A stretch of 64,000 bases of DNA, taken from IMG/VR virus record IMGVR_UViG_3300033151_000166, positions 11,677 through 75,676 of that record; one strand, written 5' to 3'. Positions 1-64,000 of this stretch are shown one piece after another. Under the pieces are notes generated by a model that was given only the letters and a program-made list of their open reading frames with translations, had not been told where the DNA came from and did not search any database. Made by a program: the position numbers and the translations under genes. Every line of letters begins with the position of its first letter. Positions within the stretch are counted from its first letter, which is position 1. Source of the stretch: a virus.

Positions 1-1719
1 AAGATGCTCTTCCGGGAAATCTGAGTACTGTTTCAGTCTACTATAGTCGTAGACCTCTGGAGTATATAAAACAAAGTATGCCCGCGCTGATGATGTTAGG
101 CTCAGATACTGGTCCTCCAATAGTATACACCCGCTAAAGTCCAATTGCTTAGTGGGTATTCCGTACTTAGAAACAGCTCCGTCCTGGTCTATAGGTGTAT
201 AAGCAATCTCAGCGTTTGGGTTACCATCGTTTATGTTCCACTCTGATTTGAGTGCTAGATCTACGCCTACTAACTTGACACCAGCCTTAACAACTGTAGA
301 GCCAGTAGTAGTCATCCAACAGCTATCCAGTTGAGCACCTTGTTCGACAGTGACACTGCCAGTTTCAATAGCACAACTAACCATAACGGCTTCACTCTGA
401 GTGATCACTTGGCCCTTAAAATCACAGTATTCAATGACAGTGTTTGGTCCAAGAGCTATAGAACAGTTGCTTACACTAGAACTACGGATAGCAATCTTGC
501 CTGTACCGTTAATAGAACAATCTTTAAGGACGATAGCATTGGAAATGAGCACCTCACCTGCGGTCATAACGATATTCTTAGCCTGTACGTTGTTAATAGT
601 AAGCTTGCTAGCTGTAAGATCACACCCTGTAAAGTTAGTTCTAGTAGCAATCATCTCTCCAACTGCGTAGTTACCAGCAAGTAGCATACAACTATCAAGG
701 AAACCAGCTCCTATTGTACCGAGTATATCGTCTTTTTCCTCACACAATATCTTAGTATTCTTGAGATCAGCTCCACATACGTAGTCTGTCTGGTTGAAAC
801 GGAGACATGAATCGGTAGCATTAGCGAGAGTAAGGTTACCCCAGTTCATGGCAATAGTGTTTCCCTGTAGTACCTTACCCTTAATAAAGTAGCGAGGCAC
901 TGTTCCGTCTAATATATTCATATCAAAGAACTGATTGTCATAGGCTTCGTCACATTCAATACGTGATGCATTCATGTAGTTACGGTCAAAGACTCCTTTG
1001 AACTTACCGTGTACTGACTTGTCATCTCCAGGCGAACTCATAGTAGCAAGGTGATATACTCTGAAAGCATTAGCATACAAGAACGTCTTGAAGCTAAACC
1101 AGTTGTCCGGACCAATCTCTGCCTCGCCAAATACGGAGTTGTAATGGTTATTGTCACTAAAGCTAGGAGAGTTAAGAGCAACCGTAGCAAGGCGGTATCC
1201 ATCTATCTTCATAGTCTGTGGCTTAGCAGTATACATCCAAGCATAATATTGTCCGATGCCTACCGAGAACAGTTCTTGATGGAGGAACGAAGCTCTAAAG
1301 TATGGAGGTGCACCTTCAAAGTATCTATTAGGATGAACAAAAGGTGTAGTGAACATATCTCTAGTTACCTCATAGTCTGCACCCTTCTGCGTAAATGGTC
1401 CCACAGTTCTCTTCGGCAGTCCTGGTGATACTACTAGATATGTACAGTCGTCTGCCTGCTTCGCATGGTAATACATGTCAGGGTCATATGGTAACAAGTC
1501 ATCTGGTATGTTGTCAAACCACTTCTGGTATTCAGCACATGTTCCAAGACAACTGGCTTGGCCAAATGAGTGCCAGACTCCTACCTCGGTACGATAGCCA
1601 TTGTAAGGTTTACTCTCCCAACTGGTGGCTGTAGCTGGTAGGGATGCAGGTGCGCTGCCATCTGATGGGTATCCTGAGCCATTGCCATGGTTAATGCCGA
1701 GCTCTCTTTCTATGCCCAT
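1..1719 (-). CDS. Partial (>573 aa, runs off the window edge) probable virion protein with a beta-helix-like region; absent from the ORF track
   Basis: Hand translation: RBS AAGGA then ATG at 1719, MGIERELGINHGNGSGYPSDG..., open to position 1; periodic segment VLKDCSINGTGKIAIRSSSVSNCSIALGPNTVIEYCDFKG is typical of beta-solenoids. Confidence 0.8.
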   Translation of the reverse strand, partial: MGIERELGINHGNGSGYPSDGSAPASLPATATSWESKPYNGYRTEVGVWHSFGQASCLGTCAEYQKWFDNIPDDLLPYDPDMYYHAKQADDCTYLVVSPGLPKRTVGPFTQKGADYEVTRDMFTTPFVHPNRYFEGAPPYFRASFLHQELFSVGIGQYYAWMYTAKPQTMKIDGYRLATVALNSPSFSDNNHYNSVFGEAEIGPDNWFSFKTFLYANAFRVYHLATMSSPGDDKSVHGKFKGVFDRNYMNASRIECDEAYDNQFFDMNILDGTVPRYFIKGKVLQGNTIAMNWGNLTLANATDSCLRFNQTDYVCGADLKNTKILCEEKDDILGTIGAGFLDSCMLLAGNYAVGEMIATRTNFTGCDLTASKLTINNVQAKNIVMTAGEVLISNAIVLKDCSINGTGKIAIRSSSVSNCSIALGPNTVIEYCDFKGQVITQSEAVMVSCAIETGSVTVEQGAQLDSCWMTTTGSTVVKAGVKLVGVDLALKSEWNINDGNPNAEIAYTPIDQDGAVSKYGIPTKQLDFSGCILLEDQYLSLTSSARAYFVLYTPEVYDYSRLKQYSDFPEEHL

Positions 1720-1747
1720 GATGATTCCTTAATAAAGATTTAATCTT

Positions 1748-1761
1748 TCTTATGGTATAAT
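1748..1761 (+). promoter_or_regulatory. Variant extended -10 promoter (TCTTATGGTATAAT)
   Basis: Resembles the phage consensus ACTTGTGATATAAT; lies at the late/early strand switch. Confidence 0.5.
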
Positions 1762-1807
1762 GTATTATTGGTAGGCACTGATATGTAGAAAAAATTTTTG
1801 GTGGTTT

Positions 1808-1899
1808 TTAGCTCACTGATGGTAGCTGGTAAAAAATTTCCTGGATGCATAGAAGAGTTAGTTCACTGATGGTAGCTGGTAAAAAAATTTCCTGGATGC
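1808..1899 (+). repeat. Two ~41-bp direct repeats with A-tracts, 50-bp period
   Basis: TTAGYTCACTGATGGTAGCTGGTAAAAAA(A)TTTCCTGGATGC at 1808-1848 and 1858-1899; degenerate third copy from 1776. Confidence 0.9.
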
Positions 1900-1987
1900 G
1901 CAGCGGGGCTATATATGTGTGTCATACGCACATGTAAATAAAGGCATGGTACCCGCCTTAAGCGGTAGCAGTACGAAAGGTTATGGT

Positions 1988-2077
1988 ATGTTCAAGTATA
2001 TCTGGTTGAAGATGGATAAGGTAGAGCAGTTAGTAGATAGAGCAGCACTCTGGTGCGAAGACAAAGGATGGTTGTAA
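1988..2077 (+). CDS. Small early protein (29 aa, MFKYIWLKMDKVEQLVDRAALWCEDKGWL)
   Basis: AAAGG upstream; TAATG overlap with next gene. Confidence 0.55.
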   Translation: MFKYIWLKMDKVEQLVDRAALWCEDKGWL

Positions 2078-2274
2078 TGTTAGGTATTAAATGGCACGCG
2101 AATAATGTACGATATGAGAAACAAAACATCAGCTTCTGGGTTAAGGCAGTGGCTATTGCTAAGATGCAACAGCGTAGTACGATGTTTGCTAAAGAGTGTC
2201 TAATGGATGCTATCACTAGATTAGATCATTATAAACAACAACTGAAAGAGGAGATTGGATTATGTACAGAGTAA
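2077..2274 (+). CDS. Hypothetical early protein
   Basis: ORF track 2053..2274; likely start ATG 2077 after AAGGA. Confidence 0.7.
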   Translation: MLGIKWHANNVRYEKQNISFWVKAVAIAKMQQRSTMFAKECLMDAITRLDHYKQQLKEEIGLCTE

Positions 2275-2510
2275 TTGATATAGCTGAGAAGCTACAGGCT
2301 GAGAGATTGTACCCACTGGCTATAGCTGGTGATAGGGTAGTGTGTGACTGGGAAGGTGACAGTAGCATAGTGGTATGGATGGTTAACCTACACGATGGTA
2401 GTACACATACAGGTAGATACTACAGGTATGAGGTATCAGGTAACTATGGTTGTAAGACTAAGACTGAGGCTATAGAAGAAGCTATGGCATACTTCAAGTC
2501 TAAGATCTAG
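2262..2510 (+). CDS. Hypothetical early protein
   Basis: ORF with GGAG/GGA RBS, overlapping chain. Confidence 0.75.
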   Translation: MYRVIDIAEKLQAERLYPLAIAGDRVVCDWEGDSSIVVWMVNLHDGSTHTGRYYRYEVSGNYGCKTKTEAIEEAMAYFKSKI

Positions 2511-2551
2511 TGAGTAAGAGTGCATGGTACGATGCACTCTACGGTCACTAG
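2507..2551 (+). promoter_or_regulatory. Long bulged RNA hairpin (RNase III-like processing site or terminator)
   Basis: CTAGTGA..AGAGTGCAT-ggtacg-ATGCACTCT..TCACTAG, intergenic. Confidence 0.55.
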
Positions 2552-2577
2552 ACCAAATCAAACACACAGGAGTTACT

Positions 2578-3324
2578 ATGAAGTTTAATAATCTTTATAC
2601 TAATGAAACACATGCTATAATTCTTTTCGCTGATGGCGAAGTTAACAGTACTAAAGGTCAAGATCTATTGTGGAGTAGATCAATGCACTGCCTTAAGTTA
2701 CCAGTTGTATCTATAGATGAGGTACCTAATGAGCTATTAGCTCTATTCGATACATCATATGCTAATGTACCATGTATCTTATTAAGTAATGATGATGAGG
2801 TAGATGCCTATAGAGAGCTACTGTATGCACATATAGGTGATCTTGATATACTTAAGATGCTAGGCTATGCTGCTATACATGGTTATATAGACCCTAATCG
2901 TATGGACTATATACGTAAAGATCTGTTTAATGTGGATAATGAGACATTCCCTAAGCAGGTAGTTGAGCTGTACCAGCAGTGTAAGAGTAATCAAGACTCT
3001 ATAAGCGGCTATCTTAGACAGTACTCTAGAGATATCCTTAAGAAGGATAAGGCATCACATGCTTGGATAGCTTACTGTAGAAGACAAGATAGTTATGGCT
3101 GGTGGATGCTAGACAATCTAAGAAGACTAAAGGAGGAGTTTAAAGATCCATCTGGTAAGCAGCGTATGAGTGCTAAACAAGAGCTTAGATTAACCTACGC
3201 TAAGCTAGCAAAGGAGGTACCTATAGGGCATAGAAAGAGATGGGAGATAGACTGGGCACTCAAGGATAAGGACTTACGAGCATACAAGCTTGATGAGTTA
3301 ATTAAAATCATAAAGGAACTGTAA
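2578..3324 (+). CDS. Hypothetical early protein
   Basis: ORF 2524..3324; start refined to ATG 2578 after CAGGAG. Confidence 0.8.
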   Translation: MKFNNLYTNETHAIILFADGEVNSTKGQDLLWSRSMHCLKLPVVSIDEVPNELLALFDTSYANVPCILLSNDDEVDAYRELLYAHIGDLDILKMLGYAAIHGYIDPNRMDYIRKDLFNVDNETFPKQVVELYQQCKSNQDSISGYLRQYSRDILKKDKASHAWIAYCRRQDSYGWWMLDNLRRLKEEFKDPSGKQRMSAKQELRLTYAKLAKEVPIGHRKRWEIDWALKDKDLRAYKLDELIKIIKEL

Positions 3325-3791
3325 TGAGAGAAAGAATAATCACAGCTATGGCTGTAGTAGATAAGGCATGCTATGAGTTTGCTTCAGGTGGTATACCTGC
3401 TGAGGACTTAGTTGTACTGAATAAGTACAAGGCTAATGGTATGATTAAGTTCACTAAGGCACAGCTTAAGATTGGTGAGAACTTGTTCTTACCACTTATG
3501 GCTGACCCTGCTATGAGGGGTATATACCTCAAGCTATGGGTTAAGATGGTAGTGCATGGTATAGCTAAGTATGGCATCAACAGTAAGTTTGGTGAGAGTA
3601 CAGCTGCTACATACTTTAGTAACTTCGATCTGTATAGCCACAAGTATGGTATAGTGGCTATACAAGGACTAGAGTATGATGAGCTTAAGTCTGCATGTAT
3701 GGTTATAAGCAATGATGATTTGTCACCACTAGAGAAAGCGGATGACATGGGTATCTACAATGAACTAATTGAAGGAGAAGATAATGAGTAA
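3324..3791 (+). CDS. Hypothetical early protein
   Basis: AAGGA RBS, TAATG coupling. Confidence 0.8.
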   Translation: MRERIITAMAVVDKACYEFASGGIPAEDLVVLNKYKANGMIKFTKAQLKIGENLFLPLMADPAMRGIYLKLWVKMVVHGIAKYGINSKFGESTAATYFSNFDLYSHKYGIVAIQGLEYDELKSACMVISNDDLSPLEKADDMGIYNELIEGEDNE

Positions 3792-4242
3792 AGAATACAT
3801 GATGTCCATAGAGGCAGGTGGTGGTGAGTATGGTAATGGTGAAGTGTACAGTGATCCAGATGAATTGGTTTACTGGTGTATGAAGAATGGTTGCTTTAAG
3901 CTAGATAACACTGAATATAGGATTAACCTTAATCCTCGTGAAGGATGGTACATAGAGGGTCATGAGTGTAGTACACTAGCTGATCTAATGCAAACAATCA
4001 CTAACCTGATTGATAACCATGAGACACTGCATGCACTGAGCTATACTGATATAGGCAATGCTATGCATGATAATAAGGATAGCCTAGATAGGATAGAGCT
4101 AGAGAGTGCTATGAGTACTGCTGGCTGGTGCTATGCTATGGACTACTATAAGGTAGAGCGTAGTGAGGCAGACATGAGTGATACACTGGCTACATACATG
4201 GCTATTAAGTATCTAGATATATACGAAAAGTGGGAGGTGTAA
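3784..4242 (+). CDS. Hypothetical acidic early protein
   Basis: Start refined to 3784 after AAGGAG. Confidence 0.8.
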   Translation: MSKEYMMSIEAGGGEYGNGEVYSDPDELVYWCMKNGCFKLDNTEYRINLNPREGWYIEGHECSTLADLMQTITNLIDNHETLHALSYTDIGNAMHDNKDSLDRIELESAMSTAGWCYAMDYYKVERSEADMSDTLATYMAIKYLDIYEKWEV

Positions 4243-4243
4243 G

Positions 4244-4570
4244 ATGAGTACAGTCTTTGCTAGAACAAACAACACAGAGGTATCAGTGGTATGTATCACT
4301 ATACAAGAACATAATGACTGCATGGACTATATAGAGTCTGTGCTAAAGGCTAATAGCTATGATGTAGCTGCTATCAATAATGACCTATCTGAGACAGTGT
4401 TAATCACGTTTATGTCTCATGGTAGAGAAGACCTTAACATACACGTAGAAAGAGACTTATTGACTGGAGCCTTTATATATGGCCTTGTTGTAATAGAGTG
4501 TCACTATTGGACTAGACTAGATATTAGCTTAGAAGCCTTGCTTATAGAGCTTAAACACCGATACACATAA
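4244..4570 (+). CDS. Hypothetical early protein
   Basis: GGAGGT RBS. Confidence 0.8.
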   Translation: MSTVFARTNNTEVSVVCITIQEHNDCMDYIESVLKANSYDVAAINNDLSETVLITFMSHGREDLNIHVERDLLTGAFIYGLVVIECHYWTRLDISLEALLIELKHRYT

Positions 4571-4602
4571 GTATCGACACTGGATGTTTCCTGAAAGAAC
4601 CT

Positions 4603-5160
4603 ATGAAAGAAGATATGATGAATGAGATTAAAAGAGCGAGTTGGTGGTTTGAGGCTGAGATGGTATCAGATGTGGCTGATAAGGCAATCAGTATAGTGTC
4701 AACAACAGATGAAGTACGATTTGTCTTTGCTGAGGTTATGGATAGAGACACGGCTATGAGTAATCTAATTGACTTCCTACCTGATCATGAATGGTATATA
4801 CCAAGACACACAGCTAATCATACACTAACTGTCTATCGTGAAGCACCAGATGCATTCATGTTCAAAGACCTTGTATGTGAGACTGATGAGTATAAAGGCC
4901 AAGAGCGTAAGATCAGAGTAAGAGGCTTTGGTGACATATTCTTATGGAAGAACCTAGACAGTGACATAGGTGAACATAGATGGTTTCCCTCTGGTATAAC
5001 TCTTCTACCTAGAGAGCACTCATATGTATACTCTGATGGTGCAGTGTTCTACTTTGACTTTATGAACAAACTAGGTAAGTTCCTAGATTGTGATGCCGAT
5101 CAGTTACGTTTCATAGTAGCTAGTCAGAACCTGATGAATTCAGTAAGCTATAGGAGCTAG
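4603..5160 (+). CDS. Hypothetical early protein
   Basis: 185-aa ORF in the co-oriented chain. Confidence 0.8.
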   Translation: MKEDMMNEIKRASWWFEAEMVSDVADKAISIVSTTDEVRFVFAEVMDRDTAMSNLIDFLPDHEWYIPRHTANHTLTVYREAPDAFMFKDLVCETDEYKGQERKIRVRGFGDIFLWKNLDSDIGEHRWFPSGITLLPREHSYVYSDGAVFYFDFMNKLGKFLDCDADQLRFIVASQNLMNSVSYRS

Positions 5161-5162
5161 AG

Positions 5163-5405
5163 ATGAAATTTCACGAAAAACAGATAATGAGAACAATGAT
5201 ATTCCTTGAGGCCTGTGAAGGTGAGCAAGGCTGTGTGTCTATAGAAGACTTAACTATCAAGTACGACTACTGGATAAATGGTTATGCTCAAGAGACACTT
5301 AAACTGTCTATACTAGACAAGGATGATGATGTTCTATGGATGACAGACGGTCCAACACGAAGATCACTCAGAGATTTACACGATATATTAGGAGAGTCAG
5401 TATGA
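5163..5405 (+). CDS. Hypothetical early protein
   Basis: AGGAG RBS. Confidence 0.75.
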   Translation: MKFHEKQIMRTMIFLEACEGEQGCVSIEDLTIKYDYWINGYAQETLKLSILDKDDDVLWMTDGPTRRSLRDLHDILGESV

Positions 5406-5584
5406 AATATGTAGTATACACGGAAGAGACAATCCGTAAAGGGTTTGTAGTCGAGGCTGACAGTCGTGAGGCTGCCATAGTTGAGTTTGAGCGTCAAGAG
5501 AAAGATGGTACAGCATATGAGAGTGAAGATGCTGACTACTTTCAAGAGTCACCGACTGTAATCACTGATGCTGAGCTAGTTTAA
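5402..5584 (+). CDS. Small acidic early protein (MKYVVYTEE...VEADSREAA...)
   Basis: AGGAG RBS, ATGA overlap; start refined to 5402. Confidence 0.75.
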   Translation: MKYVVYTEETIRKGFVVEADSREAAIVEFERQEKDGTAYESEDADYFQESPTVITDAELV

Positions 5585-5635
5585 GCTTATTAACCACACT
5601 GGATGTTGCCTGTAATAAATATAAAGGAGTCTTAA

Positions 5636-5986
5636 ATGACTTTCATAATCACCAAAGAACTATTAACCGCCGCTTCTGCTAACCACCTATCTAGCTTCAA
5701 TAGAGCCATTGCAGACCACACTACAGCTGATAACATGGGTTGTGACCTAGAACACGCGCCATATCAGGTATCTGATGTTATTCCTCTATTAGCAGTCCGT
5801 TTCGCTGATAATAGTATGTATGAGGATGCTTGTGCTGAATTACCAGCTGGATCTTACCTAATCAACGATATTGATGAGGATATGTTGATGACACCTGAGA
5901 GAATCAGCGATTTTGAGCAGACATTGAGCAATTATGCTCACGATCTGTACCTTCCAGGCAGTGATCTACTAGTTAATGTAGTATAG
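5636..5986 (+). CDS. Hypothetical acidic early protein
   Basis: AAAGGAG RBS. Confidence 0.8.
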   Translation: MTFIITKELLTAASANHLSSFNRAIADHTTADNMGCDLEHAPYQVSDVIPLLAVRFADNSMYEDACAELPAGSYLINDIDEDMLMTPERISDFEQTLSNYAHDLYLPGSDLLVNVV

Positions 5987-6031
5987 TGAGCAGTTATAGC
6001 ACCTTCCGAGGTGCTATATAGTGCTTATTTT
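5987..6031 (+). terminator. Intrinsic terminator / long hairpin ending the first early operon
   Basis: TATAGCACCT-tccg-AGGTGCTATA with outer TGAGCA/TGCTTA and a following TTTT. Confidence 0.7.
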
Positions 6032-6248
6032 GAGCCAATAGCGTACTATCAACGCAAAAACAAGGCAATTATACACAAAATACACTAAAATCGAGGCCCA
6101 TATCATGGCTTATATAGCTAGTGATATAACTTAGTAAGTAGAATACTCGTGCGATTATATTCTATAACTACACCTCACGTCCGGCACATAAGCGGGGGTC
6201 TAACATCATTTTAGCTATACCATCCGAATAGCAAGAAAGACCCATCCC

Positions 6249-6407
6249 GCTTGTGATATAATATGTATCAAGAGCAAGGAAGCACTGAGACATATCGATT
6301 CTCAGAGTAACTTTAATCTCACTTGTGATATAATATATGTATGAGTGACTGAGAACCAGCGAGATTTGAAAGAGTCAAAGCAATCTTCAGTCCACTTGCG
6401 ATATAAT
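6249..6407 (+). promoter_or_regulatory. Three tandem extended -10 promoters (6249-6262, 6321-6334, 6394-6407)
   Basis: (A/G)CTTG(T/C)GATATAAT three times at 72-73-bp spacing upstream of 6451. Confidence 0.85.
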
Positions 6408-6450
6408 ATATATCAAGAGTGAGAGCTCAAATCAAATCAAGGAGTTCTAA

Positions 6451-6852
6451 ATGAACTTTTCAATCCCAACTGTCGAAGACATCGTAACCAAGTACCAAGC
6501 TGTAGAGCTGGACAACCCTGAGCAAGCAAAAGCTGAACTTATGAAGTTGAACAAAGACGAACTTGTCGAACGTTTAATCCAAGCAACAAGCCACCGTAGT
6601 GGAACTGTCCAAGAACTTGCTAAAGCAATCCTTCAAGATGAGGAGCTGATCGCTGCGAACTATGAGACCATTGCTGATGCCATTAAAGTAATGATGCCTA
6701 CTGCCAAGACGAGCTCAAAGAGCATTGCTTCATATGTAAGCAAGAAACGTGAAGAGTGGGAACTACCTCCAAGAATTCGTATCGCCACTCAACGTCCAAA
6801 GAAGGTACCTGAACCTGAAGCTGAAGCTGAAGCACCTGAAGCTGAAGCGTAA
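6451..6852 (+). CDS. Putative HTH nucleic-acid-binding protein with an acidic Ala/Glu tail (paralogue of 16052)
   Basis: YETIADAIK..AKTSSKSIASY aligns with YAELANYLK..VETTANSIAWY of 16052; AAGGAG RBS. Confidence 0.6.
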   Translation: MNFSIPTVEDIVTKYQAVELDNPEQAKAELMKLNKDELVERLIQATSHRSGTVQELAKAILQDEELIAANYETIADAIKVMMPTAKTSSKSIASYVSKKREEWELPPRIRIATQRPKKVPEPEAEAEAPEAEA

Positions 6853-6965
6853 TGGCATTGGCATGGCTATTAGGCCTTGCCGTGTTCCTCTACTCTGTAT
6901 ACGTAGCTGTGAGGTACGTGATCCCAGCTATCATTCTTCTAACCTACGAATTGTTTAATTCATAG
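6852..6965 (+). CDS. 37-aa membrane peptide (MALAWLLGLAVFLYSVYVAVRYVIPAIILLTYELFNS)
   Basis: Hand translation, TAATG coupling, strongly hydrophobic. Confidence 0.6.
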   Translation: MALAWLLGLAVFLYSVYVAVRYVIPAIILLTYELFNS

Positions 6966-7668
6966 GTTCACCCTCCCCACCATTTCATATATCATATTTA
7001 TTCCGCGAGCCACAACATTTGGGAACTATTTTTGTAAAATAATGCAACCCATTTGACTCAATCATTTATCGTATTTCATCCAATCGTGACCGATTTTTGA
7101 TGCCTGTAACAGCGAGTCGTGAAAAACGTCAAGGGGTAAGGGACATTTGCAAAATTTTAATTTGGTTTTTCACGTCTAAATATTATGTAAAAGGTACAAA
7201 TAGACTCTATTTTCATAGACGTCCAACAGCTGTGATTACCATTGCCATTACAGTGCGATCACTCACAGCGCTTAACAGTGGACTTTTTTTACACATATAT
7301 ATATATATAATAAAGTTATTAAAAATAAATATAATATATAATCTTCATGCATATTGACACCGGCTGCATGTTTTGCTCTTTGTTATTTTTATGCGCTGCG
7401 TTTTTTTTACAGTCGTACGCTACAAGGCGTGTTAACATACAATTCGATACTATATTACAAAAATATATTATGAGTCACAGTTCAGCTAATTCCACTGCGT
7501 GCGAGCTCAATGGCAATGGCATTTAACCTTTAACATCTAGGCATTTAACATTTAACATTTAGGCATCAGGCATTTAACATTAGGCAATGGCATTTAACAT
7601 TAGGCAATGGCAATGGCATCAGGCAAATCAGCATAAAGGTAAATGATCTATAAGGTATAATTGTTCTA
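6966..7668. other. ~700-bp non-coding AT/homopolymer-rich region (candidate origin, terminal-repeat boundary or packaging region)
   Basis: No credible ORF; A/T tracts and a (TA)n run that are uncommon in the coding parts; ends in a short-unit repeat array. Confidence 0.55.
7508..7639 (+). repeat. Array of ~19 tandem 6-8-nt units (CAATGG, CATTTAA, CATTAGG, CATCAGG)
   Basis: Read directly from the sequence. Confidence 0.9.
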
Positions 7669-7682
7669 ACTTGTGATATAAT
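7669..7682 (+). promoter_or_regulatory. Extended -10 promoter
   Basis: ACTTGTGATATAAT exact. Confidence 0.85.
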
Positions 7683-7715
7683 ATATATAAATAAAGATAT
7701 ATAAATGGAGAAAGA

Positions 7716-8120
7716 ATGCAGTTAAAGCAGATACCAGAGGGATATAACACTTCCGTGCCTATGTGGCACATGGAGGAACCATCTACAGATGACATCACAT
7801 ACCCTGAAGCTGAATTGGCACAAAGGATTAGACGTCTTAAAGCAGTGGACCGACCGAAGCATATGACCATACCTGAACATAAGGGACATATGGCAGATCT
7901 ACTAGGCTTCAGCTTTGTACCTCAAGACGCAAACCTAATGGCATGGGAGAAGTATGAGAACCCTTACTATATATACTATATGGGCTGGAACAGTACGTTA
8001 GCCGGTGGTGCTCATGTCGCGCCTCAGTTCTTAGGTTACGACACTGCGTACTGGAATGTAGGTGTCAAGGCCATTATCCGAGACATGATGAAGGGAGAAC
8101 TACTCGCGTCAGGATGCTAG
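7716..8120 (+). CDS. Hypothetical protein (possibly the 5' part of a frameshifted gene 7716-8938)
   Basis: GGAG RBS after promoter. Confidence 0.7.
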   Translation: MQLKQIPEGYNTSVPMWHMEEPSTDDITYPEAELAQRIRRLKAVDRPKHMTIPEHKGHMADLLGFSFVPQDANLMAWEKYENPYYIYYMGWNSTLAGGAHVAPQFLGYDTAYWNVGVKAIIRDMMKGELLASGC

Positions 8121-8127
8121 TGATGTT

Positions 8128-8865
8128 GTGCTGTCTGCGACTGCTCTTGACAGTCGATCGCGTCAAGCTCGCCGCGATCAGAGACTTGACGAACTACTCG
8201 AGGTTGACGAAGCCGTTAGAAAACAGGTTGGCAAGTACTACTGGCAATGGCCCGGTCAAGAGCAAGGACTATACCTAAAGACCTTTGGACCTAACAAGAC
8301 AGCTGTACATACGAGTCCTGTGACTACTCTAATCAACTTCATCTCTGGTAAGCCCGGTGTGAATGGCCGTGCTCACTTCTATGAGCTGGCTGGTAAACGC
8401 ATCTATCGCTTTGTTCCTTGGGATGCTCGGCTAAATGTGCCTGACCATGAGATACTAATAGACGTGGCTACAGACCTCTCGCCCTTGTTTAATGGAGAGC
8501 CTGTGTATGACCGATCTACTCATAGATGGTGTGACTGGCCACAGTGGCTGACGAAGATTCTAGTGCCTAAGTATCTGGTGCGTGGTGCCAATGGCCTTCG
8601 TGATGGCAACAGACTCGCTAACTACATTAACCGTGTTAAGCAAGGTAAGATGACGGGTACAGGTGGTTACTTTGCCATCACGAGAGAAGATTACATGAGT
8701 TTTATAGGTCTCGATCGCTTCGATGACCGTATGCACGCCACCAGATCTGAGGTAACACATACATATGTGCAGACGCATTTCGATGGCAAAGGTCAACTGA
8801 CATTTCCTGACTGGCAGCAAGATAACTTTGTACCAGTAGTAGAGGAGTATAGCACCGGACCCTGA
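8128..8865 (+). CDS. Hypothetical protein (possibly the middle part of a frameshifted gene)
   Basis: GTG start with poor RBS spacing; frame is open back to ~8092. Confidence 0.65.
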   Translation: MLSATALDSRSRQARRDQRLDELLEVDEAVRKQVGKYYWQWPGQEQGLYLKTFGPNKTAVHTSPVTTLINFISGKPGVNGRAHFYELAGKRIYRFVPWDARLNVPDHEILIDVATDLSPLFNGEPVYDRSTHRWCDWPQWLTKILVPKYLVRGANGLRDGNRLANYINRVKQGKMTGTGGYFAITREDYMSFIGLDRFDDRMHATRSEVTHTYVQTHFDGKGQLTFPDWQQDNFVPVVEEYSTGP

Positions 8866-8937
8866 AGAGACTATTAACATGGATGGTGTGTCATTGGCTG
8901 AGCTTGAAGCTATGTTCGATGAGCAAGGAGAGATATA

Positions 8938-9093
8938 ATGTTAGGCTTATTTGATTGGATGCTGCTAGATTGCATTACCTCTGAGGTAGAGCTAATAGAC
9001 GTCCCAGACATTACCGTAGACGTAGATACTAGCATCGATGTTCCTGATATTGATCTTGACTTAGATATACCCGACTGTGATGATATATTTTAA
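8938..9093 (+). CDS. 51-aa Asp-rich peptide
   Basis: AAGGAG RBS; MLGLFDWMLLDCITSEVELIDVPDITVDVDTSIDVPDIDLDLDIPDCDDIF. Confidence 0.65.
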   Translation: MLGLFDWMLLDCITSEVELIDVPDITVDVDTSIDVPDIDLDLDIPDCDDIF

Positions 9094-9190
9094 TCCTGAC
9101 TGGGTATTCACAGTGTATGTGCTAGTACAGACTGTACTTGCCATTGCTCTAGGTCACTCTGTCTATAACATACTAAAGGAGTGGTTATGA
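9080..9190 (+). CDS. 36-aa membrane peptide
   Basis: MIYFNPDWVFTVYVLVQTVLAIALGHSVYNILKEWL; overlapping chain. Confidence 0.55.
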   Translation: MIYFNPDWVFTVYVLVQTVLAIALGHSVYNILKEWL

Positions 9191-9267
9191 CATATACAGG
9201 CGCAGTGGTTTTATTGCTGCTAATAGTTGTGGGGCTGGCATCAGTTCTAGTCCCAGGGTATAAATAA
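9187..9267 (+). CDS. 26-aa membrane peptide
   Basis: AAGGAG RBS, ATGA overlap; MTYTGAVVLLLLIVVGLASVLVPGYK. Confidence 0.55.
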   Translation: MTYTGAVVLLLLIVVGLASVLVPGYK

Positions 9268-9271
9268 TGAT

Positions 9272-9285
9272 ACTTGTGATATAAT
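9272..9285 (+). promoter_or_regulatory. Extended -10 promoter
   Basis: ACTTGTGATATAAT exact. Confidence 0.85.
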
Positions 9286-9309
9286 TATATATATCATAAG
9301 AAAGGATGA

Positions 9310-9573
9310 TTGATGTTAGACCTACTAATGTGTGACGGGGAACAAGCACTGTATGTGTTCCCAGAAGAACGTAAAGTAATATGGAATGAGCGTACCTACA
9401 ATAGCATGGGCAATGGCGTGTTCTTTGGCCCTGGTGGACCGATTAGCGTTGACCTAGATAAGGGTACAGTAAGCGTTGGCAAGCACGTATTCTTGTGTAC
9501 GGACCAACCGAAGCCAGATACTACTATCATGGTTGATGAGACTCAGTACCTATGTAAAGAGATACAGTGGTAG
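9310..9573 (+). CDS. Hypothetical beta-rich protein (paralogue of 9567)
   Basis: AAAGGA RBS; shared L.CD..VIW..G..G.I.VDLD..T..V pattern. Confidence 0.75.
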   Translation: MMLDLLMCDGEQALYVFPEERKVIWNERTYNSMGNGVFFGPGGPISVDLDKGTVSVGKHVFLCTDQPKPDTTIMVDETQYLCKEIQW

Positions 9574-9767
9574 AGCTCATGCTAGTATGTGACTACCATC
9601 AGTTAGTTGTTATCCCTAAGAATGTTATCTGGGATAATGAGATCTTTTGGCAGATCAGTAGTACCATATACCGAGGCGAGTCTGGCTATATTAATATAGA
9701 CCTAGACTCAATGACTATATTCGTCAATGACGATTTATACAAATGTAAGGAGGCACCAGATGCCTAA
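9567..9767 (+). CDS. Hypothetical beta-rich protein (paralogue of 9310)
   Basis: Sequence similarity to the upstream ORF. Confidence 0.7.
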   Translation: MVELMLVCDYHQLVVIPKNVIWDNEIFWQISSTIYRGESGYINIDLDSMTIFVNDDLYKCKEAPDA

Positions 9768-10161
9768 GAGAAGTAGAGAACCAATATTTGAAAGTGAGCT
9801 TGGTTACATTATAACTCACGATGACTTAGGTCATAGACCCAATTTACCTGAGTTACTAACTGAACTAACAGAGATGTGTAGTGCAATGAGTGATGGCATC
9901 GTACAAGCAGATGAGCGTCAAGAGTTGATTGCTGAACTGTTCTACTTTAGTGTTCGTGATGGTCGCCGTGTACTCAGTGTTATGGCCCCTCTAAAGCCTT
10001 GCCCATTCTGTGGTAACGATGATATTGATGGTAAACGTGGTAGTGGCGATGATCGAGACTACTGGTACTATGAGTGTAGTCAATGTAATGTACGTCTACC
10101 ACTATGCCGTACCAATAGTGATGCAATCAATGCCTGGAACACTCGTGTCGACTGCAATTGA
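9760..10161 (+). CDS. Protein with a C-terminal Lar-family (restriction alleviation) Zn ribbon
   Basis: LKPCPFCG...YECSQC...AINAWNTR signature; AAGGAGG RBS before ATG 9760. Confidence 0.8.
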   Translation: MPKRSREPIFESELGYIITHDDLGHRPNLPELLTELTEMCSAMSDGIVQADERQELIAELFYFSVRDGRRVLSVMAPLKPCPFCGNDDIDGKRGSGDDRDYWYYECSQCNVRLPLCRTNSDAINAWNTRVDCN

Positions 10162-10375
10162 TCTACTAGTCTACGACGTCATAGACGTACATGACTTCAA
10201 AGAGTTAGAGATGATACTTGATGAACTCGAGGTCACTCTAACCGACTGTTGGGTTATCAAGAATAGACTCGAAGCTTTCGAGCTTGATGCTCTATCTAAG
10301 ACAGACCCTAACAATATGGCTGCAAGCTTTGCTAAGACGTGTGAGCTTGTAGTACAATACTATCAACGATTCTAA
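10010..10375 (+). CDS. Hypothetical protein (true start probably ~10120-10145)
   Basis: Fills the gap in the co-oriented chain. Confidence 0.55.
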   Translation: MVTMILMVNVVVAMIETTGTMSVVNVMYVYHYAVPIVMQSMPGTLVSTAIDLLVYDVIDVHDFKELEMILDELEVTLTDCWVIKNRLEAFELDALSKTDPNNMAASFAKTCELVVQYYQRF

Positions 10376-10385
10376 AGGACGGACT

Positions 10386-10784
10386 ATGATGAACCAAAAA
10401 CAAATGAGAGACCTAGACTACTTCCTATCACGTGGTGTGCTTGCAGGCAGTAGAGCCTGGTCAACTAACTTCAAGGCTGATGCTGACTATGATATCTTTA
10501 TGTACTGGGCAGATGTACCAGATGATATTAAACGTAGTGACAGCATCGTTAACTATGGTCAAGCAGCTGGAGTGATCTCAGTATTCTATGTCATCACTGC
10601 TGAAGGTGAGACTATCAACGTACAAACAGTGAAAGACCCTCAAACTTTATACAAGTTTAGACTGGCGTCACTAATCATGAAGCAGCTGTTCCCTATCAAT
10701 GACAAGGTCAAACGTATCAAGCACTGGCGTCATGCACTGACCATGGCAAATGTTCAACCCTACAGAGAATACACGACTGACTAG
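10386..10784 (+). CDS. Minimal Pol-beta-fold nucleotidyltransferase
   Basis: LAGSRAW...ADYDIF (GS + DxD motif). Confidence 0.7.
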   Translation: MMNQKQMRDLDYFLSRGVLAGSRAWSTNFKADADYDIFMYWADVPDDIKRSDSIVNYGQAAGVISVFYVITAEGETINVQTVKDPQTLYKFRLASLIMKQLFPINDKVKRIKHWRHALTMANVQPYREYTTD

Positions 10785-10808
10785 ACTACCCTCTTCACAA
10801 TTACCCTA

Positions 10809-10832
10809 TAGTAAAGTGTATACACTTTACTA
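10809..10832. repeat. Perfect 24-bp palindrome abutting an RBS
   Basis: TAGTAAAGTGTA|TACACTTTACTA. Confidence 0.9.
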
Positions 10833-10842
10833 AGGACTCACA

Positions 10843-11859
10843 ATGGCATTGGCAATCATAGATGGCAATAACGGCTTATACGATGGCAACTCATACCTCT
10901 ATGATGCCCACTACTACTATGACATAGGTCATATGACACAGTACTCAAAGATACCTTCATCTGAATACCTACAGTACAACACTGGTGGCACGCACGAAGG
11001 TATACCTAGATACTTTGACGGTAACGTAGAGCTTATAACCAATGCTGATGGCAGACAACCTCAGCGACCATTCAAGGGTCTAACACAAGACGGTATACTA
11101 TTCCAGATACTAGAGACACTTAAGGGTTGGCCTAAGGATAACTCTAACATCTTTGTGTACAAGAACAAATATGGTGAGGTAGAGCTGGTACAAGCGTATG
11201 CAGTTGGTGGTACACAAACAGTCGTGTCTCATATGCTATGTTTTAATGATAACAAATATAGAAACCATGATACTTATAACCTTCGCTACGCAACTAAGTT
11301 CTTGAATGCTAATATTCCTAATCGCAATGCAGTTCCACTCACTACAACAACCAAGACACCTTGGGACTCGACACTGCAAACACCTGATCGTACTGAGTGT
11401 TATATGCTACGTGGCAGCCATAAGCTATGGAAGATCAACAACAAGTACTATGATGCCGTGGGAAATCAATTAGCTGCAATGGCCCTGGCATCACCAAGAG
11501 TCAATGAACTTATATATGCTACCGATACAGGTAAACCATTTGAAGGCGTAGTACCTCAACACCTAATATACGAAGCGGGTGCCGCCTATGATAGTTATGG
11601 CACTAACTTAGACATACCATTCACATACTCATTCGATGAGATAGTACTATCTAGACAAGAGAAATCACTCAAGGGACCACTCAATATACGTGGCTTATAC
11701 TACTGGTGTACACTTGAGTTTGCTACTAATCCTACTGGTGTTACTGGTCTTTATAAGATCAATAGCTATTTAGAGACTGACATAAGTCGTCTACCATCAC
11801 GTGATATGATGGTTGGGATTGAGCATAATAAAGATGTAGTGATTACCTCAACAAGTTAA
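10843..11859 (+). CDS. Tyr/Gly/Asn-rich protein with DGN motifs, possible virion component
   Basis: IDGNNGLYDGNSY and YFDGNVEL resemble the DGNLE repeats of the tail-tip protein at 48190. Confidence 0.55.
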   Translation: MALAIIDGNNGLYDGNSYLYDAHYYYDIGHMTQYSKIPSSEYLQYNTGGTHEGIPRYFDGNVELITNADGRQPQRPFKGLTQDGILFQILETLKGWPKDNSNIFVYKNKYGEVELVQAYAVGGTQTVVSHMLCFNDNKYRNHDTYNLRYATKFLNANIPNRNAVPLTTTTKTPWDSTLQTPDRTECYMLRGSHKLWKINNKYYDAVGNQLAAMALASPRVNELIYATDTGKPFEGVVPQHLIYEAGAAYDSYGTNLDIPFTYSFDEIVLSRQEKSLKGPLNIRGLYYWCTLEFATNPTGVTGLYKINSYLETDISRLPSRDMMVGIEHNKDVVITSTS

Positions 11860-11868
11860 TTACTTACA

Positions 11869-11882
11869 ACTTGTGATATAAT
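11869..11882 (+). promoter_or_regulatory. Extended -10 promoter
   Basis: ACTTGTGATATAAT exact. Confidence 0.85.
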
Positions 11883-11901
11883 ATAATTTAAGGAGTTACA
11901 A

Positions 11902-12522
11902 ATGGCTGATACAGGACTTTTATTACGCGGGGATCTATTCAACAATATCTTTATAGACCCAGTCGTTACACGTGAAATAGCTATTGCTGGGGCTTGGCTT
12001 AGTGCTGGTACTGACAATGGTACTGGTGGAACTGACGTACACTATCTGAATCTAGCAGCGCTTGCTAAGATAGGAAAATTGAATGATGATCAAGGCTCTA
12101 GCGATGCTGGCCTTAAGACTTCCGATCTTCCGATCACTTTCGACGGTGGACTATTTAACCAGCAACCAGAAGGCATCATCGTTGATGAGAACTTCATGTT
12201 GTACTTCGCAGCTCTAGGCTTTAAAGAAGTAACAGAGGACAAGCTGACATTCTTGGATGACAGCTTCCTTGACCTACCGTATCTAAAGTTCCTCAACTAT
12301 CTACCAGATGTAGCTGCAACAGCAGTTGATATCACTGTTACTTGGAACCAGGGTGTTAAAGCTCAGATTACCAATGAGACGAGTGGCACTGCCCTAGGCT
12401 ATGCTACGACCTCTGGTTCCCCTTACGTATATCCAGTTGCACCAGCAGCTAATGATATTATTAGTGTTGCAATGATTGATGGTACTTTCAATGCAGCTAA
12501 GAAACAAACTATAACTATTTAA
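11902..12522 (+). CDS. Hypothetical protein with a C-terminal Ig-like beta domain (possible virion decoration)
   Basis: AAGGAG RBS; Thr/Ala/Gly-rich beta-strand C-terminus. Confidence 0.55.
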   Translation: MADTGLLLRGDLFNNIFIDPVVTREIAIAGAWLSAGTDNGTGGTDVHYLNLAALAKIGKLNDDQGSSDAGLKTSDLPITFDGGLFNQQPEGIIVDENFMLYFAALGFKEVTEDKLTFLDDSFLDLPYLKFLNYLPDVAATAVDITVTWNQGVKAQITNETSGTALGYATTSGSPYVYPVAPAANDIISVAMIDGTFNAAKKQTITI

Positions 12523-12530
12523 GGACCCTT

Positions 12531-12836
12531 ATGAATAAAGCTTACAAAGATCTCGTGGACGGACTAGCTCAAGTCGGTGATGCACTCGTTGCAATTGGTG
12601 AAGATCCTACACCAGCACCTATTAAGTTACTTGTATCTGAACTGGTTAATAAACTTAACCTCAACAATGGCGATGCTGTTGACACTCTAACAATGTTGCG
12701 CTATGCCGTTGATAATGATGATGAAACACTGACTAAACTCACTGCTTACATCACTACTAAACCAGGTGAAGCTCCAGTTGCTGAAGCAGTTGTTGAACCT
12801 GAACCAGAAGCTGAGCCTACACCTACTAAGGCTTAA
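12531..12836 (+). CDS. Hypothetical protein with a Glu/Pro tail
   Basis: AAGGA RBS. Confidence 0.75.
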   Translation: MNKAYKDLVDGLAQVGDALVAIGEDPTPAPIKLLVSELVNKLNLNNGDAVDTLTMLRYAVDNDDETLTKLTAYITTKPGEAPVAEAVVEPEPEAEPTPTKA

Positions 12837-12838
12837 GC

Positions 12839-13072
12839 ATGCACCCTATGGACTTATGCCCGGCGGACTATCCGGCATCAGAAGACTGTAAAAAGATCTT
12901 CTGTGAATACCGTAACAAGAAGGGCAAATGCTCCTTAGACATACAGCTTGAGAACCGCCCTTATGAGGTGGCTGAGATAGCTGATATCCTACAAATCTCT
13001 CGTCAACGCATCTGGCGTCTATATGACTCAGGTGTTGCAAAGATGAAAAATCTAGTTAACCGGTACTATTGA
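12839..13072 (+). CDS. Cys4 module plus a sigma70 region 4.2-like HTH
   Basis: YEVAEIADILQISRQRIWRLYDSGVAKMK matches the TLEEVG..F.VTRERIRQIE.KAL.KL pattern; four N-terminal Cys. Confidence 0.75.
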   Translation: MHPMDLCPADYPASEDCKKIFCEYRNKKGKCSLDIQLENRPYEVAEIADILQISRQRIWRLYDSGVAKMKNLVNRYY

Positions 13073-13077
13073 TAATT

Positions 13078-13097
13078 AAAGCTCTCGAGCTTTTTTA
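13078..13097 (+). terminator. Intrinsic terminator
   Basis: AAAGCT-ctcg-AGCTTT followed by a T run. Confidence 0.6.
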
Positions 13098-13102
13098 TCA
13101 TT

Positions 13103-13116
13103 ACTTGTGATATAAT
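13103..13116 (+). promoter_or_regulatory. Extended -10 promoter
   Basis: ACTTGTGATATAAT exact. Confidence 0.85.
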
Positions 13117-13143
13117 TATACATATCAAAAGTAAGGATAAACA

Positions 13144-13359
13144 ATGGAAATTCCAATGCAGTCAGTCGAGAGCTCAAACATCGACTCAATCGGTTATGAT
13201 CAAGACAGTGAGACTCTTTATGTAGAGTTCAAATCAGGTATTACATACAAGTACGAGAATGTCCCATTCTATAAGTACACTGAACTAATGGATGCTAACA
13301 GTGTTGGTCGCTATCTCAATGCTGAGATTAAGGGCGCACATGAGTATTCCAGACTATAA
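13144..13359 (+). CDS. KTSC domain protein
   Basis: VESSNIDSIGYD..TLYVEFKSG.TYKYENVP...LMDANSVGRYLNAEIK. Confidence 0.92.
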   Translation: MEIPMQSVESSNIDSIGYDQDSETLYVEFKSGITYKYENVPFYKYTELMDANSVGRYLNAEIKGAHEYSRL

Positions 13360-13669
13360 ACTTGAGTTCAGCTGCTGGGACCTAAAAGATAAGCACTTGA
13401 AAGAGTACAACATCTGGTACTACGGCACTGACTTAGGTATCATCTGTATGAAGGTGGTAGATGGCGACTTAGAGATACATAACATCTTTATTGATGAAGC
13501 TTACAGAGGCAATGCTCACGGAGCAAGCTTAGTGAGTCAGTTAAGAGTTTATGTTGATCGGGTAACAGCAGTGGACGTAGTTCCAGATGCTGAAGGTTTC
13601 TGGGAAAAGATAGGCGTAGATATCATTAGACACCCTCACTTTCTTGGCGATCAAACTATTGAAGGATAA
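13340..13669 (+). CDS. GNAT-family acetyltransferase
   Basis: IHNIFIDEAYRGNAHGASL...AEGFWEKIG motifs A/B; start refined to 13340. Confidence 0.85.
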   Translation: MSIPDYKLEFSCWDLKDKHLKEYNIWYYGTDLGIICMKVVDGDLEIHNIFIDEAYRGNAHGASLVSQLRVYVDRVTAVDVVPDAEGFWEKIGVDIIRHPHFLGDQTIEG

Positions 13670-13672
13670 GAT

Positions 13673-13903
13673 ATGAAGGCAGTTACACTAACTAGTCTAG
13701 GTTTAGAAGATTATAAGCCTGAGACGATTGAAGACGAGATATCTAAGCGAGCTACTAACTTTGCTCGTTATGCTATGGCAGATGTAGAGTATGCACTGCA
13801 AGTCCTAGGTATGAAGATGGACGCCGAGCAGTACGAGCAAGCCTTTAGAGCTATGATGGTTCGTAAAGCTAAGAACGAGGTTCGTAAGTATAATGCAGGA
13901 TAA
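13673..13903 (+). CDS. Hypothetical protein
   Basis: AAGGA RBS. Confidence 0.75.
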   Translation: MKAVTLTSLGLEDYKPETIEDEISKRATNFARYAMADVEYALQVLGMKMDAEQYEQAFRAMMVRKAKNEVRKYNAG

Positions 13904-14078
13904 AATAGTTATATCTAACTTGATACACTTTATGGAGTTTATCAAGAGAGAGGTATATACAGCTGAGATACCAGAGAATAAGAAGGCTCTGGTAGCTAAA
14001 CGAATGCAAGACCTAGCTAAACAAGGCTATGACTTGGCAAAGAATGGTGCTATAACCATTACTATAAAGGAAGACTAG
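13893..14078 (+). CDS. Hypothetical protein
   Basis: Overlapping chain. Confidence 0.7.
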   Translation: MQDKIVISNLIHFMEFIKREVYTAEIPENKKALVAKRMQDLAKQGYDLAKNGAITITIKED

Positions 14079-14336
14079 ATGTATGCAAATGATATGAAAG
14101 ACGGTATGGCCATTAAGATGACCCATGGTAGAGAAGGTCACTGTCGTGACAACAAGAGAGGTATCATTAGAGTAGTTGAGGTACCAGTATTCGGTGGTCA
14201 ACAAGGCACTGACGTTGGCTCATGCTATGTAGACGAGATTTTGAAGATTCAAGACTTCGAGGGTGAGTGGCATGCTATGGAGTTAACCAAAGCACATAAG
14301 AAGACACTTATTGATATTAGAAACGAGGGCTGGTAA
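14079..14336 (+). CDS. Hypothetical protein (small beta-barrel-like)
   Basis: AAGGA RBS. Confidence 0.75.
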   Translation: MYANDMKDGMAIKMTHGREGHCRDNKRGIIRVVEVPVFGGQQGTDVGSCYVDEILKIQDFEGEWHAMELTKAHKKTLIDIRNEGW

Positions 14337-14635
14337 TGTTTGACTGGAAAGAGCTTGAAAAGTTGGTAGACGATGGTCGATCACCACTGGCTGAAGACTT
14401 GATCAGAACAGATGAGAAAGCAGTTCATGCTTTTATCTTAGCTCGTTACTTGATGAGTAATAACAAAATCGGGTTCATCATGCTACTAAGCTTGATTGAT
14501 CGTCGCGAGGTGTCTGTAGTCATTGCAGCACATCAACTGTGGATGATCTTTAACCTCAAACAGTTGAAAGACATGGCAACTATAGCATATGAAGAGGCTC
14601 CAGAGCTATTTGTTAGACCAGAGACTCAAGAGTAA
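14336..14635 (+). CDS. Hypothetical protein
   Basis: TAATG coupling. Confidence 0.75.
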   Translation: MFDWKELEKLVDDGRSPLAEDLIRTDEKAVHAFILARYLMSNNKIGFIMLLSLIDRREVSVVIAAHQLWMIFNLKQLKDMATIAYEEAPELFVRPETQE

Positions 14636-14650
14636 GCACTCCACGAGAAT

Positions 14651-14711
14651 ACTCGTGGTATAATATAATTTATAGAGGATATTTGCTGATGTAAATGTCC
14701 TCTTAGATTAT
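14651..14711 (+). promoter_or_regulatory. Variant promoter ACTCGTGGTATAAT followed by a long 5' hairpin
   Basis: AGAGGATATTTGC-tgat-GTAAATGTCCTCT stem just after the promoter. Confidence 0.7.
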
Positions 14712-14790
14712 ATCACAGACTAAGAACTGTGCGGTATGGCTCACGGATTGAGCTTAAAAGTTAACATTTAATCGAAATGGAGGTTGATAA

Positions 14791-15753
14791 ATGGCGTATG
14801 AATCAAAAGAGTATGGAAGTTTTCTTTCAGCTAAGAAGAAGTCTAATATAAATGGCGTGGCACTGTTAAAGTCCAATAGTAATTTATACATTGAAGAGAA
14901 ATTTGATGGTCACCGTCTTGTCATCAGCAAAGTAAATGGTATTTACAGAGCGATGACTAGAGGTGGTAAAGATAAGATGGATATTATTCCTCATATCGAA
15001 GCAGCTCTAGAACTAATGGAGTTACCAGATGATACGATCATTGATACTGAAGCTATTGTCTTGGACGCAGAAGATCGTTGGGCAGCTACACAGTCTGAAC
15101 TTGGATCCCATGGCGCTTGTACTACTGCTGTCTCTATTATTATATTTGATATTCAGCGTTGGGCGGGTGTAGATCATTCCACAAGCTTCTACCTAGATCG
15201 TAGAGCAGTCGTTAAAGAGTGGGTCGCTGATCACTCTATCAATTCGCGGAAGCCAATTGATAAGACTGAGTCTACGAACTTTGTAGAGACTAACGTTCAT
15301 TATTCCAGAGCATGGCCCGTATCAGCATACGAAAGCCACTGGAATAGAATTGTTACAACTGGTGGACGTGAAGGTTTAATGCTTAAAGACAATGCATCTA
15401 ATCGTTATAACTATGGTTGGACCAAAGTCAAAAAGCTTATTGAAGTAGACTGTTTTGTTATTGGTACTACCAAGGGTAAAGGTAAGTATGAAGGTATGAT
15501 CGGGGCTCTTGAAGTCGCAGTATACAATCATGGTACTATCTATCCTATAGGTAAGATAACTTCTTTAGGCGACTTACAAAATCGTGCTGAAGCAACTCAA
15601 TTAGCTATTGATAACAACCTTAAATTCAAGGTTCTAACAGTTGAATGTAATGAGGTCACAAAAGATCTTAAGCTACGTCACGGTGTATTCGTTAAGTGGT
15701 ACCCAGACAAGCTTAAAGATGAGTGCTTACTAGACCAGCTCAAGGAAGACTAA
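14791..15753 (+). CDS. lig: ATP-dependent DNA ligase
   Basis: Motif I EEKFDGHR, IDTE, IFDI, EGLMLK, WTKVKK; C-terminal OB fold with LRHG. Confidence 0.93.
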   Translation: MAYESKEYGSFLSAKKKSNINGVALLKSNSNLYIEEKFDGHRLVISKVNGIYRAMTRGGKDKMDIIPHIEAALELMELPDDTIIDTEAIVLDAEDRWAATQSELGSHGACTTAVSIIIFDIQRWAGVDHSTSFYLDRRAVVKEWVADHSINSRKPIDKTESTNFVETNVHYSRAWPVSAYESHWNRIVTTGGREGLMLKDNASNRYNYGWTKVKKLIEVDCFVIGTTKGKGKYEGMIGALEVAVYNHGTIYPIGKITSLGDLQNRAEATQLAIDNNLKFKVLTVECNEVTKDLKLRHGVFVKWYPDKLKDECLLDQLKED

Positions 15754-15942
15754 ATGACACATAATGGATGGTTCGTTAACCCTCATAATGCTAATTTAGC
15801 AGTGAACTTAGAGCAGGCATCTACTCTAGACTTGAAAGACAATAAGGTCATCATTAGCGGTATCAGAATTTGGACTTTCGAGTCTGACACTGTAGCCGCT
15901 AGAGTTTTCGAACAGATGATTAGGACTGCTCAGCAAAAATGA
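15754..15942 (+). CDS. Hypothetical protein
   Basis: AAGGA RBS. Confidence 0.7.
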   Translation: MTHNGWFVNPHNANLAVNLEQASTLDLKDNKVIISGIRIWTFESDTVAARVFEQMIRTAQQK

Positions 15943-15970
15943 GCTAACAATTACAAGTAGCATAACAACT

Positions 15971-15984
15971 ACTTGTGATATAAT
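15971..15984 (+). promoter_or_regulatory. Extended -10 promoter
   Basis: ACTTGTGATATAAT exact; overlapped by inverted repeat TACAAGTAG/CTACTTGTG. Confidence 0.85.
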
Positions 15985-16051
15985 ATAAATTCAAAAGAGT
16001 ATTGGTGCGGACAACGGACTGAAATCTTTTATCAAAAAACAGGAGTCAATT

Positions 16052-16552
16052 ATGACAAAGACACAATTAATCGCAAGAGCAGCAGGTCTGGGTTTACCAG
16101 TAGAAGACAAAGATACAAAAGAGGTACTTTTAGAGAAAGTATCAAACTTTTTCATCGAAAACGATGACAAAGAGGCGCTAGTATCTTTCCTTGAAGAGAA
16201 CGGTTTCACTCTTGATGAAGAGGGTAACGTTGTTAAGAAGTCAAAGCGTGGTAGTCTTGGTGAGAACCCAAATACTAAAGCTTTCCATACGATCAAAGTA
16301 CTTCAAGATGAGACTCTTGCTGAACTATCTTATGCAGAGCTTGCTAACTACCTTAAAGAGACTGAGGGTGTTGAAACTACAGCTAACTCTATCGCTTGGT
16401 ATGCTAACTGGCTTAAGACTAAAGGCAAAGAGTGTGTTGCTCGTGCTAAAAAGTCTAAGAAAGCTGACAAAGCAGCAGCTGAAGCAGCAGAAGCAGCAGA
16501 AGCAGAAGACGCTCCTGAAGTCGAAGAGACTGAAGAAGCAGCAGAGGTTTAA
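16052..16552 (+). CDS. Putative nucleic-acid-binding protein (small helical N-terminal domain, HTH, Lys patch, acidic tail)
   Basis: MTKTQLIARAAGLGL..TKEVLL; paralogue of 6451; CAGGAG RBS. Confidence 0.6.
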   Translation: MTKTQLIARAAGLGLPVEDKDTKEVLLEKVSNFFIENDDKEALVSFLEENGFTLDEEGNVVKKSKRGSLGENPNTKAFHTIKVLQDETLAELSYAELANYLKETEGVETTANSIAWYANWLKTKGKECVARAKKSKKADKAAAEAAEAAEAEDAPEVEETEEAAEV

Positions 16553-16561
16553 TCCTCTCTT

Positions 16562-17054
16562 CACGGCTTCGGCCGTGCATATGGTCAATGACCACCAAAT
16601 TCGCTGGTGCTTCCCAGACTAAACGAAGCTATGTTAATTTATGATAAAGTTATTGAGGGTCTAGCCATCCTCAGTACGTTTGTTCAATGCAGTCCTAGTG
16701 GTTTATCCACATTTTCTCCTAGGGCTTCTAGAGTAAACTATAACATCACTGTGTGATTTTTGATTTGAGTTCTCAGAACATAGGCCCTCATCCTCCTATG
16801 TTCTCTAGAGCTCGTCATCTTAGGTCTCGTACACCTTAAGACAGTTCTACCTGCTATGGGGTAACAACATAGACGAGTGTTCTGATCCCGATTAATACGA
16901 TTAAGAAAGGCAAACAGGTCGTGCCTTCACACTCTCGGGTCACTAAAAGTCTCATACCATCTCTAGGTGACCCGGTATTATCCAATCAACCTTCTTTCAA
17001 TACTTCCCTGACATAACGCCTTTAGTTAGGGAAGATCTCATATCAAGCAAATCT
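16562..17054 (+). ncRNA. Candidate structured ncRNA: array of packed hairpins with anti-SD/anti-start-codon loops
   Basis: No ORF; more than 10 adjacent stems whose G-U pairs work on the + strand; C/U-rich loops with CAT..CCT. Confidence 0.65.
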
Positions 17055-17060
17055 ATTCAT

Positions 17061-17074
17061 ACTTGTGTTATAAT
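17061..17074 (+). promoter_or_regulatory. Extended -10 promoter
   Basis: ACTTGTGTTATAAT. Confidence 0.85.
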
Positions 17075-17103
17075 AATTTAAACTAAAACTCAAAGGCTAG
17101 ATA

Positions 17104-17679
17104 ATGAATATTACTGATACAGTGGAACGTCAATGGAATTGGCAAAAGACAATGAACTCGGATTTTGATACTATGTACTTGGCAGCGATCGAAGAAGTTG
17201 GTGAGCTCGTAGCAAGCTTTGGATATGCAGACTGGAAAAAGTCAGAGAGAGATACTCAGAACATTCTAGTTGAGTCAGCCGACTTATTTATCTTTGTTAT
17301 CAACTGTGCATACTATGCTAAAGAACCTATTAAAGGTCAACTCAATCCTCATATGACACCTATCGGTGACGATCGCAAATTTGCTCAGACACTCATTAGA
17401 GCACTGTCAGAGAACGATATGGACTATCTAATCAACATTCTATTTACTGAGTACCCAATGGCATATGACTATGTAATGGCTAAGCAAGCACTTAATGCTC
17501 TACGTCAAGATCATGGCTATAAGACTGGTGACTACATTAAAAACTGGGGTACAGATACTAAACCATACGAAGACAATAGAGCTTTATCAGCACTACTTGG
17601 TCGTGGTTTAAACTACAATGGTATGTACTTGGAACTAAACACGCAGTATACTGCAATGATGACTACTAGACTAGGATAA
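17104..17679 (+). CDS. dut: Dimeric all-alpha dUTPase (Campylobacter type; dCTPase activity possible)
   Basis: EEVGEL..YADWKK, VESADLFIF, KQALNALRQDHGYKTGDYIKNW..EDN. Confidence 0.88.
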   Translation: MNITDTVERQWNWQKTMNSDFDTMYLAAIEEVGELVASFGYADWKKSERDTQNILVESADLFIFVINCAYYAKEPIKGQLNPHMTPIGDDRKFAQTLIRALSENDMDYLINILFTEYPMAYDYVMAKQALNALRQDHGYKTGDYIKNWGTDTKPYEDNRALSALLGRGLNYNGMYLELNTQYTAMMTTRLG

Positions 17680-17682
17680 ATC

Positions 17683-17859
17683 ATGGCAACAAGTGCAAAG
17701 AAGGTTTTGAAGATAGATGCTCACGGTCAAGTAGCCGGAACGTATCTATCAGCAACTGAAGCAGCTAAAGATGTAGGCGTTACACCTCAAGCTATCTCTA
17801 ATGCCTGTAGATATGGTATTAAGGTCAAAGGCACAAGGTGGATATATGCACGTACTTAA
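17683..17859 (+). CDS. Stand-alone NUMOD1-like DNA-binding protein (58 aa); absent from the ORF track
   Basis: MATSAKKVLKIDAHGQVAGTYLSATEAAKDVGVTPQAISNACRYGIKVKGTRWIYART; AGGA RBS. Confidence 0.8.
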   Translation: MATSAKKVLKIDAHGQVAGTYLSATEAAKDVGVTPQAISNACRYGIKVKGTRWIYART

Positions 17860-20611
17860 ATACTACCATGTAGACCACAAAGATAAGTGGCATATTGTAC
17901 CTGAAAGCCAGATACCAGTCAATGCTAAATATGAGTCAGTCATGTACCTTAAGTATAGAGCTGAAGATGTTGAAGCAAGTGGCGAGCAACAAGAGTATTG
18001 GGGTCCAATGTACATTGACCTTGATAGCGAAGACGTATTAATAGCCTTAGCTGATATGAGAGAGATCTTAACTTACTTAGACCTCAACTTTAATATCCAA
18101 GAACCTAACTATAGAATATATGCTAGTGGTAGTAAAGGCTTTCACCTAGAGATTAATCCATATCTATATATGGATGGTAAATTCAAAGTAGCTCTACCTC
18201 TACGTTACAGAGCTATGGCTGCTAGAATTAAACAAGATCTTGGTGATAGAGTCTGTATTGACATGGGTGTATACTCACAAGGTAAGGGTAGACAGTGGCG
18301 TAGACCAAACGTCAAGCGTGAGAATGGCAACTATAAAGTCTGGTTACCAAGAGCGGAGTTTAACAAGTTAGACTTGGATAAACTAAATGATGTAGTTAAA
18401 CAGCCAGGCTTGGTAGCACCAATATTTGAAAAAGTAATGGTGAATGAATTGCTTAAGTCCTGGTTTGAATCTACTAAGAAACTAGTTGAAATGGCTAAGC
18501 CATCAAAACCTGTACCAGATAACGTAATCCTAGATACTGAGACTCCTGAGTGTGTCGTTAAGTTAGCTAGGAATAAAGATGTTAAAGGTAATGTTAATTC
18601 AAACCTTCTAGCTATGCAAGCTATCAGTTATGGTATAGCTAGAGCTTGGAACGTAGATCAGATTATATCATATAACCGTGAGTTTATCAACAACTACCGC
18701 TCATCACAGTATAAAACTGCAGCGGCTTTTGAAGATCACTTTAGAGGTTTATACGACTATGCATCTGAAGCACCAGACAAATTTAAGTTTGGTTGTAAGA
18801 TGATGCTATCTTGTGTAGACTCAGTCGACTGTAACTCTTGTGCCATTAAGATCGGCGAAGACGCAGAGAACATGGTTGAAGGTATTATTGTTAAAGATGG
18901 TCACTACTATCTTATACCTGATGACCCTGATCAACAACCAAGAAAACTATCTAATTTTACCATCGACTTAAGATCAATGACTTATATGGAAAGTGAGCTA
19001 TACTCTGAAGAGCCACCAGTATTAGATATAAAATTTAGTAGTCCAAAGAACGCCACCAGAGGACTATGGTCAGAGAGCAAGAAGGTCAAGCAAGATCTTT
19101 TCGCAAGCAAACAGGCGTTCACTAAAATACTGAGCTTAGAGCTAGCTTACTTTGGCTCAGATAAGGACTTACAGATGTTGAAACTAGCTATTATGCATGC
19201 CAGTGACCCCAAGAAGATACTACAGGTTGAATACACTGGGTTATACTGGAAAAATGATGAGTGGCACTTTGTCACTAAAGACGGTTCTATGTCTCTTAAC
19301 GGGACTATTGATCTTATCAAGACTACAGCAGGTGCAGCGGCAGCTACTAAGACTAAGCTTAACTTTGAGTCTGAGCGCCCACCTAGACCTGACGAGATTA
19401 TAAAGTACTTTGATACTCTAGCTGAGATCAACTCTAGTATCGTAACAGTTCCACTTATCACTTGGTTCTTTGGAGCATTCTTTAGTCCGCACTGTATGAC
19501 TATGAATGAGCCAGCACCAAGTCTATTTGTTACGGGTTCACATGGAGCTGGTAAAACTCAGTCTATTCTACAGATGCATAGACTGTTTGCACCAGACAGA
19601 CCATCGTTTCCTTCTATTAGTAGTACAACAGCTTTCTCTATGAATAAGTTCTGTAGCTCGACTAACCTGATGCCACTCATATTTGATGAGTTTAAACCTT
19701 CAGCTAACACGTCTAAACGTGGTGAAGAGGGTCAAGTATCTCAAGCTATTCGTGCTTCATACAATAAAGGCTACGAGTCTCGTGGTACTAAGAATAGAAC
19801 AGTTGAAGAGACTCCTTTCTTGGCACCTATCGGCTTTATTGGTGAACAACAAATTAATGAGGGTGCAGTTCAAGATCGTATTGTTCTAGTACACATGGAT
19901 AAAGCAACTCACTCTAGAAAAAGATCTGATGCTCTGGAAGATTTGAAACGTCTTGATATTGAAGTCATTGGTGCTCACTTCCTAGAGTTTGCTATGCGTG
20001 TACGTCCAGAAGAATTTGTTAATAAGGTTCTAAGCTATGATAAGCAGTTAGAAGACAAGTATAACGGAGTCTTTGATAATAGACCACGTAGAAACTTAGC
20101 TAATCTTATGACTGTAATGGACTTGATTGAGCAGTATGTATTACTATATACAAGTGATGAGTCTTTGGTAGAGAAGTTGGCCGGTATTATGAACGAGTAT
20201 GTTAGCAGCTTCAATAGTCACTCTACTAAAGTATACAATGAAATGCGTGGTATGGACGATACAGTTCAAAGCCTTAATTCATTGAATGACCTTGCCGATC
20301 TCATTAACCCTAATCTAGGTGATTTGGCACTGATGAGAAATAGACAGTATACTATTGAGGATGGCATCCTATACATTGATGTAGCAGCTTGTTATACTAA
20401 CCTCAGCATCTATATCCAGAAGAATAGATTGAACTTGTATCTAACAGACAAATCTAGCTTCTTGATGCAGCTTAACCAGAAGAACTATGTAACTAAGAAG
20501 ATGTTCAAGTCAGATAAGATTATTAGTGGCAGACAGCGTATGCTAGTTGGTATCAACTTAGAATTAGCTGAAGCTAGCAGTGTTGTTCTAGACAACTTTA
20601 GTAGGAAATAA
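17846..20611 (+). CDS. AEP-type primase fused to a Cys-rich domain and a P-loop helicase
   Basis: YIDLD, YASGSKGFHL, C..GC....C...C..C cluster, GSHGAGKT, LIFDE; start refined to 17846 (AAGGTGG). Confidence 0.88.
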   Translation: MHVLKYYHVDHKDKWHIVPESQIPVNAKYESVMYLKYRAEDVEASGEQQEYWGPMYIDLDSEDVLIALADMREILTYLDLNFNIQEPNYRIYASGSKGFHLEINPYLYMDGKFKVALPLRYRAMAARIKQDLGDRVCIDMGVYSQGKGRQWRRPNVKRENGNYKVWLPRAEFNKLDLDKLNDVVKQPGLVAPIFEKVMVNELLKSWFESTKKLVEMAKPSKPVPDNVILDTETPECVVKLARNKDVKGNVNSNLLAMQAISYGIARAWNVDQIISYNREFINNYRSSQYKTAAAFEDHFRGLYDYASEAPDKFKFGCKMMLSCVDSVDCNSCAIKIGEDAENMVEGIIVKDGHYYLIPDDPDQQPRKLSNFTIDLRSMTYMESELYSEEPPVLDIKFSSPKNATRGLWSESKKVKQDLFASKQAFTKILSLELAYFGSDKDLQMLKLAIMHASDPKKILQVEYTGLYWKNDEWHFVTKDGSMSLNGTIDLIKTTAGAAAATKTKLNFESERPPRPDEIIKYFDTLAEINSSIVTVPLITWFFGAFFSPHCMTMNEPAPSLFVTGSHGAGKTQSILQMHRLFAPDRPSFPSISSTTAFSMNKFCSSTNLMPLIFDEFKPSANTSKRGEEGQVSQAIRASYNKGYESRGTKNRTVEETPFLAPIGFIGEQQINEGAVQDRIVLVHMDKATHSRKRSDALEDLKRLDIEVIGAHFLEFAMRVRPEEFVNKVLSYDKQLEDKYNGVFDNRPRRNLANLMTVMDLIEQYVLLYTSDESLVEKLAGIMNEYVSSFNSHSTKVYNEMRGMDDTVQSLNSLNDLADLINPNLGDLALMRNRQYTIEDGILYIDVAACYTNLSIYIQKNRLNLYLTDKSSFLMQLNQKNYVTKKMFKSDKIISGRQRMLVGINLELAEASSVVLDNFSRK

Positions 20612-20612
20612 T

Positions 20613-22046
20613 ATGACTTCCTTGGCAATGACTCCCTTCGATTATCAACTGGAAGATATGAAATTCTTAATATCATCTGGTAAAGCCGCATTGACACACG
20701 AACCTGGGGTTGGCAAAACCTTTGGTGCGATGTTAGCACTTACATATATAATCGAAAAGTCCGGCGGACAGGCCCTAGTTGTTATGCCACCTATTTTACT
20801 AAATACTTGGTATGAGAAATTCCATGAGTACTTTGATACTGATCTTAAGATATTTGTCTACAAAGGTTCGCCGAAAGAGCGTAAAGCGATCAAATTAGAG
20901 AACCATGACGTCGTCTTAGTAAGCTATGATTTATTGCAGCGAGACTATGAGTCGTTCAGAAAAATTCTATGGAAGTCAGTTACCATAGATGAAAGTAAGT
21001 ATATCAAGGTTGGCACTGTCACTAAGTCTAAGAAGACTGGAAACATGAATAAGTTTGGTTGTGTACAGTCTTTAGCCTATAGAGCTGAGTATGTGACCAT
21101 AATGAATGGGACACCCTTGACGAAATCACCTATGGATTTATTCCATATCTTTCAATTGATTAACCCTTCTATGTACATAACTAAGAAGAACTTCTTAAGA
21201 ACCCATGCTAGATATGCTAAGGATGATGGCGGTTTCCCTATGATCATTGGTTGGCAGAAGTTAGAAGCACTGCAAGTACGCCTTGATAGAGTCAGTAGAC
21301 GTATGATAAAGTCACAGGTACTGAAAGATCTACCACCTAAGCAGTTAATCATTAAACAATTTGACCTTGAACCTAAACATAGTAAGACCTTAAAAGAACT
21401 GATAGACTTTGGTTTTGTAGAGCTCAAAGACTCTAGTAAAGAATTCCTATTCTTAGAGGGTACTTCTTTATTGATGCAAGCTAGACAAGCTATGTTTGAT
21501 CCTAGTATATTAGGTTTACCTGGTGAGTCAGCATATGTAGAGGTATTACAAGATATCTTAGAGGACCTAGGTGATGAGCAAGTGATTATTTTTGCTCACT
21601 TTCATGGCACTATAGATATTATACGTAAGTTACTAGAGAAGATGAAGCTATCACACACTGAACTGCACGGTAGAGTCACAGCAGCTAAGCGAGATGGAGC
21701 AGTGACTGCATTTAAACAAAAGAAAGTCCAAGTACTACTAGCTAATGCTCTATCAGCTGGTGTAGGTCTAGACTTTCAACAAGCAAGGAATGTTATCTTT
21801 GCCGAGCTAGATCATCAAGTAGATAGTTTCTGGCAAGGTATGGATAGAGTACATAGACCAGGTCAAACTGATGATGTAAATGTCTTTGCACTGGTAGCTA
21901 AGAATACACCAGCCGTAGCTCTAATGAGAGGTATTAAAACTAATATAGACTATGTATCAGCTGTACTTACTGGTAAAGAAGACGCTTCAGTCCTATATAA
22001 CAATAGAATTACTGAGAAAGAGGAGAGAGAATGGATGGCTTTGTAG
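20613..22046 (+). CDS. SNF2-family SF2 helicase
   Basis: EPGVGKT, TIDES, MNGTP, IIFAHF, AGVGLD, QGMDRVHRPGQ. Confidence 0.92.
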   Translation: MTSLAMTPFDYQLEDMKFLISSGKAALTHEPGVGKTFGAMLALTYIIEKSGGQALVVMPPILLNTWYEKFHEYFDTDLKIFVYKGSPKERKAIKLENHDVVLVSYDLLQRDYESFRKILWKSVTIDESKYIKVGTVTKSKKTGNMNKFGCVQSLAYRAEYVTIMNGTPLTKSPMDLFHIFQLINPSMYITKKNFLRTHARYAKDDGGFPMIIGWQKLEALQVRLDRVSRRMIKSQVLKDLPPKQLIIKQFDLEPKHSKTLKELIDFGFVELKDSSKEFLFLEGTSLLMQARQAMFDPSILGLPGESAYVEVLQDILEDLGDEQVIIFAHFHGTIDIIRKLLEKMKLSHTELHGRVTAAKRDGAVTAFKQKKVQVLLANALSAGVGLDFQQARNVIFAELDHQVDSFWQGMDRVHRPGQTDDVNVFALVAKNTPAVALMRGIKTNIDYVSAVLTGKEDASVLYNNRITEKEEREWMAL

Positions 22047-22600
22047 AGGACCTAATAGAAGAGCATATGTATCTAGTAAATATCATAGCTCATAGATACA
22101 AGAACGCTAGTAATGGTTTAGGCTTTAATGATTTAGTACAAGAAGGTTCTATAGGTCTTATAACCGCAGTGGATTATTATGACCCCACCTACGGTACTAA
22201 GTTCTCTAGCTATGCTGGTATCTGGATTAAGCAGTCGATGACTGATGCCTTGACCTCTAAGTCTAGAGTACTGCGTCTACCAAGTCACATAGTATATAAC
22301 AAGTTTAGAATCCAGAAGTTTAAAGATCAATTTCTAGCTACTAATAACTTTGAACCTGATGTAGACATGATATCAAAATCATTGGTTATAGACCGACACC
22401 TTGTTATACAGATACTAGACCTACAGACTGATAAGTGTGGTTTAACTGAACTAGACTTTGAAGATCAAAACTCTGAAGACATGCTAGAAGTGGTTGAGCA
22501 AGATGACAATTTCGACTTTGTCATTAAAGGGATGAAGCGTCTCAGTACTAAAGAGCAAATTGTCCTAGCACTAAAATTTAACCTAATGAGCAAGATTTAA
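22031..22600 (+). CDS. Sigma70-family factor, regions 2-4.1, lacking the region 4.2 HTH
   Basis: DLVQEGSIGLITAVDYYDP..GTKFSSYA.IWIKQ, RLPSH; ends LSTKEQIVLALKFNL. Confidence 0.88.
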   Translation: MDGFVEDLIEEHMYLVNIIAHRYKNASNGLGFNDLVQEGSIGLITAVDYYDPTYGTKFSSYAGIWIKQSMTDALTSKSRVLRLPSHIVYNKFRIQKFKDQFLATNNFEPDVDMISKSLVIDRHLVIQILDLQTDKCGLTELDFEDQNSEDMLEVVEQDDNFDFVIKGMKRLSTKEQIVLALKFNLMSKI

Positions 22601-22614
22601 GAAACGGTTAAAAT

Positions 22615-22628
22615 ACTTGTGCTATAAT
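22615..22628 (+). promoter_or_regulatory. Extended -10 promoter
   Basis: ACTTGTGCTATAAT. Confidence 0.85.
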
Positions 22629-22689
22629 AATAACATCAAAAGTGAATGTGCACCTTTTGAGTAAAAATTTCAGCACACGGAGACAAAAC

Positions 22690-23325
22690 ATGGCAAAAGT
22701 AAAACAAAACATTGAAGATATGGACGTAACAGCTGAAGTAGAAGCACCTGTAACAGATGTAGTAGTAACAGGTACGGCGGCAACGCCAGTAGCATCAGGT
22801 TCACAGATGCAACAAATGAATACAGAATTTGAAGGTCTTGATACTATCGCTAGTTTCATGCCTTACTTTATTCTTGATGGCTCAGAGCTACTTAACAAGA
22901 CTGATAACTCAGCGCATCCAGCGCTTGAGGTGATTCTTGAAGGTGGTAAACCAGTATGGCAACTATGGGACGAAAGTTCTAACTTGATTGCTGAGAGTTT
23001 TGATGGAGCAGTTGATACAGCTGGTCGTCCTATGGCTGGCTTACTTGCAGCTGAGAAAGAAAAAGCTCAGAAACCTCAAGATATGAAGATCCAAGCACGT
23101 TATGAGATTTACTTCTTGTGGGACTATGCTGAAGAAGGTGAGAAACTTACAAAGATTTCACTGTCACCAGCATCTAAGTTCCAGCTTGCTGATTATATCA
23201 AAGAGCTTTCTAAAGATGGTCTTAAACTATCTGATGCAAAGACAAAGATCACTGCTGAGCGTGTAGTTTCTAAGCAAGGCTTCCGTTACAGCCGCGCTTC
23301 ATTCGAGAACATCGGAGACGCATAA
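22690..23325 (+). CDS. Putative ssDNA-binding protein
   Basis: Own promoter inside the replication cluster, acidic, OB-fold-like strand pattern; start refined to 22690; positional inference. Confidence 0.5.
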   Translation: MAKVKQNIEDMDVTAEVEAPVTDVVVTGTAATPVASGSQMQQMNTEFEGLDTIASFMPYFILDGSELLNKTDNSAHPALEVILEGGKPVWQLWDESSNLIAESFDGAVDTAGRPMAGLLAAEKEKAQKPQDMKIQARYEIYFLWDYAEEGEKLTKISLSPASKFQLADYIKELSKDGLKLSDAKTKITAERVVSKQGFRYSRASFENIGDA

Positions 23326-23480
23326 TGCGTGCCGGTGGTTCTGGCTGTGTAGGCCGACCTGATGGTGGCAATGAGCGTGAAGGTAAAGCCCGCTTTACTA
23401 AGACGCCAATGACACTACAACGTAAGATCAATCGCCGCAAGAGTAAAGCGGCTCGTGCTAGTCGTAAGGCTAATAGATGA
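23325..23480 (+). CDS. 51-aa Arg/Lys-rich peptide; absent from the ORF track
   Basis: GGAG RBS, TAATG coupling; ...LQRKINRRKSKAARASRKANR. Confidence 0.7.
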   Translation: MRAGGSGCVGRPDGGNEREGKARFTKTPMTLQRKINRRKSKAARASRKANR

Positions 23481-23689
23481 TGGATATGTCAGCAGCAGTT
23501 TTAATGGAAGTTATGACTGCTGATATGATGGCTAGAAGAGGGCAGATAAGTCATACTTATACGCGCTTAATGAGTCAACTATCTGGGCTACATGCATCTA
23601 AGGCTAGTCATAATCCCTGGCTATTCACAGTGTTAAACTGTATCACGTATAAGGCAAGCTATGAGCGTAATCTTAATAGAGGGTCCTGA
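23477..23689 (+). CDS. Hypothetical protein
   Basis: ATGA overlap. Confidence 0.55.
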   Translation: MMDMSAAVLMEVMTADMMARRGQISHTYTRLMSQLSGLHASKASHNPWLFTVLNCITYKASYERNLNRGS

Positions 23690-24173
23690 CAAGTGTGGTA
23701 AAACCACGCTAGTCAAGAGTCTAACTACGGCTGGTCTACTTCCAAGAGCAAAGCATCTACCTGATGGTCCTTTTAGACCATTGGTTATAGATGGTGCAGT
23801 GACTGGTTTAGCATCCACTTTCTTATTCTTTGCTAATGAACAACAGTTCTGGCAAGACTATGCAACCACTCCAGGCGACTTCGTCTGTGATCGCGGTATG
23901 ATATCTATGTTAGTCTATCAAGGCTATCTTCTTGGTAACATGCCACCTATTGTTATTCTTAACCTGTATAAGACGATCATGACTGATCTGAACATTACAG
24001 AGATTGTATACTTGACAAATGAACCTTTTGAAGAGTATGATGACAATGACTTATTCGAAGCTTATGGGTACACGCAGATACGTGCCTGTTATGAAGACGC
24101 TATTAAACTTGTAGAGTCTAACTTCGCAGATATAAAAATTACCCGCTTAGATCTTTCTGTAGACACACATTAG
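23661..24173 (+). CDS. Thymidylate/dNMP kinase
   Basis: IEGPDKCGKTT P-loop, VCDRG..S.LVYQ. Confidence 0.85.
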   Translation: MSVILIEGPDKCGKTTLVKSLTTAGLLPRAKHLPDGPFRPLVIDGAVTGLASTFLFFANEQQFWQDYATTPGDFVCDRGMISMLVYQGYLLGNMPPIVILNLYKTIMTDLNITEIVYLTNEPFEEYDDNDLFEAYGYTQIRACYEDAIKLVESNFADIKITRLDLSVDTH

Positions 24174-24265
24174 ACGCTTAACAGCGTCTTCGGGTACTTT
24201 TCAAATATTCTAATTTAAACTTAAACTATATGAAAAGTACCCCACCAATTTTAGGAGCTTAAAAA

Positions 24266-24994
24266 ATGTTATTTATTGATGCTAACAACTATGTTAAAAG
24301 AATTTATCACGGCGGTGGAAATCCTTACACGCTAATTCATGACCTACTCATGAAAAATCTGGACGTACAAATTCAATTTGTATGTGACACTAGTTCTAGT
24401 CGTAAGCCTAGACGAGAGATACACCCTAAGTATAAGTTTGGAAGAGACATGGGTGATGACCCAGTATACTTTGAAGTTATGGAGAACTGTCAGAACATAG
24501 CTAGATGCTTTGACAATGTAACAGCTCTAAACATCATTAACGCTGAGGCTGATGATTACATCGCTAATAGTGTATCAAAAGGTGACACTGTTATCTCTAA
24601 TGACCGCGATCTTTGGCCTTTAGTAAAAGACGGTGTTGAGATACTTCTTAACGCTTCTATGCGTGTAGATGAAGTGGCAATGGTACATAAGTTTGACACG
24701 AAAAATCCAGACCACATTTATCTCTATAAATGCTTAGTTGGTGACACATCAGACAAGATCCCAGGTAAACGTGGATTTGGTAAAGCTGCTTGGGGTAAAT
24801 TATCTGGCTATGAAAGAGATAAAGTATGGGAAGCATTACGTACTGGTGAGGCGCATGACCTAATCAATGAGCAGGTTCTTATGTGTTATAAGCTAGCGAT
24901 GCCTTTACCTATTGGCTCTTACGAAATCGAGCAGCTTGAAAACCTTAATAGAACTTCGGTTCAATATTGTGAAGACAAAGGAATTATCTTATGA
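24266..24994 (+). CDS. 5'-3' exonuclease (FEN/T5 D15/T4 RNase H family)
   Basis: FIDAN, YK.GR, EADDYI, SNDRDL, GDTSDKIPG. Confidence 0.92.
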   Translation: MLFIDANNYVKRIYHGGGNPYTLIHDLLMKNLDVQIQFVCDTSSSRKPRREIHPKYKFGRDMGDDPVYFEVMENCQNIARCFDNVTALNIINAEADDYIANSVSKGDTVISNDRDLWPLVKDGVEILLNASMRVDEVAMVHKFDTKNPDHIYLYKCLVGDTSDKIPGKRGFGKAAWGKLSGYERDKVWEALRTGEAHDLINEQVLMCYKLAMPLPIGSYEIEQLENLNRTSVQYCEDKGIIL

Positions 24995-26898
24995 TCTATA
25001 ACAAATCAAATATACAGGATGCACTTGCCATCCTTAAAGACAGTCCAGAAGAGATCTGGTCTATTGACCTCGAGACATACAACCCTTACGAGAACGCCTG
25101 GTTTATGGAACTTAGCGCTAAGCAAAGACCATTGAACCGTATTGACAGTAAGATCGTGTCACTTCAGCTGGCTACACCATCTGGTATTGAGATGTACTTT
25201 GACTTTGCTCACAAGCAAGAGGGTGAAGACTTACGTCTTGACTATAAGTATCTAGGCGAGATCCTAGATCAATGTAAGTCCAATGACTTGATCGCTCACA
25301 ATGCAGCCTTTGAGTATGGAATGATCTTGCGTCATGGCTACGACTGCCCTCAAGATTACTATGATACTATGATTATGGGAGTACTATACAATGAAAACAT
25401 GGCACAAGGTCTTAAGCCTACGATTAAAACTCGTTTTGGTCACATCATGCCTAGCTACGCTGAGACTGTTGGTGACGGTACTATGGCTGATATCACTGCC
25501 ATCGAAGGTTATGAATATGGTATGTCTGATGCTGATTGGACTCTTAAGCTTTATGACTGGTATGCTGAGCGCATTAGCATGGCCTATTATGAAACTTTTG
25601 AAATGGATACTATTAAAATTATCTCTCACCAGTACGCCGGAGGACAGGCTATCGATACAGACAGACTTGCAGAAATTCAAGCAGAAGATATCTTGGCTCG
25701 TGATGTAATCTTTGACAAGTTTCCTGAACTAAAAGAGATAAACATGAACAGTCCTAAGCAGGTAGCAGTGTTCTTATACGATGAGATGGGTCTTAAACCT
25801 TTTAAAGTCTCAAAGAAAACAGGAGCTCCGTCCACAGACAAAGAGTCACTGTTTGAGTTGGAGTCAGAGTATGGTAAGCAGTATCCTATTGTTAAAGCCT
25901 TCGCTGATATTCGTAAGCTTGAGACAAGATTGAAACTATACTATCGTCCTTACCCTAAGTTGATCTATCCTGATGGACTACTACACTCAGAGATACGCCA
26001 GACTGGTACAGTTACAGGTAGATTTAGTTCTAACTCACCTAACACTCAGCAAGTAGCTAAGCGTGGTGATGGTAAGAAGGTTCGTGATGTATACATACCT
26101 CATAAAGGTCACGACTGTATCGTATGTATTGACTGGTCTCAGATTGAGATGCGTATTGCAGCTCACATGTCTAACGACCCTAAGCTAGTTGATGGATATC
26201 TAACTGAGAAAGATATGCACACACTGTCTGGTACAAACATCTCTGGTCTAGAGTATGATGAGATGGTAGCGCTGGTCAATGAAGAAGACTCAGAACAGAA
26301 AGCTAACCGCCAAAAAGGTAAGACTCTAAACTTTGCATCACTATACCTAGCATCACCAATGCGTCTAGCTAAATTTGATCTATTGGATTGTACAGTGCCA
26401 GAGGCTGAGCTATTCTTATCAGCTCACAAGCTAGGTTATGAGGGATACTTCTATAACTATGTTAATAAAGTATCTCGTGATGTTAATACTAATGGCTATG
26501 TTCAAACACTATTTGGTCGTACTAGACACTTGCCTGATATTAAGTCACCGATCAGAGTTTTAAGAAGTAGTGCTGAGACTCAAGCGTTGAACGCTACGAT
26601 ACAGGGAACAGCTGGAGATATAATGAAGCTTAGCTTAAACACTCTATGGTCTGAGAAACTTCTATTCTTGAAGGACTTCAGATTTATTATGCAGGTTCAT
26701 GATGAATTTGTATTTAGTTGTACTCATGAAGCCGCAGCTGAATTAATGCCTAAGGTCAGAGAGATCATGCAGCGTGTACCTAAAGGTTTCAGAGTACCTA
26801 TCGTTGCTGAGGTATCTATAGGACCGAACTTTGGTGATCAGCGCGAGCTACACGGTGATCTATCACTTGAGAATATCAAGCGCAAACTCTCTTTGTAA
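24991..26898 (+). CDS. DNA polymerase family A with a 3'-5' exonuclease domain
   Basis: IDLET, HNAAFE, TVTGRFSS..PN, DWSQIEMR, GKTLNFASLY, IQGTAGDIMK, QVHDE. Confidence 0.96.
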   Translation: MIYNKSNIQDALAILKDSPEEIWSIDLETYNPYENAWFMELSAKQRPLNRIDSKIVSLQLATPSGIEMYFDFAHKQEGEDLRLDYKYLGEILDQCKSNDLIAHNAAFEYGMILRHGYDCPQDYYDTMIMGVLYNENMAQGLKPTIKTRFGHIMPSYAETVGDGTMADITAIEGYEYGMSDADWTLKLYDWYAERISMAYYETFEMDTIKIISHQYAGGQAIDTDRLAEIQAEDILARDVIFDKFPELKEINMNSPKQVAVFLYDEMGLKPFKVSKKTGAPSTDKESLFELESEYGKQYPIVKAFADIRKLETRLKLYYRPYPKLIYPDGLLHSEIRQTGTVTGRFSSNSPNTQQVAKRGDGKKVRDVYIPHKGHDCIVCIDWSQIEMRIAAHMSNDPKLVDGYLTEKDMHTLSGTNISGLEYDEMVALVNEEDSEQKANRQKGKTLNFASLYLASPMRLAKFDLLDCTVPEAELFLSAHKLGYEGYFYNYVNKVSRDVNTNGYVQTLFGRTRHLPDIKSPIRVLRSSAETQALNATIQGTAGDIMKLSLNTLWSEKLLFLKDFRFIMQVHDEFVFSCTHEAAAELMPKVREIMQRVPKGFRVPIVAEVSIGPNFGDQRELHGDLSLENIKRKLSL

Positions 26899-26900
26899 TT

Positions 26901-26914
26901 ACTTGTGATATAAT
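26901..26914 (+). promoter_or_regulatory. Extended -10 promoter
   Basis: ACTTGTGATATAAT exact. Confidence 0.85.
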
Positions 26915-26931
26915 ATGTTTACAAAGGAAAA

Positions 26932-27777
26932 TTGATGCAAAGAAAATTAAACACGGACTTCACTGAAGTCTATTACAATGTATTGAAACACGTTAAAGAT
27001 GAGGGACAGTGGCAAGACAATGCTAGAACTGGTACCAAAGTTCTAGCTACTTTCGGTTACTCATTCCGTTGGGACATGAACTTCATGCCTCTATCTTCAG
27101 GTCGCAAGATGCACCTAACAACTATGGCTGCTGAAGTAGCTTGGATGCTATCAGGTTCTACATCTATTCAATGGCTTAAGAAGTACACCAAAATCTGGAA
27201 TGCTTTTGCTGATGATAAAGATGAGATACCTACTGCGTATGGTCATCGCTGGAGACACTCTTTTGGTGTTGATCAGATTCAAAACATCATCGATAAGTTA
27301 ACTGAAGACCCAAGCTCTAGACAACAAGTCTTGATGAGCTGGGATGCAAGATGTGATAATGTAGTACCAGCTGCTAACATTCCATGTCCATTCACTGCAG
27401 TGATCGCTATCATTAATGGTAAGTTAAACATACACTTGACACTAAGAAGTAATGATGTATTCTACGGTCTACCTTATGATGTTGGTATGTATACTTTCTT
27501 AGGTCAAGCCTTCGCTAGTGAGTTAGGTGTTGAGGTGGGAGAACTATTCTATAGTATCGCTCACGCTCATATCTATGAGAACCAAATGGATGCAGTTGAA
27601 GAGATGTTAACTGATAAAGTAACTCAAGGACCTCAATATAAAGTTGAGCTTAGAGCTTCAATCACTGATATCATTAGTGATAAGTCTGTATTCGTAAGAC
27701 ACGTGGCTGATATATATGAGCAACTAAAGTATGAACCAGTCGTCTTAGCTAACAAGCTACCAAAAGTAGTAGAGTAA
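26932..27777 (+). CDS. thyA: Thymidylate synthase-family enzyme (Asp at the specificity position; possible dCMP methylase)
   Basis: RTGT, YGHRWR, DQI, PSSRQ, IPC, RSNDVFYGLPYD, HIYENQ. Confidence 0.9.
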   Translation: MMQRKLNTDFTEVYYNVLKHVKDEGQWQDNARTGTKVLATFGYSFRWDMNFMPLSSGRKMHLTTMAAEVAWMLSGSTSIQWLKKYTKIWNAFADDKDEIPTAYGHRWRHSFGVDQIQNIIDKLTEDPSSRQQVLMSWDARCDNVVPAANIPCPFTAVIAIINGKLNIHLTLRSNDVFYGLPYDVGMYTFLGQAFASELGVEVGELFYSIAHAHIYENQMDAVEEMLTDKVTQGPQYKVELRASITDIISDKSVFVRHVADIYEQLKYEPVVLANKLPKVVE

Positions 27778-28184
27778 TGAAGAAGCGGTGGACGCCAGAG
27801 TTCTGGATGGAAGTGGCTGAACTGTTTAGCAGTCAGTCTACGTGTAACAAAGCCCAGGTTGGTTGTATCCTTACTAAAGATAAGAAAATGATCGCAGCTG
27901 GTGTTAATGGCACGACCCATGGTGATGACAACTGTTGTGAAGATGACAGTGGACACACAGAACATTGGAGAGTTCACCACGCTGAAATGAATGCCTTGGC
28001 AAAGGTAGGTACCAATGCTAAAGGCTCTGTGGCATACGTCACACTAGCACCTTGCTATGAGTGTGCTAAGAACTTAATACTATTCGGTGTCACCAAAGTA
28101 TACTACGGCAGTGTCAAAGAAGAGTATGAAGATGTTCTTATATATTTAGAGTCAATGGGTGTTGACACTGAGAAGGTTGATTAA
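27777..28184 (+). CDS. dCMP deaminase
   Basis: S.C...QVGC, HAEMNAL, TLAPCYECAK. Confidence 0.92.
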   Translation: MKKRWTPEFWMEVAELFSSQSTCNKAQVGCILTKDKKMIAAGVNGTTHGDDNCCEDDSGHTEHWRVHHAEMNALAKVGTNAKGSVAYVTLAPCYECAKNLILFGVTKVYYGSVKEEYEDVLIYLESMGVDTEKVD

Positions 28185-28185
28185 G

Positions 28186-28503
28186 ATGGCATTAGAAGGT
28201 TTAAACGTAGGCTTCAACATGAAGACCGTGCGTGCTGATAGAAAAGAGACGGCAGCTGAGGAAGACAAAGGTAAGATCAAACTTAATTTTAAAACAGTGG
28301 CTCGTAAGGGTGGACCTGTTACTATAGAGTCTGAAACTATTACGTGGTGTGAAAACCGTGATGAGTCTGATGTATCTGAACTATGGAAGAGATTGTTTAT
28401 TAGAAAAGAGCATACCACTGAAATGGCTAAGCAGTACAAAGATGTTTGTCACTACCTAACTCAAAAGTATGGTTGTGACCTACCTAAAAGGAGTCATAGA
28501 TGA
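28186..28503 (+). CDS. Hypothetical protein
   Basis: Start refined to 28186. Confidence 0.75.
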   Translation: MALEGLNVGFNMKTVRADRKETAAEEDKGKIKLNFKTVARKGGPVTIESETITWCENRDESDVSELWKRLFIRKEHTTEMAKQYKDVCHYLTQKYGCDLPKRSHR

Positions 28504-28895
28504 CAGGCATCTTATTACTATCAGAGAACAATTGTTTTGCTGATGAGGATGGTAAAGTAAGTTGGGGACCAGCAGCTGATAAGCTATGGGTTAGACGTAT
28601 GATCTTTCAAAAGAAAGTCTTTGTTGGTTATCATACTTGGAAGTCTATACAGTCTCACTACTCACTACTTGATCTACCCTCGTCGTGGCAGTTTGTAAAC
28701 CCAATGGACGCTACAATTCATTTTGGTGGACCAAAGTCTTTCAAGAGTTTCCCACCAGATAGATTTATTATACACAAAACTCGTACACCTATTGCTGGTA
28801 TGTTCTTTGATATGAACTGGCTAGAAGATAACTACGAGCTAACAGACTCAAGCGACTGTCCTGAGTATACGGAGTTGATCTATGCCAAAAAATGA
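28500..28895 (+). CDS. Divergent dihydrofolate reductase
   Basis: GKVSW..AADKLWVRR...VFVGYHTWKSI...HFGG..FF aligns with DHFR motifs. Confidence 0.75.
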   Translation: MTGILLLSENNCFADEDGKVSWGPAADKLWVRRMIFQKKVFVGYHTWKSIQSHYSLLDLPSSWQFVNPMDATIHFGGPKSFKSFPPDRFIIHKTRTPIAGMFFDMNWLEDNYELTDSSDCPEYTELIYAKK

Positions 28896-29325
28896 TGGTA
28901 AGTTAACTGAGCGTATATTCGATGCTCAGTTCAAAGATGAGACCGCCAGAGATATAAACTTTGTGTACTATAAATTTATCGACAGTCATGCTGCTCGTAA
29001 CTTGGTACAAAACCAGCCTGCTGATAGACTAATAATCTATATGGGAACTGTAATACTTACTGAGATCAAATCTTCTTATGACCCAATGCGTTTCCCACTG
29101 AAGAACATCTCTAAGAAACAAATTGGTACTGGAAGACGCTGGGTAGCAGCTGGTACTAAGTCTATGTTTATTATCCATAGACTACAAACAAATGAGTTCT
29201 TCTTCGTACCTCTAACTGAGGTTCTAAAGAAGATGGACAGTGGTCATAAGAGTTGGAAGTGGTCTGAGCTAGAGTACTTCAAACACGAGGCAACCTATGC
29301 GTTTTGGAAACGTTATGGTAATTAA
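28882..29325 (+). CDS. PD-(D/E)xK nuclease, RecU-like Holliday junction resolvase
   Basis: PADRL...TEIKSS..RFPLKNISKKQ. Confidence 0.8.
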   Translation: MPKNDGKLTERIFDAQFKDETARDINFVYYKFIDSHAARNLVQNQPADRLIIYMGTVILTEIKSSYDPMRFPLKNISKKQIGTGRRWVAAGTKSMFIIHRLQTNEFFFVPLTEVLKKMDSGHKSWKWSELEYFKHEATYAFWKRYGN

Positions 29326-29342
29326 ATTCAAAGGAGTAACTA

Positions 29343-29726
29343 ATGAAAATAGTTATTGAAGTAGAAGACCTAAGCAAGATCGGTTACACGCATGAAGTTC
29401 GTATGCCTAGCCCAGACATTCATCATGTATGTCTAGCTGGTGAGTTGGCAGTTAACGCTGTTGGTACTATCAAAGCAATTGAAACAAAAGTTGGTAACGG
29501 TTCTAAAGCCAGACCAAATGCTGACGCTGTTCAAGTAACTGGACTTAAGTCTATTGAAGTTGGTGAGAACGGTGAGATCACGATTGAAGGCAATCACACT
29601 GTAGTGATTAAACAAAAGGGGTTGGCTAAAAGTGTCAAAATTGCAGACGTCAAAGCAACCACCAGCAAACCTACAAGAGCTGAGAAGCGTGCCAAAAATA
29701 AAGCAGGCGATGCTCAGACTAGCTAA
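29343..29726 (+). CDS. Hypothetical protein with a basic C-terminal tail
   Basis: AAGGAG RBS. Confidence 0.75.
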   Translation: MKIVIEVEDLSKIGYTHEVRMPSPDIHHVCLAGELAVNAVGTIKAIETKVGNGSKARPNADAVQVTGLKSIEVGENGEITIEGNHTVVIKQKGLAKSVKIADVKATTSKPTRAEKRAKNKAGDAQTS

Positions 29727-29763
29727 CAAGCTAAACCCATTCTAATTCAAAAGGCGGACAACC

Positions 29764-30654
29764 ATGAATAATCTAGCACTAGGCGACTTGCATATTGGCA
29801 AGCGCCACAAAGTAACCTTCGGAGACCCAGCTATCTGGGACGAGTTAACTATGAAAGTAGTTATCGAGTTACTTAAACTTCACAAACCAAAACACTTGAT
29901 ACTAACAGGCGATGTATTCGACTCTAGTAAACCCACTGCACTAGACTTTGCTCAAGTAGTAATGCTCACATCTATGGTAGACAGAGTAACTATCTTAACT
30001 GGTAACCACGATCTATCTATGATTGCCGAGGATATAGCTTTTAGCTATCTGTCTAGACTTCCTAATGTTACTCTAGTAGAGGCTAATCATTTTACCTATG
30101 TATATGACGGTGCTTATGCAGTGGGCTGGTGTGATACTCAAGAAGAATTTATTAAGACAATGGCAATGGCATTGAGAGATGTACCTGAAAATGGCGTTGT
30201 CTATGCTCATTGTAATAGGAAGTATTGGGAAAATGACAATGACAATAGCTTTACCGATGAGCTCTACGACTTGGCAGCCAGTAGAAACATTACCGTTATC
30301 TCTGGACATGAGCATACCTCTTCTATCTCTAACCATTTCATTCATCTCGGTAGCGTTGTACCTCAAGCACGAAATCAACTGAACCAAAAGTATGGTTGGG
30401 CTGACGACAAGCTACTTGAGTTACCAATGCACTGGGCATCTAGTGAATTAGATGTGGCAAGTGTGTACTTCCTAGAGGAAGATCCTATAGACATGAGTGA
30501 CTTCTCTTGTTACTTGATACGTAATGATAAAGAAGTTAAAGCTGAGGACCTCAAGCTCGAGAGTAAAGATCTTACTATCGATGTTATTGAAAGCTTCAGA
30601 GCGGCAGCAGTCAAAGAAGGTTTTGGAAAGGAATTATTAGATGAGTATCTCTAA
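29764..30654 (+). CDS. sbcD: Mre11/SbcD-like metallophosphoesterase nuclease
   Basis: GDLH, GDVFD, GNHD, GHEH. Confidence 0.9.
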   Translation: MNNLALGDLHIGKRHKVTFGDPAIWDELTMKVVIELLKLHKPKHLILTGDVFDSSKPTALDFAQVVMLTSMVDRVTILTGNHDLSMIAEDIAFSYLSRLPNVTLVEANHFTYVYDGAYAVGWCDTQEEFIKTMAMALRDVPENGVVYAHCNRKYWENDNDNSFTDELYDLAASRNITVISGHEHTSSISNHFIHLGSVVPQARNQLNQKYGWADDKLLELPMHWASSELDVASVYFLEEDPIDMSDFSCYLIRNDKEVKAEDLKLESKDLTIDVIESFRAAAVKEGFGKELLDEYL

Positions 30655-32503
30655 ACTAAGATTAATAAACTACCGTCAGTACAGTGATAAGACTATAAAC
30701 TTTAAAGATAAGTTAACAGTCATTCGCGGGCGCAACGGTATAGGTAAGACAACAATAGTTGAGGCAATTGGTTTTGCTTTATTTGGTTCAGCATTACAAC
30801 GTGGTAAGGCTAAGGAGTGGATTAAAAGAGGGGAAGCTCATGGTGGAGTGGTACTTACAATTGACGGCTTTACAATCGAGCGTTCTGATACCCTTGCTAT
30901 TGTATATGACGGGAGCGGCAACACTGTGGCTCGCAATAACACTGGCATTGTACAGTGGGTAGAGAACACTTATGGTTTAACACCTGATCTATATAAGACG
31001 TCATTCTATATAGGACAAAAAGATATTGGTAGCTTCGCTGCTCTCAGTCCACTAGAACGTACTAAGAGAGTTGAGAAACTTCTACGTATAGATCGTCTAG
31101 ACGAGATCAAGACTAGTGTACGTGAGGCAGCTAAGGCAGAGACAGCCAATGTTACTGCGTACCAGGCTAAGCTAGAGAACATTACTTTAGTGCCCGTAGA
31201 AGACTTAGCTGATGAGTTAGCGACTGCTCGTACAGTTCTTGAGGTACGTATAGTCGAGAACTCTGAGTACAAGACTAAGCTTGCTGAGTACAACACATAT
31301 CTACAAGCTAAGCATCAGTGGGTTGGTGTAACTTATGATCTAGATGTAGCTGAGAAGCAATATCTAGAAGACTTGTCTCACAATGCGGCAGTGGCACCCA
31401 CTAATAAACTTATTAATGAAAAGCTACGTCTATTGAAAATACTAAGAGATGTAAATGTATTGCCAAAGTATTTCACGTTGTCTGAACGCGAGATTGTGAA
31501 CCACGAAAACACTATATTAAAGTTCGAAAAGCTAAGAACACAAATTAAAGTATTAAATTGTGAGCCAGTAGAACACCGTAGTCTAGACTATCAAGAGCGT
31601 GACATACGAGAAGAAGAAAAGATCTTGAGTCTTAACAAAAACATACCTGACACATGCCCTACTTGTGGACAGGACTGGCCAAGCAAAGCTACCATAGATG
31701 TAGACAAATTCAAGGCTCAACTAGAAGAGAAGAAAGAACGCTTTAGATCAGATGTGTGTGAGAACCAAGCACACGGTTTGAATGAACAACTCAAAGCTAT
31801 TGAACTACCAGACTATAGCATGCAAGACCTAGCTGAAGCATCAGTAGCTCTAGCTAACAAAGCTAGTTACCTTAGACTAGAAGAGTTATCTGATGTAGCT
31901 GAAGTACTTCTTGATGAGGTTATAGTTTATAATCTTGAAGAGTGTCAACGTCAAGAAGCTATTCGTGCTAAGCTAACTAAAGTTATAGTAGAACCAGTTG
32001 AAGTTGATGTAGCTGGAGCACGTAAAGAAGTGGCTCGTTTTGAAGGTAACCAAAGAGATCTTGAAGCGTACAAGAGAGATGCAGTCATTGAAGAAGAGTA
32101 TACTGGTCTACTGAATACATCTATAGATAAGGTCGAGGAACTTAAAAGACTCATCAAGTTTATAGACCTGTACAGAAAATCATTTGGTGCTAACGTAATA
32201 CCACTGCTACAGACAAACGTATCAAACATAGTTAACTTCCTTAGTGAAGGTAAGTACAGTTCTGTTAAGATCAATAATGATTATTCTATAGAAGACTTTG
32301 ATTTTTACAGTGGTAGCGAGCAAGACTCTGTATCATTTGCATTACGTCTAGCGATCTCACAAGTATCACGTATAGGTAGTTTTAAAACTATGCTCTTAGA
32401 CGAGGTAGCGGCTAGCTTTGATGATGAACGCGAGCAGAAGCTGATGGAAATCTTAGAGCTACAAGATACTCAACTAATCTACATAACTCATGGTGCTATA
32501 TAG
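30641..32503 (+). CDS. sbcC: Rad50/SbcC-like ATPase
   Basis: GRNGIGKT, Zn hook CPTCG, YSGSEQ, LLDE, ITH. Confidence 0.92.
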   Translation: MSISKLRLINYRQYSDKTINFKDKLTVIRGRNGIGKTTIVEAIGFALFGSALQRGKAKEWIKRGEAHGGVVLTIDGFTIERSDTLAIVYDGSGNTVARNNTGIVQWVENTYGLTPDLYKTSFYIGQKDIGSFAALSPLERTKRVEKLLRIDRLDEIKTSVREAAKAETANVTAYQAKLENITLVPVEDLADELATARTVLEVRIVENSEYKTKLAEYNTYLQAKHQWVGVTYDLDVAEKQYLEDLSHNAAVAPTNKLINEKLRLLKILRDVNVLPKYFTLSEREIVNHENTILKFEKLRTQIKVLNCEPVEHRSLDYQERDIREEEKILSLNKNIPDTCPTCGQDWPSKATIDVDKFKAQLEEKKERFRSDVCENQAHGLNEQLKAIELPDYSMQDLAEASVALANKASYLRLEELSDVAEVLLDEVIVYNLEECQRQEAIRAKLTKVIVEPVEVDVAGARKEVARFEGNQRDLEAYKRDAVIEEEYTGLLNTSIDKVEELKRLIKFIDLYRKSFGANVIPLLQTNVSNIVNFLSEGKYSSVKINNDYSIEDFDFYSGSEQDSVSFALRLAISQVSRIGSFKTMLLDEVAASFDDEREQKLMEILELQDTQLIYITHGAI

Positions 32504-34172
32504 CACTACCATTCGGTAACAATCCAACAAACTCTCCGTATCTAACTGCATCATCCGTAGTTAGATACATTAACTTAGCAGCGTAGGCATAGAAGTCTTC
32601 AGCTATATCAAGTGTACCTATGTATGGTGGTAGTGCTATGTATGGATGAATAGATGTGTTAACACGTATGTCCATAGAGTCTAGATCAAAAGCCATAGGC
32701 GGACACTCATCCTCACCTATATTAAACCCACCATTACCGGCATCTCTCCAGACCTCAACATGCATCCACTGGTAAGGTCTAATGTTATTAGTAGCATACA
32801 AGTAATCCCAGTTCCAGCGCATAAAATCTATATTCTTGAGTCTCTCTTTTACTACGTTAGTATCAATAGCAACCAGGTTATTTGTAAGTATATAACCATT
32901 GACATTATATATTGAAGTGAAAAAACTATTACGCACACCACCTTTATCCGTGATGTATGCAAAAGGTATTTCAAATATGTAGACCCAAATATAAGATCTA
33001 AATAGTATGTCATATAGATCGTTGTCCACACCATCTTTGATAACAACTTTAGAAGCATCTACAAAGTTATGTAGATTAAAGACTCTGAACATTCTAGAAG
33101 TATCAATAATTGAGTTAGGTATTGCAGCTCTTAAGAACATGTTCATACTGAAATCTACATACATGTAAGGACTAATCTCATGTGCAGTTGATGGAACTGC
33201 ATAGCCAGATGTTGGTGCAGGTAGATAAGGAAACTCACCTAACTGTAGAGAACCATTCCTAACATCTGCTGGCTCAGTGTAAGTATGCTTAGGTTGTAGC
33301 ACGCCATTAATACAGATCATTCCTGGTGCAGTGTTAGCGTGAAAAGTTACACCATCATAAGTAGCATCAGGATTAAACTTAGTCTCTTGTGTGTAACACT
33401 GTGAGTCATAGATATTCTCAACGGCTTCAAAGCAACAAGTATCAAAGTTATAAACAAGTCTACCATCACATTTAACTGGATAATCCATCACTCTAAATTC
33501 AGTGGTTTCTATTAGCTCGCCATCATAATAGACTTCGTACCAACCAGCACAGCCTAGTTCTTCAGAGGCTATAATAGCATCTATGTCTCCAACTCTATTA
33601 CTAGATCTGTATGTGTATATAGGTTTGTCTAACTCGTAAACGCCTATACCTCTACCATTCTTACTGTAGAATTTGTAGTAGTAATCACGGATTCTAAAGC
33701 TGCTATTCTCAAAGTGCACTGAAGATCGAGTACTTACAGTGAGGTACCAACGTTCTAGAACATCATCCCATTGTAAAGCTGTATCTATATAGGGCTGATA
33801 TTCAAACAAAGTACAAGGTACTATATCAACTATAACACTAGGAGGTAATGTCGTGGTATTGGTACTAACCTCTGGTGTAGGTGAACTTGACAAGCCACCA
33901 CCACCGCCACCAAGTTTCTGAATCTCTAGTCTACCACTCTTTGGGATATATAAAGTAGTAGTTGTGTTTAGATATACGTGAGCTGAGCCACCTAATCTAG
34001 CACCTAGACCAGCAACTACACTAGCAGAACCTCGCAGTTCTTCAGGTATACCTGTCTTAGTATTGGGTTGTTCAGCTGTCGCCGCTGCTGAGACATTAAC
34101 AAATGCAGTTATGTATCCTGTAGTAAATAAAATCATACTGGCCTCACTCTTAAGTTGCCTACGTAGTACCAA
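32496..34172 (-). CDS. Tail-associated / fibre protein
   Basis: Last gene of the tail operon; LRGSASVV..LGGSAHVY module shared with the large fibre. Confidence 0.55.
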   Translation of the reverse strand: MVLRRQLKSEASMILFTTGYITAFVNVSAAATAEQPNTKTGIPEELRGSASVVAGLGARLGGSAHVYLNTTTTLYIPKSGRLEIQKLGGGGGGLSSSPTPEVSTNTTTLPPSVIVDIVPCTLFEYQPYIDTALQWDDVLERWYLTVSTRSSVHFENSSFRIRDYYYKFYSKNGRGIGVYELDKPIYTYRSSNRVGDIDAIIASEELGCAGWYEVYYDGELIETTEFRVMDYPVKCDGRLVYNFDTCCFEAVENIYDSQCYTQETKFNPDATYDGVTFHANTAPGMICINGVLQPKHTYTEPADVRNGSLQLGEFPYLPAPTSGYAVPSTAHEISPYMYVDFSMNMFLRAAIPNSIIDTSRMFRVFNLHNFVDASKVVIKDGVDNDLYDILFRSYIWVYIFEIPFAYITDKGGVRNSFFTSIYNVNGYILTNNLVAIDTNVVKERLKNIDFMRWNWDYLYATNNIRPYQWMHVEVWRDAGNGGFNIGEDECPPMAFDLDSMDIRVNTSIHPYIALPPYIGTLDIAEDFYAYAAKLMYLTTDDAVRYGEFVGLLPNGSAI

Positions 34173-35092
34173 CCATCTTTGTCTGGTAGTAAGTCAGGAG
34201 CTAACTCTAATGTATTGAATTCTAGTTTAGTACTCTGAGTCTCACTGTCATAACAGAACTTTAAGTTCTCATACTCTCTAGGATCATTTAGTAGGTAACA
34301 AGGTCTAATAGGATATTTAATACTATAAGCACCAACTACACTAATATAGTCAGACTGCTGAGGTACTGTTACTCTACCTCTCTTATGTTCTACTACCTCT
34401 ACTACTTGACCAGTCTCTGGGTTAATCACATCAGTATACTCTATCCAAGTTTCGTGGCTAGCATTACTAAAAGGTACAACACCATCATGAAAGAACAACT
34501 CAATAACTGTTGGTTCGACAAACTCATTACCAACAAATGTCATAGCTGATCTACTAATAGTATCAACCTCACCACTGTACTCTAGTATGGTTTGATTTTC
34601 CTCTTCCTTATAGCACACTGATGTTAGGTAACTCCAGTCAAAAGGATCTGGTACTTTCTGGGTTGGTGGTAAAGTCCAACTCCAAGTGTAACTGTTACAG
34701 GTACGGATTAAGTACAGTGGCATAATCCGTACCTTACGATACTCTTCAGCAAACATAATGACTTCTAAACCGGTAGTACCAGCGGGTACCTCAGCTAAGA
34801 AGATATAAGAGTAGTCAGCATCTGAATCAAGTATCAAAGGTCTAACAGAGAAGTTAACAGTTGTGAGTGTTAAAGTAACCGGGTCGTACTGTGCGGTCTG
34901 TGAGTCTTGTAGTGTCATATTAATAACTGGATTATCGTAGGCAGTTGATTTATAATCTATACAATTAATCCCTTCGTAGAAGTTAGCTAGTAAGAGTCTA
35001 CACTTCTCTTGTGATACTATCTCTTGTCCACTATACATTTTGCACCTCGAATATAAGTTCACTGTACTCTTGGAACAGTGGTTGTACATCAT
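34133..35092 (-). CDS. Tail-associated protein
   Basis: Position in the tail operon; start uncertain. Confidence 0.55.
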   Translation of the reverse strand: MMYNHCSKSTVNLYSRCKMYSGQEIVSQEKCRLLLANFYEGINCIDYKSTAYDNPVINMTLQDSQTAQYDPVTLTLTTVNFSVRPLILDSDADYSYIFLAEVPAGTTGLEVIMFAEEYRKVRIMPLYLIRTCNSYTWSWTLPPTQKVPDPFDWSYLTSVCYKEEENQTILEYSGEVDTISRSAMTFVGNEFVEPTVIELFFHDGVVPFSNASHETWIEYTDVINPETGQVVEVVEHKRGRVTVPQQSDYISVVGAYSIKYPIRPCYLLNDPREYENLKFCYDSETQSTKLEFNTLELAPDLLPDKDGWYYVGNLRVRPV

Positions 35093-35762
35093 CAGCTATC
35101 AAATGGTCTTTACCATCTTTAGATATCTTTAACACTGCAGCTAGTAACTGTTGTTGTATCCTACAAATCTCACCGATCTTCCAGGTATTATTACGAGTCC
35201 AATCCATACTCAAAGTACCTATTACACTAGCACCTGTGAACTTAAGCTCGCTTGCACCATAGATAACTATATGACCAGTAGCTCTAGTGTTAGTGTTGAG
35301 TACATAATCTACAGGCCAATAACCATCGACTGCGTATTGATTACCAGCCACTATACGACAAACAGCATTGATCTCTATTCTATAAGCAACATCAACATTT
35401 GAACCACAATCGTTTATAGTACAGTGCCCTTGTTCTATAGTGCTAACTACATTAGGAATGATAAAGACTGAAGATTGACAAGTCAAGTGCGCTATGTTAG
35501 CAGTGGCTGGGTTATATAGTGAGGAGTCTACAGTTAGATAGGTGTTACTGTTTAGAGGGTGAACGTCACCAGATAGAATCATAAAGCCATTGACGTCTAG
35601 TTGAGCACTAGCTAATAGATTTACGCTTCCATGTTGGTTGTTGGCAGCTGCAGAGACAAGAGCCTCTGCTGCTAAGCTGAATTGGTTGTATATTACTATA
35701 CCACCAGTTGTACTAGTAGTGGCTATGCCATAGAGGTTGGCTACTCCTAGTACGTCCGCCAT
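35031..35762 (-). CDS. Tail-associated protein
   Basis: Ala/Val-rich beta repeats; operon position. Confidence 0.55.
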   Translation of the reverse strand: MADVLGVANLYGIATTSTTGGIVIYNQFSLAAEALVSAAANNQHGSVNLLASAQLDVNGFMILSGDVHPLNSNTYLTVDSSLYNPATANIAHLTCQSSVFIIPNVVSTIEQGHCTINDCGSNVDVAYRIEINAVCRIVAGNQYAVDGYWPVDYVLNTNTRATGHIVIYGASELKFTGASVIGTLSMDWTRNNTWKIGEICRIQQQLLAAVLKISKDGKDHLIADDVQPLFQEYSELIFEVQNV

Positions 35763-35765
35763 GGG

Positions 35766-36170
35766 TTATGCCAGAGTAATACTTAAATCACCTACGGCGA
35801 TTTTAAATGTATCACCATTACCAACATCTTTAGCAGCTGTTAGCTGACCGTGATAAACCATGTTACCAGCACCCTGAGTTGTTCCGTCCATAAGACCGAT
35901 GTGAGTAACAATACCCCATGCACCAGTAGCTTGTGGAAACGAAATCTCAGTAGTGTTAGCACTTGTTTCATTAGTAGCCGCAGAGAACTTGGTACTAATT
36001 TCAACACGTGCATATGCTGCAGCATTTGGTACTTCATTCGTTAGATCGCCAGTTTCTCCTGGGTCAGCAGTGAATAAAGCCAAATAGACTGTTGGCATTG
36101 TGAAAGCTCCTACACCTAATGTGTGATCAAGCAACGCTTTTTCTAGATAATCCGTCATGTTATTAGCCAT
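35766..36170 (-). CDS. Conserved small siphovirus tail protein (fibre anchor/collar-like)
   Basis: YLEKALLD..VYLALFTADP..YAR..FPQATGAWG.VTH.GL.D..GN..F.IA.GDL pattern is widespread in phage tail modules. Confidence 0.75.
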   Translation of the reverse strand: MANNMTDYLEKALLDHTLGVGAFTMPTVYLALFTADPGETGDLTNEVPNAAAYARVEISTKFSAATNETSANTTEISFPQATGAWGIVTHIGLMDGTTQGAGNMVYHGQLTAAKDVGNGDTFKIAVGDLSITLA

Positions 36171-36214
36171 GATAGCTCCTTAGTTTAAACTGTTTGAACT
36201 TAGCGTTATATATG

Positions 36215-37327
36215 TTAAGGGGAAATCCCTAACTCATCTTGTATTTGCCCCATTAGGTCCCAGTTACGAGCAATACAGCGTTGTTTAGATGCTGAGACAG
36301 TTAGATAAGTGTAACCTATTAAGTTAGTATCTGTAGCACCTAGACTGGCATCAGCATATAAAGAGTAAACACCACCAGATAGATACGCTTTATGTCCATT
36401 GTTCACTTCTAAAATAGCAATGGTATGGAAATGACATTTGCCATAGGCATAGTTAGCTGGTTGAACATCATCTAGTATAGCTTGAGTAAAACCAAAGTTG
36501 CTTAAGTCTAAGGGTTTATACTCACAAGTAACACGTACTTGTTGACTCATGGTACAAGAGGTATACTTATCAGCAGCAGCGTGCAGTTGTACGTTAGCAT
36601 TACCACTCATAGGTTGTAAATCTTTATCAAGTATAGGGTCATGATTTAAGATTATAATACCAGCCGATATTAGATCACTAAAGCTAGAGTTATAGACCAT
36701 ACCCTCAGCAGGCTTAGGATTATAAGTGCCATCAGGAACTGTGTGTGCTGGTACTACTTGCCAATCATTAGTTGTTGCTGGTCTATAGTATATGTAATAA
36801 GAACCATCATCTCTAAGTGCAATTATACAGTCAGTATAGTATCTAGTACGCTCATACCTATTATAGTTAGAACTGTAGTAGTACATAACTGAAACCCACT
36901 GAGCCTTGTACAACTTTTCAAAAGAGTAGTTTATAATTGGTTTTTTAAACTTCCACCACATCTCATCTATAGCACTTTGATCTAAAGTACCTGCCAGTGT
37001 CTTATTCTGATAGTTAACGGTCTCACCCCAAGTGTGAATAAAACCATCTTTATCTAGTACTATACCACCGTATATTGTACCACCGTGACTATAGATATCA
37101 CCTATCCACTCTAAGTGGTGATAGCCAACACCATAAGGAGTGTCAAAAAATTTGACGTCTTTATTGTTATAGTCATTGTTTAGGTTATAAGATACACCCC
37201 AAGCTAAGATCGTTCCGGTTCTAGTCATAGCTAAATGCTGGTACTCACGCCCGCCATAGCCGTCGTTTCTATCGGCGACCATGTATTGGGTGAGGTCAGT
37301 TAGTGGGTCTGGCTGAGGTACACTCAT
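36215..37327 (-). CDS. Tail protein with RCC1-like repeats
   Basis: HLAMTRTGTILAWG, VLDKDGFIHTWG. Confidence 0.6.
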   Translation of the reverse strand: MSVPQPDPLTDLTQYMVADRNDGYGGREYQHLAMTRTGTILAWGVSYNLNNDYNNKDVKFFDTPYGVGYHHLEWIGDIYSHGGTIYGGIVLDKDGFIHTWGETVNYQNKTLAGTLDQSAIDEMWWKFKKPIINYSFEKLYKAQWVSVMYYYSSNYNRYERTRYYTDCIIALRDDGSYYIYYRPATTNDWQVVPAHTVPDGTYNPKPAEGMVYNSSFSDLISAGIIILNHDPILDKDLQPMSGNANVQLHAAADKYTSCTMSQQVRVTCEYKPLDLSNFGFTQAILDDVQPANYAYGKCHFHTIAILEVNNGHKAYLSGGVYSLYADASLGATDTNLIGYTYLTVSASKQRCIARNWDLMGQIQDELGISP

Positions 37328-37386
37328 CTAATATCCTTATATAACATCTATGGTTTGTAAATTACCATACTTGTCTATTAAGCCTC

Positions 37387-40300
37387 TTAGTAAGCAGCCA
37401 TCGGTATAGAGTATTGCTGTACAACACCAGCTAAATCAATTAGTAAGATAAATTGCCACTCAGCTGAGTAGAATCCTGATGGCGGTGTTCTACCAATACT
37501 ACCTGCCATGATAGCTTTATAACCAGTACCTCTTGGTATCTTAGGTAGTAAGTTATCTTGTATTGGACCTCTAGGGTCGTTGTAATTATCACCGTAGGCA
37601 AAGATTTTCTCATACAGTATTTCAGTTGTGTAGTCAGTCTTTAATAAGAACGTGGCTCTAACATGACCTATGGTTGAATAGGATAGGTTAGGGTGATTCC
37701 AATCCAGTCTCTTAATAAAGTTTCTAATATTGGTACTCTCTTGCATTGGTCTTGTGATAGAGTCACCAACAATTTCTGGTATCAAAGCATTAACTTTACC
37801 AGCTTTTCTATAGCCTGCTACACCTGAAGAGACAGCTAGTACAGTGTTAGACACACTTAGTCTAGCACTCTGAGTTGTTGGAGCTTCAGTGTAAGCTAGA
37901 GCTACTAGATCTAAAGATGCCTCATTATAGATATTGTTGTCATAGTTAGTAACTGCCAATAATGGTCCAGGTAAATTTTCAGCTCTAGCAAACCTAGGAA
38001 GATACTCAACTCCAGTAGTCCTATCAAAGAACACATGTGTATTGGTACCATAAATTAATACAGCTGTATTGTCTTTACCACTGAACTGCCAGTAGATTAT
38101 GTTAAGGAAGTTTTTAGGAGTACTATAAACTGGAGAGTTAATTACACCTGTAGAAAAGGCCCAACTACAAGTGGTATTATTTAATTCGTCATTGTCTAAC
38201 CAACTAAAATTAATTAGATTCAAAGCGTCACCTGAAGACAGAGCATTAGATGAGAACTTATAGTTGTCCTTAGTAACACCACTAGTTGGCATAGAAGCAT
38301 TAATACTAGATTGAACCGCTGCTGGGTCACCGTAGTAAGTATCATAACGAGAGTTGTATACATAGAATTCAACACCACCATCAGCTTTAACAAGACCTAT
38401 TGCAGTGAGTCCTGAAGGCCATTGCTTAGGCTTAACTGACACAAAGATATCTACATAGCCAGATGTAAACTGAGACAAGCCGTTATAAAAATCAATAGCA
38501 TCAGAGTTGATAGTCAATGTTCCATCTAGATTAAGACCTACTACTACAGTTGTTCTAACATAAGTTGTTGGAGCCTCGCTATCAGGGTAGTGATAGATAT
38601 CTACTTCAAAAGCACTGGTCATGTCATTGCCGTTAACTGTTTGAGCTAGCTTAGAATTGTTAGTCCAAGGATACCAGATAACACCATTAGCTTTGTGCAA
38701 TGACACAAGACCATAAGCAAGTGTCTGATAACCAAAGTTATTTAGTTTAACATCAACCCAGTCCTCAGTGCTTGGAAGATCTGGTATATAACTAGTTGAA
38801 GCTGCCCAACAAATGGCTGCTCCATTCTTCAGCATAACTGCAGCTAGACTAGAGTTAGCGTAGTATAGGGAGAGTAAACTCCCAGCTACTAAATTGGTAT
38901 GTCCATCATCAACTGGCGCTAGAGCAGCTAGACTATCAGTACAATATGCTACACCTTCAGGTGTTAGACCAGAGATAAGACTGTTACTAGTAGCCCAGAT
39001 CTTATCTAACTTAATACCTGGAGGTGTAAGTCTTACAACGGCTTCTGTATCTGAGTCTCTAATCATATACCATTCTTTGTTTCTAGACACGTAGTAGCCA
39101 CCGACTCTGTAACCACGAATAGCTTCTATTGGATCAGGCACATCAAAGTTAGGGAACTCATCGTAAACAGTATCTGTAGACATAAAAGACCAACTATAGA
39201 TAGGGTTCTGACCTAGGTAAGAAAACCAAGATCTATAAGGACTTCTAACAAAACTTTTTGCAGCCCCACTAAGTCTACCTATCATTCTATCACTAGCATC
39301 AATAGGTGAGCTAGCTGAACAGTCCATTGTTGCCACCTCAGACAGTGGGAATTTACTATAGAACTGATTAGACTTACAGGTCATTTGAATTGTAGCACCA
39401 AATCTAGTGAATCCGTAACGCGCTGCGTGCAGTGTAATCTCTGAATTACAATGTAAATGAGCGACAGCTGTGGTACTTAAAACTGTGTCTGTGAGTATTT
39501 GATTTGTTATACGCTGTATATCAACCAAGTCGTAATTTCCTATAATAGCTGTATGCTCATAGTTGGTTTCCATTCTATGACCGACCAATGACCTATTGCC
39601 ATCTAGAACATAATCAGGTATAGCAGGCAGTGCTACATTGGATAAGAAAGTACCGTTAACATATAGATCAGCGGTGTCATCACCAAGAGCATTAGCAAAT
39701 ACGACTGTCATTGAGTCGTCTATCTCACTTCTATATGCCTGCATCAAACCAAACTTAGTGTATCTAGTAAGATCTAAATGAGTATCCAGAGTACCTGCTG
39801 GTATCTCGCTTAGATTATATTGACCACCAAGTTCCCAAGGACAACCTAGTTCTGAAGGGGTATTACTAGGGCTCAGACTAAGATCATATGGTTCAGTGTT
39901 TCTATTCAAGTAGAAGTACTGATCTCTACCAGTTCGCCACATTAGATCTCCGAACATCCATTCGCCACCTAACCAGCTTGCAGTGCCAATGTGTTGATGA
40001 GTAGTAAGGCGTCTATGTAGTGTTTGTATACCTGAAGACTGCCAAGAACCACCTCTAGCGCTTATGTATCTAGCAGTTATAGGCCAATTTTGTGAGTCGT
40101 AATACATGTAACCCATTTTAGTTTCATCTAGTTTAGCTTGGAAAGTAACAAAGCTAGCGCTAGTTTGAACCTCGCCATAAGCATACACGTAGTATCGATG
40201 TACGTTTAATGATGAGACCATCTCAGGTAATAACCATTTAGGGTCTTCTCTAAATTTAAGTACCTCAGTTATAGGGAAACCAGTGAAGTTCATCTGTAGG

Positions 40301-43300
40301 AAGTTAACTTGAATACTGTTAGCAAAGTCCTCATGACTAGGTACGTAGCCAGAGCCCTCGTTTTGAAGCTTAAAACCTGATTGAGTTAGAACAACTTCAC
40401 CATTCATATACCAAACAGCACTTCCATGTATGATAGACAGTATTAGTTCTACTGAGTCACCCGGAGTATAAGGAATATTAACTCTTTTAGTTGCAGTGCC
40501 ATAACCAGTACTACCAAAACCAAATCTAAGCTCATTATTTTTAGTACCTACAAAGGCTGATGAGTTACCGTTGTCATAGTAGTCCCATATACTTATAGTC
40601 TGGAAGCCAAATATCCAGCCAGAAGAACCATTAGGTAGGTGTACTATTGTTCTCATACCAAAGTTCTCATAACGTAGTTGTTCTTTAACAGGTGCTACAC
40701 CATCTTGTGTGAATGGATTACCATAGAACCGAGGTCTAGAACCCCAAGTAGACTGAGGCGCAGTTCTCGGTTCCATATTGGTATTCCAAAACTCAGCTTG
40801 GTTCTTAGCACTAGCTTTATAAGAATTGTCATAGCTTACTTGAATGTCTTTATTGATCTTTAGTATCTCATACTTCTCACCGAAATATGAATTACAAGTC
40901 ATGTGACTTTTAAGATAAGCTTGGATACCAGAAAGAACATCTATCTCTGAGCTACCTGACATATGACAAATAGCTACATTAGGTACAGCGTGTACAGTTG
41001 CACTACCAGCGTTGAACTTAGCTCTAGGTTTATGGTCATTCTCATACTTCAGTACATAACGATCAGCATCAGACAGTGTTCTATCAAAGAACCTTACACT
41101 GTCCCAGTTACCACCGTGCATTTCAAAGCTATCCATTAGTACCATAGACCCAGTTAAGGTGTCTCGCTCTAAAGTAAGATCACCATCTATATAGACTTTA
41201 AAGTGACTATTTTCAAATTCAATAGTGACATGATAAAAGCCTTGCTCTCTAGGAATATCTGATGTTGGGTCTAGCTCAGGGTGTACACAAGGTGACATTT
41301 CTATATGATCAGCCCATAACTTATAGACAGTGTCAGCTCCGGAATAATCAGCCGCCTGAGTCACAGCACAAACGACTGAGACTTGAGAGGTTGGGCTTGC
41401 TTGACCAAAAGAATTAGGTATTAACTCAAATTTCATACCTTGGTATTCTGAATCTCCACTAGCATGTTGTGCCTCTATAACTATGGGACTGCCCCAGGTA
41501 TTCTCAGCGTCACCTATAGGTGGGCACCAAGCTGAATTAGACACATGAAAAGACATGGCCCATAGAGTATTAGAAGTTAACCAAGCTGCTACGTCAGGTG
41601 AACCATAACCGAGAGTTCCTGCTTGATCAAATCTACCAACTCTATGCCCTTCTACACCATTAGCGGAGCGAAAGATAGGTACAAAACCTTGAGCACCTAT
41701 AGTTCCGTTAGGCCAAAAACCTAGACAAGAGCCGTCCTCGAAGATATCAAATATCTGATCAGTGTTAAAAGGTAAAGGATATCTCCAACCAGCGACTGTT
41801 AAGTCACTACTAGAGCCAACTAGATGAGCCTTAGGTCCAGGAATAGACTGACCTTTAGCTGTAAATCTATACACTTGTGGGTACAGTGTGATAAAAGGAG
41901 TGTAGGCTCTAATGTTTATAGCTTCGCCCTGTAGGTGCGCACTACCATATACTAGATAGAAACCACCTTCTACGTCTAGAGTAGCTGTACCTTGTAGGTT
42001 ACCGAAAGCTTTAGGTCTAGCATGTGAAGTAGCTGAGGCACTAAGATGAGACTCTGTAGCACCAAGGTGTTTAGCTAGAACACCGTTTCTTGTACTTTGA
42101 GTTATCTCTTGGTCATAGTACTGTACAAACTGTATACTAATAGCATTAGCAGAGCTATGAATTGGATGACTAACTGCAGTGCCATTTGAAGCTGGTGCTC
42201 TAGCGGTCAATGTTACACTAGCTTTGATCACACCATCAATACGTATAATGTATGTGGCTTGAGTACCATTAAGAATCTTTTGAACCTCTAGTAGATACGT
42301 ATTGCCAACGCCATTATGTGGTATGTTACCAAAGTTATATGAAGTACCGTTAAGACGCATACTCATACCAACGTAAGTTGAAGCTAGAGTACCATTTATA
42401 TAGATGTACTCGCCAGTAGGGTGGTAACACTGATACATAGTTCCACCAGAAGCATTTAGTCTGATACTAGCAAAGTAAGACCAACTAACATATTTAGGGA
42501 AGAACGTGTATGATGTACGACCAAACCTAGCATAGCCAGAGGTAGGTCGCATTGCTGTACCCTCAGGTAAAACTACGTAGGTCCAAGAACCCGTAGAGTA
42601 GTTATGCGTTAAACCAGTGACACTATCAAGTGTGTTATTGTCAAAATCAAGGTTGTGAATTAACTTAGGTCCAAAATGTGTAGCACCAGCATCAGCAAAA
42701 ACTGTAGCACCACCACTTAGAATAGACTCGCCCCACTCTCTATAGCTACCGGCTTCAGCATCAGCAAATAGATTAGCTTGCTGACTCAAGTGTGACGTAC
42801 CGAGATAGTTGTACCAAGTATAGACAACGTCTAAAGTAGCTGAAGCACTAAGATCAAAAGTAAAGTACCATAGACCACGAATAAACGACAGTACATCTAA
42901 AGTAGCTGAAGCAGTGAGCGGTGCGTTAAAATATAAATAACCTCTGATAGTAGGCACTATATTGACAGTTGCTGTCTCACTCAACACGGAGTCAAAGTAC
43001 AAGTACCCACGTATAATAGGCACAACATCAGGTAAGTAGGCTGAGCTACTTAGTATACTAGAACCTAGTACGTCACCTCTAAGAGTAACTGCGGTAGTCG
43101 CTTTACCATAAAGTCTACCTTCACCTAGCGTTGGTCCAGTAGTGAAGCTGGTAGCATTACTTATAGCCTCACCAGCCAATCTAGTTCTAGAATCTTGTTC
43201 AACTGTTACTCTTATGTTAATAGGTAAGATCTCAGAAAAACCACTTGTACTATAAGGTCTTACTCCAAAATAGTACTGACCTATAGCCGATAAGAAACTA

Positions 43301-43953
43301 CCATCATTATGAGCTAGACTAGCCATAGTTGGATCATAAGCTTCTAGACGTTCTTGAATCCAATAAGGTTCGCCATTCTCAGTAGTCTCTATACCTGGAT
43401 CATCGTCCTCGTGTACTAGATAAGTATTATCGTCAGGTGGTGTATTAGTAGCTGCATACAACTGAATGACTGTATCAATCCAAGGGTCATCCCAGTAAGC
43501 ATCTGTTTGAATAGTTTCAACACCAACTAGTAAACCAGTAGTATCAAAAGGCTCACTGTTAATGTACAGTTGACCATCAGCGGGTGCTAGAACATACTCG
43601 TAAGTACCTGTTTTTATAGGGAAGGTTGAACTTAATTCTCTACCTAGATTTGACTCTGCTAGTACAGCTGCTGAACCAGCTAAGTCAGCTTGCTTGATTT
43701 TATTAAGAGACGCTTGAACAGTAGCTGAACCAACTAGTACAGTGCTGAAGTTAGGTCTTGCAACTGTACTCGCTGAACCACTAAGTCTAGCTGCGACTAT
43801 CTTTAACAGTAGTGTACCAGAACCCTGTAATTCTGAAGAGCTACGAAGTAATGGCGTGGCTATACTAGTTACTAAAGCTGAACCAGATATAATGATGATA
43901 GAGCTGTCTTCAGACCACCCTTGGGCCGCATAGCCAGTTACTACGTAATTCAA
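37387..43953 (-). CDS. 2188-aa tail fibre / receptor-binding protein (beta-strand repeats, LamG-like domains, RCC1-like C-terminal half)
   Basis: LSGSA repeats, three 22-aa IRG(Y/L)..F repeats, LamG-like YIDG/YMNG/YVNG and RFFDRTLS motifs, LxxNG.V repeats. Confidence 0.75.
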   Translation of the reverse strand: MNYVVTGYAAQGWSEDSSIIIISGSALVTSIATPLLRSSSELQGSGTLLLKIVAARLSGSASTVARPNFSTVLVGSATVQASLNKIKQADLAGSAAVLAESNLGRELSSTFPIKTGTYEYVLAPADGQLYINSEPFDTTGLLVGVETIQTDAYWDDPWIDTVIQLYAATNTPPDDNTYLVHEDDDPGIETTENGEPYWIQERLEAYDPTMASLAHNDGSFLSAIGQYYFGVRPYSTSGFSEILPINIRVTVEQDSRTRLAGEAISNATSFTTGPTLGEGRLYGKATTAVTLRGDVLGSSILSSSAYLPDVVPIIRGYLYFDSVLSETATVNIVPTIRGYLYFNAPLTASATLDVLSFIRGLWYFTFDLSASATLDVVYTWYNYLGTSHLSQQANLFADAEAGSYREWGESILSGGATVFADAGATHFGPKLIHNLDFDNNTLDSVTGLTHNYSTGSWTYVVLPEGTAMRPTSGYARFGRTSYTFFPKYVSWSYFASIRLNASGGTMYQCYHPTGEYIYINGTLASTYVGMSMRLNGTSYNFGNIPHNGVGNTYLLEVQKILNGTQATYIIRIDGVIKASVTLTARAPASNGTAVSHPIHSSANAISIQFVQYYDQEITQSTRNGVLAKHLGATESHLSASATSHARPKAFGNLQGTATLDVEGGFYLVYGSAHLQGEAINIRAYTPFITLYPQVYRFTAKGQSIPGPKAHLVGSSSDLTVAGWRYPLPFNTDQIFDIFEDGSCLGFWPNGTIGAQGFVPIFRSANGVEGHRVGRFDQAGTLGYGSPDVAAWLTSNTLWAMSFHVSNSAWCPPIGDAENTWGSPIVIEAQHASGDSEYQGMKFELIPNSFGQASPTSQVSVVCAVTQAADYSGADTVYKLWADHIEMSPCVHPELDPTSDIPREQGFYHVTIEFENSHFKVYIDGDLTLERDTLTGSMVLMDSFEMHGGNWDSVRFFDRTLSDADRYVLKYENDHKPRAKFNAGSATVHAVPNVAICHMSGSSEIDVLSGIQAYLKSHMTCNSYFGEKYEILKINKDIQVSYDNSYKASAKNQAEFWNTNMEPRTAPQSTWGSRPRFYGNPFTQDGVAPVKEQLRYENFGMRTIVHLPNGSSGWIFGFQTISIWDYYDNGNSSAFVGTKNNELRFGFGSTGYGTATKRVNIPYTPGDSVELILSIIHGSAVWYMNGEVVLTQSGFKLQNEGSGYVPSHEDFANSIQVNFLQMNFTGFPITEVLKFREDPKWLLPEMVSSLNVHRYYVYAYGEVQTSASFVTFQAKLDETKMGYMYYDSQNWPITARYISARGGSWQSSGIQTLHRRLTTHQHIGTASWLGGEWMFGDLMWRTGRDQYFYLNRNTEPYDLSLSPSNTPSELGCPWELGGQYNLSEIPAGTLDTHLDLTRYTKFGLMQAYRSEIDDSMTVVFANALGDDTADLYVNGTFLSNVALPAIPDYVLDGNRSLVGHRMETNYEHTAIIGNYDLVDIQRITNQILTDTVLSTTAVAHLHCNSEITLHAARYGFTRFGATIQMTCKSNQFYSKFPLSEVATMDCSASSPIDASDRMIGRLSGAAKSFVRSPYRSWFSYLGQNPIYSWSFMSTDTVYDEFPNFDVPDPIEAIRGYRVGGYYVSRNKEWYMIRDSDTEAVVRLTPPGIKLDKIWATSNSLISGLTPEGVAYCTDSLAALAPVDDGHTNLVAGSLLSLYYANSSLAAVMLKNGAAICWAASTSYIPDLPSTEDWVDVKLNNFGYQTLAYGLVSLHKANGVIWYPWTNNSKLAQTVNGNDMTSAFEVDIYHYPDSEAPTTYVRTTVVVGLNLDGTLTINSDAIDFYNGLSQFTSGYVDIFVSVKPKQWPSGLTAIGLVKADGGVEFYVYNSRYDTYYGDPAAVQSSINASMPTSGVTKDNYKFSSNALSSGDALNLINFSWLDNDELNNTTCSWAFSTGVINSPVYSTPKNFLNIIYWQFSGKDNTAVLIYGTNTHVFFDRTTGVEYLPRFARAENLPGPLLAVTNYDNNIYNEASLDLVALAYTEAPTTQSARLSVSNTVLAVSSGVAGYRKAGKVNALIPEIVGDSITRPMQESTNIRNFIKRLDWNHPNLSYSTIGHVRATFLLKTDYTTEILYEKIFAYGDNYNDPRGPIQDNLLPKIPRGTGYKAIMAGSIGRTPPSGFYSAEWQFILLIDLAGVVQQYSIPMAAY

Positions 43954-43955
43954 TG

Positions 43956-44477
43956 CTATGCCCCGAAGTAGGTCTTAATACCTTTGAATATGTCAACACG
44001 GTATTCTACATTCACTGAAGCATCTTTAAGTTTCATGTAAATACTGGTGCTTGTAACACCATTACCTGGTTGATCAAACTCAACTGTGAAGCCTGCATGT
44101 AGTCTAACCTCAGTAGCTGCACTGCTTCTAAGATTTGTAGTATCATGTAAGTACCATTGACCTGCAGAGTTCGGGTCTGCTTGATTAGGTTTGTCATAGA
44201 AAAAATGACCTGAGTAAGTATAGAACCCTGAAGCTGTAACCCCAGTGAATGTGAAGTAGTACATGTCTTCAATGTTAGAAGCATCAACTGCTAGGATGTC
44301 ATGAGTCAACTCTATAGACCCTTGAATATTTCCCTTCTCTGTAGTCGTAACTAACGTGGTGTTGTTATAGGCAATAGCAGCCTCACCTTGTTCTGCCAAT
44401 AGAAAGTTCTGGTCAAGCTCATCGAATGTAAGTTCTCTACCTAGTCCCGATCTGTAAAGTATCTCTTTTCGTGCCAT
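43956..44477 (-). CDS. Tail fibre-associated protein
   Basis: N-terminal R..LGRELTFDELDQNF motif common in phage fibre proteins. Confidence 0.65.
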   Translation of the reverse strand: MARKEILYRSGLGRELTFDELDQNFLLAEQGEAAIAYNNTTLVTTTEKGNIQGSIELTHDILAVDASNIEDMYYFTFTGVTASGFYTYSGHFFYDKPNQADPNSAGQWYLHDTTNLRSSAATEVRLHAGFTVEFDQPGNGVTSTSIYMKLKDASVNVEYRVDIFKGIKTYFGA

Positions 44478-45361
44478 TATAGTCTCCTGCCGGTGAATTG
44501 TATTTGCTTACCGTAAAGTGTTAGATTGATAAGCTCTTGTGTGTTTTGTCTCATACCTTTTGCGTAGTGAACTATCCCATTAGGATTAATAGTTTCAATG
44601 TCTGCATGCAGTATAGGTCTAGTAATTATCACTGGGTCTTGATAGTTAAATAGAGTTTCTTCGTCTATGTTAACTACCAGGCTAATTGTTTCATTGCCGT
44701 TAGTAAACTCTAAAAGGTCCCCGGACTTTAGCTCTTTTAAATCAATTATTGCATTAAGGTTTATATCGACAGTTTCACCTGAATCATATACTATGAATGG
44801 GTCTATTACTAAAGGATCTATGTCAGGAACATCTTTGGCACCAGCCCAACCAACACTGTTTCCAAGAGTAACAGTTGAAGGTATGAATAGTAACTGCTCA
44901 TAGTTCTTAGGCCATTGGTAAGTTAGTTTGATGCCTGTAGGTACATAGCCAAGTCTCAAGTTCCACAGATATTCAGAATCAAAGTAGTGAGGATTAAAAT
45001 AGAACTTGCTTCTCTTAATAGGGTCCCAACTATATTTACCTGTTATAGGATCTTGGTAAAGGCAATTGCCATTCTCAAGCTTAATGAATACAGCTGAGTC
45101 TTGATTAAAGATCGACTTGTTCTCTTTAGCATCATAAGTCTGACGACTGCCAACGATCAAAAGCTGCAGTAGTTTTTCTTGTGGTAGAAAGTATCTAGTA
45201 AAATAGTATTTGTCTGGAGCCTCAAACATATTAGGTTTGTGATTGCCAATGCTATTGCCGTTGATACTAATACCAACACTAGATGTATCACTAGAGATAC
45301 CATGTATGTGGTAAGGCAAAGTCAAGTCTGTATCGTTAGTGGTGTATTTATATTTAAGCAT
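44477..45361 (-). CDS. Tail tip component
   Basis: Operon position. Confidence 0.55.
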   Translation of the reverse strand: MLKYKYTTNDTDLTLPYHIHGISSDTSSVGISINGNSIGNHKPNMFEAPDKYYFTRYFLPQEKLLQLLIVGSRQTYDAKENKSIFNQDSAVFIKLENGNCLYQDPITGKYSWDPIKRSKFYFNPHYFDSEYLWNLRLGYVPTGIKLTYQWPKNYEQLLFIPSTVTLGNSVGWAGAKDVPDIDPLVIDPFIVYDSGETVDINLNAIIDLKELKSGDLLEFTNGNETISLVVNIDEETLFNYQDPVIITRPILHADIETINPNGIVHYAKGMRQNTQELINLTLYGKQIQFTGRRL

Positions 45362-45987
45362 CAGTTATCCTTCGCAAATACTATACCAACGTAACTAGTA
45401 ACGCCAGTATCAAAGTTTACTTTAATCTCAATAACAACTATCTTGATATCTTTATCTAGTATGTTAATAATGTCACCTTTGATAAACGCTTGAGCACGAT
45501 TAAAAGTCACTGTACCACGAAAAAGTTTGAACTTAAAGTTGTTGTTGTAGAAGCTTCTAGCTCCAGCTACATCTAAAGTAGTATGAATATCTAAAGTCTT
45601 AGAATCTGTACTACCAAAAGGTCTGTAAACATTGGGCTCACCGAGCTGCTCTTTATCAATAAACTTTAGTGCTAGTGGTGCTTCTAAAGTGTTAGCTACA
45701 AACTCAAGTGAGTACTTACCATTGATATAAGACTGCTCATTAAACTCACGCCATGTCATGCTATAGTTATGACCGCTAACATCTTGACTTATAAAGTTCA
45801 TACTGTCACCTAGTATAACTGGTTCACGTGCATGTACTTGTGCTATGTAACTGTAGAAAGATTTATTGTCATTAAAAGATAAAGTAGCATCAGTCTCAAT
45901 AACATTATCTGCCATAGTCATGAAGCCAACTGACTCAAACGGTGAGGTGAATTCATTAAGTGCTAAGTCCATTTGTGCTAAGTTCAT
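45361..45987 (-). CDS. Tail tip component
   Basis: Operon position; IKGDIINI..VIEIKV motif typical of hub proteins. Confidence 0.55.
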   Translation of the reverse strand: MNLAQMDLALNEFTSPFESVGFMTMADNVIETDATLSFNDNKSFYSYIAQVHAREPVILGDSMNFISQDVSGHNYSMTWREFNEQSYINGKYSLEFVANTLEAPLALKFIDKEQLGEPNVYRPFGSTDSKTLDIHTTLDVAGARSFYNNNFKFKLFRGTVTFNRAQAFIKGDIINILDKDIKIVVIEIKVNFDTGVTSYVGIVFAKDN

Positions 45988-45988
45988 G

Positions 45989-48193
45989 TTAAGCCTTTAC
46001 TATAGGATCTTCAGCTGTTAGTAACAGTGAAATTTTAGGTAGATTAAAGCTAGACCCAAGAGGAAAGTTCTTGAACTCTACCAAAGCCATGTTAGGATAG
46101 TTATTTAGTTGAGACTCATTGACTATCTTACTACTCAAGTAATACTTTAGATCATCTGTGGTTATAGTATCGTTAACGATCGAGTCAGCGTTTGTTAGAT
46201 TCAATACTTCTTTCTGTATCATAGTCTCATAACTCTTGTTATCTAGAGAAGGGTCATTAAGATTGATGCTATTTATATCTACCTTCCCTATTCTTATAAG
46301 CTCTTGTACAGTGCCTTTCATAGGTTCGTAACCTTTGAACACATATAGCCCCATATCAGAACCACTGTTCTGATCAATGGTTGGTAGTAACTTAGAGAAC
46401 ATACCACTGTATGAACAAGCATTATAGTTATGGTACTTGTTTACAGTTGGGCAGTATGGTTGATCTGGTGTACCTGGGTATACATACATCTCTATGACTG
46501 GACTGTACGTTGGCATAACATGTCTAGTAAAAGTAAATTTAGTACAGCCTTTACTAGACACACCGGTTACTGGGTTACCGTCTTCATCTACTATGCCTGT
46601 CAAGTTATAGACCTCATCGTCTATTAGTATTTGTTTCAAGTCAGTGATACGAGAAAAACCTATGCTATAGGCTATGTCAGCAAAGTGAAAGACACCTGAG
46701 TCTTTGAAGTCTGTACTAAAATCAACTGTATTGAGTTTGTCTTCTGAAGCTACTTGAGTAGCCTCAACTATACTAGCTCTATGTCTGGCATCTAGTATCT
46801 TAGCAACATCACCCACCTCTGAGAAATATAAATCTAACTCATGAACTATCAAGTCTTTAGCATCAGAGTCAGCTGGATTATATAAGTTACCTACTCGTTG
46901 TAAGATATCTCCACCCGAGTACATGACCGTGAACTGTCCAATGATTACAGAAGACGAGTCTATCAAAGCTTCCATAGCTAAGTCTTTATCTGGGTCACTA
47001 GATAGAAACTTACCTTGAAGATCAGTTGTATAGAATGACTCATAAGCAAGTAGTATGTTATAAGTAGCAAGAATAGCGTTAGTTTCATCTAAAATCTGTG
47101 GTACACTGCTGTAATTATAAAGCCTTTGAATTAAAATAAGCATGTTAGATTGCTTATCAAATAATTCCGTAGCGTAGCTAACTCCAATAGTGTTTAGTAA
47201 CAGTTGGTAGTTCTCTTCAGTATAGGTAGTTCTAGGTCTAACACCAAAGACTCTTACTAACTCACGCTCAAGAAAACTAATATTGAACAAGTAACTAAAG
47301 TCGTACTCAGCTAGGTACTCAGCTACAGCTTTAGTAATTTCAAAGTCATAGACAGTGAAATCTGTACTAGAGTCAATGGTACTTATCAAAGGCCAAGTAA
47401 CATTTACATGCATGTCAGTCTCTAAAGGTACAAGCTGCAATTGATCTATAAGCCCTTCAGCTATAACAATCATGTTATTCATTATTGTAAAGTAGTCATG
47501 AGTAATGGTTAAGTTATCTAACATACCTTGTAACTCTATTAAAGACCGCTCTAGTATCTCATCAGCTTCAAAAGCTTTAGTATCCATCTCTATAGCGTAG
47601 TCTGGTAGTAGGTAGTAGTTACCAAGGTTATTAATAGTACCAGCTATTAAGTCTCCTTGGTTCACTACGATACTCACTGCTTTAGAGTAACCTATAGATA
47701 GATTTATAACGTTCTGGAAATGTCCAGTAAGCCTGCAAAGATCATCTTCACAAGTACTAACATCTACTAGAGGTATACCGTAAAAATCTAGAGCATCATC
47801 TTTATCCTCTTCTGGTACAGTCATATCGATCTCTGTAATATTAAGTAGCTCTTCTTCAGGAAGACCAAGATCTTGAAGTCTTGGTAGTGGCAGTCTTGGT
47901 TTGGAGAATACATCTAAACATCTAAATGACACCACGCCAAAAGAATTCTTTTGAAGCTGTCTAGTAACAATGTTAGCTATAGCTAATGGCTGTGCTTTAA
48001 CATAAGAAGTGCCAGCTATATATGGTAGTGTTGCTTGAGAGATAGAAATCCCAGCAAAACCTGCTTGTGAATAAGTGTCCTCGTTAAAAGGTAAGAACCT
48101 AAGGTTATTAGCTATACAAGTACTGTAGTCTGTTTGTGAACCAGTACAAAAGTTCTGAGCCCCTACAAAATTCTCTATACGACCTGTACTCAT
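45989..48193 (-). CDS. Central tail tip / attachment protein (N-terminal part of a gpJ-like hub)
   Basis: FADIAYSIG..I.DL.QI, YPGTPDQP, YPNMALVEFKNFPLG..LPKIS. Confidence 0.6.
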   Translation of the reverse strand: MSTGRIENFVGAQNFCTGSQTDYSTCIANNLRFLPFNEDTYSQAGFAGISISQATLPYIAGTSYVKAQPLAIANIVTRQLQKNSFGVVSFRCLDVFSKPRLPLPRLQDLGLPEEELLNITEIDMTVPEEDKDDALDFYGIPLVDVSTCEDDLCRLTGHFQNVINLSIGYSKAVSIVVNQGDLIAGTINNLGNYYLLPDYAIEMDTKAFEADEILERSLIELQGMLDNLTITHDYFTIMNNMIVIAEGLIDQLQLVPLETDMHVNVTWPLISTIDSSTDFTVYDFEITKAVAEYLAEYDFSYLFNISFLERELVRVFGVRPRTTYTEENYQLLLNTIGVSYATELFDKQSNMLILIQRLYNYSSVPQILDETNAILATYNILLAYESFYTTDLQGKFLSSDPDKDLAMEALIDSSSVIIGQFTVMYSGGDILQRVGNLYNPADSDAKDLIVHELDLYFSEVGDVAKILDARHRASIVEATQVASEDKLNTVDFSTDFKDSGVFHFADIAYSIGFSRITDLKQILIDDEVYNLTGIVDEDGNPVTGVSSKGCTKFTFTRHVMPTYSPVIEMYVYPGTPDQPYCPTVNKYHNYNACSYSGMFSKLLPTIDQNSGSDMGLYVFKGYEPMKGTVQELIRIGKVDINSINLNDPSLDNKSYETMIQKEVLNLTNADSIVNDTITTDDLKYYLSSKIVNESQLNNYPNMALVEFKNFPLGSSFNLPKISLLLTAEDPIVKA

Positions 48194-49206
48194 ATTGACA
48201 CTCCAAATAAATTATCGTCAGTACCACAAGTATCTTCTGGTAACTCAGCTTCATGCGACCCACAGTAAGTTAGATCATCAGCTGAGAATATATCTAGAGT
48301 AGCTACTTGTTTACCTACGTTAGGAAAACCCCAAAACCTAGGTGTATTCTGAAAGCGCTTATGGCAGATTCCATAGGTTTTGTCACAAGCTAAGTACATC
48401 TCTACAGTGTCTATAACTATATCTTTGTCTAGGTAGTTCAAGAACAAATAGACTCTGTCATTCTCTACTCTTGTAACTCTAGATCTGTACTTACCATTTA
48501 ACATTAGTATAGTACCAACCCAATTGTCTATGTCATAGAACGCTTTATTAGGTTTAGCAAAGGCATCAACAAGTTCTAAGTTACCATCGTACCAGTTCTC
48601 GTTACCATCTATGGGTGTAAAGTTAATGACCGTATAGCCTGCACCAAAAGGATCTATAAACTCTAGGTTACCATCATGATACTCTAAGTTACCATCTAGT
48701 ATATCTGCATTAGTACGCTCACCTATGTAAAGATTGTCCCCGCTCTTAGCCATCTTGAAGTATCCTGTAAGACAGTGTACTGTAACATCACTAGCTACTA
48801 TTCTATGTTTCAATGGATCAAGACCACAGTTCTTTGAGTAGACCTGATTTTGACAAGTAGTATCAAGCTTGGGAGTCATAGGTTGTGATAGCTTATAATT
48901 TAGTACACTAGTTACTTCAAACTTAACCAAGTCTTTAGCATCACTAGATACTTTAGTAACATAACCATTTAAGAACAACTTATTGTCTAGATAAACTTTA
49001 ATAGATGTGTCATAGCACAAGTACATAAGTTCTTCTTCTAGAGCATCAATAGCTGCGGTTGTTAAAGAGAAGCTAAGTCTATCTGAGACTATACCTTTCT
49101 TTGAAGTCAGACTACGAACTATGAGTCCCGACATGTACGTTGCGTCTGGGTCTGTTAAGTGATTAGCTATCTTGAAACTATTAGCTACAAGCAGTGTGAT
49201 TAACAT
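48190..49206 (-). CDS. BR0599-family / gpL-like tail tip protein with probable Fe-S Cys ligands
   Basis: CQNQVYSKNCGLD and CDKTYGICHKRFQNTPRFWGFP. Confidence 0.8.
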   Translation of the reverse strand: MLITLLVANSFKIANHLTDPDATYMSGLIVRSLTSKKGIVSDRLSFSLTTAAIDALEEELMYLCYDTSIKVYLDNKLFLNGYVTKVSSDAKDLVKFEVTSVLNYKLSQPMTPKLDTTCQNQVYSKNCGLDPLKHRIVASDVTVHCLTGYFKMAKSGDNLYIGERTNADILDGNLEYHDGNLEFIDPFGAGYTVINFTPIDGNENWYDGNLELVDAFAKPNKAFYDIDNWVGTILMLNGKYRSRVTRVENDRVYLFLNYLDKDIVIDTVEMYLACDKTYGICHKRFQNTPRFWGFPNVGKQVATLDIFSADDLTYCGSHEAELPEDTCGTDDNLFGVSI

Positions 49207-49780
49207 CTGATACTCCTACAACGTACATGTTAGAATACATCAGAGGTTTATAGACTTCCGTAAACTGCAACTTCATTTCGTAGACGGTGTTAGTTTTATG
49301 AATCTCTTTTATAGACTCGCCTAGAAATAAAAGTTTTCTAGGTACAACTGTGTCCGCACGTACAACTACTGGTGTATCAGAAGCTATCTGACTTATTGGT
49401 ATTCTAACACCTATGTCAAGTAGATGATCTGTGCCATCGGTAACATAAGAAACTTCACGGTCCATGAACTGATTGTAGTACTGGTACTCAAAGATATAAG
49501 TAATATAGTAAGTGACTGGTCCTATAGGATTAACTCGCTTACTGATATTAAAACCAGGTCCCACTGGACTTAAGATGTATAAGTCATTAGGTTCTTGTAA
49601 GATTGCCGTTTCTATGGCATTCTTTAACTCGTCAGATACTAGACCAAAGTTAATAGCCCACTTAGTTAAAGGCAAACCTACTCTAGAATTATGAACAGTG
49701 TTATTCACCATTACAGGTTTAAAGCCTGTAACAATATCTAGACTAAGGTCATCATAAAGATACTTGTGTAAGACAGTCAT
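49181..49780 (-). CDS. Distal tail protein (positional call)
   Basis: Directly after the tape measure gene; ends in a LQFTEV motif. Confidence 0.6.
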   Translation of the reverse strand: MTVLHKYLYDDLSLDIVTGFKPVMVNNTVHNSRVGLPLTKWAINFGLVSDELKNAIETAILQEPNDLYILSPVGPGFNISKRVNPIGPVTYYITYIFEYQYYNQFMDREVSYVTDGTDHLLDIGVRIPISQIASDTPVVVRADTVVPRKLLFLGESIKEIHKTNTVYEMKLQFTEVYKPLMYSNMYVVGVSDVNHTACS

Positions 49781-52700
49781 TAGCTATACTCCTCAAATAC
49801 TCTCTTAACACCATCAGCTATCTGGTCCATGTGAGCTTCTATAGAGTCAATGCCTACACTAGCACTAACTCCTATATTCACGTTAATGCCATCGCGGGCA
49901 CTAGATGGTAACCCCGTGGTTACACTCCCTCCACCTTGAACCTCTTGATTAATACCGGCATTTAAGTTCTCGAACCAAGCAAGTCCCTTATCTCTAACGA
50001 TTTCTTTTCTTACCACGTACTCACCAGCTTCTAGCATGTACTGATACTTATCACCACCACCATACTCACCAGGAGCGACTGCTTGCCCAGCTGAAGCATA
50101 ACTAGGTAGAGGAGTAATCGGTCCACCTTTACTTCTGTATCCTGTATTGGTTGCAGTATACGTTGCTGCTTGAATCGTAGCAACCGCTCTATAAGCAGCT
50201 TGTGCTATTTGATTAGCCATGATCTCCATAGTATTACCAACGTAAGCCATGCTGCCTAGGCTATTGATAGCAGCGTAAGAAGAAATCTGTATGCCTTGTG
50301 CCAAGGCTAACATAGCTGGACCAATCTGAGCGGCTTCACCAAGACTAACTGTAACTGCTTTGACACTAGTAGTTAATGAACCAGCACCTACTGATAATGA
50401 CTTAGCAGCTGTTTCAGTCTCTGTACCTACTTTGCTCATCTCAAGCATAGCATCACCAAGAAGCGCAACGTTCTGAACTACTGGTGATAGGTCTGCTTTA
50501 GTATTGCTTCTAACGATCTCTTCTATTGATAGGGTAACAGTTTCTAGTTTAGTTACCATGCCTTTAGTTGCAGTGACTGAGGCGTCAAATGATAGCTTGA
50601 TAGCCTTGTCTATAGACTTCATTTGTTTACTAACTGTAGTCTGAGTATCTGTAAAGATCTTAGTAAACTGACCACCAACATCTGTACCTAGTGTCTGTAC
50701 TGCTTGCTTCATAGCATCACTACTAAGAGCTGCTGAATACATGGCCGCTACGTTCTCTACAATCAAGTTCTGATTAATCTGTAGTTTAGATAGAGAGTCA
50801 TTAAGTTGTGTCTCTAAAGCTGCTTTGTCAATAGCGATCTTAAAGACACCTGCTTCTTTAGCTGCTCTAACATCATCTAACCAAAGGTTTAATCCATCAG
50901 TTACAGTCTTAGTTACATTCACTGCCATGTTATGTAGGTTCTCTTCTAGTTGAACCTTAGCTTGATCAGCTCTAGTATTAGCATCCTCAACTGATCTGGT
51001 GATCTGAGTGTTAAGCTTTTGAACCGCGTCCTCAGCATGTACTAGAAGACCTTTACCCGCTTCGTCATACTGAACAGCCATAGCTGTTAAGTTCTCTTGA
51101 TAAGCTTTGTTACTAGCATCTATAGCATCATTAGTCTTATTGATTAGACTTTCCATAGCTCTGTCAATACTAGTTTCAAGTTTAGCCGTGGCTCTTTCAA
51201 CACTAGTTTCTAAGGCTTGACCAGCACGCTCTGCTTTTGTATCAAGATCCTCAAAACCTTGATCTTTGTTTCTGTTGGCCTCATCTATACCACGTATAAA
51301 GGCTTTACCAGCATCAATAAAAGAATCCTCTAGTTGTTGTTTTAAAGTATCTTTAGAGTCAAGAGCCGCTTGTCTAATGTCTGCAGCTCCATCAAGCATA
51401 GCTGTGTTCCAGTCAGTACGAGCACGAGCATCATTCTCTATAAGCTTAGCTTCCGATCTCTCAATAGAAGTAGTAGCATTGTTTATAAAGTCTTGTGTCT
51501 TAGTAACAAGATCAGCTTGAAGCTGCTCTATCTTGATAGCAAGCTCTTGTCTAGCGTAATCTCTAGAGTCTTCAGCATCATCTGTCTGTCTGTCTTTACT
51601 TAAGTTAAGATCATTGATAGCATTCTGGATACTAACAGCTAAGTCATAAGCAGCATCTTGAATTCTAATTCTTAAGTCTTGACCTGCATAAGCCATCTGT
51701 CTGACTAGATCATCCATAGCATACTGCATGTTAAGTTTCAAGTCTTCACTAGCTCTTCTAGTCTTAGTTGCTAAGTCTTCACCAGCTCTTGCTAGCTTGA
51801 GTTGTAGATCTTCACCAGCTCTTGCTACGCCAGTTGCAAGGTCTTCTTGAGAACGTGTAAGACTAAGTATCAAATCCTCGTTAGCTTGTTTGTTACTAAG
51901 TACAAGATCTTCCATACCACGATTGAATGCGGTTGTAATATCTAATGACCCACGTTGTTGAGCTATGAGTAGATCTTCTAGAGCTCTTTGGAAACCTTCA
52001 TTAGCACTTTCTTGAGAACGTCTTCTAGCTTCTTCAGCATCCTCCTCAGCTTCTTTGGCTTTGATAGCTGCTTCTTGCAGAGCAAAAGAAAGGTTTGAAC
52101 TTGCAGTTGCTAGTGCTGACTGTAGTTGATAACCAGCTTCACGTACTTTGATATCGAACTGAATCATAGTACCTTCAAGATCAAATAGCGCACCTTCCAT
52201 GCCACCTTGAGCCTCTAGTATAACACCAGCAGTTGTGCTAATTCTAACTTCACCTTGACCAGCACCAGCTAAAGCTGCAGCCAGCTCATCAGAAGATAGA
52301 CCAGAACCAATAATAGAACTACTAGTGGTTACACCAGTACTTGGATTTGAAACTTGATCAGCAAAATATTCAGGACTAGTTAACGCTTGTTGTATATCAA
52401 ATCCTGAACCACCGAATGCACGATTAATAGCTTGCTCTAGCATAGTGTCAATTACACTTTCAGAGTTACTATCTATAAAGTTACTATAAGCATCCGTGAA
52501 ATCTTGATTGACTGAGCCATCGTCATTGTATACTTGACCACCAACTTTCTTATAAGCATCTTTATAGGCCTGCTTAGTAATGTCTTCTTGACTCTTGAGT
52601 ATTGCAATCTGTTGTTTCACTGCTGAGGTGTTAGCGATCAGTGCAGCTTTGTTAGCATCAAATGCTAGAGACAAGTCATTAAGATTATCAGATACTTTAA

Positions 52701-55700
52701 GTAGCGCACCTGGATCCATTGTAACAACTTGAGGTCTATCTAGACTTCTATTGAATGCCTCAAGAGCATCTGATCTACCTCGACCTATTGATGCTATGTT
52801 ATCATTATAGCTACGTCTAATCTGATCTAAGTTGTGGCTGTAGCTTCTAAATGATGAAGCTACTTGACGTAGATAACTCTTACTGATATCTGCTAATTTA
52901 TAAGCATAAGACTTATTGATATCTTCAGTTGCGCGCTCATAGTTAGTGTTTAGATCTTCAAGACCTCTAGAAATCTTAACGTTTAGATCTTCGTTACTAC
53001 GAGAAGTATTAATCCCTAGCTTCTCAACACCTCTACTAAATGACGTTGCTATATCTTGTAAGCCACGAGTCTGTCTAGTTGCTATATCTTGTTGACCACG
53101 AATATTTGATAGATCAATGTCCTGTCTTCCTCTGGTACCTGACAGTGCTATGTCTTGTTGGCCTCGTCTTTGTGATAGTGCTATAGAAGCTTGTCCACGC
53201 TCAAAGTCAATATTGATCTTCTCTATGCCACGAGCAAACTGATTATTAATATCGCGGACACCTCTTGCATAAGATAACTGAAGCTTGTCCATGTTTCTTT
53301 GTTGATTCGTTGCTATGTCTTCCATACCACGTTCAAAGCTAATAGCTATCTTATCTAGGTTCCTAGCAAACTGGCGATCTATACTTGCTTCACCACGTAG
53401 TTCACTAATTCTGATATCACGATCACCACGTTTCAAAGCAGTGTCTGCGTCTTCAAGTACATACTTACGTCTAAGGTCAAGATCCTCAAGCCCACGTGCA
53501 AGAGTAAGATCAATCTTAGCTATGGTTCTATCATTTCTAGTTGATAGATCTCTATAAGCTCTGAACTCATTAGTATCAATGTCTCTATTACCACGAACAC
53601 CTTTAGTTTCAATGTCGTCTCTTGTTTGATCGTATCTAATGTTCAAAGACTCAAGCTGTCTAGTATAGCGAGTCATTATATCTTCTTGACCTTGAACAAC
53701 CATAGTTGCTATGTCTTCAAGACCTTGAGTTTTAGACAGTGCTATGTCTTCAAGACCTTGACGTCTAGAAATGCCTATGTCTCTAACACCTTGAGCAAAC
53801 TTGATATCAATGTTCTCTAGTGCAATACCTTGTCTAACACCAACGGCTTTGACTTGATTGTCATAGCCAGTCTTTAAGTCACGTTGTTGTTTAGAAAGAT
53901 TAGTACCAATGTCCTCTAGGCCTCTGGTATAGCCAACACCTATTTGAGTCAGTTGATTACCAAGCTGTGTTTCTATTTGTCTTAGTCCACGAGTCTTAGC
54001 GGCGTCAAACTGGAACTGAAGCTTAGCACCAAAGTTTCCACGTAATTGTTCTGTAGACTGTGAATCCAATGAAGCAAAAGTAGACGCTTGATTGATTAAA
54101 GTATTAGCAGAACCTAAGCTAGCTACTCCCAGTTTATCAACAGCTCTCTGCTTAGATTGTACAAAACGATAAGCACTTGAACCAGACTGTTCTGCTTCAG
54201 CTAGACTTGTGAGTCTATTAGCTGCAGTCATAAACGAGTCTACTTGTGATGCTGACTCTTTGAGTGCTGCCACTAATGCTTGATCAGCTTTGAGTGCAGT
54301 CGGTGTTAAGTTACTGATACCCTGAGTAGATACTGAACCGATAGCTGTAGCTTTAAAAGTACCTGGGTCATCTTTAAAAGCATTGGTAGCTAGGAAGTTA
54401 CCAAGACCTTGAGCAACTGTATGACCAAAGGTCTTGGTTAGCTTCTTAGCTGAGATGCTAGTGATATCAGTACCATAAGTATTAGCTGATGCTCTATAAG
54501 AACTAGTAAGTTCTTTCATAGCTGGGATAAGATCTCTACCAATGTCTAGACCTATCTGAGTGAGCTCAGCTCCTTGTGATACAGTGTTACCAGTAACAAA
54601 ACCTGATACAGCTTTAGATAAACTTCTGAATACCTTAACGGCTTTCTCTTGTGCATCATCTAACTGAACTCTTCCTTGATTAGCTATATCTTGTAACTGA
54701 TTGATACCCCCATACTTCTTAGTTAGAGTAACAAAGTTACTACGTGTGTTCTCTATAGACTTGTCACTAAGAGCATCTTGTTGAGACATACCATCTTGAA
54801 GTAACTTAGCAAGTTGATGAGTACCAACCTGTCTAGCTGCAGTTGGATTAGTAGCATTGAAACCAGCGGTGATAAATCTCTGATCAAAGGCTGCTAGTTG
54901 CTTAGTAGCAAAACTATCATAAGCTCTAGCTTCTCTATTAGAGAATATACTATCAAGATCGCCTGCTGATTCTCTACCAGCATCTAGTCCTTGCTTCAGT
55001 AGCTCTCTATTAGCATCAAAGTTCTTAACAAATAATGCTGGGACACTCTTAGCCATGTCGTTAATAGGTTTAACAACATGTTGAGAAATAGTATTAGTAA
55101 CACCAGTAAGGTTCTTAGCACCTTCTAGCTCACTCTCTAGACCAGTTGCTTCAGTCTCAAGCAAGCTGCCATATACTTTATCACCGACAGTTCCATTAAT
55201 CAACTCTGACTGAGCATCAGCTAAACTAAATTGCATCTTCTGTACTGCTTCAGTAAACGTACCAGTAAATAACTCTTCAGCTTGAACCAGCTTTTCACCA
55301 TCAGACTTGAAAGTATCAATAGTAAATTTGTTACCTCTTAGCTCGTCTTCAGAGTATGAGCTAACTCTATTAGATATAGTACCAAAAGTATCTGTACCTG
55401 TGAAAGACTGCACGACGGCTTGTAAAGTTTCAGTGGCTTTATCTAGCTCGTCAAGACCACCAGTTACTAGTGCTTGCTTAGCACGAACCTCTGTATCAGA
55501 GTCGTCTTTACCTGGTCTGATAGCATAGTTACCAGCACTGTTAACATCAAGACCTGCTTTATAGGTTGCTTCAAGTTCTGTGTTAGATGCTTTAAGTTCA
55601 TTAACACCAACAGCTAATGCTTGGTAAGTACCTTTAGTTGGTGCCTCTTCTTCAAAGAACCCAGCTAGAGTAGCTCCAGCTGTAGCTATACCAACGGCCC

Positions 55701-58700
55701 AACCGACTGGTCCACCGAATAACGAACCAGCTATTGCTCCTGCTGTTAAGCCACTACCAGCTGCACCAACAACGCCACCAGCTTGAGCACTATCAGTTAC
55801 GATACTTGTACCAAGAGCTGCTGCACCCAAGAGACCGTAACGAGCACCTTTAGATAGTGGTGCTTTACCTGCTTTCTCAGCTCTAGCATCAAATCTATCA
55901 GCCATCTTATCAGCTAGTACAAGACCACCTGCCGCTATACCGCCTAAGATAGTTCCAGATAATGCATTGCCTTCAGCTGCAAATAATCCACCAGCTACGG
56001 CTCCACCAGCTACACCTGCTATTCCACCAGCTCTACCTGCTAACTTACCTGCTACACCACCACCTTGAGCAGCTACACCAAGATAAGCTTTAGCTGCTGG
56101 AGCGGCTAGCATTGCTCCAACTGATGCAGTGACTAATGCTTGCATTCCAGAGACACCATTTTCTGGTATCTCACCTACAGTTAAGTCTGAGTCTTTACGT
56201 AGCTTAGACTTGGTTGGGTCTTTCTCTTTAATATCTACAGTTAGAGCATCAAGGACAGTTCTAGTAATACCTGCTGAGTTCTCCATTGTATCATTGACAC
56301 TGATCTGCCAAGAGTTAACCATGTTCTTGAACTTGTTACCGACTGCTTCCATCTGAGTAGCATTAGCTACCTGAGCTGCATTAGTGTCACTGATACTTTG
56401 TCTGAAAGAACCAAACTTATCTATCTGATTACTTAGTGCCAAGAAGATAGACTTCTCTCTTACTTCCATACCTTGTGATGCTGAAGCTAAACCATAACCA
56501 GCATCTCTCATTAGTTTAACTGTACCTTCAAGACCTTCAGTCTGGAAGACCTTCTTAAACTTAGTTAGTGTGATACCAACGTCATCTAGAGACTTAGAAA
56601 ACTTAACTGATGGATTAGCAAAGTCTGAGATAAGAAGACGTTGTCCAGTACCTAGAGTTGAACCACGTTTGATACCAGCGTCTTTAAGTAATGAGGTTGA
56701 TGTAACTAGATCAGTTACTGAAACATTAGCTGAAGCTGCGATGTTACCAGCATATTGTAGTGTGAGTCCCAAAGCATTGATATCTAGCTTAGACTCATTG
56801 ATAGCTGCAGTGAACTGATTAGCAAACTTACTAGAGTCTGTAATCGAGTTATCCCAGATAGTTAGTGCTGAGGTAAGTACCTGAGTAGAGTCTTCTAGTT
56901 TAGAACCAGTAGCTGTTGCTAACTCTACAACACCCTTAAGAGACTTCTGAATATCTGTTGAACCGAAACCAGCTTGACCCAAGATAGTAGACGCATCAGC
57001 AATTTCTAGTGCAGAGAACTTAGTCTCTGTAGACACTTGCTTAACTGAGTCTTTCATTACATTAAGACCTTCAGTAGTCTCACCTGTAATAGCTTGTAAG
57101 TTACCCATTGCATCATCGAAGTCTGCAAAGAAACCGATGGTTGAACCTATAGCACCTTGAACTGCACCGATACCAATGTAAGAGGCTGCGAACAGTGAGT
57201 TTTGTTTAACCATGTCACCGAACTGTCTAGCACGAGCATCAGCGCCTTCTTTGATACCAATAGATCTTCCTACACCAGACTTGAGCTCATCAATACCAGC
57301 TTTTTGTTTACCAAAGTCATTATCAAAGGCTTCATCACCAAGGATTGACGCAGTTGTTCCAAGTACATTGTTAAACTGACGGAGTCTATTAGCAGTCTCA
57401 CCAGTAGGGATCTTACTCTTATCAAACTTAAAGTCTTTAACAGTGTCTTTAAACTTGGCTAGCTTCTGCTCTACATCATCTATACCATCAAGACTACTGA
57501 TATCAAGACCAGTGATCTGTTTAAATAGTTTAGAGTCATCACCTGATAGTCTGTTAAAGCTACGTCTAAGTTTCTCTGATCTAGTATCAGGACCAGCTGC
57601 GGCGGCTCCACCAGGACCGGTCATCACTTGACTCTTCAGGTTATTCTTAAAGGTCTTGTTAGCTTCGCTACCAGAACCAAATAAGTCTTCAGCGTCTAGT
57701 ATGTCCATAGCGTCAATCTTAGCGGCTATAGCTGAGTCAATCTTACCTGCCGTTATGTTCTTGTATTCATCAGTAGTAAAGCCATACTTCTGAGCACTTA
57801 GAACACCTTGATACTTAGCCGCTTTAGTTTGATCATCCAGTTGGTTTAGTAAGTGTGATGCTCCACCGGCATCTAGCTTCTTGCCATTAGCATCAACAAA
57901 GGTACTGAATGAATTCTTATCCATATGTACAGTGAGCTTCTCAGCATCAACACTTAAGTTGTTAATCGAACCACCAGAACCTGGTCCATTAGGTACATTA
58001 ATATTAGTGATACTAACTGGTGGTAAAGGCTTAGTAGCTGAGCTCATGCCTAGTGGACCTGGATCAAAACCTGGACCAAAGATATCTTCAGCAGTGAAAT
58101 AATTAACTGGTCCACCGGTTGAGAACTTACCTATAGTACCATCTTGAACTGCACCTTTAAATCTGTCATAGTCTGCTTGTGTATGGATACCAAGTCTCTC
58201 AGATGTTTTACGATCAACAACAACTTCGCCTTTCGTTAATAGTGCCGGCACTTCGTCTTTGTGACCTTTTCCGGGGATCTTACCGCCAGAATTAAGCATT
58301 GTGAAACTACTCCCAAATGCCTTTCTAAGTTCTTCTAAATCCTGCGTACGAGAATTACCACTGACTTGATCATTATGACGTCTGATATTCTTACCAGCCT
58401 CTGCAACTGATACACCTTTACGTAAACGTCTAGGAGCCAAAGGATTAGTTTTACCACGAGCTCTACTACTAGTACTGTTTTCATAAGTAGCAAAAGACTT
58501 TAGAGCCTCTTGTTTAACTTGTGGTTTGTTCTCAGCGTCTAGTCTAGCTAGGTACTTAGTACGATAGTCCTCATCAGTAAAGAATCTAGACTCTGGTTTA
58601 GTTGTGTACTTTACAGTCGTGTCTCCAGTGAACCGTTTAAACTCAGCATCTTGTTGTTCGATACCTCTGAATCTTAAGTTCTTAAGTATCTCATCTCTAA

Positions 58701-61700
58701 AAGCCACATTAGCAAGGACCTTCTTAGTACTAGTACCTAAGGTATCATTAGAAAGAAACTGATCTTTAAGATCTCTAGCAACTAAAGAGTCTACCTTCAA
58801 AGTGTTAGTACCTTCTAAGAACCCCTCTTGATAAGGTACAAACCCACGACTGACTGCAGTTGTTAGTACTTGGTTTCTTATGTTTCTAGTAGCTGCACTA
58901 TCTAAACGCTCAGACAACTTACCATCAGTGACAACACTGAACAAATCGGCTGCTCTCTTAGTGGTGCTAGTAGGCGACTTAGTCTTAGCACCAAGATCTA
59001 GATCATGTGCAAAAGACTCAAGAGCACCAAGCTGTGCCTCAGCTGACGCATAACGACCTTGCTTAATCAAGTCATTAATGTTACTAGTCATTGAACCAGC
59101 TATACTTGTTACGTTAGCCTTGAACAACTTGTCTCTAGCTGGACTCTTAAATTGTTTAGCTGTCATAGTACCACTGTTATAATCAACTGTTGCTTTAGCA
59201 TCAAGGAAATCAGCAAGTGATTTATTCAATGAAAGACCTACAGCTTTAAGTCTACCTGGTCCAACGTTAGCTAGATGACTAGATCTAGCATCTAGACCTT
59301 TAGCACCAAGTAAGTCATTGTCAGCTAAGAACCTAGCTGCAGCATTCTTATTGTGAGTCGTAGCATTACCTGATTCAATACGTTTTATAGTCTGAGCTCT
59401 AGTTTGATTAATCTGTGGTCTGACTCTAAGACTGTTACTAGCAGTGTGATCTTTAAGAATTGAAGTGATTACTTCATTAGGGTCTAGCGCTCTGTTAAGT
59501 ACTGGACCGGCTTGACTTGTAGTAGTACCAAGAGTATACTGATCTATAGTTCCTAGAGCAGCTAGATCAAAGTTAGTCAATATATTTGTATTCTTGTAAT
59601 AGTCAGTTAGTTGACTGTATAGTGCTGGGTCTGTATGAATACTGTTAGTAGGATTAAGAGCTGTCAAAATCTTGTTTCTAATAGCAGTTGTGTTAGGTGA
59701 GTTAACTAGTCTAAAGGTAGAAGACTCAGACCCACGATACGCTTGCATCAACTTAGAATAGTCTGCATGATTGTCATCTAAGAACTGAACTAGACCAGTG
59801 TTATTTAACTTCTTACCACTACTAGTAATATCTGTAAAGTCACTAGAGGTAGTATTAGACATGTTATTAATCATGTATGGAGTCAACTTAGTATATACGT
59901 TCTGTGGATTATTTTTAAAGTCTAGCTCATTCTCTAACATAGTACTGTACAGTGTCTTAAGACGTGTACGAATAGACCCAGGATTAGATACTCCTGACTT
60001 CTTGTGCTCAAAGATACTTAACATTTTAACAGCTTTAGATATGTCTTGAGGAGTAGGATTATCTCTAAAAGAGTCTATCAAACCTTTAACATCGCCAGTG
60101 GTACTGTTATACTTTAAAGCTAGAGCATTTTCATTAGCTGCTTGTTGGTACAGTTGTTTATCTGTAGGTGCTATGTAATGCTCGTCTCGCTCTAGAGATA
60201 CCTTACTGTTGTCTTTAAGTTCCTTATAGCGATCGTTAATTCTATCTGCTTGCTTAGCATTTATATCGCCGTCTTGTAAAGGTCCTACAGAGTAATCAAT
60301 ATCTGGTGAATCAATTAGCGCTGACAACTTCTCTGCATGAATAGGTTCACCGTCTTTACCAAAACCAATAATATTATCCATGACTCTACGACCGGTATAG
60401 TCTCGCTTGTCTGTAATAGTTTCATAAGCGCTTCTCGGTACACGCTTTCTGAGGTTCTTACCAACGCCGTTAACAAAGTCAAAGTGTGACATACCTTGCT
60501 TAATACTACCTCTCTGGTTCTCTGGTAATAATTCAGCCATAGCTAGTATCTGACTACCTAGAGGTTTAGTCTTTCCACCATAAGCATCTTTAAGTACCTC
60601 ACGTTTCATAGCACTAATAAGTTTTGAATTAAGAGTACCTTCTAAGTTAACTAATGGATTGTCTAAAGACTTCTCTAACAGTCCATAGTTCTCAAAAAAT
60701 CTAGGATTGTTTTCATTCTGTAGCAGTAGTCTAGCCAGCTTGTTTGGATTAGAATTTAGCTCTTTTCTAAAGAGTTCCTTATTAGGGAAGCTTCTCTTAC
60801 CACGTAGCTCAGTAGTACTGACTAGAGTATCTTCCATAGCGTTGATCACAGAGTATGCTTGACTAGGATCCATTCTACGAAGATCAGTAGCATAAAGTTC
60901 ACTAGTAACATCATAAGCTTCAGTACCTACCTTCTTACCTTGCTTGTTAAACATGTCACGAGTTCTCAGACCAACACCAAGACGCTTAGCAGTGTTAACG
61001 ATGTTCTTATGTCTGTTAGCTAGCTCGCCATACTCAGCATGCTTTAAAGAAGTACTGAAAGTATCAACAGCGTCTACGATACTATTCTTATCAGCTCTAG
61101 GTAAAAGAGTGTCTAGTGTAGCACCATTCATCTTAGTGTATTTTTGTAAAGCACCATACTTAACTTGACTGTCTTTAAGACCATAGCTATAAGCTACCAT
61201 GTCATCATAGGTTAAAGTACCCATGTCAGTAAGTGGTCTACCAGTGTTTGCAGTGCTGATAGCTACCTTACTTACCTCGTATAGTTGATCTAAAGCTTGA
61301 GCTTCTAAAAGCTTCTGCTTACTTTGATAAGCTAAGTCACTAGACATAGCGTCCATAGGTTTGCTAGCTCTATCTGCTGCTGCTGCTGCAAAAGTACTAT
61401 AAGCTTTCTTATACTGCCCTGAAACATTTATACGTCTACCGTCAACACTGATAGTGTCCTCGCCTTTAACAAAACCACGCTTGTAACCTTTAGGAGTTAC
61501 AGCGACAACTTGATTCACGCCTCTTAAGTTAGCGTCCTTAGTATTGAACAAGGCTTTTAAAGATGCTGTTGTTTTAGCCATAGCATTATCAGAAACATAA
61601 CGATCACTGAATAGATATGCTTTGCCATCTAAGACCATTACATCTTGACCAATTGACAGTGTAGGGTCTATGTGATCATTCTTAAGTCGCTTCAAACCTG

Positions 61701-62325
61701 GAGAAGTTTTAAATGAACTATTGATTAATGGTGTCTTTCTACGTGTAGCTACCATCTTGTTAGTAATCTCTGGACTCTCTAACATAGCTGACACAAGCTG
61801 TTCTACTCTGGCTACATAGTCTTTTGATATAGGACTATCTATAGGGAGTTTCTTAGCTGAAGCATACTTGTTCCAAGACTCTTGAATATTCTCTCTCTTG
61901 ACAAGATTTCTTATGGCACGTTTCTTACGTTCTGCCGGCATCAAAGGTGATGTAGCTCTGTTAGCCTTCTTATAAACATTCTCAATATGTTGAATAGTAA
62001 ACCCGTTAGTTACTGAATCGATCGGACCACGCTTTGACAGTTCTAGAAACTCACCTTTAAGACGCTTGTCGTAAGCTGCTGATCTAGAACCTTTAACTTC
62101 GCCTAGTGCTGAGCGTCTAATGTTATCGTACTCTACACTAGATGGTAAGTTTACAGCGTCTAATGCTTTGATACCATTAGACTGTAATAAAGTTTTGGCA
62201 TGCTTCGCGTCTAAAGCAAAGTTACCTTCTGGTGATCTAACGTAGATCTTGTCAGCACCATAGATAACTTCTACACCTGGCTTCTTAGCCATAGCTCGTA
62301 GGTTGTCTAAATTTTGTTTTGTCAT
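49780..62325 (-). CDS. Giant tape measure protein (4181 aa)
   Basis: TP901-type core (FDDAMGNLQAITG..TKFSALEIADA..LGQAGF), Gly/Ala hydrophobic stretch, 11-residue repeats, GEYVV C-terminal motif. Confidence 0.93.
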   Translation of the reverse strand: MTKQNLDNLRAMAKKPGVEVIYGADKIYVRSPEGNFALDAKHAKTLLQSNGIKALDAVNLPSSVEYDNIRRSALGEVKGSRSAAYDKRLKGEFLELSKRGPIDSVTNGFTIQHIENVYKKANRATSPLMPAERKKRAIRNLVKRENIQESWNKYASAKKLPIDSPISKDYVARVEQLVSAMLESPEITNKMVATRRKTPLINSSFKTSPGLKRLKNDHIDPTLSIGQDVMVLDGKAYLFSDRYVSDNAMAKTTASLKALFNTKDANLRGVNQVVAVTPKGYKRGFVKGEDTISVDGRRINVSGQYKKAYSTFAAAAADRASKPMDAMSSDLAYQSKQKLLEAQALDQLYEVSKVAISTANTGRPLTDMGTLTYDDMVAYSYGLKDSQVKYGALQKYTKMNGATLDTLLPRADKNSIVDAVDTFSTSLKHAEYGELANRHKNIVNTAKRLGVGLRTRDMFNKQGKKVGTEAYDVTSELYATDLRRMDPSQAYSVINAMEDTLVSTTELRGKRSFPNKELFRKELNSNPNKLARLLLQNENNPRFFENYGLLEKSLDNPLVNLEGTLNSKLISAMKREVLKDAYGGKTKPLGSQILAMAELLPENQRGSIKQGMSHFDFVNGVGKNLRKRVPRSAYETITDKRDYTGRRVMDNIIGFGKDGEPIHAEKLSALIDSPDIDYSVGPLQDGDINAKQADRINDRYKELKDNSKVSLERDEHYIAPTDKQLYQQAANENALALKYNSTTGDVKGLIDSFRDNPTPQDISKAVKMLSIFEHKKSGVSNPGSIRTRLKTLYSTMLENELDFKNNPQNVYTKLTPYMINNMSNTTSSDFTDITSSGKKLNNTGLVQFLDDNHADYSKLMQAYRGSESSTFRLVNSPNTTAIRNKILTALNPTNSIHTDPALYSQLTDYYKNTNILTNFDLAALGTIDQYTLGTTTSQAGPVLNRALDPNEVITSILKDHTASNSLRVRPQINQTRAQTIKRIESGNATTHNKNAAARFLADNDLLGAKGLDARSSHLANVGPGRLKAVGLSLNKSLADFLDAKATVDYNSGTMTAKQFKSPARDKLFKANVTSIAGSMTSNINDLIKQGRYASAEAQLGALESFAHDLDLGAKTKSPTSTTKRAADLFSVVTDGKLSERLDSAATRNIRNQVLTTAVSRGFVPYQEGFLEGTNTLKVDSLVARDLKDQFLSNDTLGTSTKKVLANVAFRDEILKNLRFRGIEQQDAEFKRFTGDTTVKYTTKPESRFFTDEDYRTKYLARLDAENKPQVKQEALKSFATYENSTSSRARGKTNPLAPRRLRKGVSVAEAGKNIRRHNDQVSGNSRTQDLEELRKAFGSSFTMLNSGGKIPGKGHKDEVPALLTKGEVVVDRKTSERLGIHTQADYDRFKGAVQDGTIGKFSTGGPVNYFTAEDIFGPGFDPGPLGMSSATKPLPPVSITNINVPNGPGSGGSINNLSVDAEKLTVHMDKNSFSTFVDANGKKLDAGGASHLLNQLDDQTKAAKYQGVLSAQKYGFTTDEYKNITAGKIDSAIAAKIDAMDILDAEDLFGSGSEANKTFKNNLKSQVMTGPGGAAAAGPDTRSEKLRRSFNRLSGDDSKLFKQITGLDISSLDGIDDVEQKLAKFKDTVKDFKFDKSKIPTGETANRLRQFNNVLGTTASILGDEAFDNDFGKQKAGIDELKSGVGRSIGIKEGADARARQFGDMVKQNSLFAASYIGIGAVQGAIGSTIGFFADFDDAMGNLQAITGETTEGLNVMKDSVKQVSTETKFSALEIADASTILGQAGFGSTDIQKSLKGVVELATATGSKLEDSTQVLTSALTIWDNSITDSSKFANQFTAAINESKLDINALGLTLQYAGNIAASANVSVTDLVTSTSLLKDAGIKRGSTLGTGQRLLISDFANPSVKFSKSLDDVGITLTKFKKVFQTEGLEGTVKLMRDAGYGLASASQGMEVREKSIFLALSNQIDKFGSFRQSISDTNAAQVANATQMEAVGNKFKNMVNSWQISVNDTMENSAGITRTVLDALTVDIKEKDPTKSKLRKDSDLTVGEIPENGVSGMQALVTASVGAMLAAPAAKAYLGVAAQGGGVAGKLAGRAGGIAGVAGGAVAGGLFAAEGNALSGTILGGIAAGGLVLADKMADRFDARAEKAGKAPLSKGARYGLLGAAALGTSIVTDSAQAGGVVGAAGSGLTAGAIAGSLFGGPVGWAVGIATAGATLAGFFEEEAPTKGTYQALAVGVNELKASNTELEATYKAGLDVNSAGNYAIRPGKDDSDTEVRAKQALVTGGLDELDKATETLQAVVQSFTGTDTFGTISNRVSSYSEDELRGNKFTIDTFKSDGEKLVQAEELFTGTFTEAVQKMQFSLADAQSELINGTVGDKVYGSLLETEATGLESELEGAKNLTGVTNTISQHVVKPINDMAKSVPALFVKNFDANRELLKQGLDAGRESAGDLDSIFSNREARAYDSFATKQLAAFDQRFITAGFNATNPTAARQVGTHQLAKLLQDGMSQQDALSDKSIENTRSNFVTLTKKYGGINQLQDIANQGRVQLDDAQEKAVKVFRSLSKAVSGFVTGNTVSQGAELTQIGLDIGRDLIPAMKELTSSYRASANTYGTDITSISAKKLTKTFGHTVAQGLGNFLATNAFKDDPGTFKATAIGSVSTQGISNLTPTALKADQALVAALKESASQVDSFMTAANRLTSLAEAEQSGSSAYRFVQSKQRAVDKLGVASLGSANTLINQASTFASLDSQSTEQLRGNFGAKLQFQFDAAKTRGLRQIETQLGNQLTQIGVGYTRGLEDIGTNLSKQQRDLKTGYDNQVKAVGVRQGIALENIDIKFAQGVRDIGISRRQGLEDIALSKTQGLEDIATMVVQGQEDIMTRYTRQLESLNIRYDQTRDDIETKGVRGNRDIDTNEFRAYRDLSTRNDRTIAKIDLTLARGLEDLDLRRKYVLEDADTALKRGDRDIRISELRGEASIDRQFARNLDKIAISFERGMEDIATNQQRNMDKLQLSYARGVRDINNQFARGIEKINIDFERGQASIALSQRRGQQDIALSGTRGRQDIDLSNIRGQQDIATRQTRGLQDIATSFSRGVEKLGINTSRSNEDLNVKISRGLEDLNTNYERATEDINKSYAYKLADISKSYLRQVASSFRSYSHNLDQIRRSYNDNIASIGRGRSDALEAFNRSLDRPQVVTMDPGALLKVSDNLNDLSLAFDANKAALIANTSAVKQQIAILKSQEDITKQAYKDAYKKVGGQVYNDDGSVNQDFTDAYSNFIDSNSESVIDTMLEQAINRAFGGSGFDIQQALTSPEYFADQVSNPSTGVTTSSSIIGSGLSSDELAAALAGAGQGEVRISTTAGVILEAQGGMEGALFDLEGTMIQFDIKVREAGYQLQSALATASSNLSFALQEAAIKAKEAEEDAEEARRRSQESANEGFQRALEDLLIAQQRGSLDITTAFNRGMEDLVLSNKQANEDLILSLTRSQEDLATGVARAGEDLQLKLARAGEDLATKTRRASEDLKLNMQYAMDDLVRQMAYAGQDLRIRIQDAAYDLAVSIQNAINDLNLSKDRQTDDAEDSRDYARQELAIKIEQLQADLVTKTQDFINNATTSIERSEAKLIENDARARTDWNTAMLDGAADIRQAALDSKDTLKQQLEDSFIDAGKAFIRGIDEANRNKDQGFEDLDTKAERAGQALETSVERATAKLETSIDRAMESLINKTNDAIDASNKAYQENLTAMAVQYDEAGKGLLVHAEDAVQKLNTQITRSVEDANTRADQAKVQLEENLHNMAVNVTKTVTDGLNLWLDDVRAAKEAGVFKIAIDKAALETQLNDSLSKLQINQNLIVENVAAMYSAALSSDAMKQAVQTLGTDVGGQFTKIFTDTQTTVSKQMKSIDKAIKLSFDASVTATKGMVTKLETVTLSIEEIVRSNTKADLSPVVQNVALLGDAMLEMSKVGTETETAAKSLSVGAGSLTTSVKAVTVSLGEAAQIGPAMLALAQGIQISSYAAINSLGSMAYVGNTMEIMANQIAQAAYRAVATIQAATYTATNTGYRSKGGPITPLPSYASAGQAVAPGEYGGGDKYQYMLEAGEYVVRKEIVRDKGLAWFENLNAGINQEVQGGGSVTTGLPSSARDGINVNIGVSASVGIDSIEAHMDQIADGVKRVFEEYS

Positions 62326-62950
62326 TACATAGCTCCAATGAAGTTTGCCATAGTATCAAACCCCATCTTAGGTTTATCACTCGGCTTACGGGTGCTAGGC
62401 TGGTCTTTTAACTTATGACCATTTGCCTTCGCAGTTAATACAAACATATCAGAGAATTCGTTATTGGTGGTCTCTACTTTGAATTGTATTGCCTTCAGGA
62501 GTTCTTTTTGTGTACATAAGAACATAGCTCTAGTGGCTGCTTCAGGATGGAAATTATAAATCCAAAGGATTAGTTCTTCAAAGGGTTTACCGAGGAGTGT
62601 TTCTACTGTGGCGAGTTCAGCTGGTTCAGCTTCTCCGCCGCCATCTTGATCTTGGTTTGCCTGTTCAAAAAAAAATTTTCAAAGTAATTGAATACGTCTT
62701 CTAGCAGTACGTTTAGCTCAAGAATATCTAAAGTATCAAAAGCAGTGAATTCTTCTGTTAGTAGTCCTTGATCATCGCGCTTAGATAGACACAGCTTGTA
62801 TACGTACTCAGCCACATCAGGATTAGTAAACATAGCATACAAGTTATCATCTTGAAGAAGATACTTTTGAAGATCTTTCTGTATACCATAAGTAAGTTTA
62901 AAAGGGATTTTAGTAGTAGAGTCTACTACTGATAAGATATGTGTTTCCAT
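62325..62950 (-). CDS. Tail assembly chaperone GT, -1 frameshift product (~208 aa)
   Basis: Slippery A AAT TTT TTT TTG (9-T run, 62667-62675); the -1 frame FEQANQDQDGGGEAEPAEL... is open into ORF 62325..62525. Confidence 0.85.
62603..62950 (-). CDS. Tail assembly chaperone G
   Basis: Between the tail tube and tape measure genes; AAGGTGG RBS. Confidence 0.85.
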   Translation of the reverse strand: METHILSVVDSTTKIPFKLTYGIQKDLQKYLLQDDNLYAMFTNPDVAEYVYKLCLSKRDDQGLLTEEFTAFDTLDILELNVLLEDVFNYFENFFLNRQTKIKMAAEKLNQLNSPQ

Positions 62951-63015
62951 GGTTGTCCACCTTGTTTGATATTTTAAAGCGACCGCTAGGCGGACAGAAT
63001 AGCGGCCTCTTTAAA

Positions 63016-63041
63016 ATATCAAACCCCGAAGGGTTCGATAT
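63016..63041 (-). terminator. UUCG hairpin after the major tail gene (weak terminator)
   Basis: ATATCGAACCC-ttcg-GGGTTTGATAT then TTT on the - strand. Confidence 0.6.
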
Positions 63042-63048
63042 GGTTACT

Positions 63049-63882
63049 CTAGCAAGAAGTACTAGTAACACTCTTAGAAAGACGTCCTTGAACGAACTTC
63101 TTAAGCATTGCCTTCTTAGCCGGATCAGTACCAAACTTATCACAGTCGATTTCTGCCTGGCCTGGAGCAAGAGGTGTGATCGTATAAGCGAGACCACCAA
63201 ATGCATCAGTAGAGTTAGATACTTCAACTGTACCAGAAACTGTTGCTTTCCAAATGTCATAAACAAAAGGTTCACCATCAAGTGGCATGAAACCAACAAC
63301 TTGAACAGTGACTGGTGGAATAGCTGTCTCAGAACCAAGAATGATAGACTCAGTCTTAACTACACGAGAACCAGTTGCATAAGCACGTGGGATACCGTAA
63401 GTTAGTGTAAGTGTATCAGTTGACACAGAGGCAATTTGAGCTACATAAACATCATTCTTATCAGATTCACTCTGGATATAAATGTAATCATTAGCTGCAA
63501 AACCTGTACCACCAGAAGCAACAAGAACAAGATCAGTCGCTGCTGCTGCTGAGTCTGCACCAAGTGTGCTATCAGCTTCAGTAGCTGTCGCTGAACGAAG
63601 ATATGCATCTTTGTCACCATAAAGTAGTGCAAAGTTTGTAACCGTATACTCTGAGAATGTACCAGAAATAACTAGATCACGTGAAGAAACCGCTGTAGCG
63701 TATGTACGCTGTGGGAAACCTGCCTGAAGCTTTACTTCATTAGTAGTCATTGACACAGTACAATCTGTCATAAGACCAATACCATCAGCTGGAGATAACT
63801 CGCCTGCTTTAGTTAGGTCTGAAGATGCACGTAGGTCAAGGTCTCCAATGAAGAACTCTTGTGTTTTTGCTGTAGATGCCAT
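63049..63882 (-). CDS. Major tail tube protein
   Basis: Position, AGGAGG RBS, F.IGD..L, GIG.M.D..V, F.E.T.TNFALL.G, I.IWKA.V motifs. Confidence 0.85.
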   Translation of the reverse strand: MASTAKTQEFFIGDLDLRASSDLTKAGELSPADGIGLMTDCTVSMTTNEVKLQAGFPQRTYATAVSSRDLVISGTFSEYTVTNFALLYGDKDAYLRSATATEADSTLGADSAAAATDLVLVASGGTGFAANDYIYIQSESDKNDVYVAQIASVSTDTLTLTYGIPRAYATGSRVVKTESIILGSETAIPPVTVQVVGFMPLDGEPFVYDIWKATVSGTVEVSNSTDAFGGLAYTITPLAPGQAEIDCDKFGTDPAKKAMLKKFVQGRLSKSVTSTSC

Positions 63883-63922
63883 TTGTGGCCTCCTATGTTT
63901 TTTATTGCTTACAGTTGAATAA

Positions 63923-64000
63923 TTACATCGCAGCTGTGCCTGGATAGTCCCTATTAGTTAGTTCTTGCACCGAATCTTCTACTGGTTGTTGCAGCTCCAG
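63923..64000 (-). CDS. 3' end of an upstream gene (probably tail completion)
   Basis: Open frame LELQQPVEDSVQELTNRDYPGTAAM* from the window edge. Confidence 0.5.
   Translation of the reverse strand: MELQQPVEDSVQELTNRDYPGTAAM

Follow-up and report, generated by a model that had tools for sequence, protein, structure and literature searches.

To our knowledge, only a small number of non-coding RNAs have been described from phages. C(UUCG)G hairpins occur in intercistronic regions of phage T4 and, like the RNase III-site regions of T7, are single processing or stabilising stem-loops on the transcribed strand, directly after a gene, without coding capacity and followed by a new promoter. Rho-dependent terminators, such as lambda tR1, lie in untranslated RNA after a stop codon where C exceeds G, with no intrinsic terminator and with a promoter downstream. 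Rho loading (rut) sites are largely unstructured, C-rich and G-poor stretches of ~80 nt, tR1 itself consisting of rut segments around a hairpin, and Rho-terminated transcripts get trimmed back to stable hairpins. The C4 antisense RNAs of phages P1 and P7 and the CI RNA of P4 are single processed RNAs; through their hairpin loops they base-pair with ribosome-binding regions, at defined, repeated targets in the same phage. Among bacterial regulators, Staphylococcus aureus RNAIII and RsaE and Helicobacter pylori RepG carry stable hairpins with G-poor, C/U-rich loops and a motif complementary to the Shine-Dalgarno (SD) sequence; the motif CUCCU, CCUCC or ACCUCC is the sequence of the 16S rRNA 3′ tail. 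Lastly, S. aureus icaR provides a bacterial 3′ UTR with an anti-SD motif (PMC3868564).

The locus described here belongs to an uncultured marine or vent phage and was analysed within a window of 64 kb, the whole stretch of DNA studied, out of a 75.7-kb IMG/VR virus record. Genes occupy the + strand from ~2.5 to 32.5 kb, and the structural genes are on the - strand. Between the stop codon of a gene for a 166-aa protein (p166; 16052..16552, + strand) and the start of a dUTPase_2 or NTP pyrophosphohydrolase-like gene (17104..17679, + strand), its conserved downstream neighbour, is a gap of 551 nt (16553-17103); no longer stretch of the + strand gene block is free of ORFs. This spacer is non-coding, structured and biased to the + strand, has kept its synteny with a sequence that is not conserved, and contains no U-tract terminator. 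Its transcription, and a role in stabilising mRNA or terminating transcription, are inferences, and the explanation we favour, tentatively and with slightly less than even confidence, is that it forms a structured 3′ UTR of the p166 mRNA and serves as its termination zone. The spacer is not an assembly artefact, because the same sequence, with zero differences where covered, is present in sediment and marine metagenome contigs from three other studies; some of these metagenome DNA contigs carry the whole spacer and others parts of it.

The original prediction was of some 500 nt without an ORF, and this was borne out. The longest ORF in the spacer encodes 49 aa from a GTG start without an SD, each frame contains 10-17 stops, and the codon-usage signal per codon is -0.33 to -0.41 in the spacer frames compared with +0.37 ± 0.12 in real genes, no residual signal being found in any frame of either strand. 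A protein-coding gene or recent pseudogene was rejected on the lack of an open frame, of codon signal and of tblastx similarity to the genes inserted at this position in a relative. ARAGORN identified no tRNA or tmRNA in the window. A search of the whole window against the Rfam 15 families returned no covariance-model match at the gathering threshold, and relaxing the search to E<=10 for 16300-17300 gave six chance-level matches of 11-18 bits against thresholds of 38-100. The hairpins are non-repetitive, as had been proposed, there being no direct-repeat family inside the spacer beyond one chance-level 18-nt pair. A CATCCTC repeat and the 18-nt repeat (D2) were set aside as being at chance level by estimate, whilst an apparent excess of CTAG was discounted, this word being frequent in the genome at large.

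Transcription across the spacer would most likely come from upstream. A phage promoter motif, CTTGTGWTATAAT, was found in 11 copies, 11/11 of them on the + strand (0.59 expected), at 6250-6407 (three in tandem), 7670, 9273, 11870, 13104, 15972, 17062, 22616 and 26902. Its consensus, CTTGTG(A/T)TATAAT, is of the extended -10 type and no copy has an obvious -35 element. The copy CTTGTGATATAAT (15972..15984, + strand) lies ahead of the p166 gene and the copy CTTGTGTTATAAT (17062..17074, + strand), at the right edge of the spacer, serves the next gene, such that the two bracket a unit of p166 plus spacer. There is no copy inside the spacer, and none on the - strand within the 30-kb + strand block. 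Any + strand transcript across the spacer probably starts at the 15972 promoter, and the motif and terminator scans agree with the prediction that it lies upstream with no U-tract terminator in between. Within the spacer itself no intrinsic terminator, that is a hairpin then a U-tract, was found, the sole match being a weak one in which the hairpin at 16651-16676 is followed by CGTTTGTTCA.

The p166 gene has 48 homologues at 55-100% identity and matched no Pfam family. Its structure model (pLDDT 82) has two helical domains, both small, and an acidic Ala/Glu tail that is disordered, and returned weak, local winged-helix-like fold matches only. An RNA-chaperone-like fold was considered and was not seen in the model. 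Across the related loci the p166 proteins share 60-78% identity, the ligases 34-57% and the primases 31-61%, and by this measure p166 is more conserved than its neighbours.

The spacer contains about ten stable hairpins on the + strand. At the end of the p166 gene a small hairpin, AGAGG-uuUAAu-CCUCU (16540..16560), has the stop codon as part of its loop, and is followed by a CACGGC-UUCG-GCCGUG tetraloop hairpin (16562..16577, -8.8 kcal/mol) with no U-tract after it. The hairpin at 16651..16676, with CAUCCUC at the loop and 3′ arm, forms 10 pairs on the + strand and 5 on the - strand (-10.3 against -4.4 kcal/mol). Next comes a branched 20-pair domain (16678..16738) around AGUCCUAG/CUAGGGCU, with an unpaired UUCUCCU and an energy of -14.2 on the + strand and -7.7 on the - strand. 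In the local fold a 21-pair extended hairpin covers 16762..16819, within which is a perfect 10-bp core stem, AGAACAUAGG/CCUAUGUUCU (16775-16804), whose loop CCCUCAUCCU has a probability of being unpaired of 1.0. A strand-neutral hairpin domain (16824..16874; -9.0 on the + strand, -11.2 on the -) and a GAGUGU/ACACUC stem around two small hairpins (16875..16934, -11.9 kcal/mol) lead to an 8-bp stem in the local fold, CGGGUCAC/GUGACCCG (16935..16975, stem 16936-16974), with a 23-nt C/U-rich loop. The last is the CUUCCCUGAC/GUUAGGGAAG hairpin (17003..17034), whose 10-bp stem includes one G-U pair on the + strand (-13.6 kcal/mol). Eight hairpins had been named from the sequence, and 7/8 were recovered at their places in the local minimum-energy fold; the GTATT/AATAC pairing at 16975-17003 was not in that fold.

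Folding the whole 551 nt gave a z-score of -4.54 on the + strand and -1.35 on the - strand. The raw energies of this fold are almost equal on both strands, and the gap in z arises mostly because shuffles of the - strand fold better. When pairs were limited to <=60 nt the z-scores were -4.8 on the + strand and -3.2 on the -. On the transcribed strand, 123 windows of 500 nt without overlap average -0.97 (sd 1.36) across the genome, and 16501-17000 ranks 5th amongst them. This ranking is based on 500-nt local folding in place of a 200-nt z-scan, since that scan, run with 15 shuffles, proved too noisy and the spacer did not stand out in it. The predicted better folding on the + strand is real though modest (-133.7 against -126.2 kcal/mol on the -), and arises wholly in the hairpins of 16651-16819 (~15 kcal/mol), the right half being neutral. 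The structure and the C/U-rich loops are therefore genuine, and are uncommon in this genome without being unique to the spacer. Separately, the most structured stretch sampled was the spacer before the ATP-dependent DNA ligase gene (14636-14790; 181 nt, z -6.5), with a long 23-pair hairpin and a CCACGAG/CUCGUGG hairpin running into TGGTATAAT.

Seven related loci were compared (L005/L006, L007, L008 (= L004), L009, L010 and L019), leaving out the closest p166 homologues (77-89% identity, ENA contigs). All seven keep the gene order ligase-p166-[spacer]-dUTPase-like-primase. The spacers of the relatives are 66, 122, 200, 209 or 223 nt long, or 2077 nt with three extra genes, and the array itself is not conserved among them. 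Searches of the phage collection with the spacer and both neighbouring proteins (megablast, blastn, tblastn) recovered no match to any of them, the full records of three relatives contained chance matches of 14-24 nt only, and blastn and tblastx against the relatives' loci found nothing but the shared promoter region. Unrelated spacers at a kept synteny imply that the 500-nt array is specific to this lineage and sits at a plastic junction. This junction appears to be an insertion hot spot, because L008 carries its three extra genes there (4517-6593); the product of one of them, 358 aa long, has a hydrophobic N-terminus and CPEPPEC-like repeats in tandem. The near-complete relative L019 (JALWRR010000076.1, 71.7 kb) is filed under an Asgard archaeon (Promethearchaeati) MAG, which could be a binning artefact or a hint of the host.

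The relatives' spacers are also structured, with z-scores of -8.55 in L005, -3.40 in L008, -2.83 in L009 and -1.68 in L019, the two shortest (L007 and L010) containing little beyond a canonical hairpin and T-run terminator. Canonical terminators are also found in L005 and L019; the spacer studied here and that of L009, in both of which C exceeds G, have none. The small hairpin that encloses the stop codon recurs, its arms differing in sequence, in six of seven loci (the window, L005, L006, L008, L009 and L010), the arms being AGAGG/CCUCU in the window, AGAAGU/ACUUCU in L008 and CUGA/UCAG in L010. Moreover, L005 and L006 differ by three substitutions, two of which make a compensatory change from C-G to U-A in the first 10-bp hairpin, whilst the third yields a G-U pair valid on the + strand only. 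These substitution patterns are evidence for selection on a + strand RNA beside the p166 stop codon.

As a 3′ UTR and termination zone the spacer would work as follows. RNA polymerase from the 15972 promoter would pass the p166 stop codon, whereupon the stop-codon hairpin, the UUCG hairpin and the next stem-loops would block 3′ exonucleases and so stabilise the mRNA of the conserved p166 gene; the stems may also offer double-strand processing sites. The ribosome-free RNA, in which C exceeds G, would favour a factor-dependent stop before the 17062 promoter restarts transcription, so that the spacer would insulate p166 from the promoter that follows, and its length may reflect a fast-evolving junction. 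Most of the 500 nt is probably without sequence-specific constraint, because the sequence is lineage-specific and the length variable. Several observations nonetheless count against this reading. The stem-loops directly after the gene, the C(UUCG)G hairpin, the use of the transcribed strand, the lack of coding capacity and the new promoter afterwards are all as in T4 and T7; however, those are single hairpins, whereas here ~ten extend over a far longer 500 nt, far above what 3′-end protection needs. Likewise the spacer resembles Rho-dependent terminators in being untranslated after a stop, in its excess of C over G (C/G 1.35, the longest such run of the + block), in lacking an intrinsic terminator and in its downstream promoter, but it is highly structured, being amongst the most structured parts of the genome, whereas Rho loading sites normally lack structure, and patches of ~200 nt with C>G are also common inside genes of this phage. 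A passive role would also leave unexplained an enrichment of CUCCU/CCUCC/ACCUCC in five lineages and a 17-nt match to an early 5′ UTR, both of which are described below.

These last two points lead to the second explanation, namely a regulatory RNA, either 3′-UTR-borne or processed, whose C/U-rich anti-SD-like loops would pair with host or phage ribosome-binding regions. We regard this as possible but unlikely. The proposal that the loops are C/U-rich and accessible was upheld: the unpaired bases of the spacer are 64% pyrimidine, 29% C and 5% G, compared with 41 ± 6% pyrimidine and 16% G in control windows, and the loops have predicted probabilities of being unpaired of 0.68-1.0. Anti-SD 5-mers are denser in this spacer than elsewhere in the + block (6 against 0.75 per 500 nt). 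Against its own composition, however, the excess in this spacer alone is weak (6 against 2.5, P 0.08), and the motif is present in its weaker forms, CCUCCU once, CUCCU and UCCUC, the full ACCUCC being absent.

Comparison across lineages gives a stronger signal. In the p166 spacers of all seven loci, pooled to 1524 nt and with sites in five lineages, CCTCC/CTCCT occurs 10 times against 33 in 68438 nt outside (P 6e-9), and ACCTCC/CCTCCT 6 times against 5 outside. Against composition-preserving shuffles CTCCT was found 9 times (1.86 expected), CCTCC 6 times (1.22) and CACCT 6 times (1.43), whilst the remaining 26 pyrimidine-only 5-mers present were not enriched. The enrichment of CTCCT/CCTCC is significant as a pre-stated hypothesis; as an open, unsupervised 5-mer screen it would fail correction for 1024 words, which counts against the regulatory reading. 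Most of the sites are predicted to be unpaired in the relatives, L009 presenting CCUCC as the loop on a 5-bp stem and L019 carrying AACCTCCTAA twice. The motif-bearing hairpins are not homologous between lineages, and two short spacers are without the motif. The original prediction is supported in part: C/U-rich anti-SD-like motifs, mostly predicted to be accessible, recur in the spacers of four other lineages, but the idea of one loop for one target is not supported.

That idea was that each loop reads as an anti-start codon followed by an anti-SD, and thereby guides the RNA to a different start region. Under lax rules the spacer contains 15 overlapping matches to such an arrangement against 6.7 ± 3.2 in controls (P 0.019), falling to 5 against 3.1 at an SD-start spacing of 4-9 nt (P 0.2), so that at realistic spacing the geometry is not beyond chance. 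Several of the examples quoted have an SD-AUG gap of 0-3 nt, compared with 6 nt in two phage genes read directly (p166 and gene 6451), and such loops could therefore not cover both elements of a start region; the 79 predicted genes of the phage favour AAGGAG-type SDs. We then scored the best contiguous pairing of the spacer to each of 79 start regions (-40 to +20), contiguous pairs being used since duplexfold with the whole spacer gave meaningless long-range pairings. The mean score was 20.09, compared with 20.10 ± 0.30 for shuffled spacers and 19.96 for sites inside genes, so that the spacer is no more complementary to the start regions of its own phage than shuffled sequence is, and the same was true of three relatives and their own start regions (P 0.14, 0.10 and 0.92). 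A multiplexed guide array with one hairpin per target is thus backed by no test that was run and is not supported.

One individual match does stand out. A 17-nt segment at 16759..16775 (+ strand) is fully complementary, with 16 Watson-Crick pairs and 1 G-U pair, to 6420..6436 (+ strand), a candidate target site in the 5′ UTR of gene 6451-6852, just 5′ of its SD. The score of this match was reached by 14/1750 shuffled spacers (P 0.008), and the duplex is predicted at -24.4 kcal/mol with a cofolding gain of 7.5 kcal/mol. Gene 6451-6852 is preceded by the three tandem promoter motifs. Set against this, the segment is mostly paired, lying in a stem and not a loop (probability unpaired 0.3), and no such pairing was found between the homologous early 5′ UTRs of three relatives and their own spacers. 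We therefore treat the 17-nt match as a lead and not as a result. In the predicted fold of this 5′ UTR (6414-6475) the SD (AGGAGUUC) pairs with codons 2-4 and the AUG is in a loop. The stretch after the gene (6853-7096) is a second ORF-poor region in which C exceeds G, with an unpaired CCCUCCCC and ordinary structure (z -0.85).

Comparison with described regulators is similarly mixed. The spacer is like the icaR-type 3′ UTR in its length and its C/U-rich anti-SD-like motif, but the defining pairing with the gene's own SD was not found: the motif showed no preferential pairing with p166's own start region in the window (-12.2 kcal/mol against -13.4 ± 1.9 for shuffles) or in five relatives (P 0.29-0.99). 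With RNAIII, RsaE and RepG it shares stable hairpins, G-poor C/U-rich loops and an SD-complementary motif; it differs from them in showing no target enrichment among the phage genes and has no sequence or Rfam relation to them. With C4 and CI it would share phage RNA hairpin loops that pair with ribosome-binding regions, but the repeated targets that define those RNAs were not found here. A bolder form of the regulatory reading, which we rate as rather unlikely, is that the p166 3′ region is a new kind of phage regulatory RNA, a fast-evolving hairpin scaffold whose sole conserved feature would be at least one accessible (C)ACCUCCU/CUCCU that pairs with the SDs of host or phage early mRNAs (e.g. 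gene 6451) and retunes translation during infection; the window would then hold the largest known version, with ~ten hairpins.

It is also conceivable, though in our view improbable, that the spacer acts at the level of DNA, as an origin or protein-binding region, or is the leftover of cargo lost at the insertion hot spot; its inverted repeats would then work as DNA or be functionless. The variable size of the junction (66 nt in one relative, 2 kb and three extra genes in another) would fit such an account, as would a spacer sequence unique to this lineage, its position immediately before the dUTPase-like, primase and helicase genes, and the exact 10-nt repeat in L019, its copies 40 nt apart. 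Moreover, the stems are mostly Watson-Crick, the right half folds nearly equally on either strand, and the composition of the + strand resembles the antisense of coding DNA. Decayed cargo is, however, opposed by the lack of residual codon signal and of translated similarity to the relative's cargo genes. A replication origin was rejected, as no iterons and no AT-rich unwinding element or segment were found in the spacer, whose GC (41-43%) is slightly above that of the genome (~40%), and direct repeats are lacking too. The excess of structure and the + strand preference argue instead for selection on RNA, as do the compensatory changes in the relatives.

Very unlikely, lastly, is a functional - strand, either with small ORFs behind AGGAGG SDs or as a decoy whose GGA/AGGAUG loops titrate a CsrA-type protein: motifs there do read as strong SDs (TTAGGAGGT, AAGGAGGTG), L019 has an SD with an ATG at 6 nt and a 54-codon frame, and AGGAUG is in two hairpin loops, but the frames (5-54 codons) are unrelated and not conserved, no frame in the window combines a proper SD with proper spacing, codon signal and - strand promoter motifs are lacking, the hairpins of 16651-16738 lose about half their energy on that strand, and there is no Rfam CsrB/Rsm match. 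By reading, that strand has ~11 GGA in 490 nt, near the number given by composition, and only some of them are in loops. The SD-ATG motifs have no plausible - strand ORF behind them, as the original prediction required.

If the spacer is a mere structured mRNA tail, its import is small, being an unusually long 3′-end structure from uncultured phages of marine or vent origin. It also marks a plastic junction beside replication genes. If, on the other hand, the anti-SD-like motif is functional, it would be a conserved mimic of the 16S tail in a phage transcript, and would offer a simple route by which a phage could disturb ribosome binding. Two concrete and cheaply testable leads towards such a role are the motif enrichment across lineages and the 17-nt early 5′ UTR match.

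Follow-up and report, generated by a model that had tools for sequence, protein, structure and literature searches.

The gene at 26935-27777 probably encodes a dCMP C5-methyltransferase of the Xp12 kind, a homologue of thymidylate synthase (TS) at the head of a pathway that would furnish virion DNA with 5-methylcytosine (5mC) while a deaminase supplies dT. The window, by which we mean the whole stretch of 64,000 nucleotides analysed here, belongs to an uncultured phage of about 75 kb and 40% GC from vent and sediment metagenomes. That this phage builds 5mC DNA is suggested by the occurrence of an Xp12-type active-site signature beside a dCMP deaminase and a shrunken dihydrofolate reductase (DHFR), and the reading is based on homology, the signature itself, gene order, conservation and the finding of no other TS in the genome. 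The features considered are collected in Table 1.

Table 1. Features of the predicted cytosine-modification region, in order along the window.
Feature	Coordinates	Strand	Evidence
All-alpha (dimeric dUTPase family) dNTP pyrophosphatase	17104..17679	+	PF08761, 25.1 bits (cut-off 22.9)
P-loop kinase, probable thymidylate-kinase-like dNMP kinase	23661..24173	+	PHROG 761 thymidylate kinase, 1.9e-10
Family A DNA polymerase, immediately 5′ of the TS homologue	24991..26898	+	PF00476, 3e-82
TS homologue, predicted dCMP C5-methylase (5-methyl-dCMP synthase)	26935..27777	+	PF00303, alignments, trees, DNA read directly
Zinc-dependent dCMP deaminase family protein	27777..28184	+	PF00383, 1.8e-21; PF14437, 2.5e-12
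Conserved 105-aa ORF, between deaminase and DHFR	28186..28503	+	Homologues in the same place in related loci L028 and L029
Shortened, highly divergent DHFR homologue, 131 aa	28500..28895	+	Fold and profile homology
RecU-like Holliday junction resolvase or nuclease, end of cassette	28882..29325	+	PF03838, 2e-6; PHROG 843, 4e-14

The membership of the protein in the TS superfamily is clear. PF00303 aligns with residues 13-247, that is, the whole catalytic domain (1.2e-56, 192 bits), and 127 TS chains of the PDB align with it at E<=1e-3 (phmmer). In E. coli ThyA numbering, R21, E58, W80, Y94, R126, R166, S167, D169, H207, Y209 and the catalytic Cys146 are all kept, and among the conserved TS positions checked only R127 differs, being Gln. 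The MAFFT alignment also gives H147P, N177D, L143N, Q165L, C168N and F176Y. Read directly on the DNA, A-A-N-I-P-C-P is encoded at 27370-27390 and R-S-N-D-V-F-Y-G-L-P-Y-D at 27445-27480, where phmmer sets them opposite PCH and RS(A/C)D.FLG.PFN of solved thymidylate synthases; the individual codons are those equivalent to Asn143 (27376-27378), to the catalytic Cys (TGT, 27385-27387), to Pro147 (CCA, 27388-27390) and to Asp177 (GAT, 27478-27480). The Asn-to-Asp switch opposite Asn177 and the change of PCH to PCP, both reported by the first-pass annotation, are borne out by the DNA and by the alignment. The gene that it described also stands, with a corrected start: the ATG at 26935, with AAAGGAA 6 nt upstream, is likelier than the TTG at 26932 from which it had begun.

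Asp177 is found in all of the 72 metagenomic relatives (P0002-P0073), in essentially all of which Pro147 and Asn143 occur as well, and contigs of an independent sediment metagenome, from a second study, span 27168-27858 with zero differences. The fixation of these three residues, together with the identical contigs, implies that N177D is neither a chance variant nor an error. The protein differs from a canonical ThyA at two key positions, with Asp in place of Asn177, which confers uracil specificity, and Pro in place of His147. Indeed, specificity for dUMP depends chiefly on Asn177, and enzymes in which this residue is mutated to Asp turn into dCMP methylases (Hardy & Nalivaika 1992; Liu & Santi 1992, as cited in later papers). 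Furthermore, positions 177 and 147 have the strongest association with cytosine-modified metaviromic contigs (PMC8670742).

The first-pass annotation had proposed a phylogeny as a check, and the tree built here places the TS homologue outside canonical ThyA, in a non-canonical clade next to that of Xp12. A branch with 100/100 support parts it from E. coli ThyA, T5, RB69 td and the metagenomic N177 proteins; its own clade (11 rows, support 97/99) stands beside the Xp12 clade (94/97) and is not nested in it. Both clades, as well as the hydroxymethylases, lie on a four-way split in which the tree does not resolve the branching order. The clade of the TS homologue comprises about 45 sequences from metagenomes (45-69% identity), none of them identifiable as an assayed enzyme. 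This separate position and the identity of about 35% to the Xp12 group are points that speak against an Xp12-like function, as does the fact that two of the seven metaviromic D177 enzymes assayed elsewhere gave no 5mdC.

Downstream, the ATG of the deaminase gene overlaps the stop of the TS gene as TAATG, which amounts to translational coupling; the operon shared with a dCMP deaminase, as the first-pass annotation had it, is well founded. The nearest structure is the dCMP deaminase of cyanophage S-TIM5 (4P9C, 7e-22), with HAE and PCxxC motifs aligned, whereas the match to 7FH4 of PBCV-1, a structural neighbour of the 5mC-selective deaminase mSCD-B5, is far weaker (1e-5). The deaminase here looks to be of the monophosphate, dCMP deaminase-like type rather than PBCV-1-like, while mSCD-B5 needs triphosphates; this greater proximity to ordinary dCMP deaminases is another observation that counts against the Xp12-like pathway. 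The selectivity for 5mC is polyphyletic among deaminases, with no published sequence rule, and the combination by which mSCD enzymes were selected, a PF00383 deaminase in cis with a D177 TS homologue, is present here. The deaminase is predicted to convert 5-methyl-dC nucleotides into dT nucleotides and/or dCMP into dUMP. In nine of nine related IMG/VR loci a deaminase lies 3′ of the TS gene, directly or one gene on, and it likewise follows TS in Xp12, Donnerlittchen, Tedan, RDJL Phi 2 and JWX, the Xp12 protein being 29% identical to that of the window. After it comes the 105-aa ORF, whose start was set at the ATG at 28186 from the N-termini of its homologues (27% identity in L028, 50% in L029) and which gave no match in Pfam, PHROG or Atlas searches.

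The 131-aa protein that follows was called a DHFR by the first-pass annotation, and this identification holds by fold and profile, albeit for a divergent and shortened homologue. It has no Pfam match even at E 10 and no PHROG match; the type 3 DHFR model of NCBIfam reaches E 0.0065 over residues 19-51 only; a word-indexed search retrieved nothing but the protein itself; and BLASTP against the DHFRs of Xp12 and Donnerlittchen was not significant. Its AF2 model (pLDDT 85.4), in turn, retrieves DHFRs as all of the best 50 Foldseek matches in the PDB (E down to 5e-9, TM 0.70-0.72), and the profile of its family, searched against 1.8 billion proteins, reaches true PF00186 proteins at E 2e-8 to 1e-4, which themselves score 83-197 bits on PF00186. 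The equivalents of W22, D27, G43, T46 and GG95-96 are kept; R57 is replaced by Pro or Ala, and T113 is His. In comparison with the homologues in L028 and L030, about 20 residues (betaD-alphaE, in the NADPH/adenosine-binding subdomain) are absent from the DHFRs of the window and of L029.

Lacking Arg57 and some of the subdomain that binds adenosine, the protein may be inactive or otherwise employed, which is a point against the Xp12-like pathway. We consider it unlikely that the clade represents a distinct lineage of cytosine-modifying TS with a minimal DHFR-fold partner of 130 aa, which would be either the smallest functional reductase of the DHFR_1 type or a non-reducing, folate-handling subunit. 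As a reductase it could have altered its use of cofactor or substrate; as a non-reducing subunit, it would allow the chemistry or the product of the TS homologue to differ from those of Xp12.

DNA_pol_A, encoded here immediately upstream of the TS homologue, is among the top neighbour domains of deaminase and TS(D177) pairs in metaviromes, and in Donnerlittchen a 'putative nuclease' comes right after DHFR as the RecU-like gene does in the window. The all-alpha dUTPase that had been noted nearby is confirmed: besides its Pfam match it belongs to PHROG 173 (NTP pyrophosphohydrolase), matches the C. jejuni dUTPase 1W2Y at 3e-7 and the NCBIfam dUTPase model at 3e-15, under the cut-off, and is kept in G001 and G002, two collinear complete relatives. 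It had no sequence match among the proteins of T4, T4 dCTPase included, or of Xp12, and a search of the genome for MazG and PRA-PH found none, which leaves it the sole enzyme of its sort. It is a candidate dUTP/dCTP-ase that would provide the methylase with dCMP and exclude dC and dU from the DNA, although it may be a plain dUTPase; that its family differs from PRA-PH, the usual neighbour of such cassettes, is a further point against the Xp12-like pathway. The dNMP kinase of the first-pass annotation fares less evenly, for PHROG 761 favours it whereas Pfam (AAA_28 and Thymidylate_kin) and NCBIfam stay below their cut-offs: the dTMP kinase model of NCBIfam aligns at 1.6e-4 over the P-loop only, thymidylate kinases in the PDB come at E 0.25, and the AF2 model, from three sequences, is unusable (pLDDT 45). 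Its position is conserved in L028 and L029, and a role as dNMP kinase for 5-methyl-dCMP is weakly supported by sequence.

Related loci were recovered with the family alignment, a single-protein scan having led to distant loci only, and they show the cassette collinear in two complete relatives of 74-75 kb. Searched by megablast against cultured phages, the operon had no match, and between 22 and 33 kb candidate promoters and terminators were no more numerous than in shuffled sequence. Searches of the genome found neither ThyX nor a second ThyA nor a C5 DNA methyltransferase (PF00145), and methylation at the DNA level as the origin of 5mC is discarded, given the lack of any PF00145 match. Palindromes containing C/G are not generally avoided (O/E 0.95-0.96), as would suit protected DNA, and CpG stands at 0.55 of expectation, but neither statistic is specific enough to weigh on the question of modification.

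The first alternative to be weighed is a dCMP hydroxymethylase with the function of T4 gp42, whose 5-hydroxymethylcytosine DNA might be further decorated by products of unannotated ORFs. We regard it as quite unlikely. Asp177 is shared with T4 gp42, the hydroxymethylase clade springs from the same four-way node, and Leu143, the proposed water excluder of ThyA, is replaced by a polar Asn. However, Asn143 is the residue of the verified Xp12 methylase, while dCMP/dUMP hydroxymethylases, a class that includes MilA, have Asp or Glu at that position and 5-hydroxy-dCMP synthases carry D169N (PMC13326640), a rule reproduced in our alignment by T4 gp42 (D143), SPO1 gp29 (D143) and RB69 gp48 (E143 and N169); at 147 the aligned hydroxymethylases have Thr or Asn, against Pro in the window. 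Moreover, the C-terminal tail of the window protein is full-length and TS-like, whereas T4 gp42 and RB69 gp48 stop earlier (PMC5175136). Hydroxymethylases release tetrahydrofolate and do not require DHFR (PMC5175136), yet the operon retains a DHFR homologue; this reasoning, which the first-pass annotation had used for reductive methylation, is upheld, with the proviso that this DHFR is truncated and highly divergent, and gains from the D177 enzyme being the sole TS homologue of the genome. The ORFs scanned yielded no glycosyltransferase or like domain; many early ORFs lack annotation and may encode further modifying enzymes. The retention of D169 also disposes of a 5-hydroxy-dCMP synthase of the RB69 gp48 or DLP3 gp80 type. 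With Asp177, the change at 147, the full Xp12 signature and tail, and neither an acidic 143 nor D169N, the dCMP-methylase reading of the first-pass annotation is sustained.

A second alternative takes the methylase and the deaminase as nothing but another route to dTMP (dCMP to 5-methyl-dCMP to dTMP), with ordinary cytosine in the virion. The coupled genes agree with it, as do the lack of any dUMP-specific TS in the phage and of a proven dCTPase, the pyrophosphatase being of the dUTPase family. Nevertheless, the TS(D177)-deaminase pair occurs on 104 of 149 modified metavirome contigs and on only 17 of 277 unmodified ones under cytosine-directed selection, Xp12 and PaMx74, which carry the same cassette, have all C replaced by 5mC, and a detour through 5-methyl-dCMP offers no obvious gain over an ordinary ThyA unless 5mC is wanted; we hold this route alone to be very unlikely. 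The incorporation of 5mC into DNA and the making of dTMP via m5dCMP, posed as alternatives by the first-pass annotation, are not mutually exclusive, as both belong to the published Xp12/MetaGPA model, in which some of the 5-methyl-dC nucleotides are deaminated to dT and 5mC also enters DNA (10.1101/2024.12.05.627091).

Finally, the reading as an ordinary thymidylate synthase, making dTMP from dUMP despite odd but tolerated substitutions and fed by dCMP deaminase, is most improbable: it would suit the textbook order of deaminase, TS and DHFR genes, the score above the cut-off of NCBIfam TIGR03284 'thymidylate synthase' (141 vs 108 bits) and the public relatives, all named thymidylate synthase, but it is at odds with the loss of the main dUMP determinant, with D177, P147 and N143 fixed throughout the clade, with the place outside the canonical ThyA branch and with the stricter equivalog cut-off, which is far out of reach (166 vs 327 bits).

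According to the preferred reading, the dCMP methylase would use Cys146 and 5,10-methylene-tetrahydrofolate, and Asp177 would pick cytosine over uracil. A C-terminus closing as in TS would permit hydride transfer, which in turn would give a methyl product and release dihydrofolate, to be recycled by the mini-DHFR downstream. 5-Methyl-dCMP would be phosphorylated to 5-methyl-dCTP by the phage P-loop kinase together with the host NDP kinase and then built into DNA by the phage PolA, so that most or all virion cytosine would be 5-methylcytosine and many restriction enzymes would be resisted. The coupled deaminase would turn part of the 5-methyl-dC nucleotide pool into dT nucleotides, which would render a dUMP-specific thymidylate synthase dispensable, and the pyrophosphatase of the dimeric-dUTPase family would yield dCMP while clearing dCTP and dUTP. 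The substrate and the product of the methylase, the substrate of the deaminase, the specificity of the pyrophosphatase and the modification of the DNA are, in this scheme, predictions.

The prediction is thus that a family of phages of about 75 kb in vent and sediment metagenomes swaps cytosine for 5-methylcytosine. If true, it would bear on restriction escape, on attack by modification-dependent nucleases and on how the DNA behaves when sequenced or assayed for methylation. Because the enzyme passes TIGR03284, automatic annotation would wrongly name it a thymidylate synthase. The clade adds to the sequence diversity of natural dCMP methylases and coupled deaminases, the latter sought as 5mC-selective reagents, and offers an unusually small DHFR-fold protein for study. 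The pairing of TS(N177D) and deaminase giving 5mC DNA and dT was already published for other phages in 2021-2024, and the gain is incremental, the pathway having been described.

Among known systems, the top matches in the cultured-phage collection are the cassettes of Xp12 (Bosavirus, Mesyanzhinovviridae) and of Pamexvirus/Bradleyvirinae (AXL1, PaMx74, Donnerlittchen). The enzymes of Xp12, Donnerlittchen, Tedan, RDJL Phi 2 and JWX have the same N143-[IV]-P-C-P147, L165, D169 and P-Y176-D177 as that of the window, and a C-terminal P-x-V-[VI]-E tail is common to all of them; in vivo, 5mdC is made by the Xp12 enzyme and by five of seven metaviromic D177 enzymes. The order TS, deaminase, DHFR, nuclease is that of Xp12, Donnerlittchen and RDJL Phi 2, and the window presents the features by which MetaGPA and IMG/VR candidates were selected, namely a viral contig with both PF00383 and PF00303 and with Asp at the position of E. 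coli N177 (PMC8670742; 10.1101/2024.12.05.627091); a PolA neighbour is shared as well. The differences are nonetheless considerable. The window TS is only 34-36% identical to the enzymes of the Xp12 group, the 105-aa ORF separates deaminase from DHFR, and the DHFR is shorter and far more divergent than the Xp12 type; the pyrophosphatase, of the dimeric-dUTPase type (dUTPase_2), lies 9 kb off, whereas in the Xp12 type a PRA-PH/Cof-type enzyme stands directly upstream of TS. AXL1 and Xp12 genomes measure 64 kb against about 75 kb here, and AXL1 has 67% GC against 40%.

With T4 the logic is alike, cytosine being replaced at the mononucleotide level by a TS-superfamily enzyme with the specificity Asp, a pyrophosphatase, a kinase and a deaminase, for which the T4 counterparts are gp42 dCMP hydroxymethylase, gp56 dCTPase, gp1 dNMP kinase and the Cd deaminase, with Frd as DHFR. 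Unlike the window enzyme, gp42 carries Asp143 and Thr147, has a shorter C-terminus and yields a hydroxymethyl product and tetrahydrofolate; besides, T4 retains a true thymidylate synthase (td), whereas here the D177 enzyme is the only TS homologue found. The engineered N177D (E. coli) and N229D (L. casei) enzymes represent the identical one-residue switch from dUMP to dCMP methylase. The natural enzyme of the window goes beyond them with L143N, H147P, Q165L, F176Y, W83F and R127Q fixed, changes that probably optimise the chemistry on cytosine.

Read directly from the DNA, the thymidylate synthase (TS) homologue, a ThyA-like protein, carries A-A-N-I-P-C-P at 27370-27390 and R-S-N-D-V-F-Y-G-L-P-Y-D at 27445-27480, the latter closing with GAT at 27478-27480, exactly where the first-pass annotation had placed an Asp codon. 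Alignments to solved thymidylate synthases, together with a MAFFT alignment that takes its numbering from E. coli ThyA, bore out the two replacements it had described, Asn177 to Asp and, in the PCH motif, His147 to Pro, and the positions Leu143Asn, Gln165Leu, Cys168Asn, Phe176Tyr, Trp83Phe and Arg127Gln are altered as well, while Cys146, R21, E58, W80, Y94, R126, R166, S167, D169, H207 and Y209 are kept. These substitutions are not noise, since all 72 metagenomic relatives (33-69% identity) have Asp177 and nearly all have Asn143 and Pro147, and since sediment-metagenome contigs of another study match 27168-27858 without one difference. For the region 26900-28900, a hydrothermal vent metagenome, which is probably the source, and the sediment metagenome of the other study both have contigs of identical sequence, with short identical stretches in one marine run and one further sediment run.

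It has been described that residue 177 sets the choice of base, Asn for uracil and Asp for cytosine, and that positions 177 and 147 have the strongest links to cytosine-modified viral contigs (PMC8670742). Furthermore, an acidic residue 143 accompanies hydroxymethylation and D169N accompanies 5-hydroxylation (PMC13326640). Placed in the same alignment, T4 gp42 presents D143, T147 and D177, SPO1 gp29 presents D143, N147 and N177, and RB69 gp48 presents E143, T147, N169 and D177. The enzyme of the Xanthomonas phage Xp12, for which 5-methyl-dC production was demonstrated by experiment (10.1101/2024.12.05.627091), carries N143, P147, L165, D169, Y176 and D177, which is exactly the pattern of the window protein and is also common to the TS homologues of the cultured phages Donnerlittchen, Tedan, RDJL Phi 2 and JWX. 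All six proteins have a full-length C-terminus with a P-x-V-[VI]-E end, similar to the P-V-A-I tail with which ThyA closes its active site over folate, whereas T4 gp42 and RB69 gp48 end earlier (alignment; PMC5175136). Such a closed active site, together with a DHFR partner, fits reductive methylation.

On a separate level, the window protein lies above the cut-off of the NCBIfam equivalog TIGR03284 'thymidylate synthase' (141 vs 108 bits), so that standard pipelines would call it a thymidylate synthase; the Xp12 enzyme falls slightly under it (99.6 bits). Two metagenomic relatives in the window's clade, P0019 and P0021 (432-434 aa), have an extra HNH_3 domain (PF13392), which points to a homing endonuclease inserted into, or fused with, the methylase gene.

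The window covers bases 11677-75676 of its source virus record (75,676 bases, IMG/VR), which is rated complete, and the plus strand from 17 to 32.5 kb of the window holds a replication and nucleotide-metabolism module.

Features of the replication and nucleotide-metabolism module, in window positions
Feature	Position	Strand
dUTPase-family pyrophosphatase, all-alpha	17104-17679	+
Primase-helicase, SNF2 helicase, sigma factor	between pyrophosphatase and P-loop kinase	+
P-loop kinase	23661-24173	+
Flap endonuclease and PolA	PolA 24991-26898	+
ThyA homologue	26935-27777	+
dCMP deaminase	27777-28184	+
105-aa ORF	28186-28503	+
131-aa DHFR-like ORF	28500-28895	+
RecU-like nuclease and SbcCD	after 131-aa ORF	+

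From the TS homologue through the nuclease, the genes are tightly packed, end to end, and the 131-aa ORF overlaps its neighbours on both sides. ATG 26935 is most likely the TS start, given AAAGGAA 6 nt upstream and the 280 residues of the database copy of the protein. This start lies 36 nt beyond the PolA stop, and in between an extended -10-like TGATATAAT (26906-26914), followed by AAAGGAA, could drive the TS-deaminase-DHFR genes as an internal promoter; a generic promoter scan of the surrounding region found sites in numbers not above chance.

The dCMP deaminase that had been assigned to the same operon is indeed a standard zinc deaminase (PF00383), its start overlapping the TS stop in TAATG; its best likeness is the cyanophage S-TIM5 dCMP deaminase 4P9C (7e-22), and the Xp12 deaminase shares 29% identity with it. 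The 131-aa ORF had been called a DHFR, and as to homology the call holds. It has no match in any family library searched and no BLAST similarity to the DHFRs of the Xp12 group. Aligned with its counterparts on related viral contigs (four sequences), it gave an AF2 model of pLDDT 85 that has DHFR as each of its best 50 PDB matches, and a search of 1.8 billion proteins with the family profile picked up true PF00186 members at E 2e-8 to 1e-4. Asp27, Trp22, Thr46 and the cofactor-site Gly-Gly remain, Arg57 is gone, His stands in place of Thr113, and the adenosine-binding subdomain is short of about 20 residues that longer homologues have. The family comprises long (~150 aa) and short (~130 aa) forms (the window ORF and, in related IMG/VR loci, L029:9083-9484, L028:8534-8989 and L030:7762-8220); the short ones are devoid of betaD-alphaE of the NADPH adenosine site, all have His at Thr113 and no Arg57, and only 16 of the 1.8 billion proteins match at E<=1e-10. 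The 105-aa ORF is kept between deaminase and DHFR in collinear relatives, and L029 has an additional 130-aa ORF at its position.

From the SNF2 helicase through SbcC, the window is collinear with two complete viral genomes of 74-75 kb that have terminal repeats, and this shared stretch takes in the TS and deaminase genes, the small and the DHFR-like ORFs, and the nuclease gene. A deaminase follows the TS directly or one gene later in all nine related IMG/VR loci. In Xp12, Donnerlittchen and RDJL Phi 2 the order is pyrophosphatase-TS-deaminase-DHFR, and JWX and Tedan have an unannotated ~150-aa ORF in the same slot; a DHFR is encoded by 8/8 pamexviruses, that of AXL1 being functional (PMC9206674). 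The nearby all-alpha dUTPase that had been noted belongs to the dimeric dUTPase family and is the sole enzyme of its superfamily in the genome, and a comparison with all T4 and Xp12 proteins detected no similarity. The P-loop kinase may, tentatively, be a dNMP kinase.

A maximum-likelihood tree of 42 rows (LG+C20) separates canonical ThyA from all non-canonical proteins with 100/100 support. The latter form four lineages, namely the window's clade (97/99), a clade of Xp12, RDJL, JWX and Tedan (94/97), a third D177 clade and a long-branched hydroxymethylase/hydroxylase clade, among which the tree gives no resolved order; a quick tree of 70 rows gives the same picture. The phylogenetic comparison with ThyA, gp42 and Xp12 thus sets the window protein outside canonical ThyA, but not within the Xp12 clade, nor is it nested among verified methylases, and its assignment as a methylase comes from the shared residue signature rather than from clade membership.

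Of the dCMP deaminase genes on metaviromic contigs, 70% have an adjoining TS homologue when the contig is cytosine-modified vs 6% when it is unmodified; most deaminase-adjacent homologues carry the dCMP-type residue, 5/7 of those tested, besides that of Xp12, made 5-methyl-dC, and many TS-linked deaminases prefer 5mC (10.1101/2024.12.05.627091). In phages with 5mC for C, Yang et al. (2024) proposed that such deaminases turn 5-methyl-dC nucleotides into dT nucleotides, and the rule by which they mined IMG/VR is exactly the one this contig satisfies (10.1101/2024.12.05.627091). Consequently, the two alternatives raised at first, 5mC in DNA or a dTMP route through m5dCMP, are two halves of one published model. 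ThyX, a second ThyA and a C5 DNA methyltransferase were not found in the window's genome, which leaves the D177 enzyme as the phage's only folate-dependent pyrimidine methylase.

Several other features of this genome deserve mention. CpG stands at 0.55 of expectation with TG/CA slightly in excess, CTAG (508) and AGCT (711) are unusually common, and palindromes containing C/G show no overall avoidance. A Lar-like restriction alleviation domain (PF14354, 5e-9) in an ORF at 9727-10161 would give the same phage another anti-restriction device, this one protein-based. On the minus strand, the structural module includes giant ORFs of 2188 aa (37387-43953) and 4181 aa (49780-62325), and the structural ORFs next to them show hardly any Pfam matches.

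As far as sequence analysis allows, the Xp12 residue signature, the C-terminal tail and the DHFR partner support the dCMP-methylase reading. The substrate is very probably dCMP and the product is probably its methyl derivative; that virion DNA is largely 5mC appears more likely than not, and the balance tips slightly towards a deaminase acting on 5-methyl-dC nucleotides. The locus thus adds a rather remote new representative to the already described TS(D177)-deaminase kind, less ordinary in its separate clade, its minimal DHFR-fold protein, the conserved 105-aa ORF in the cassette and its other type of pyrophosphatase.
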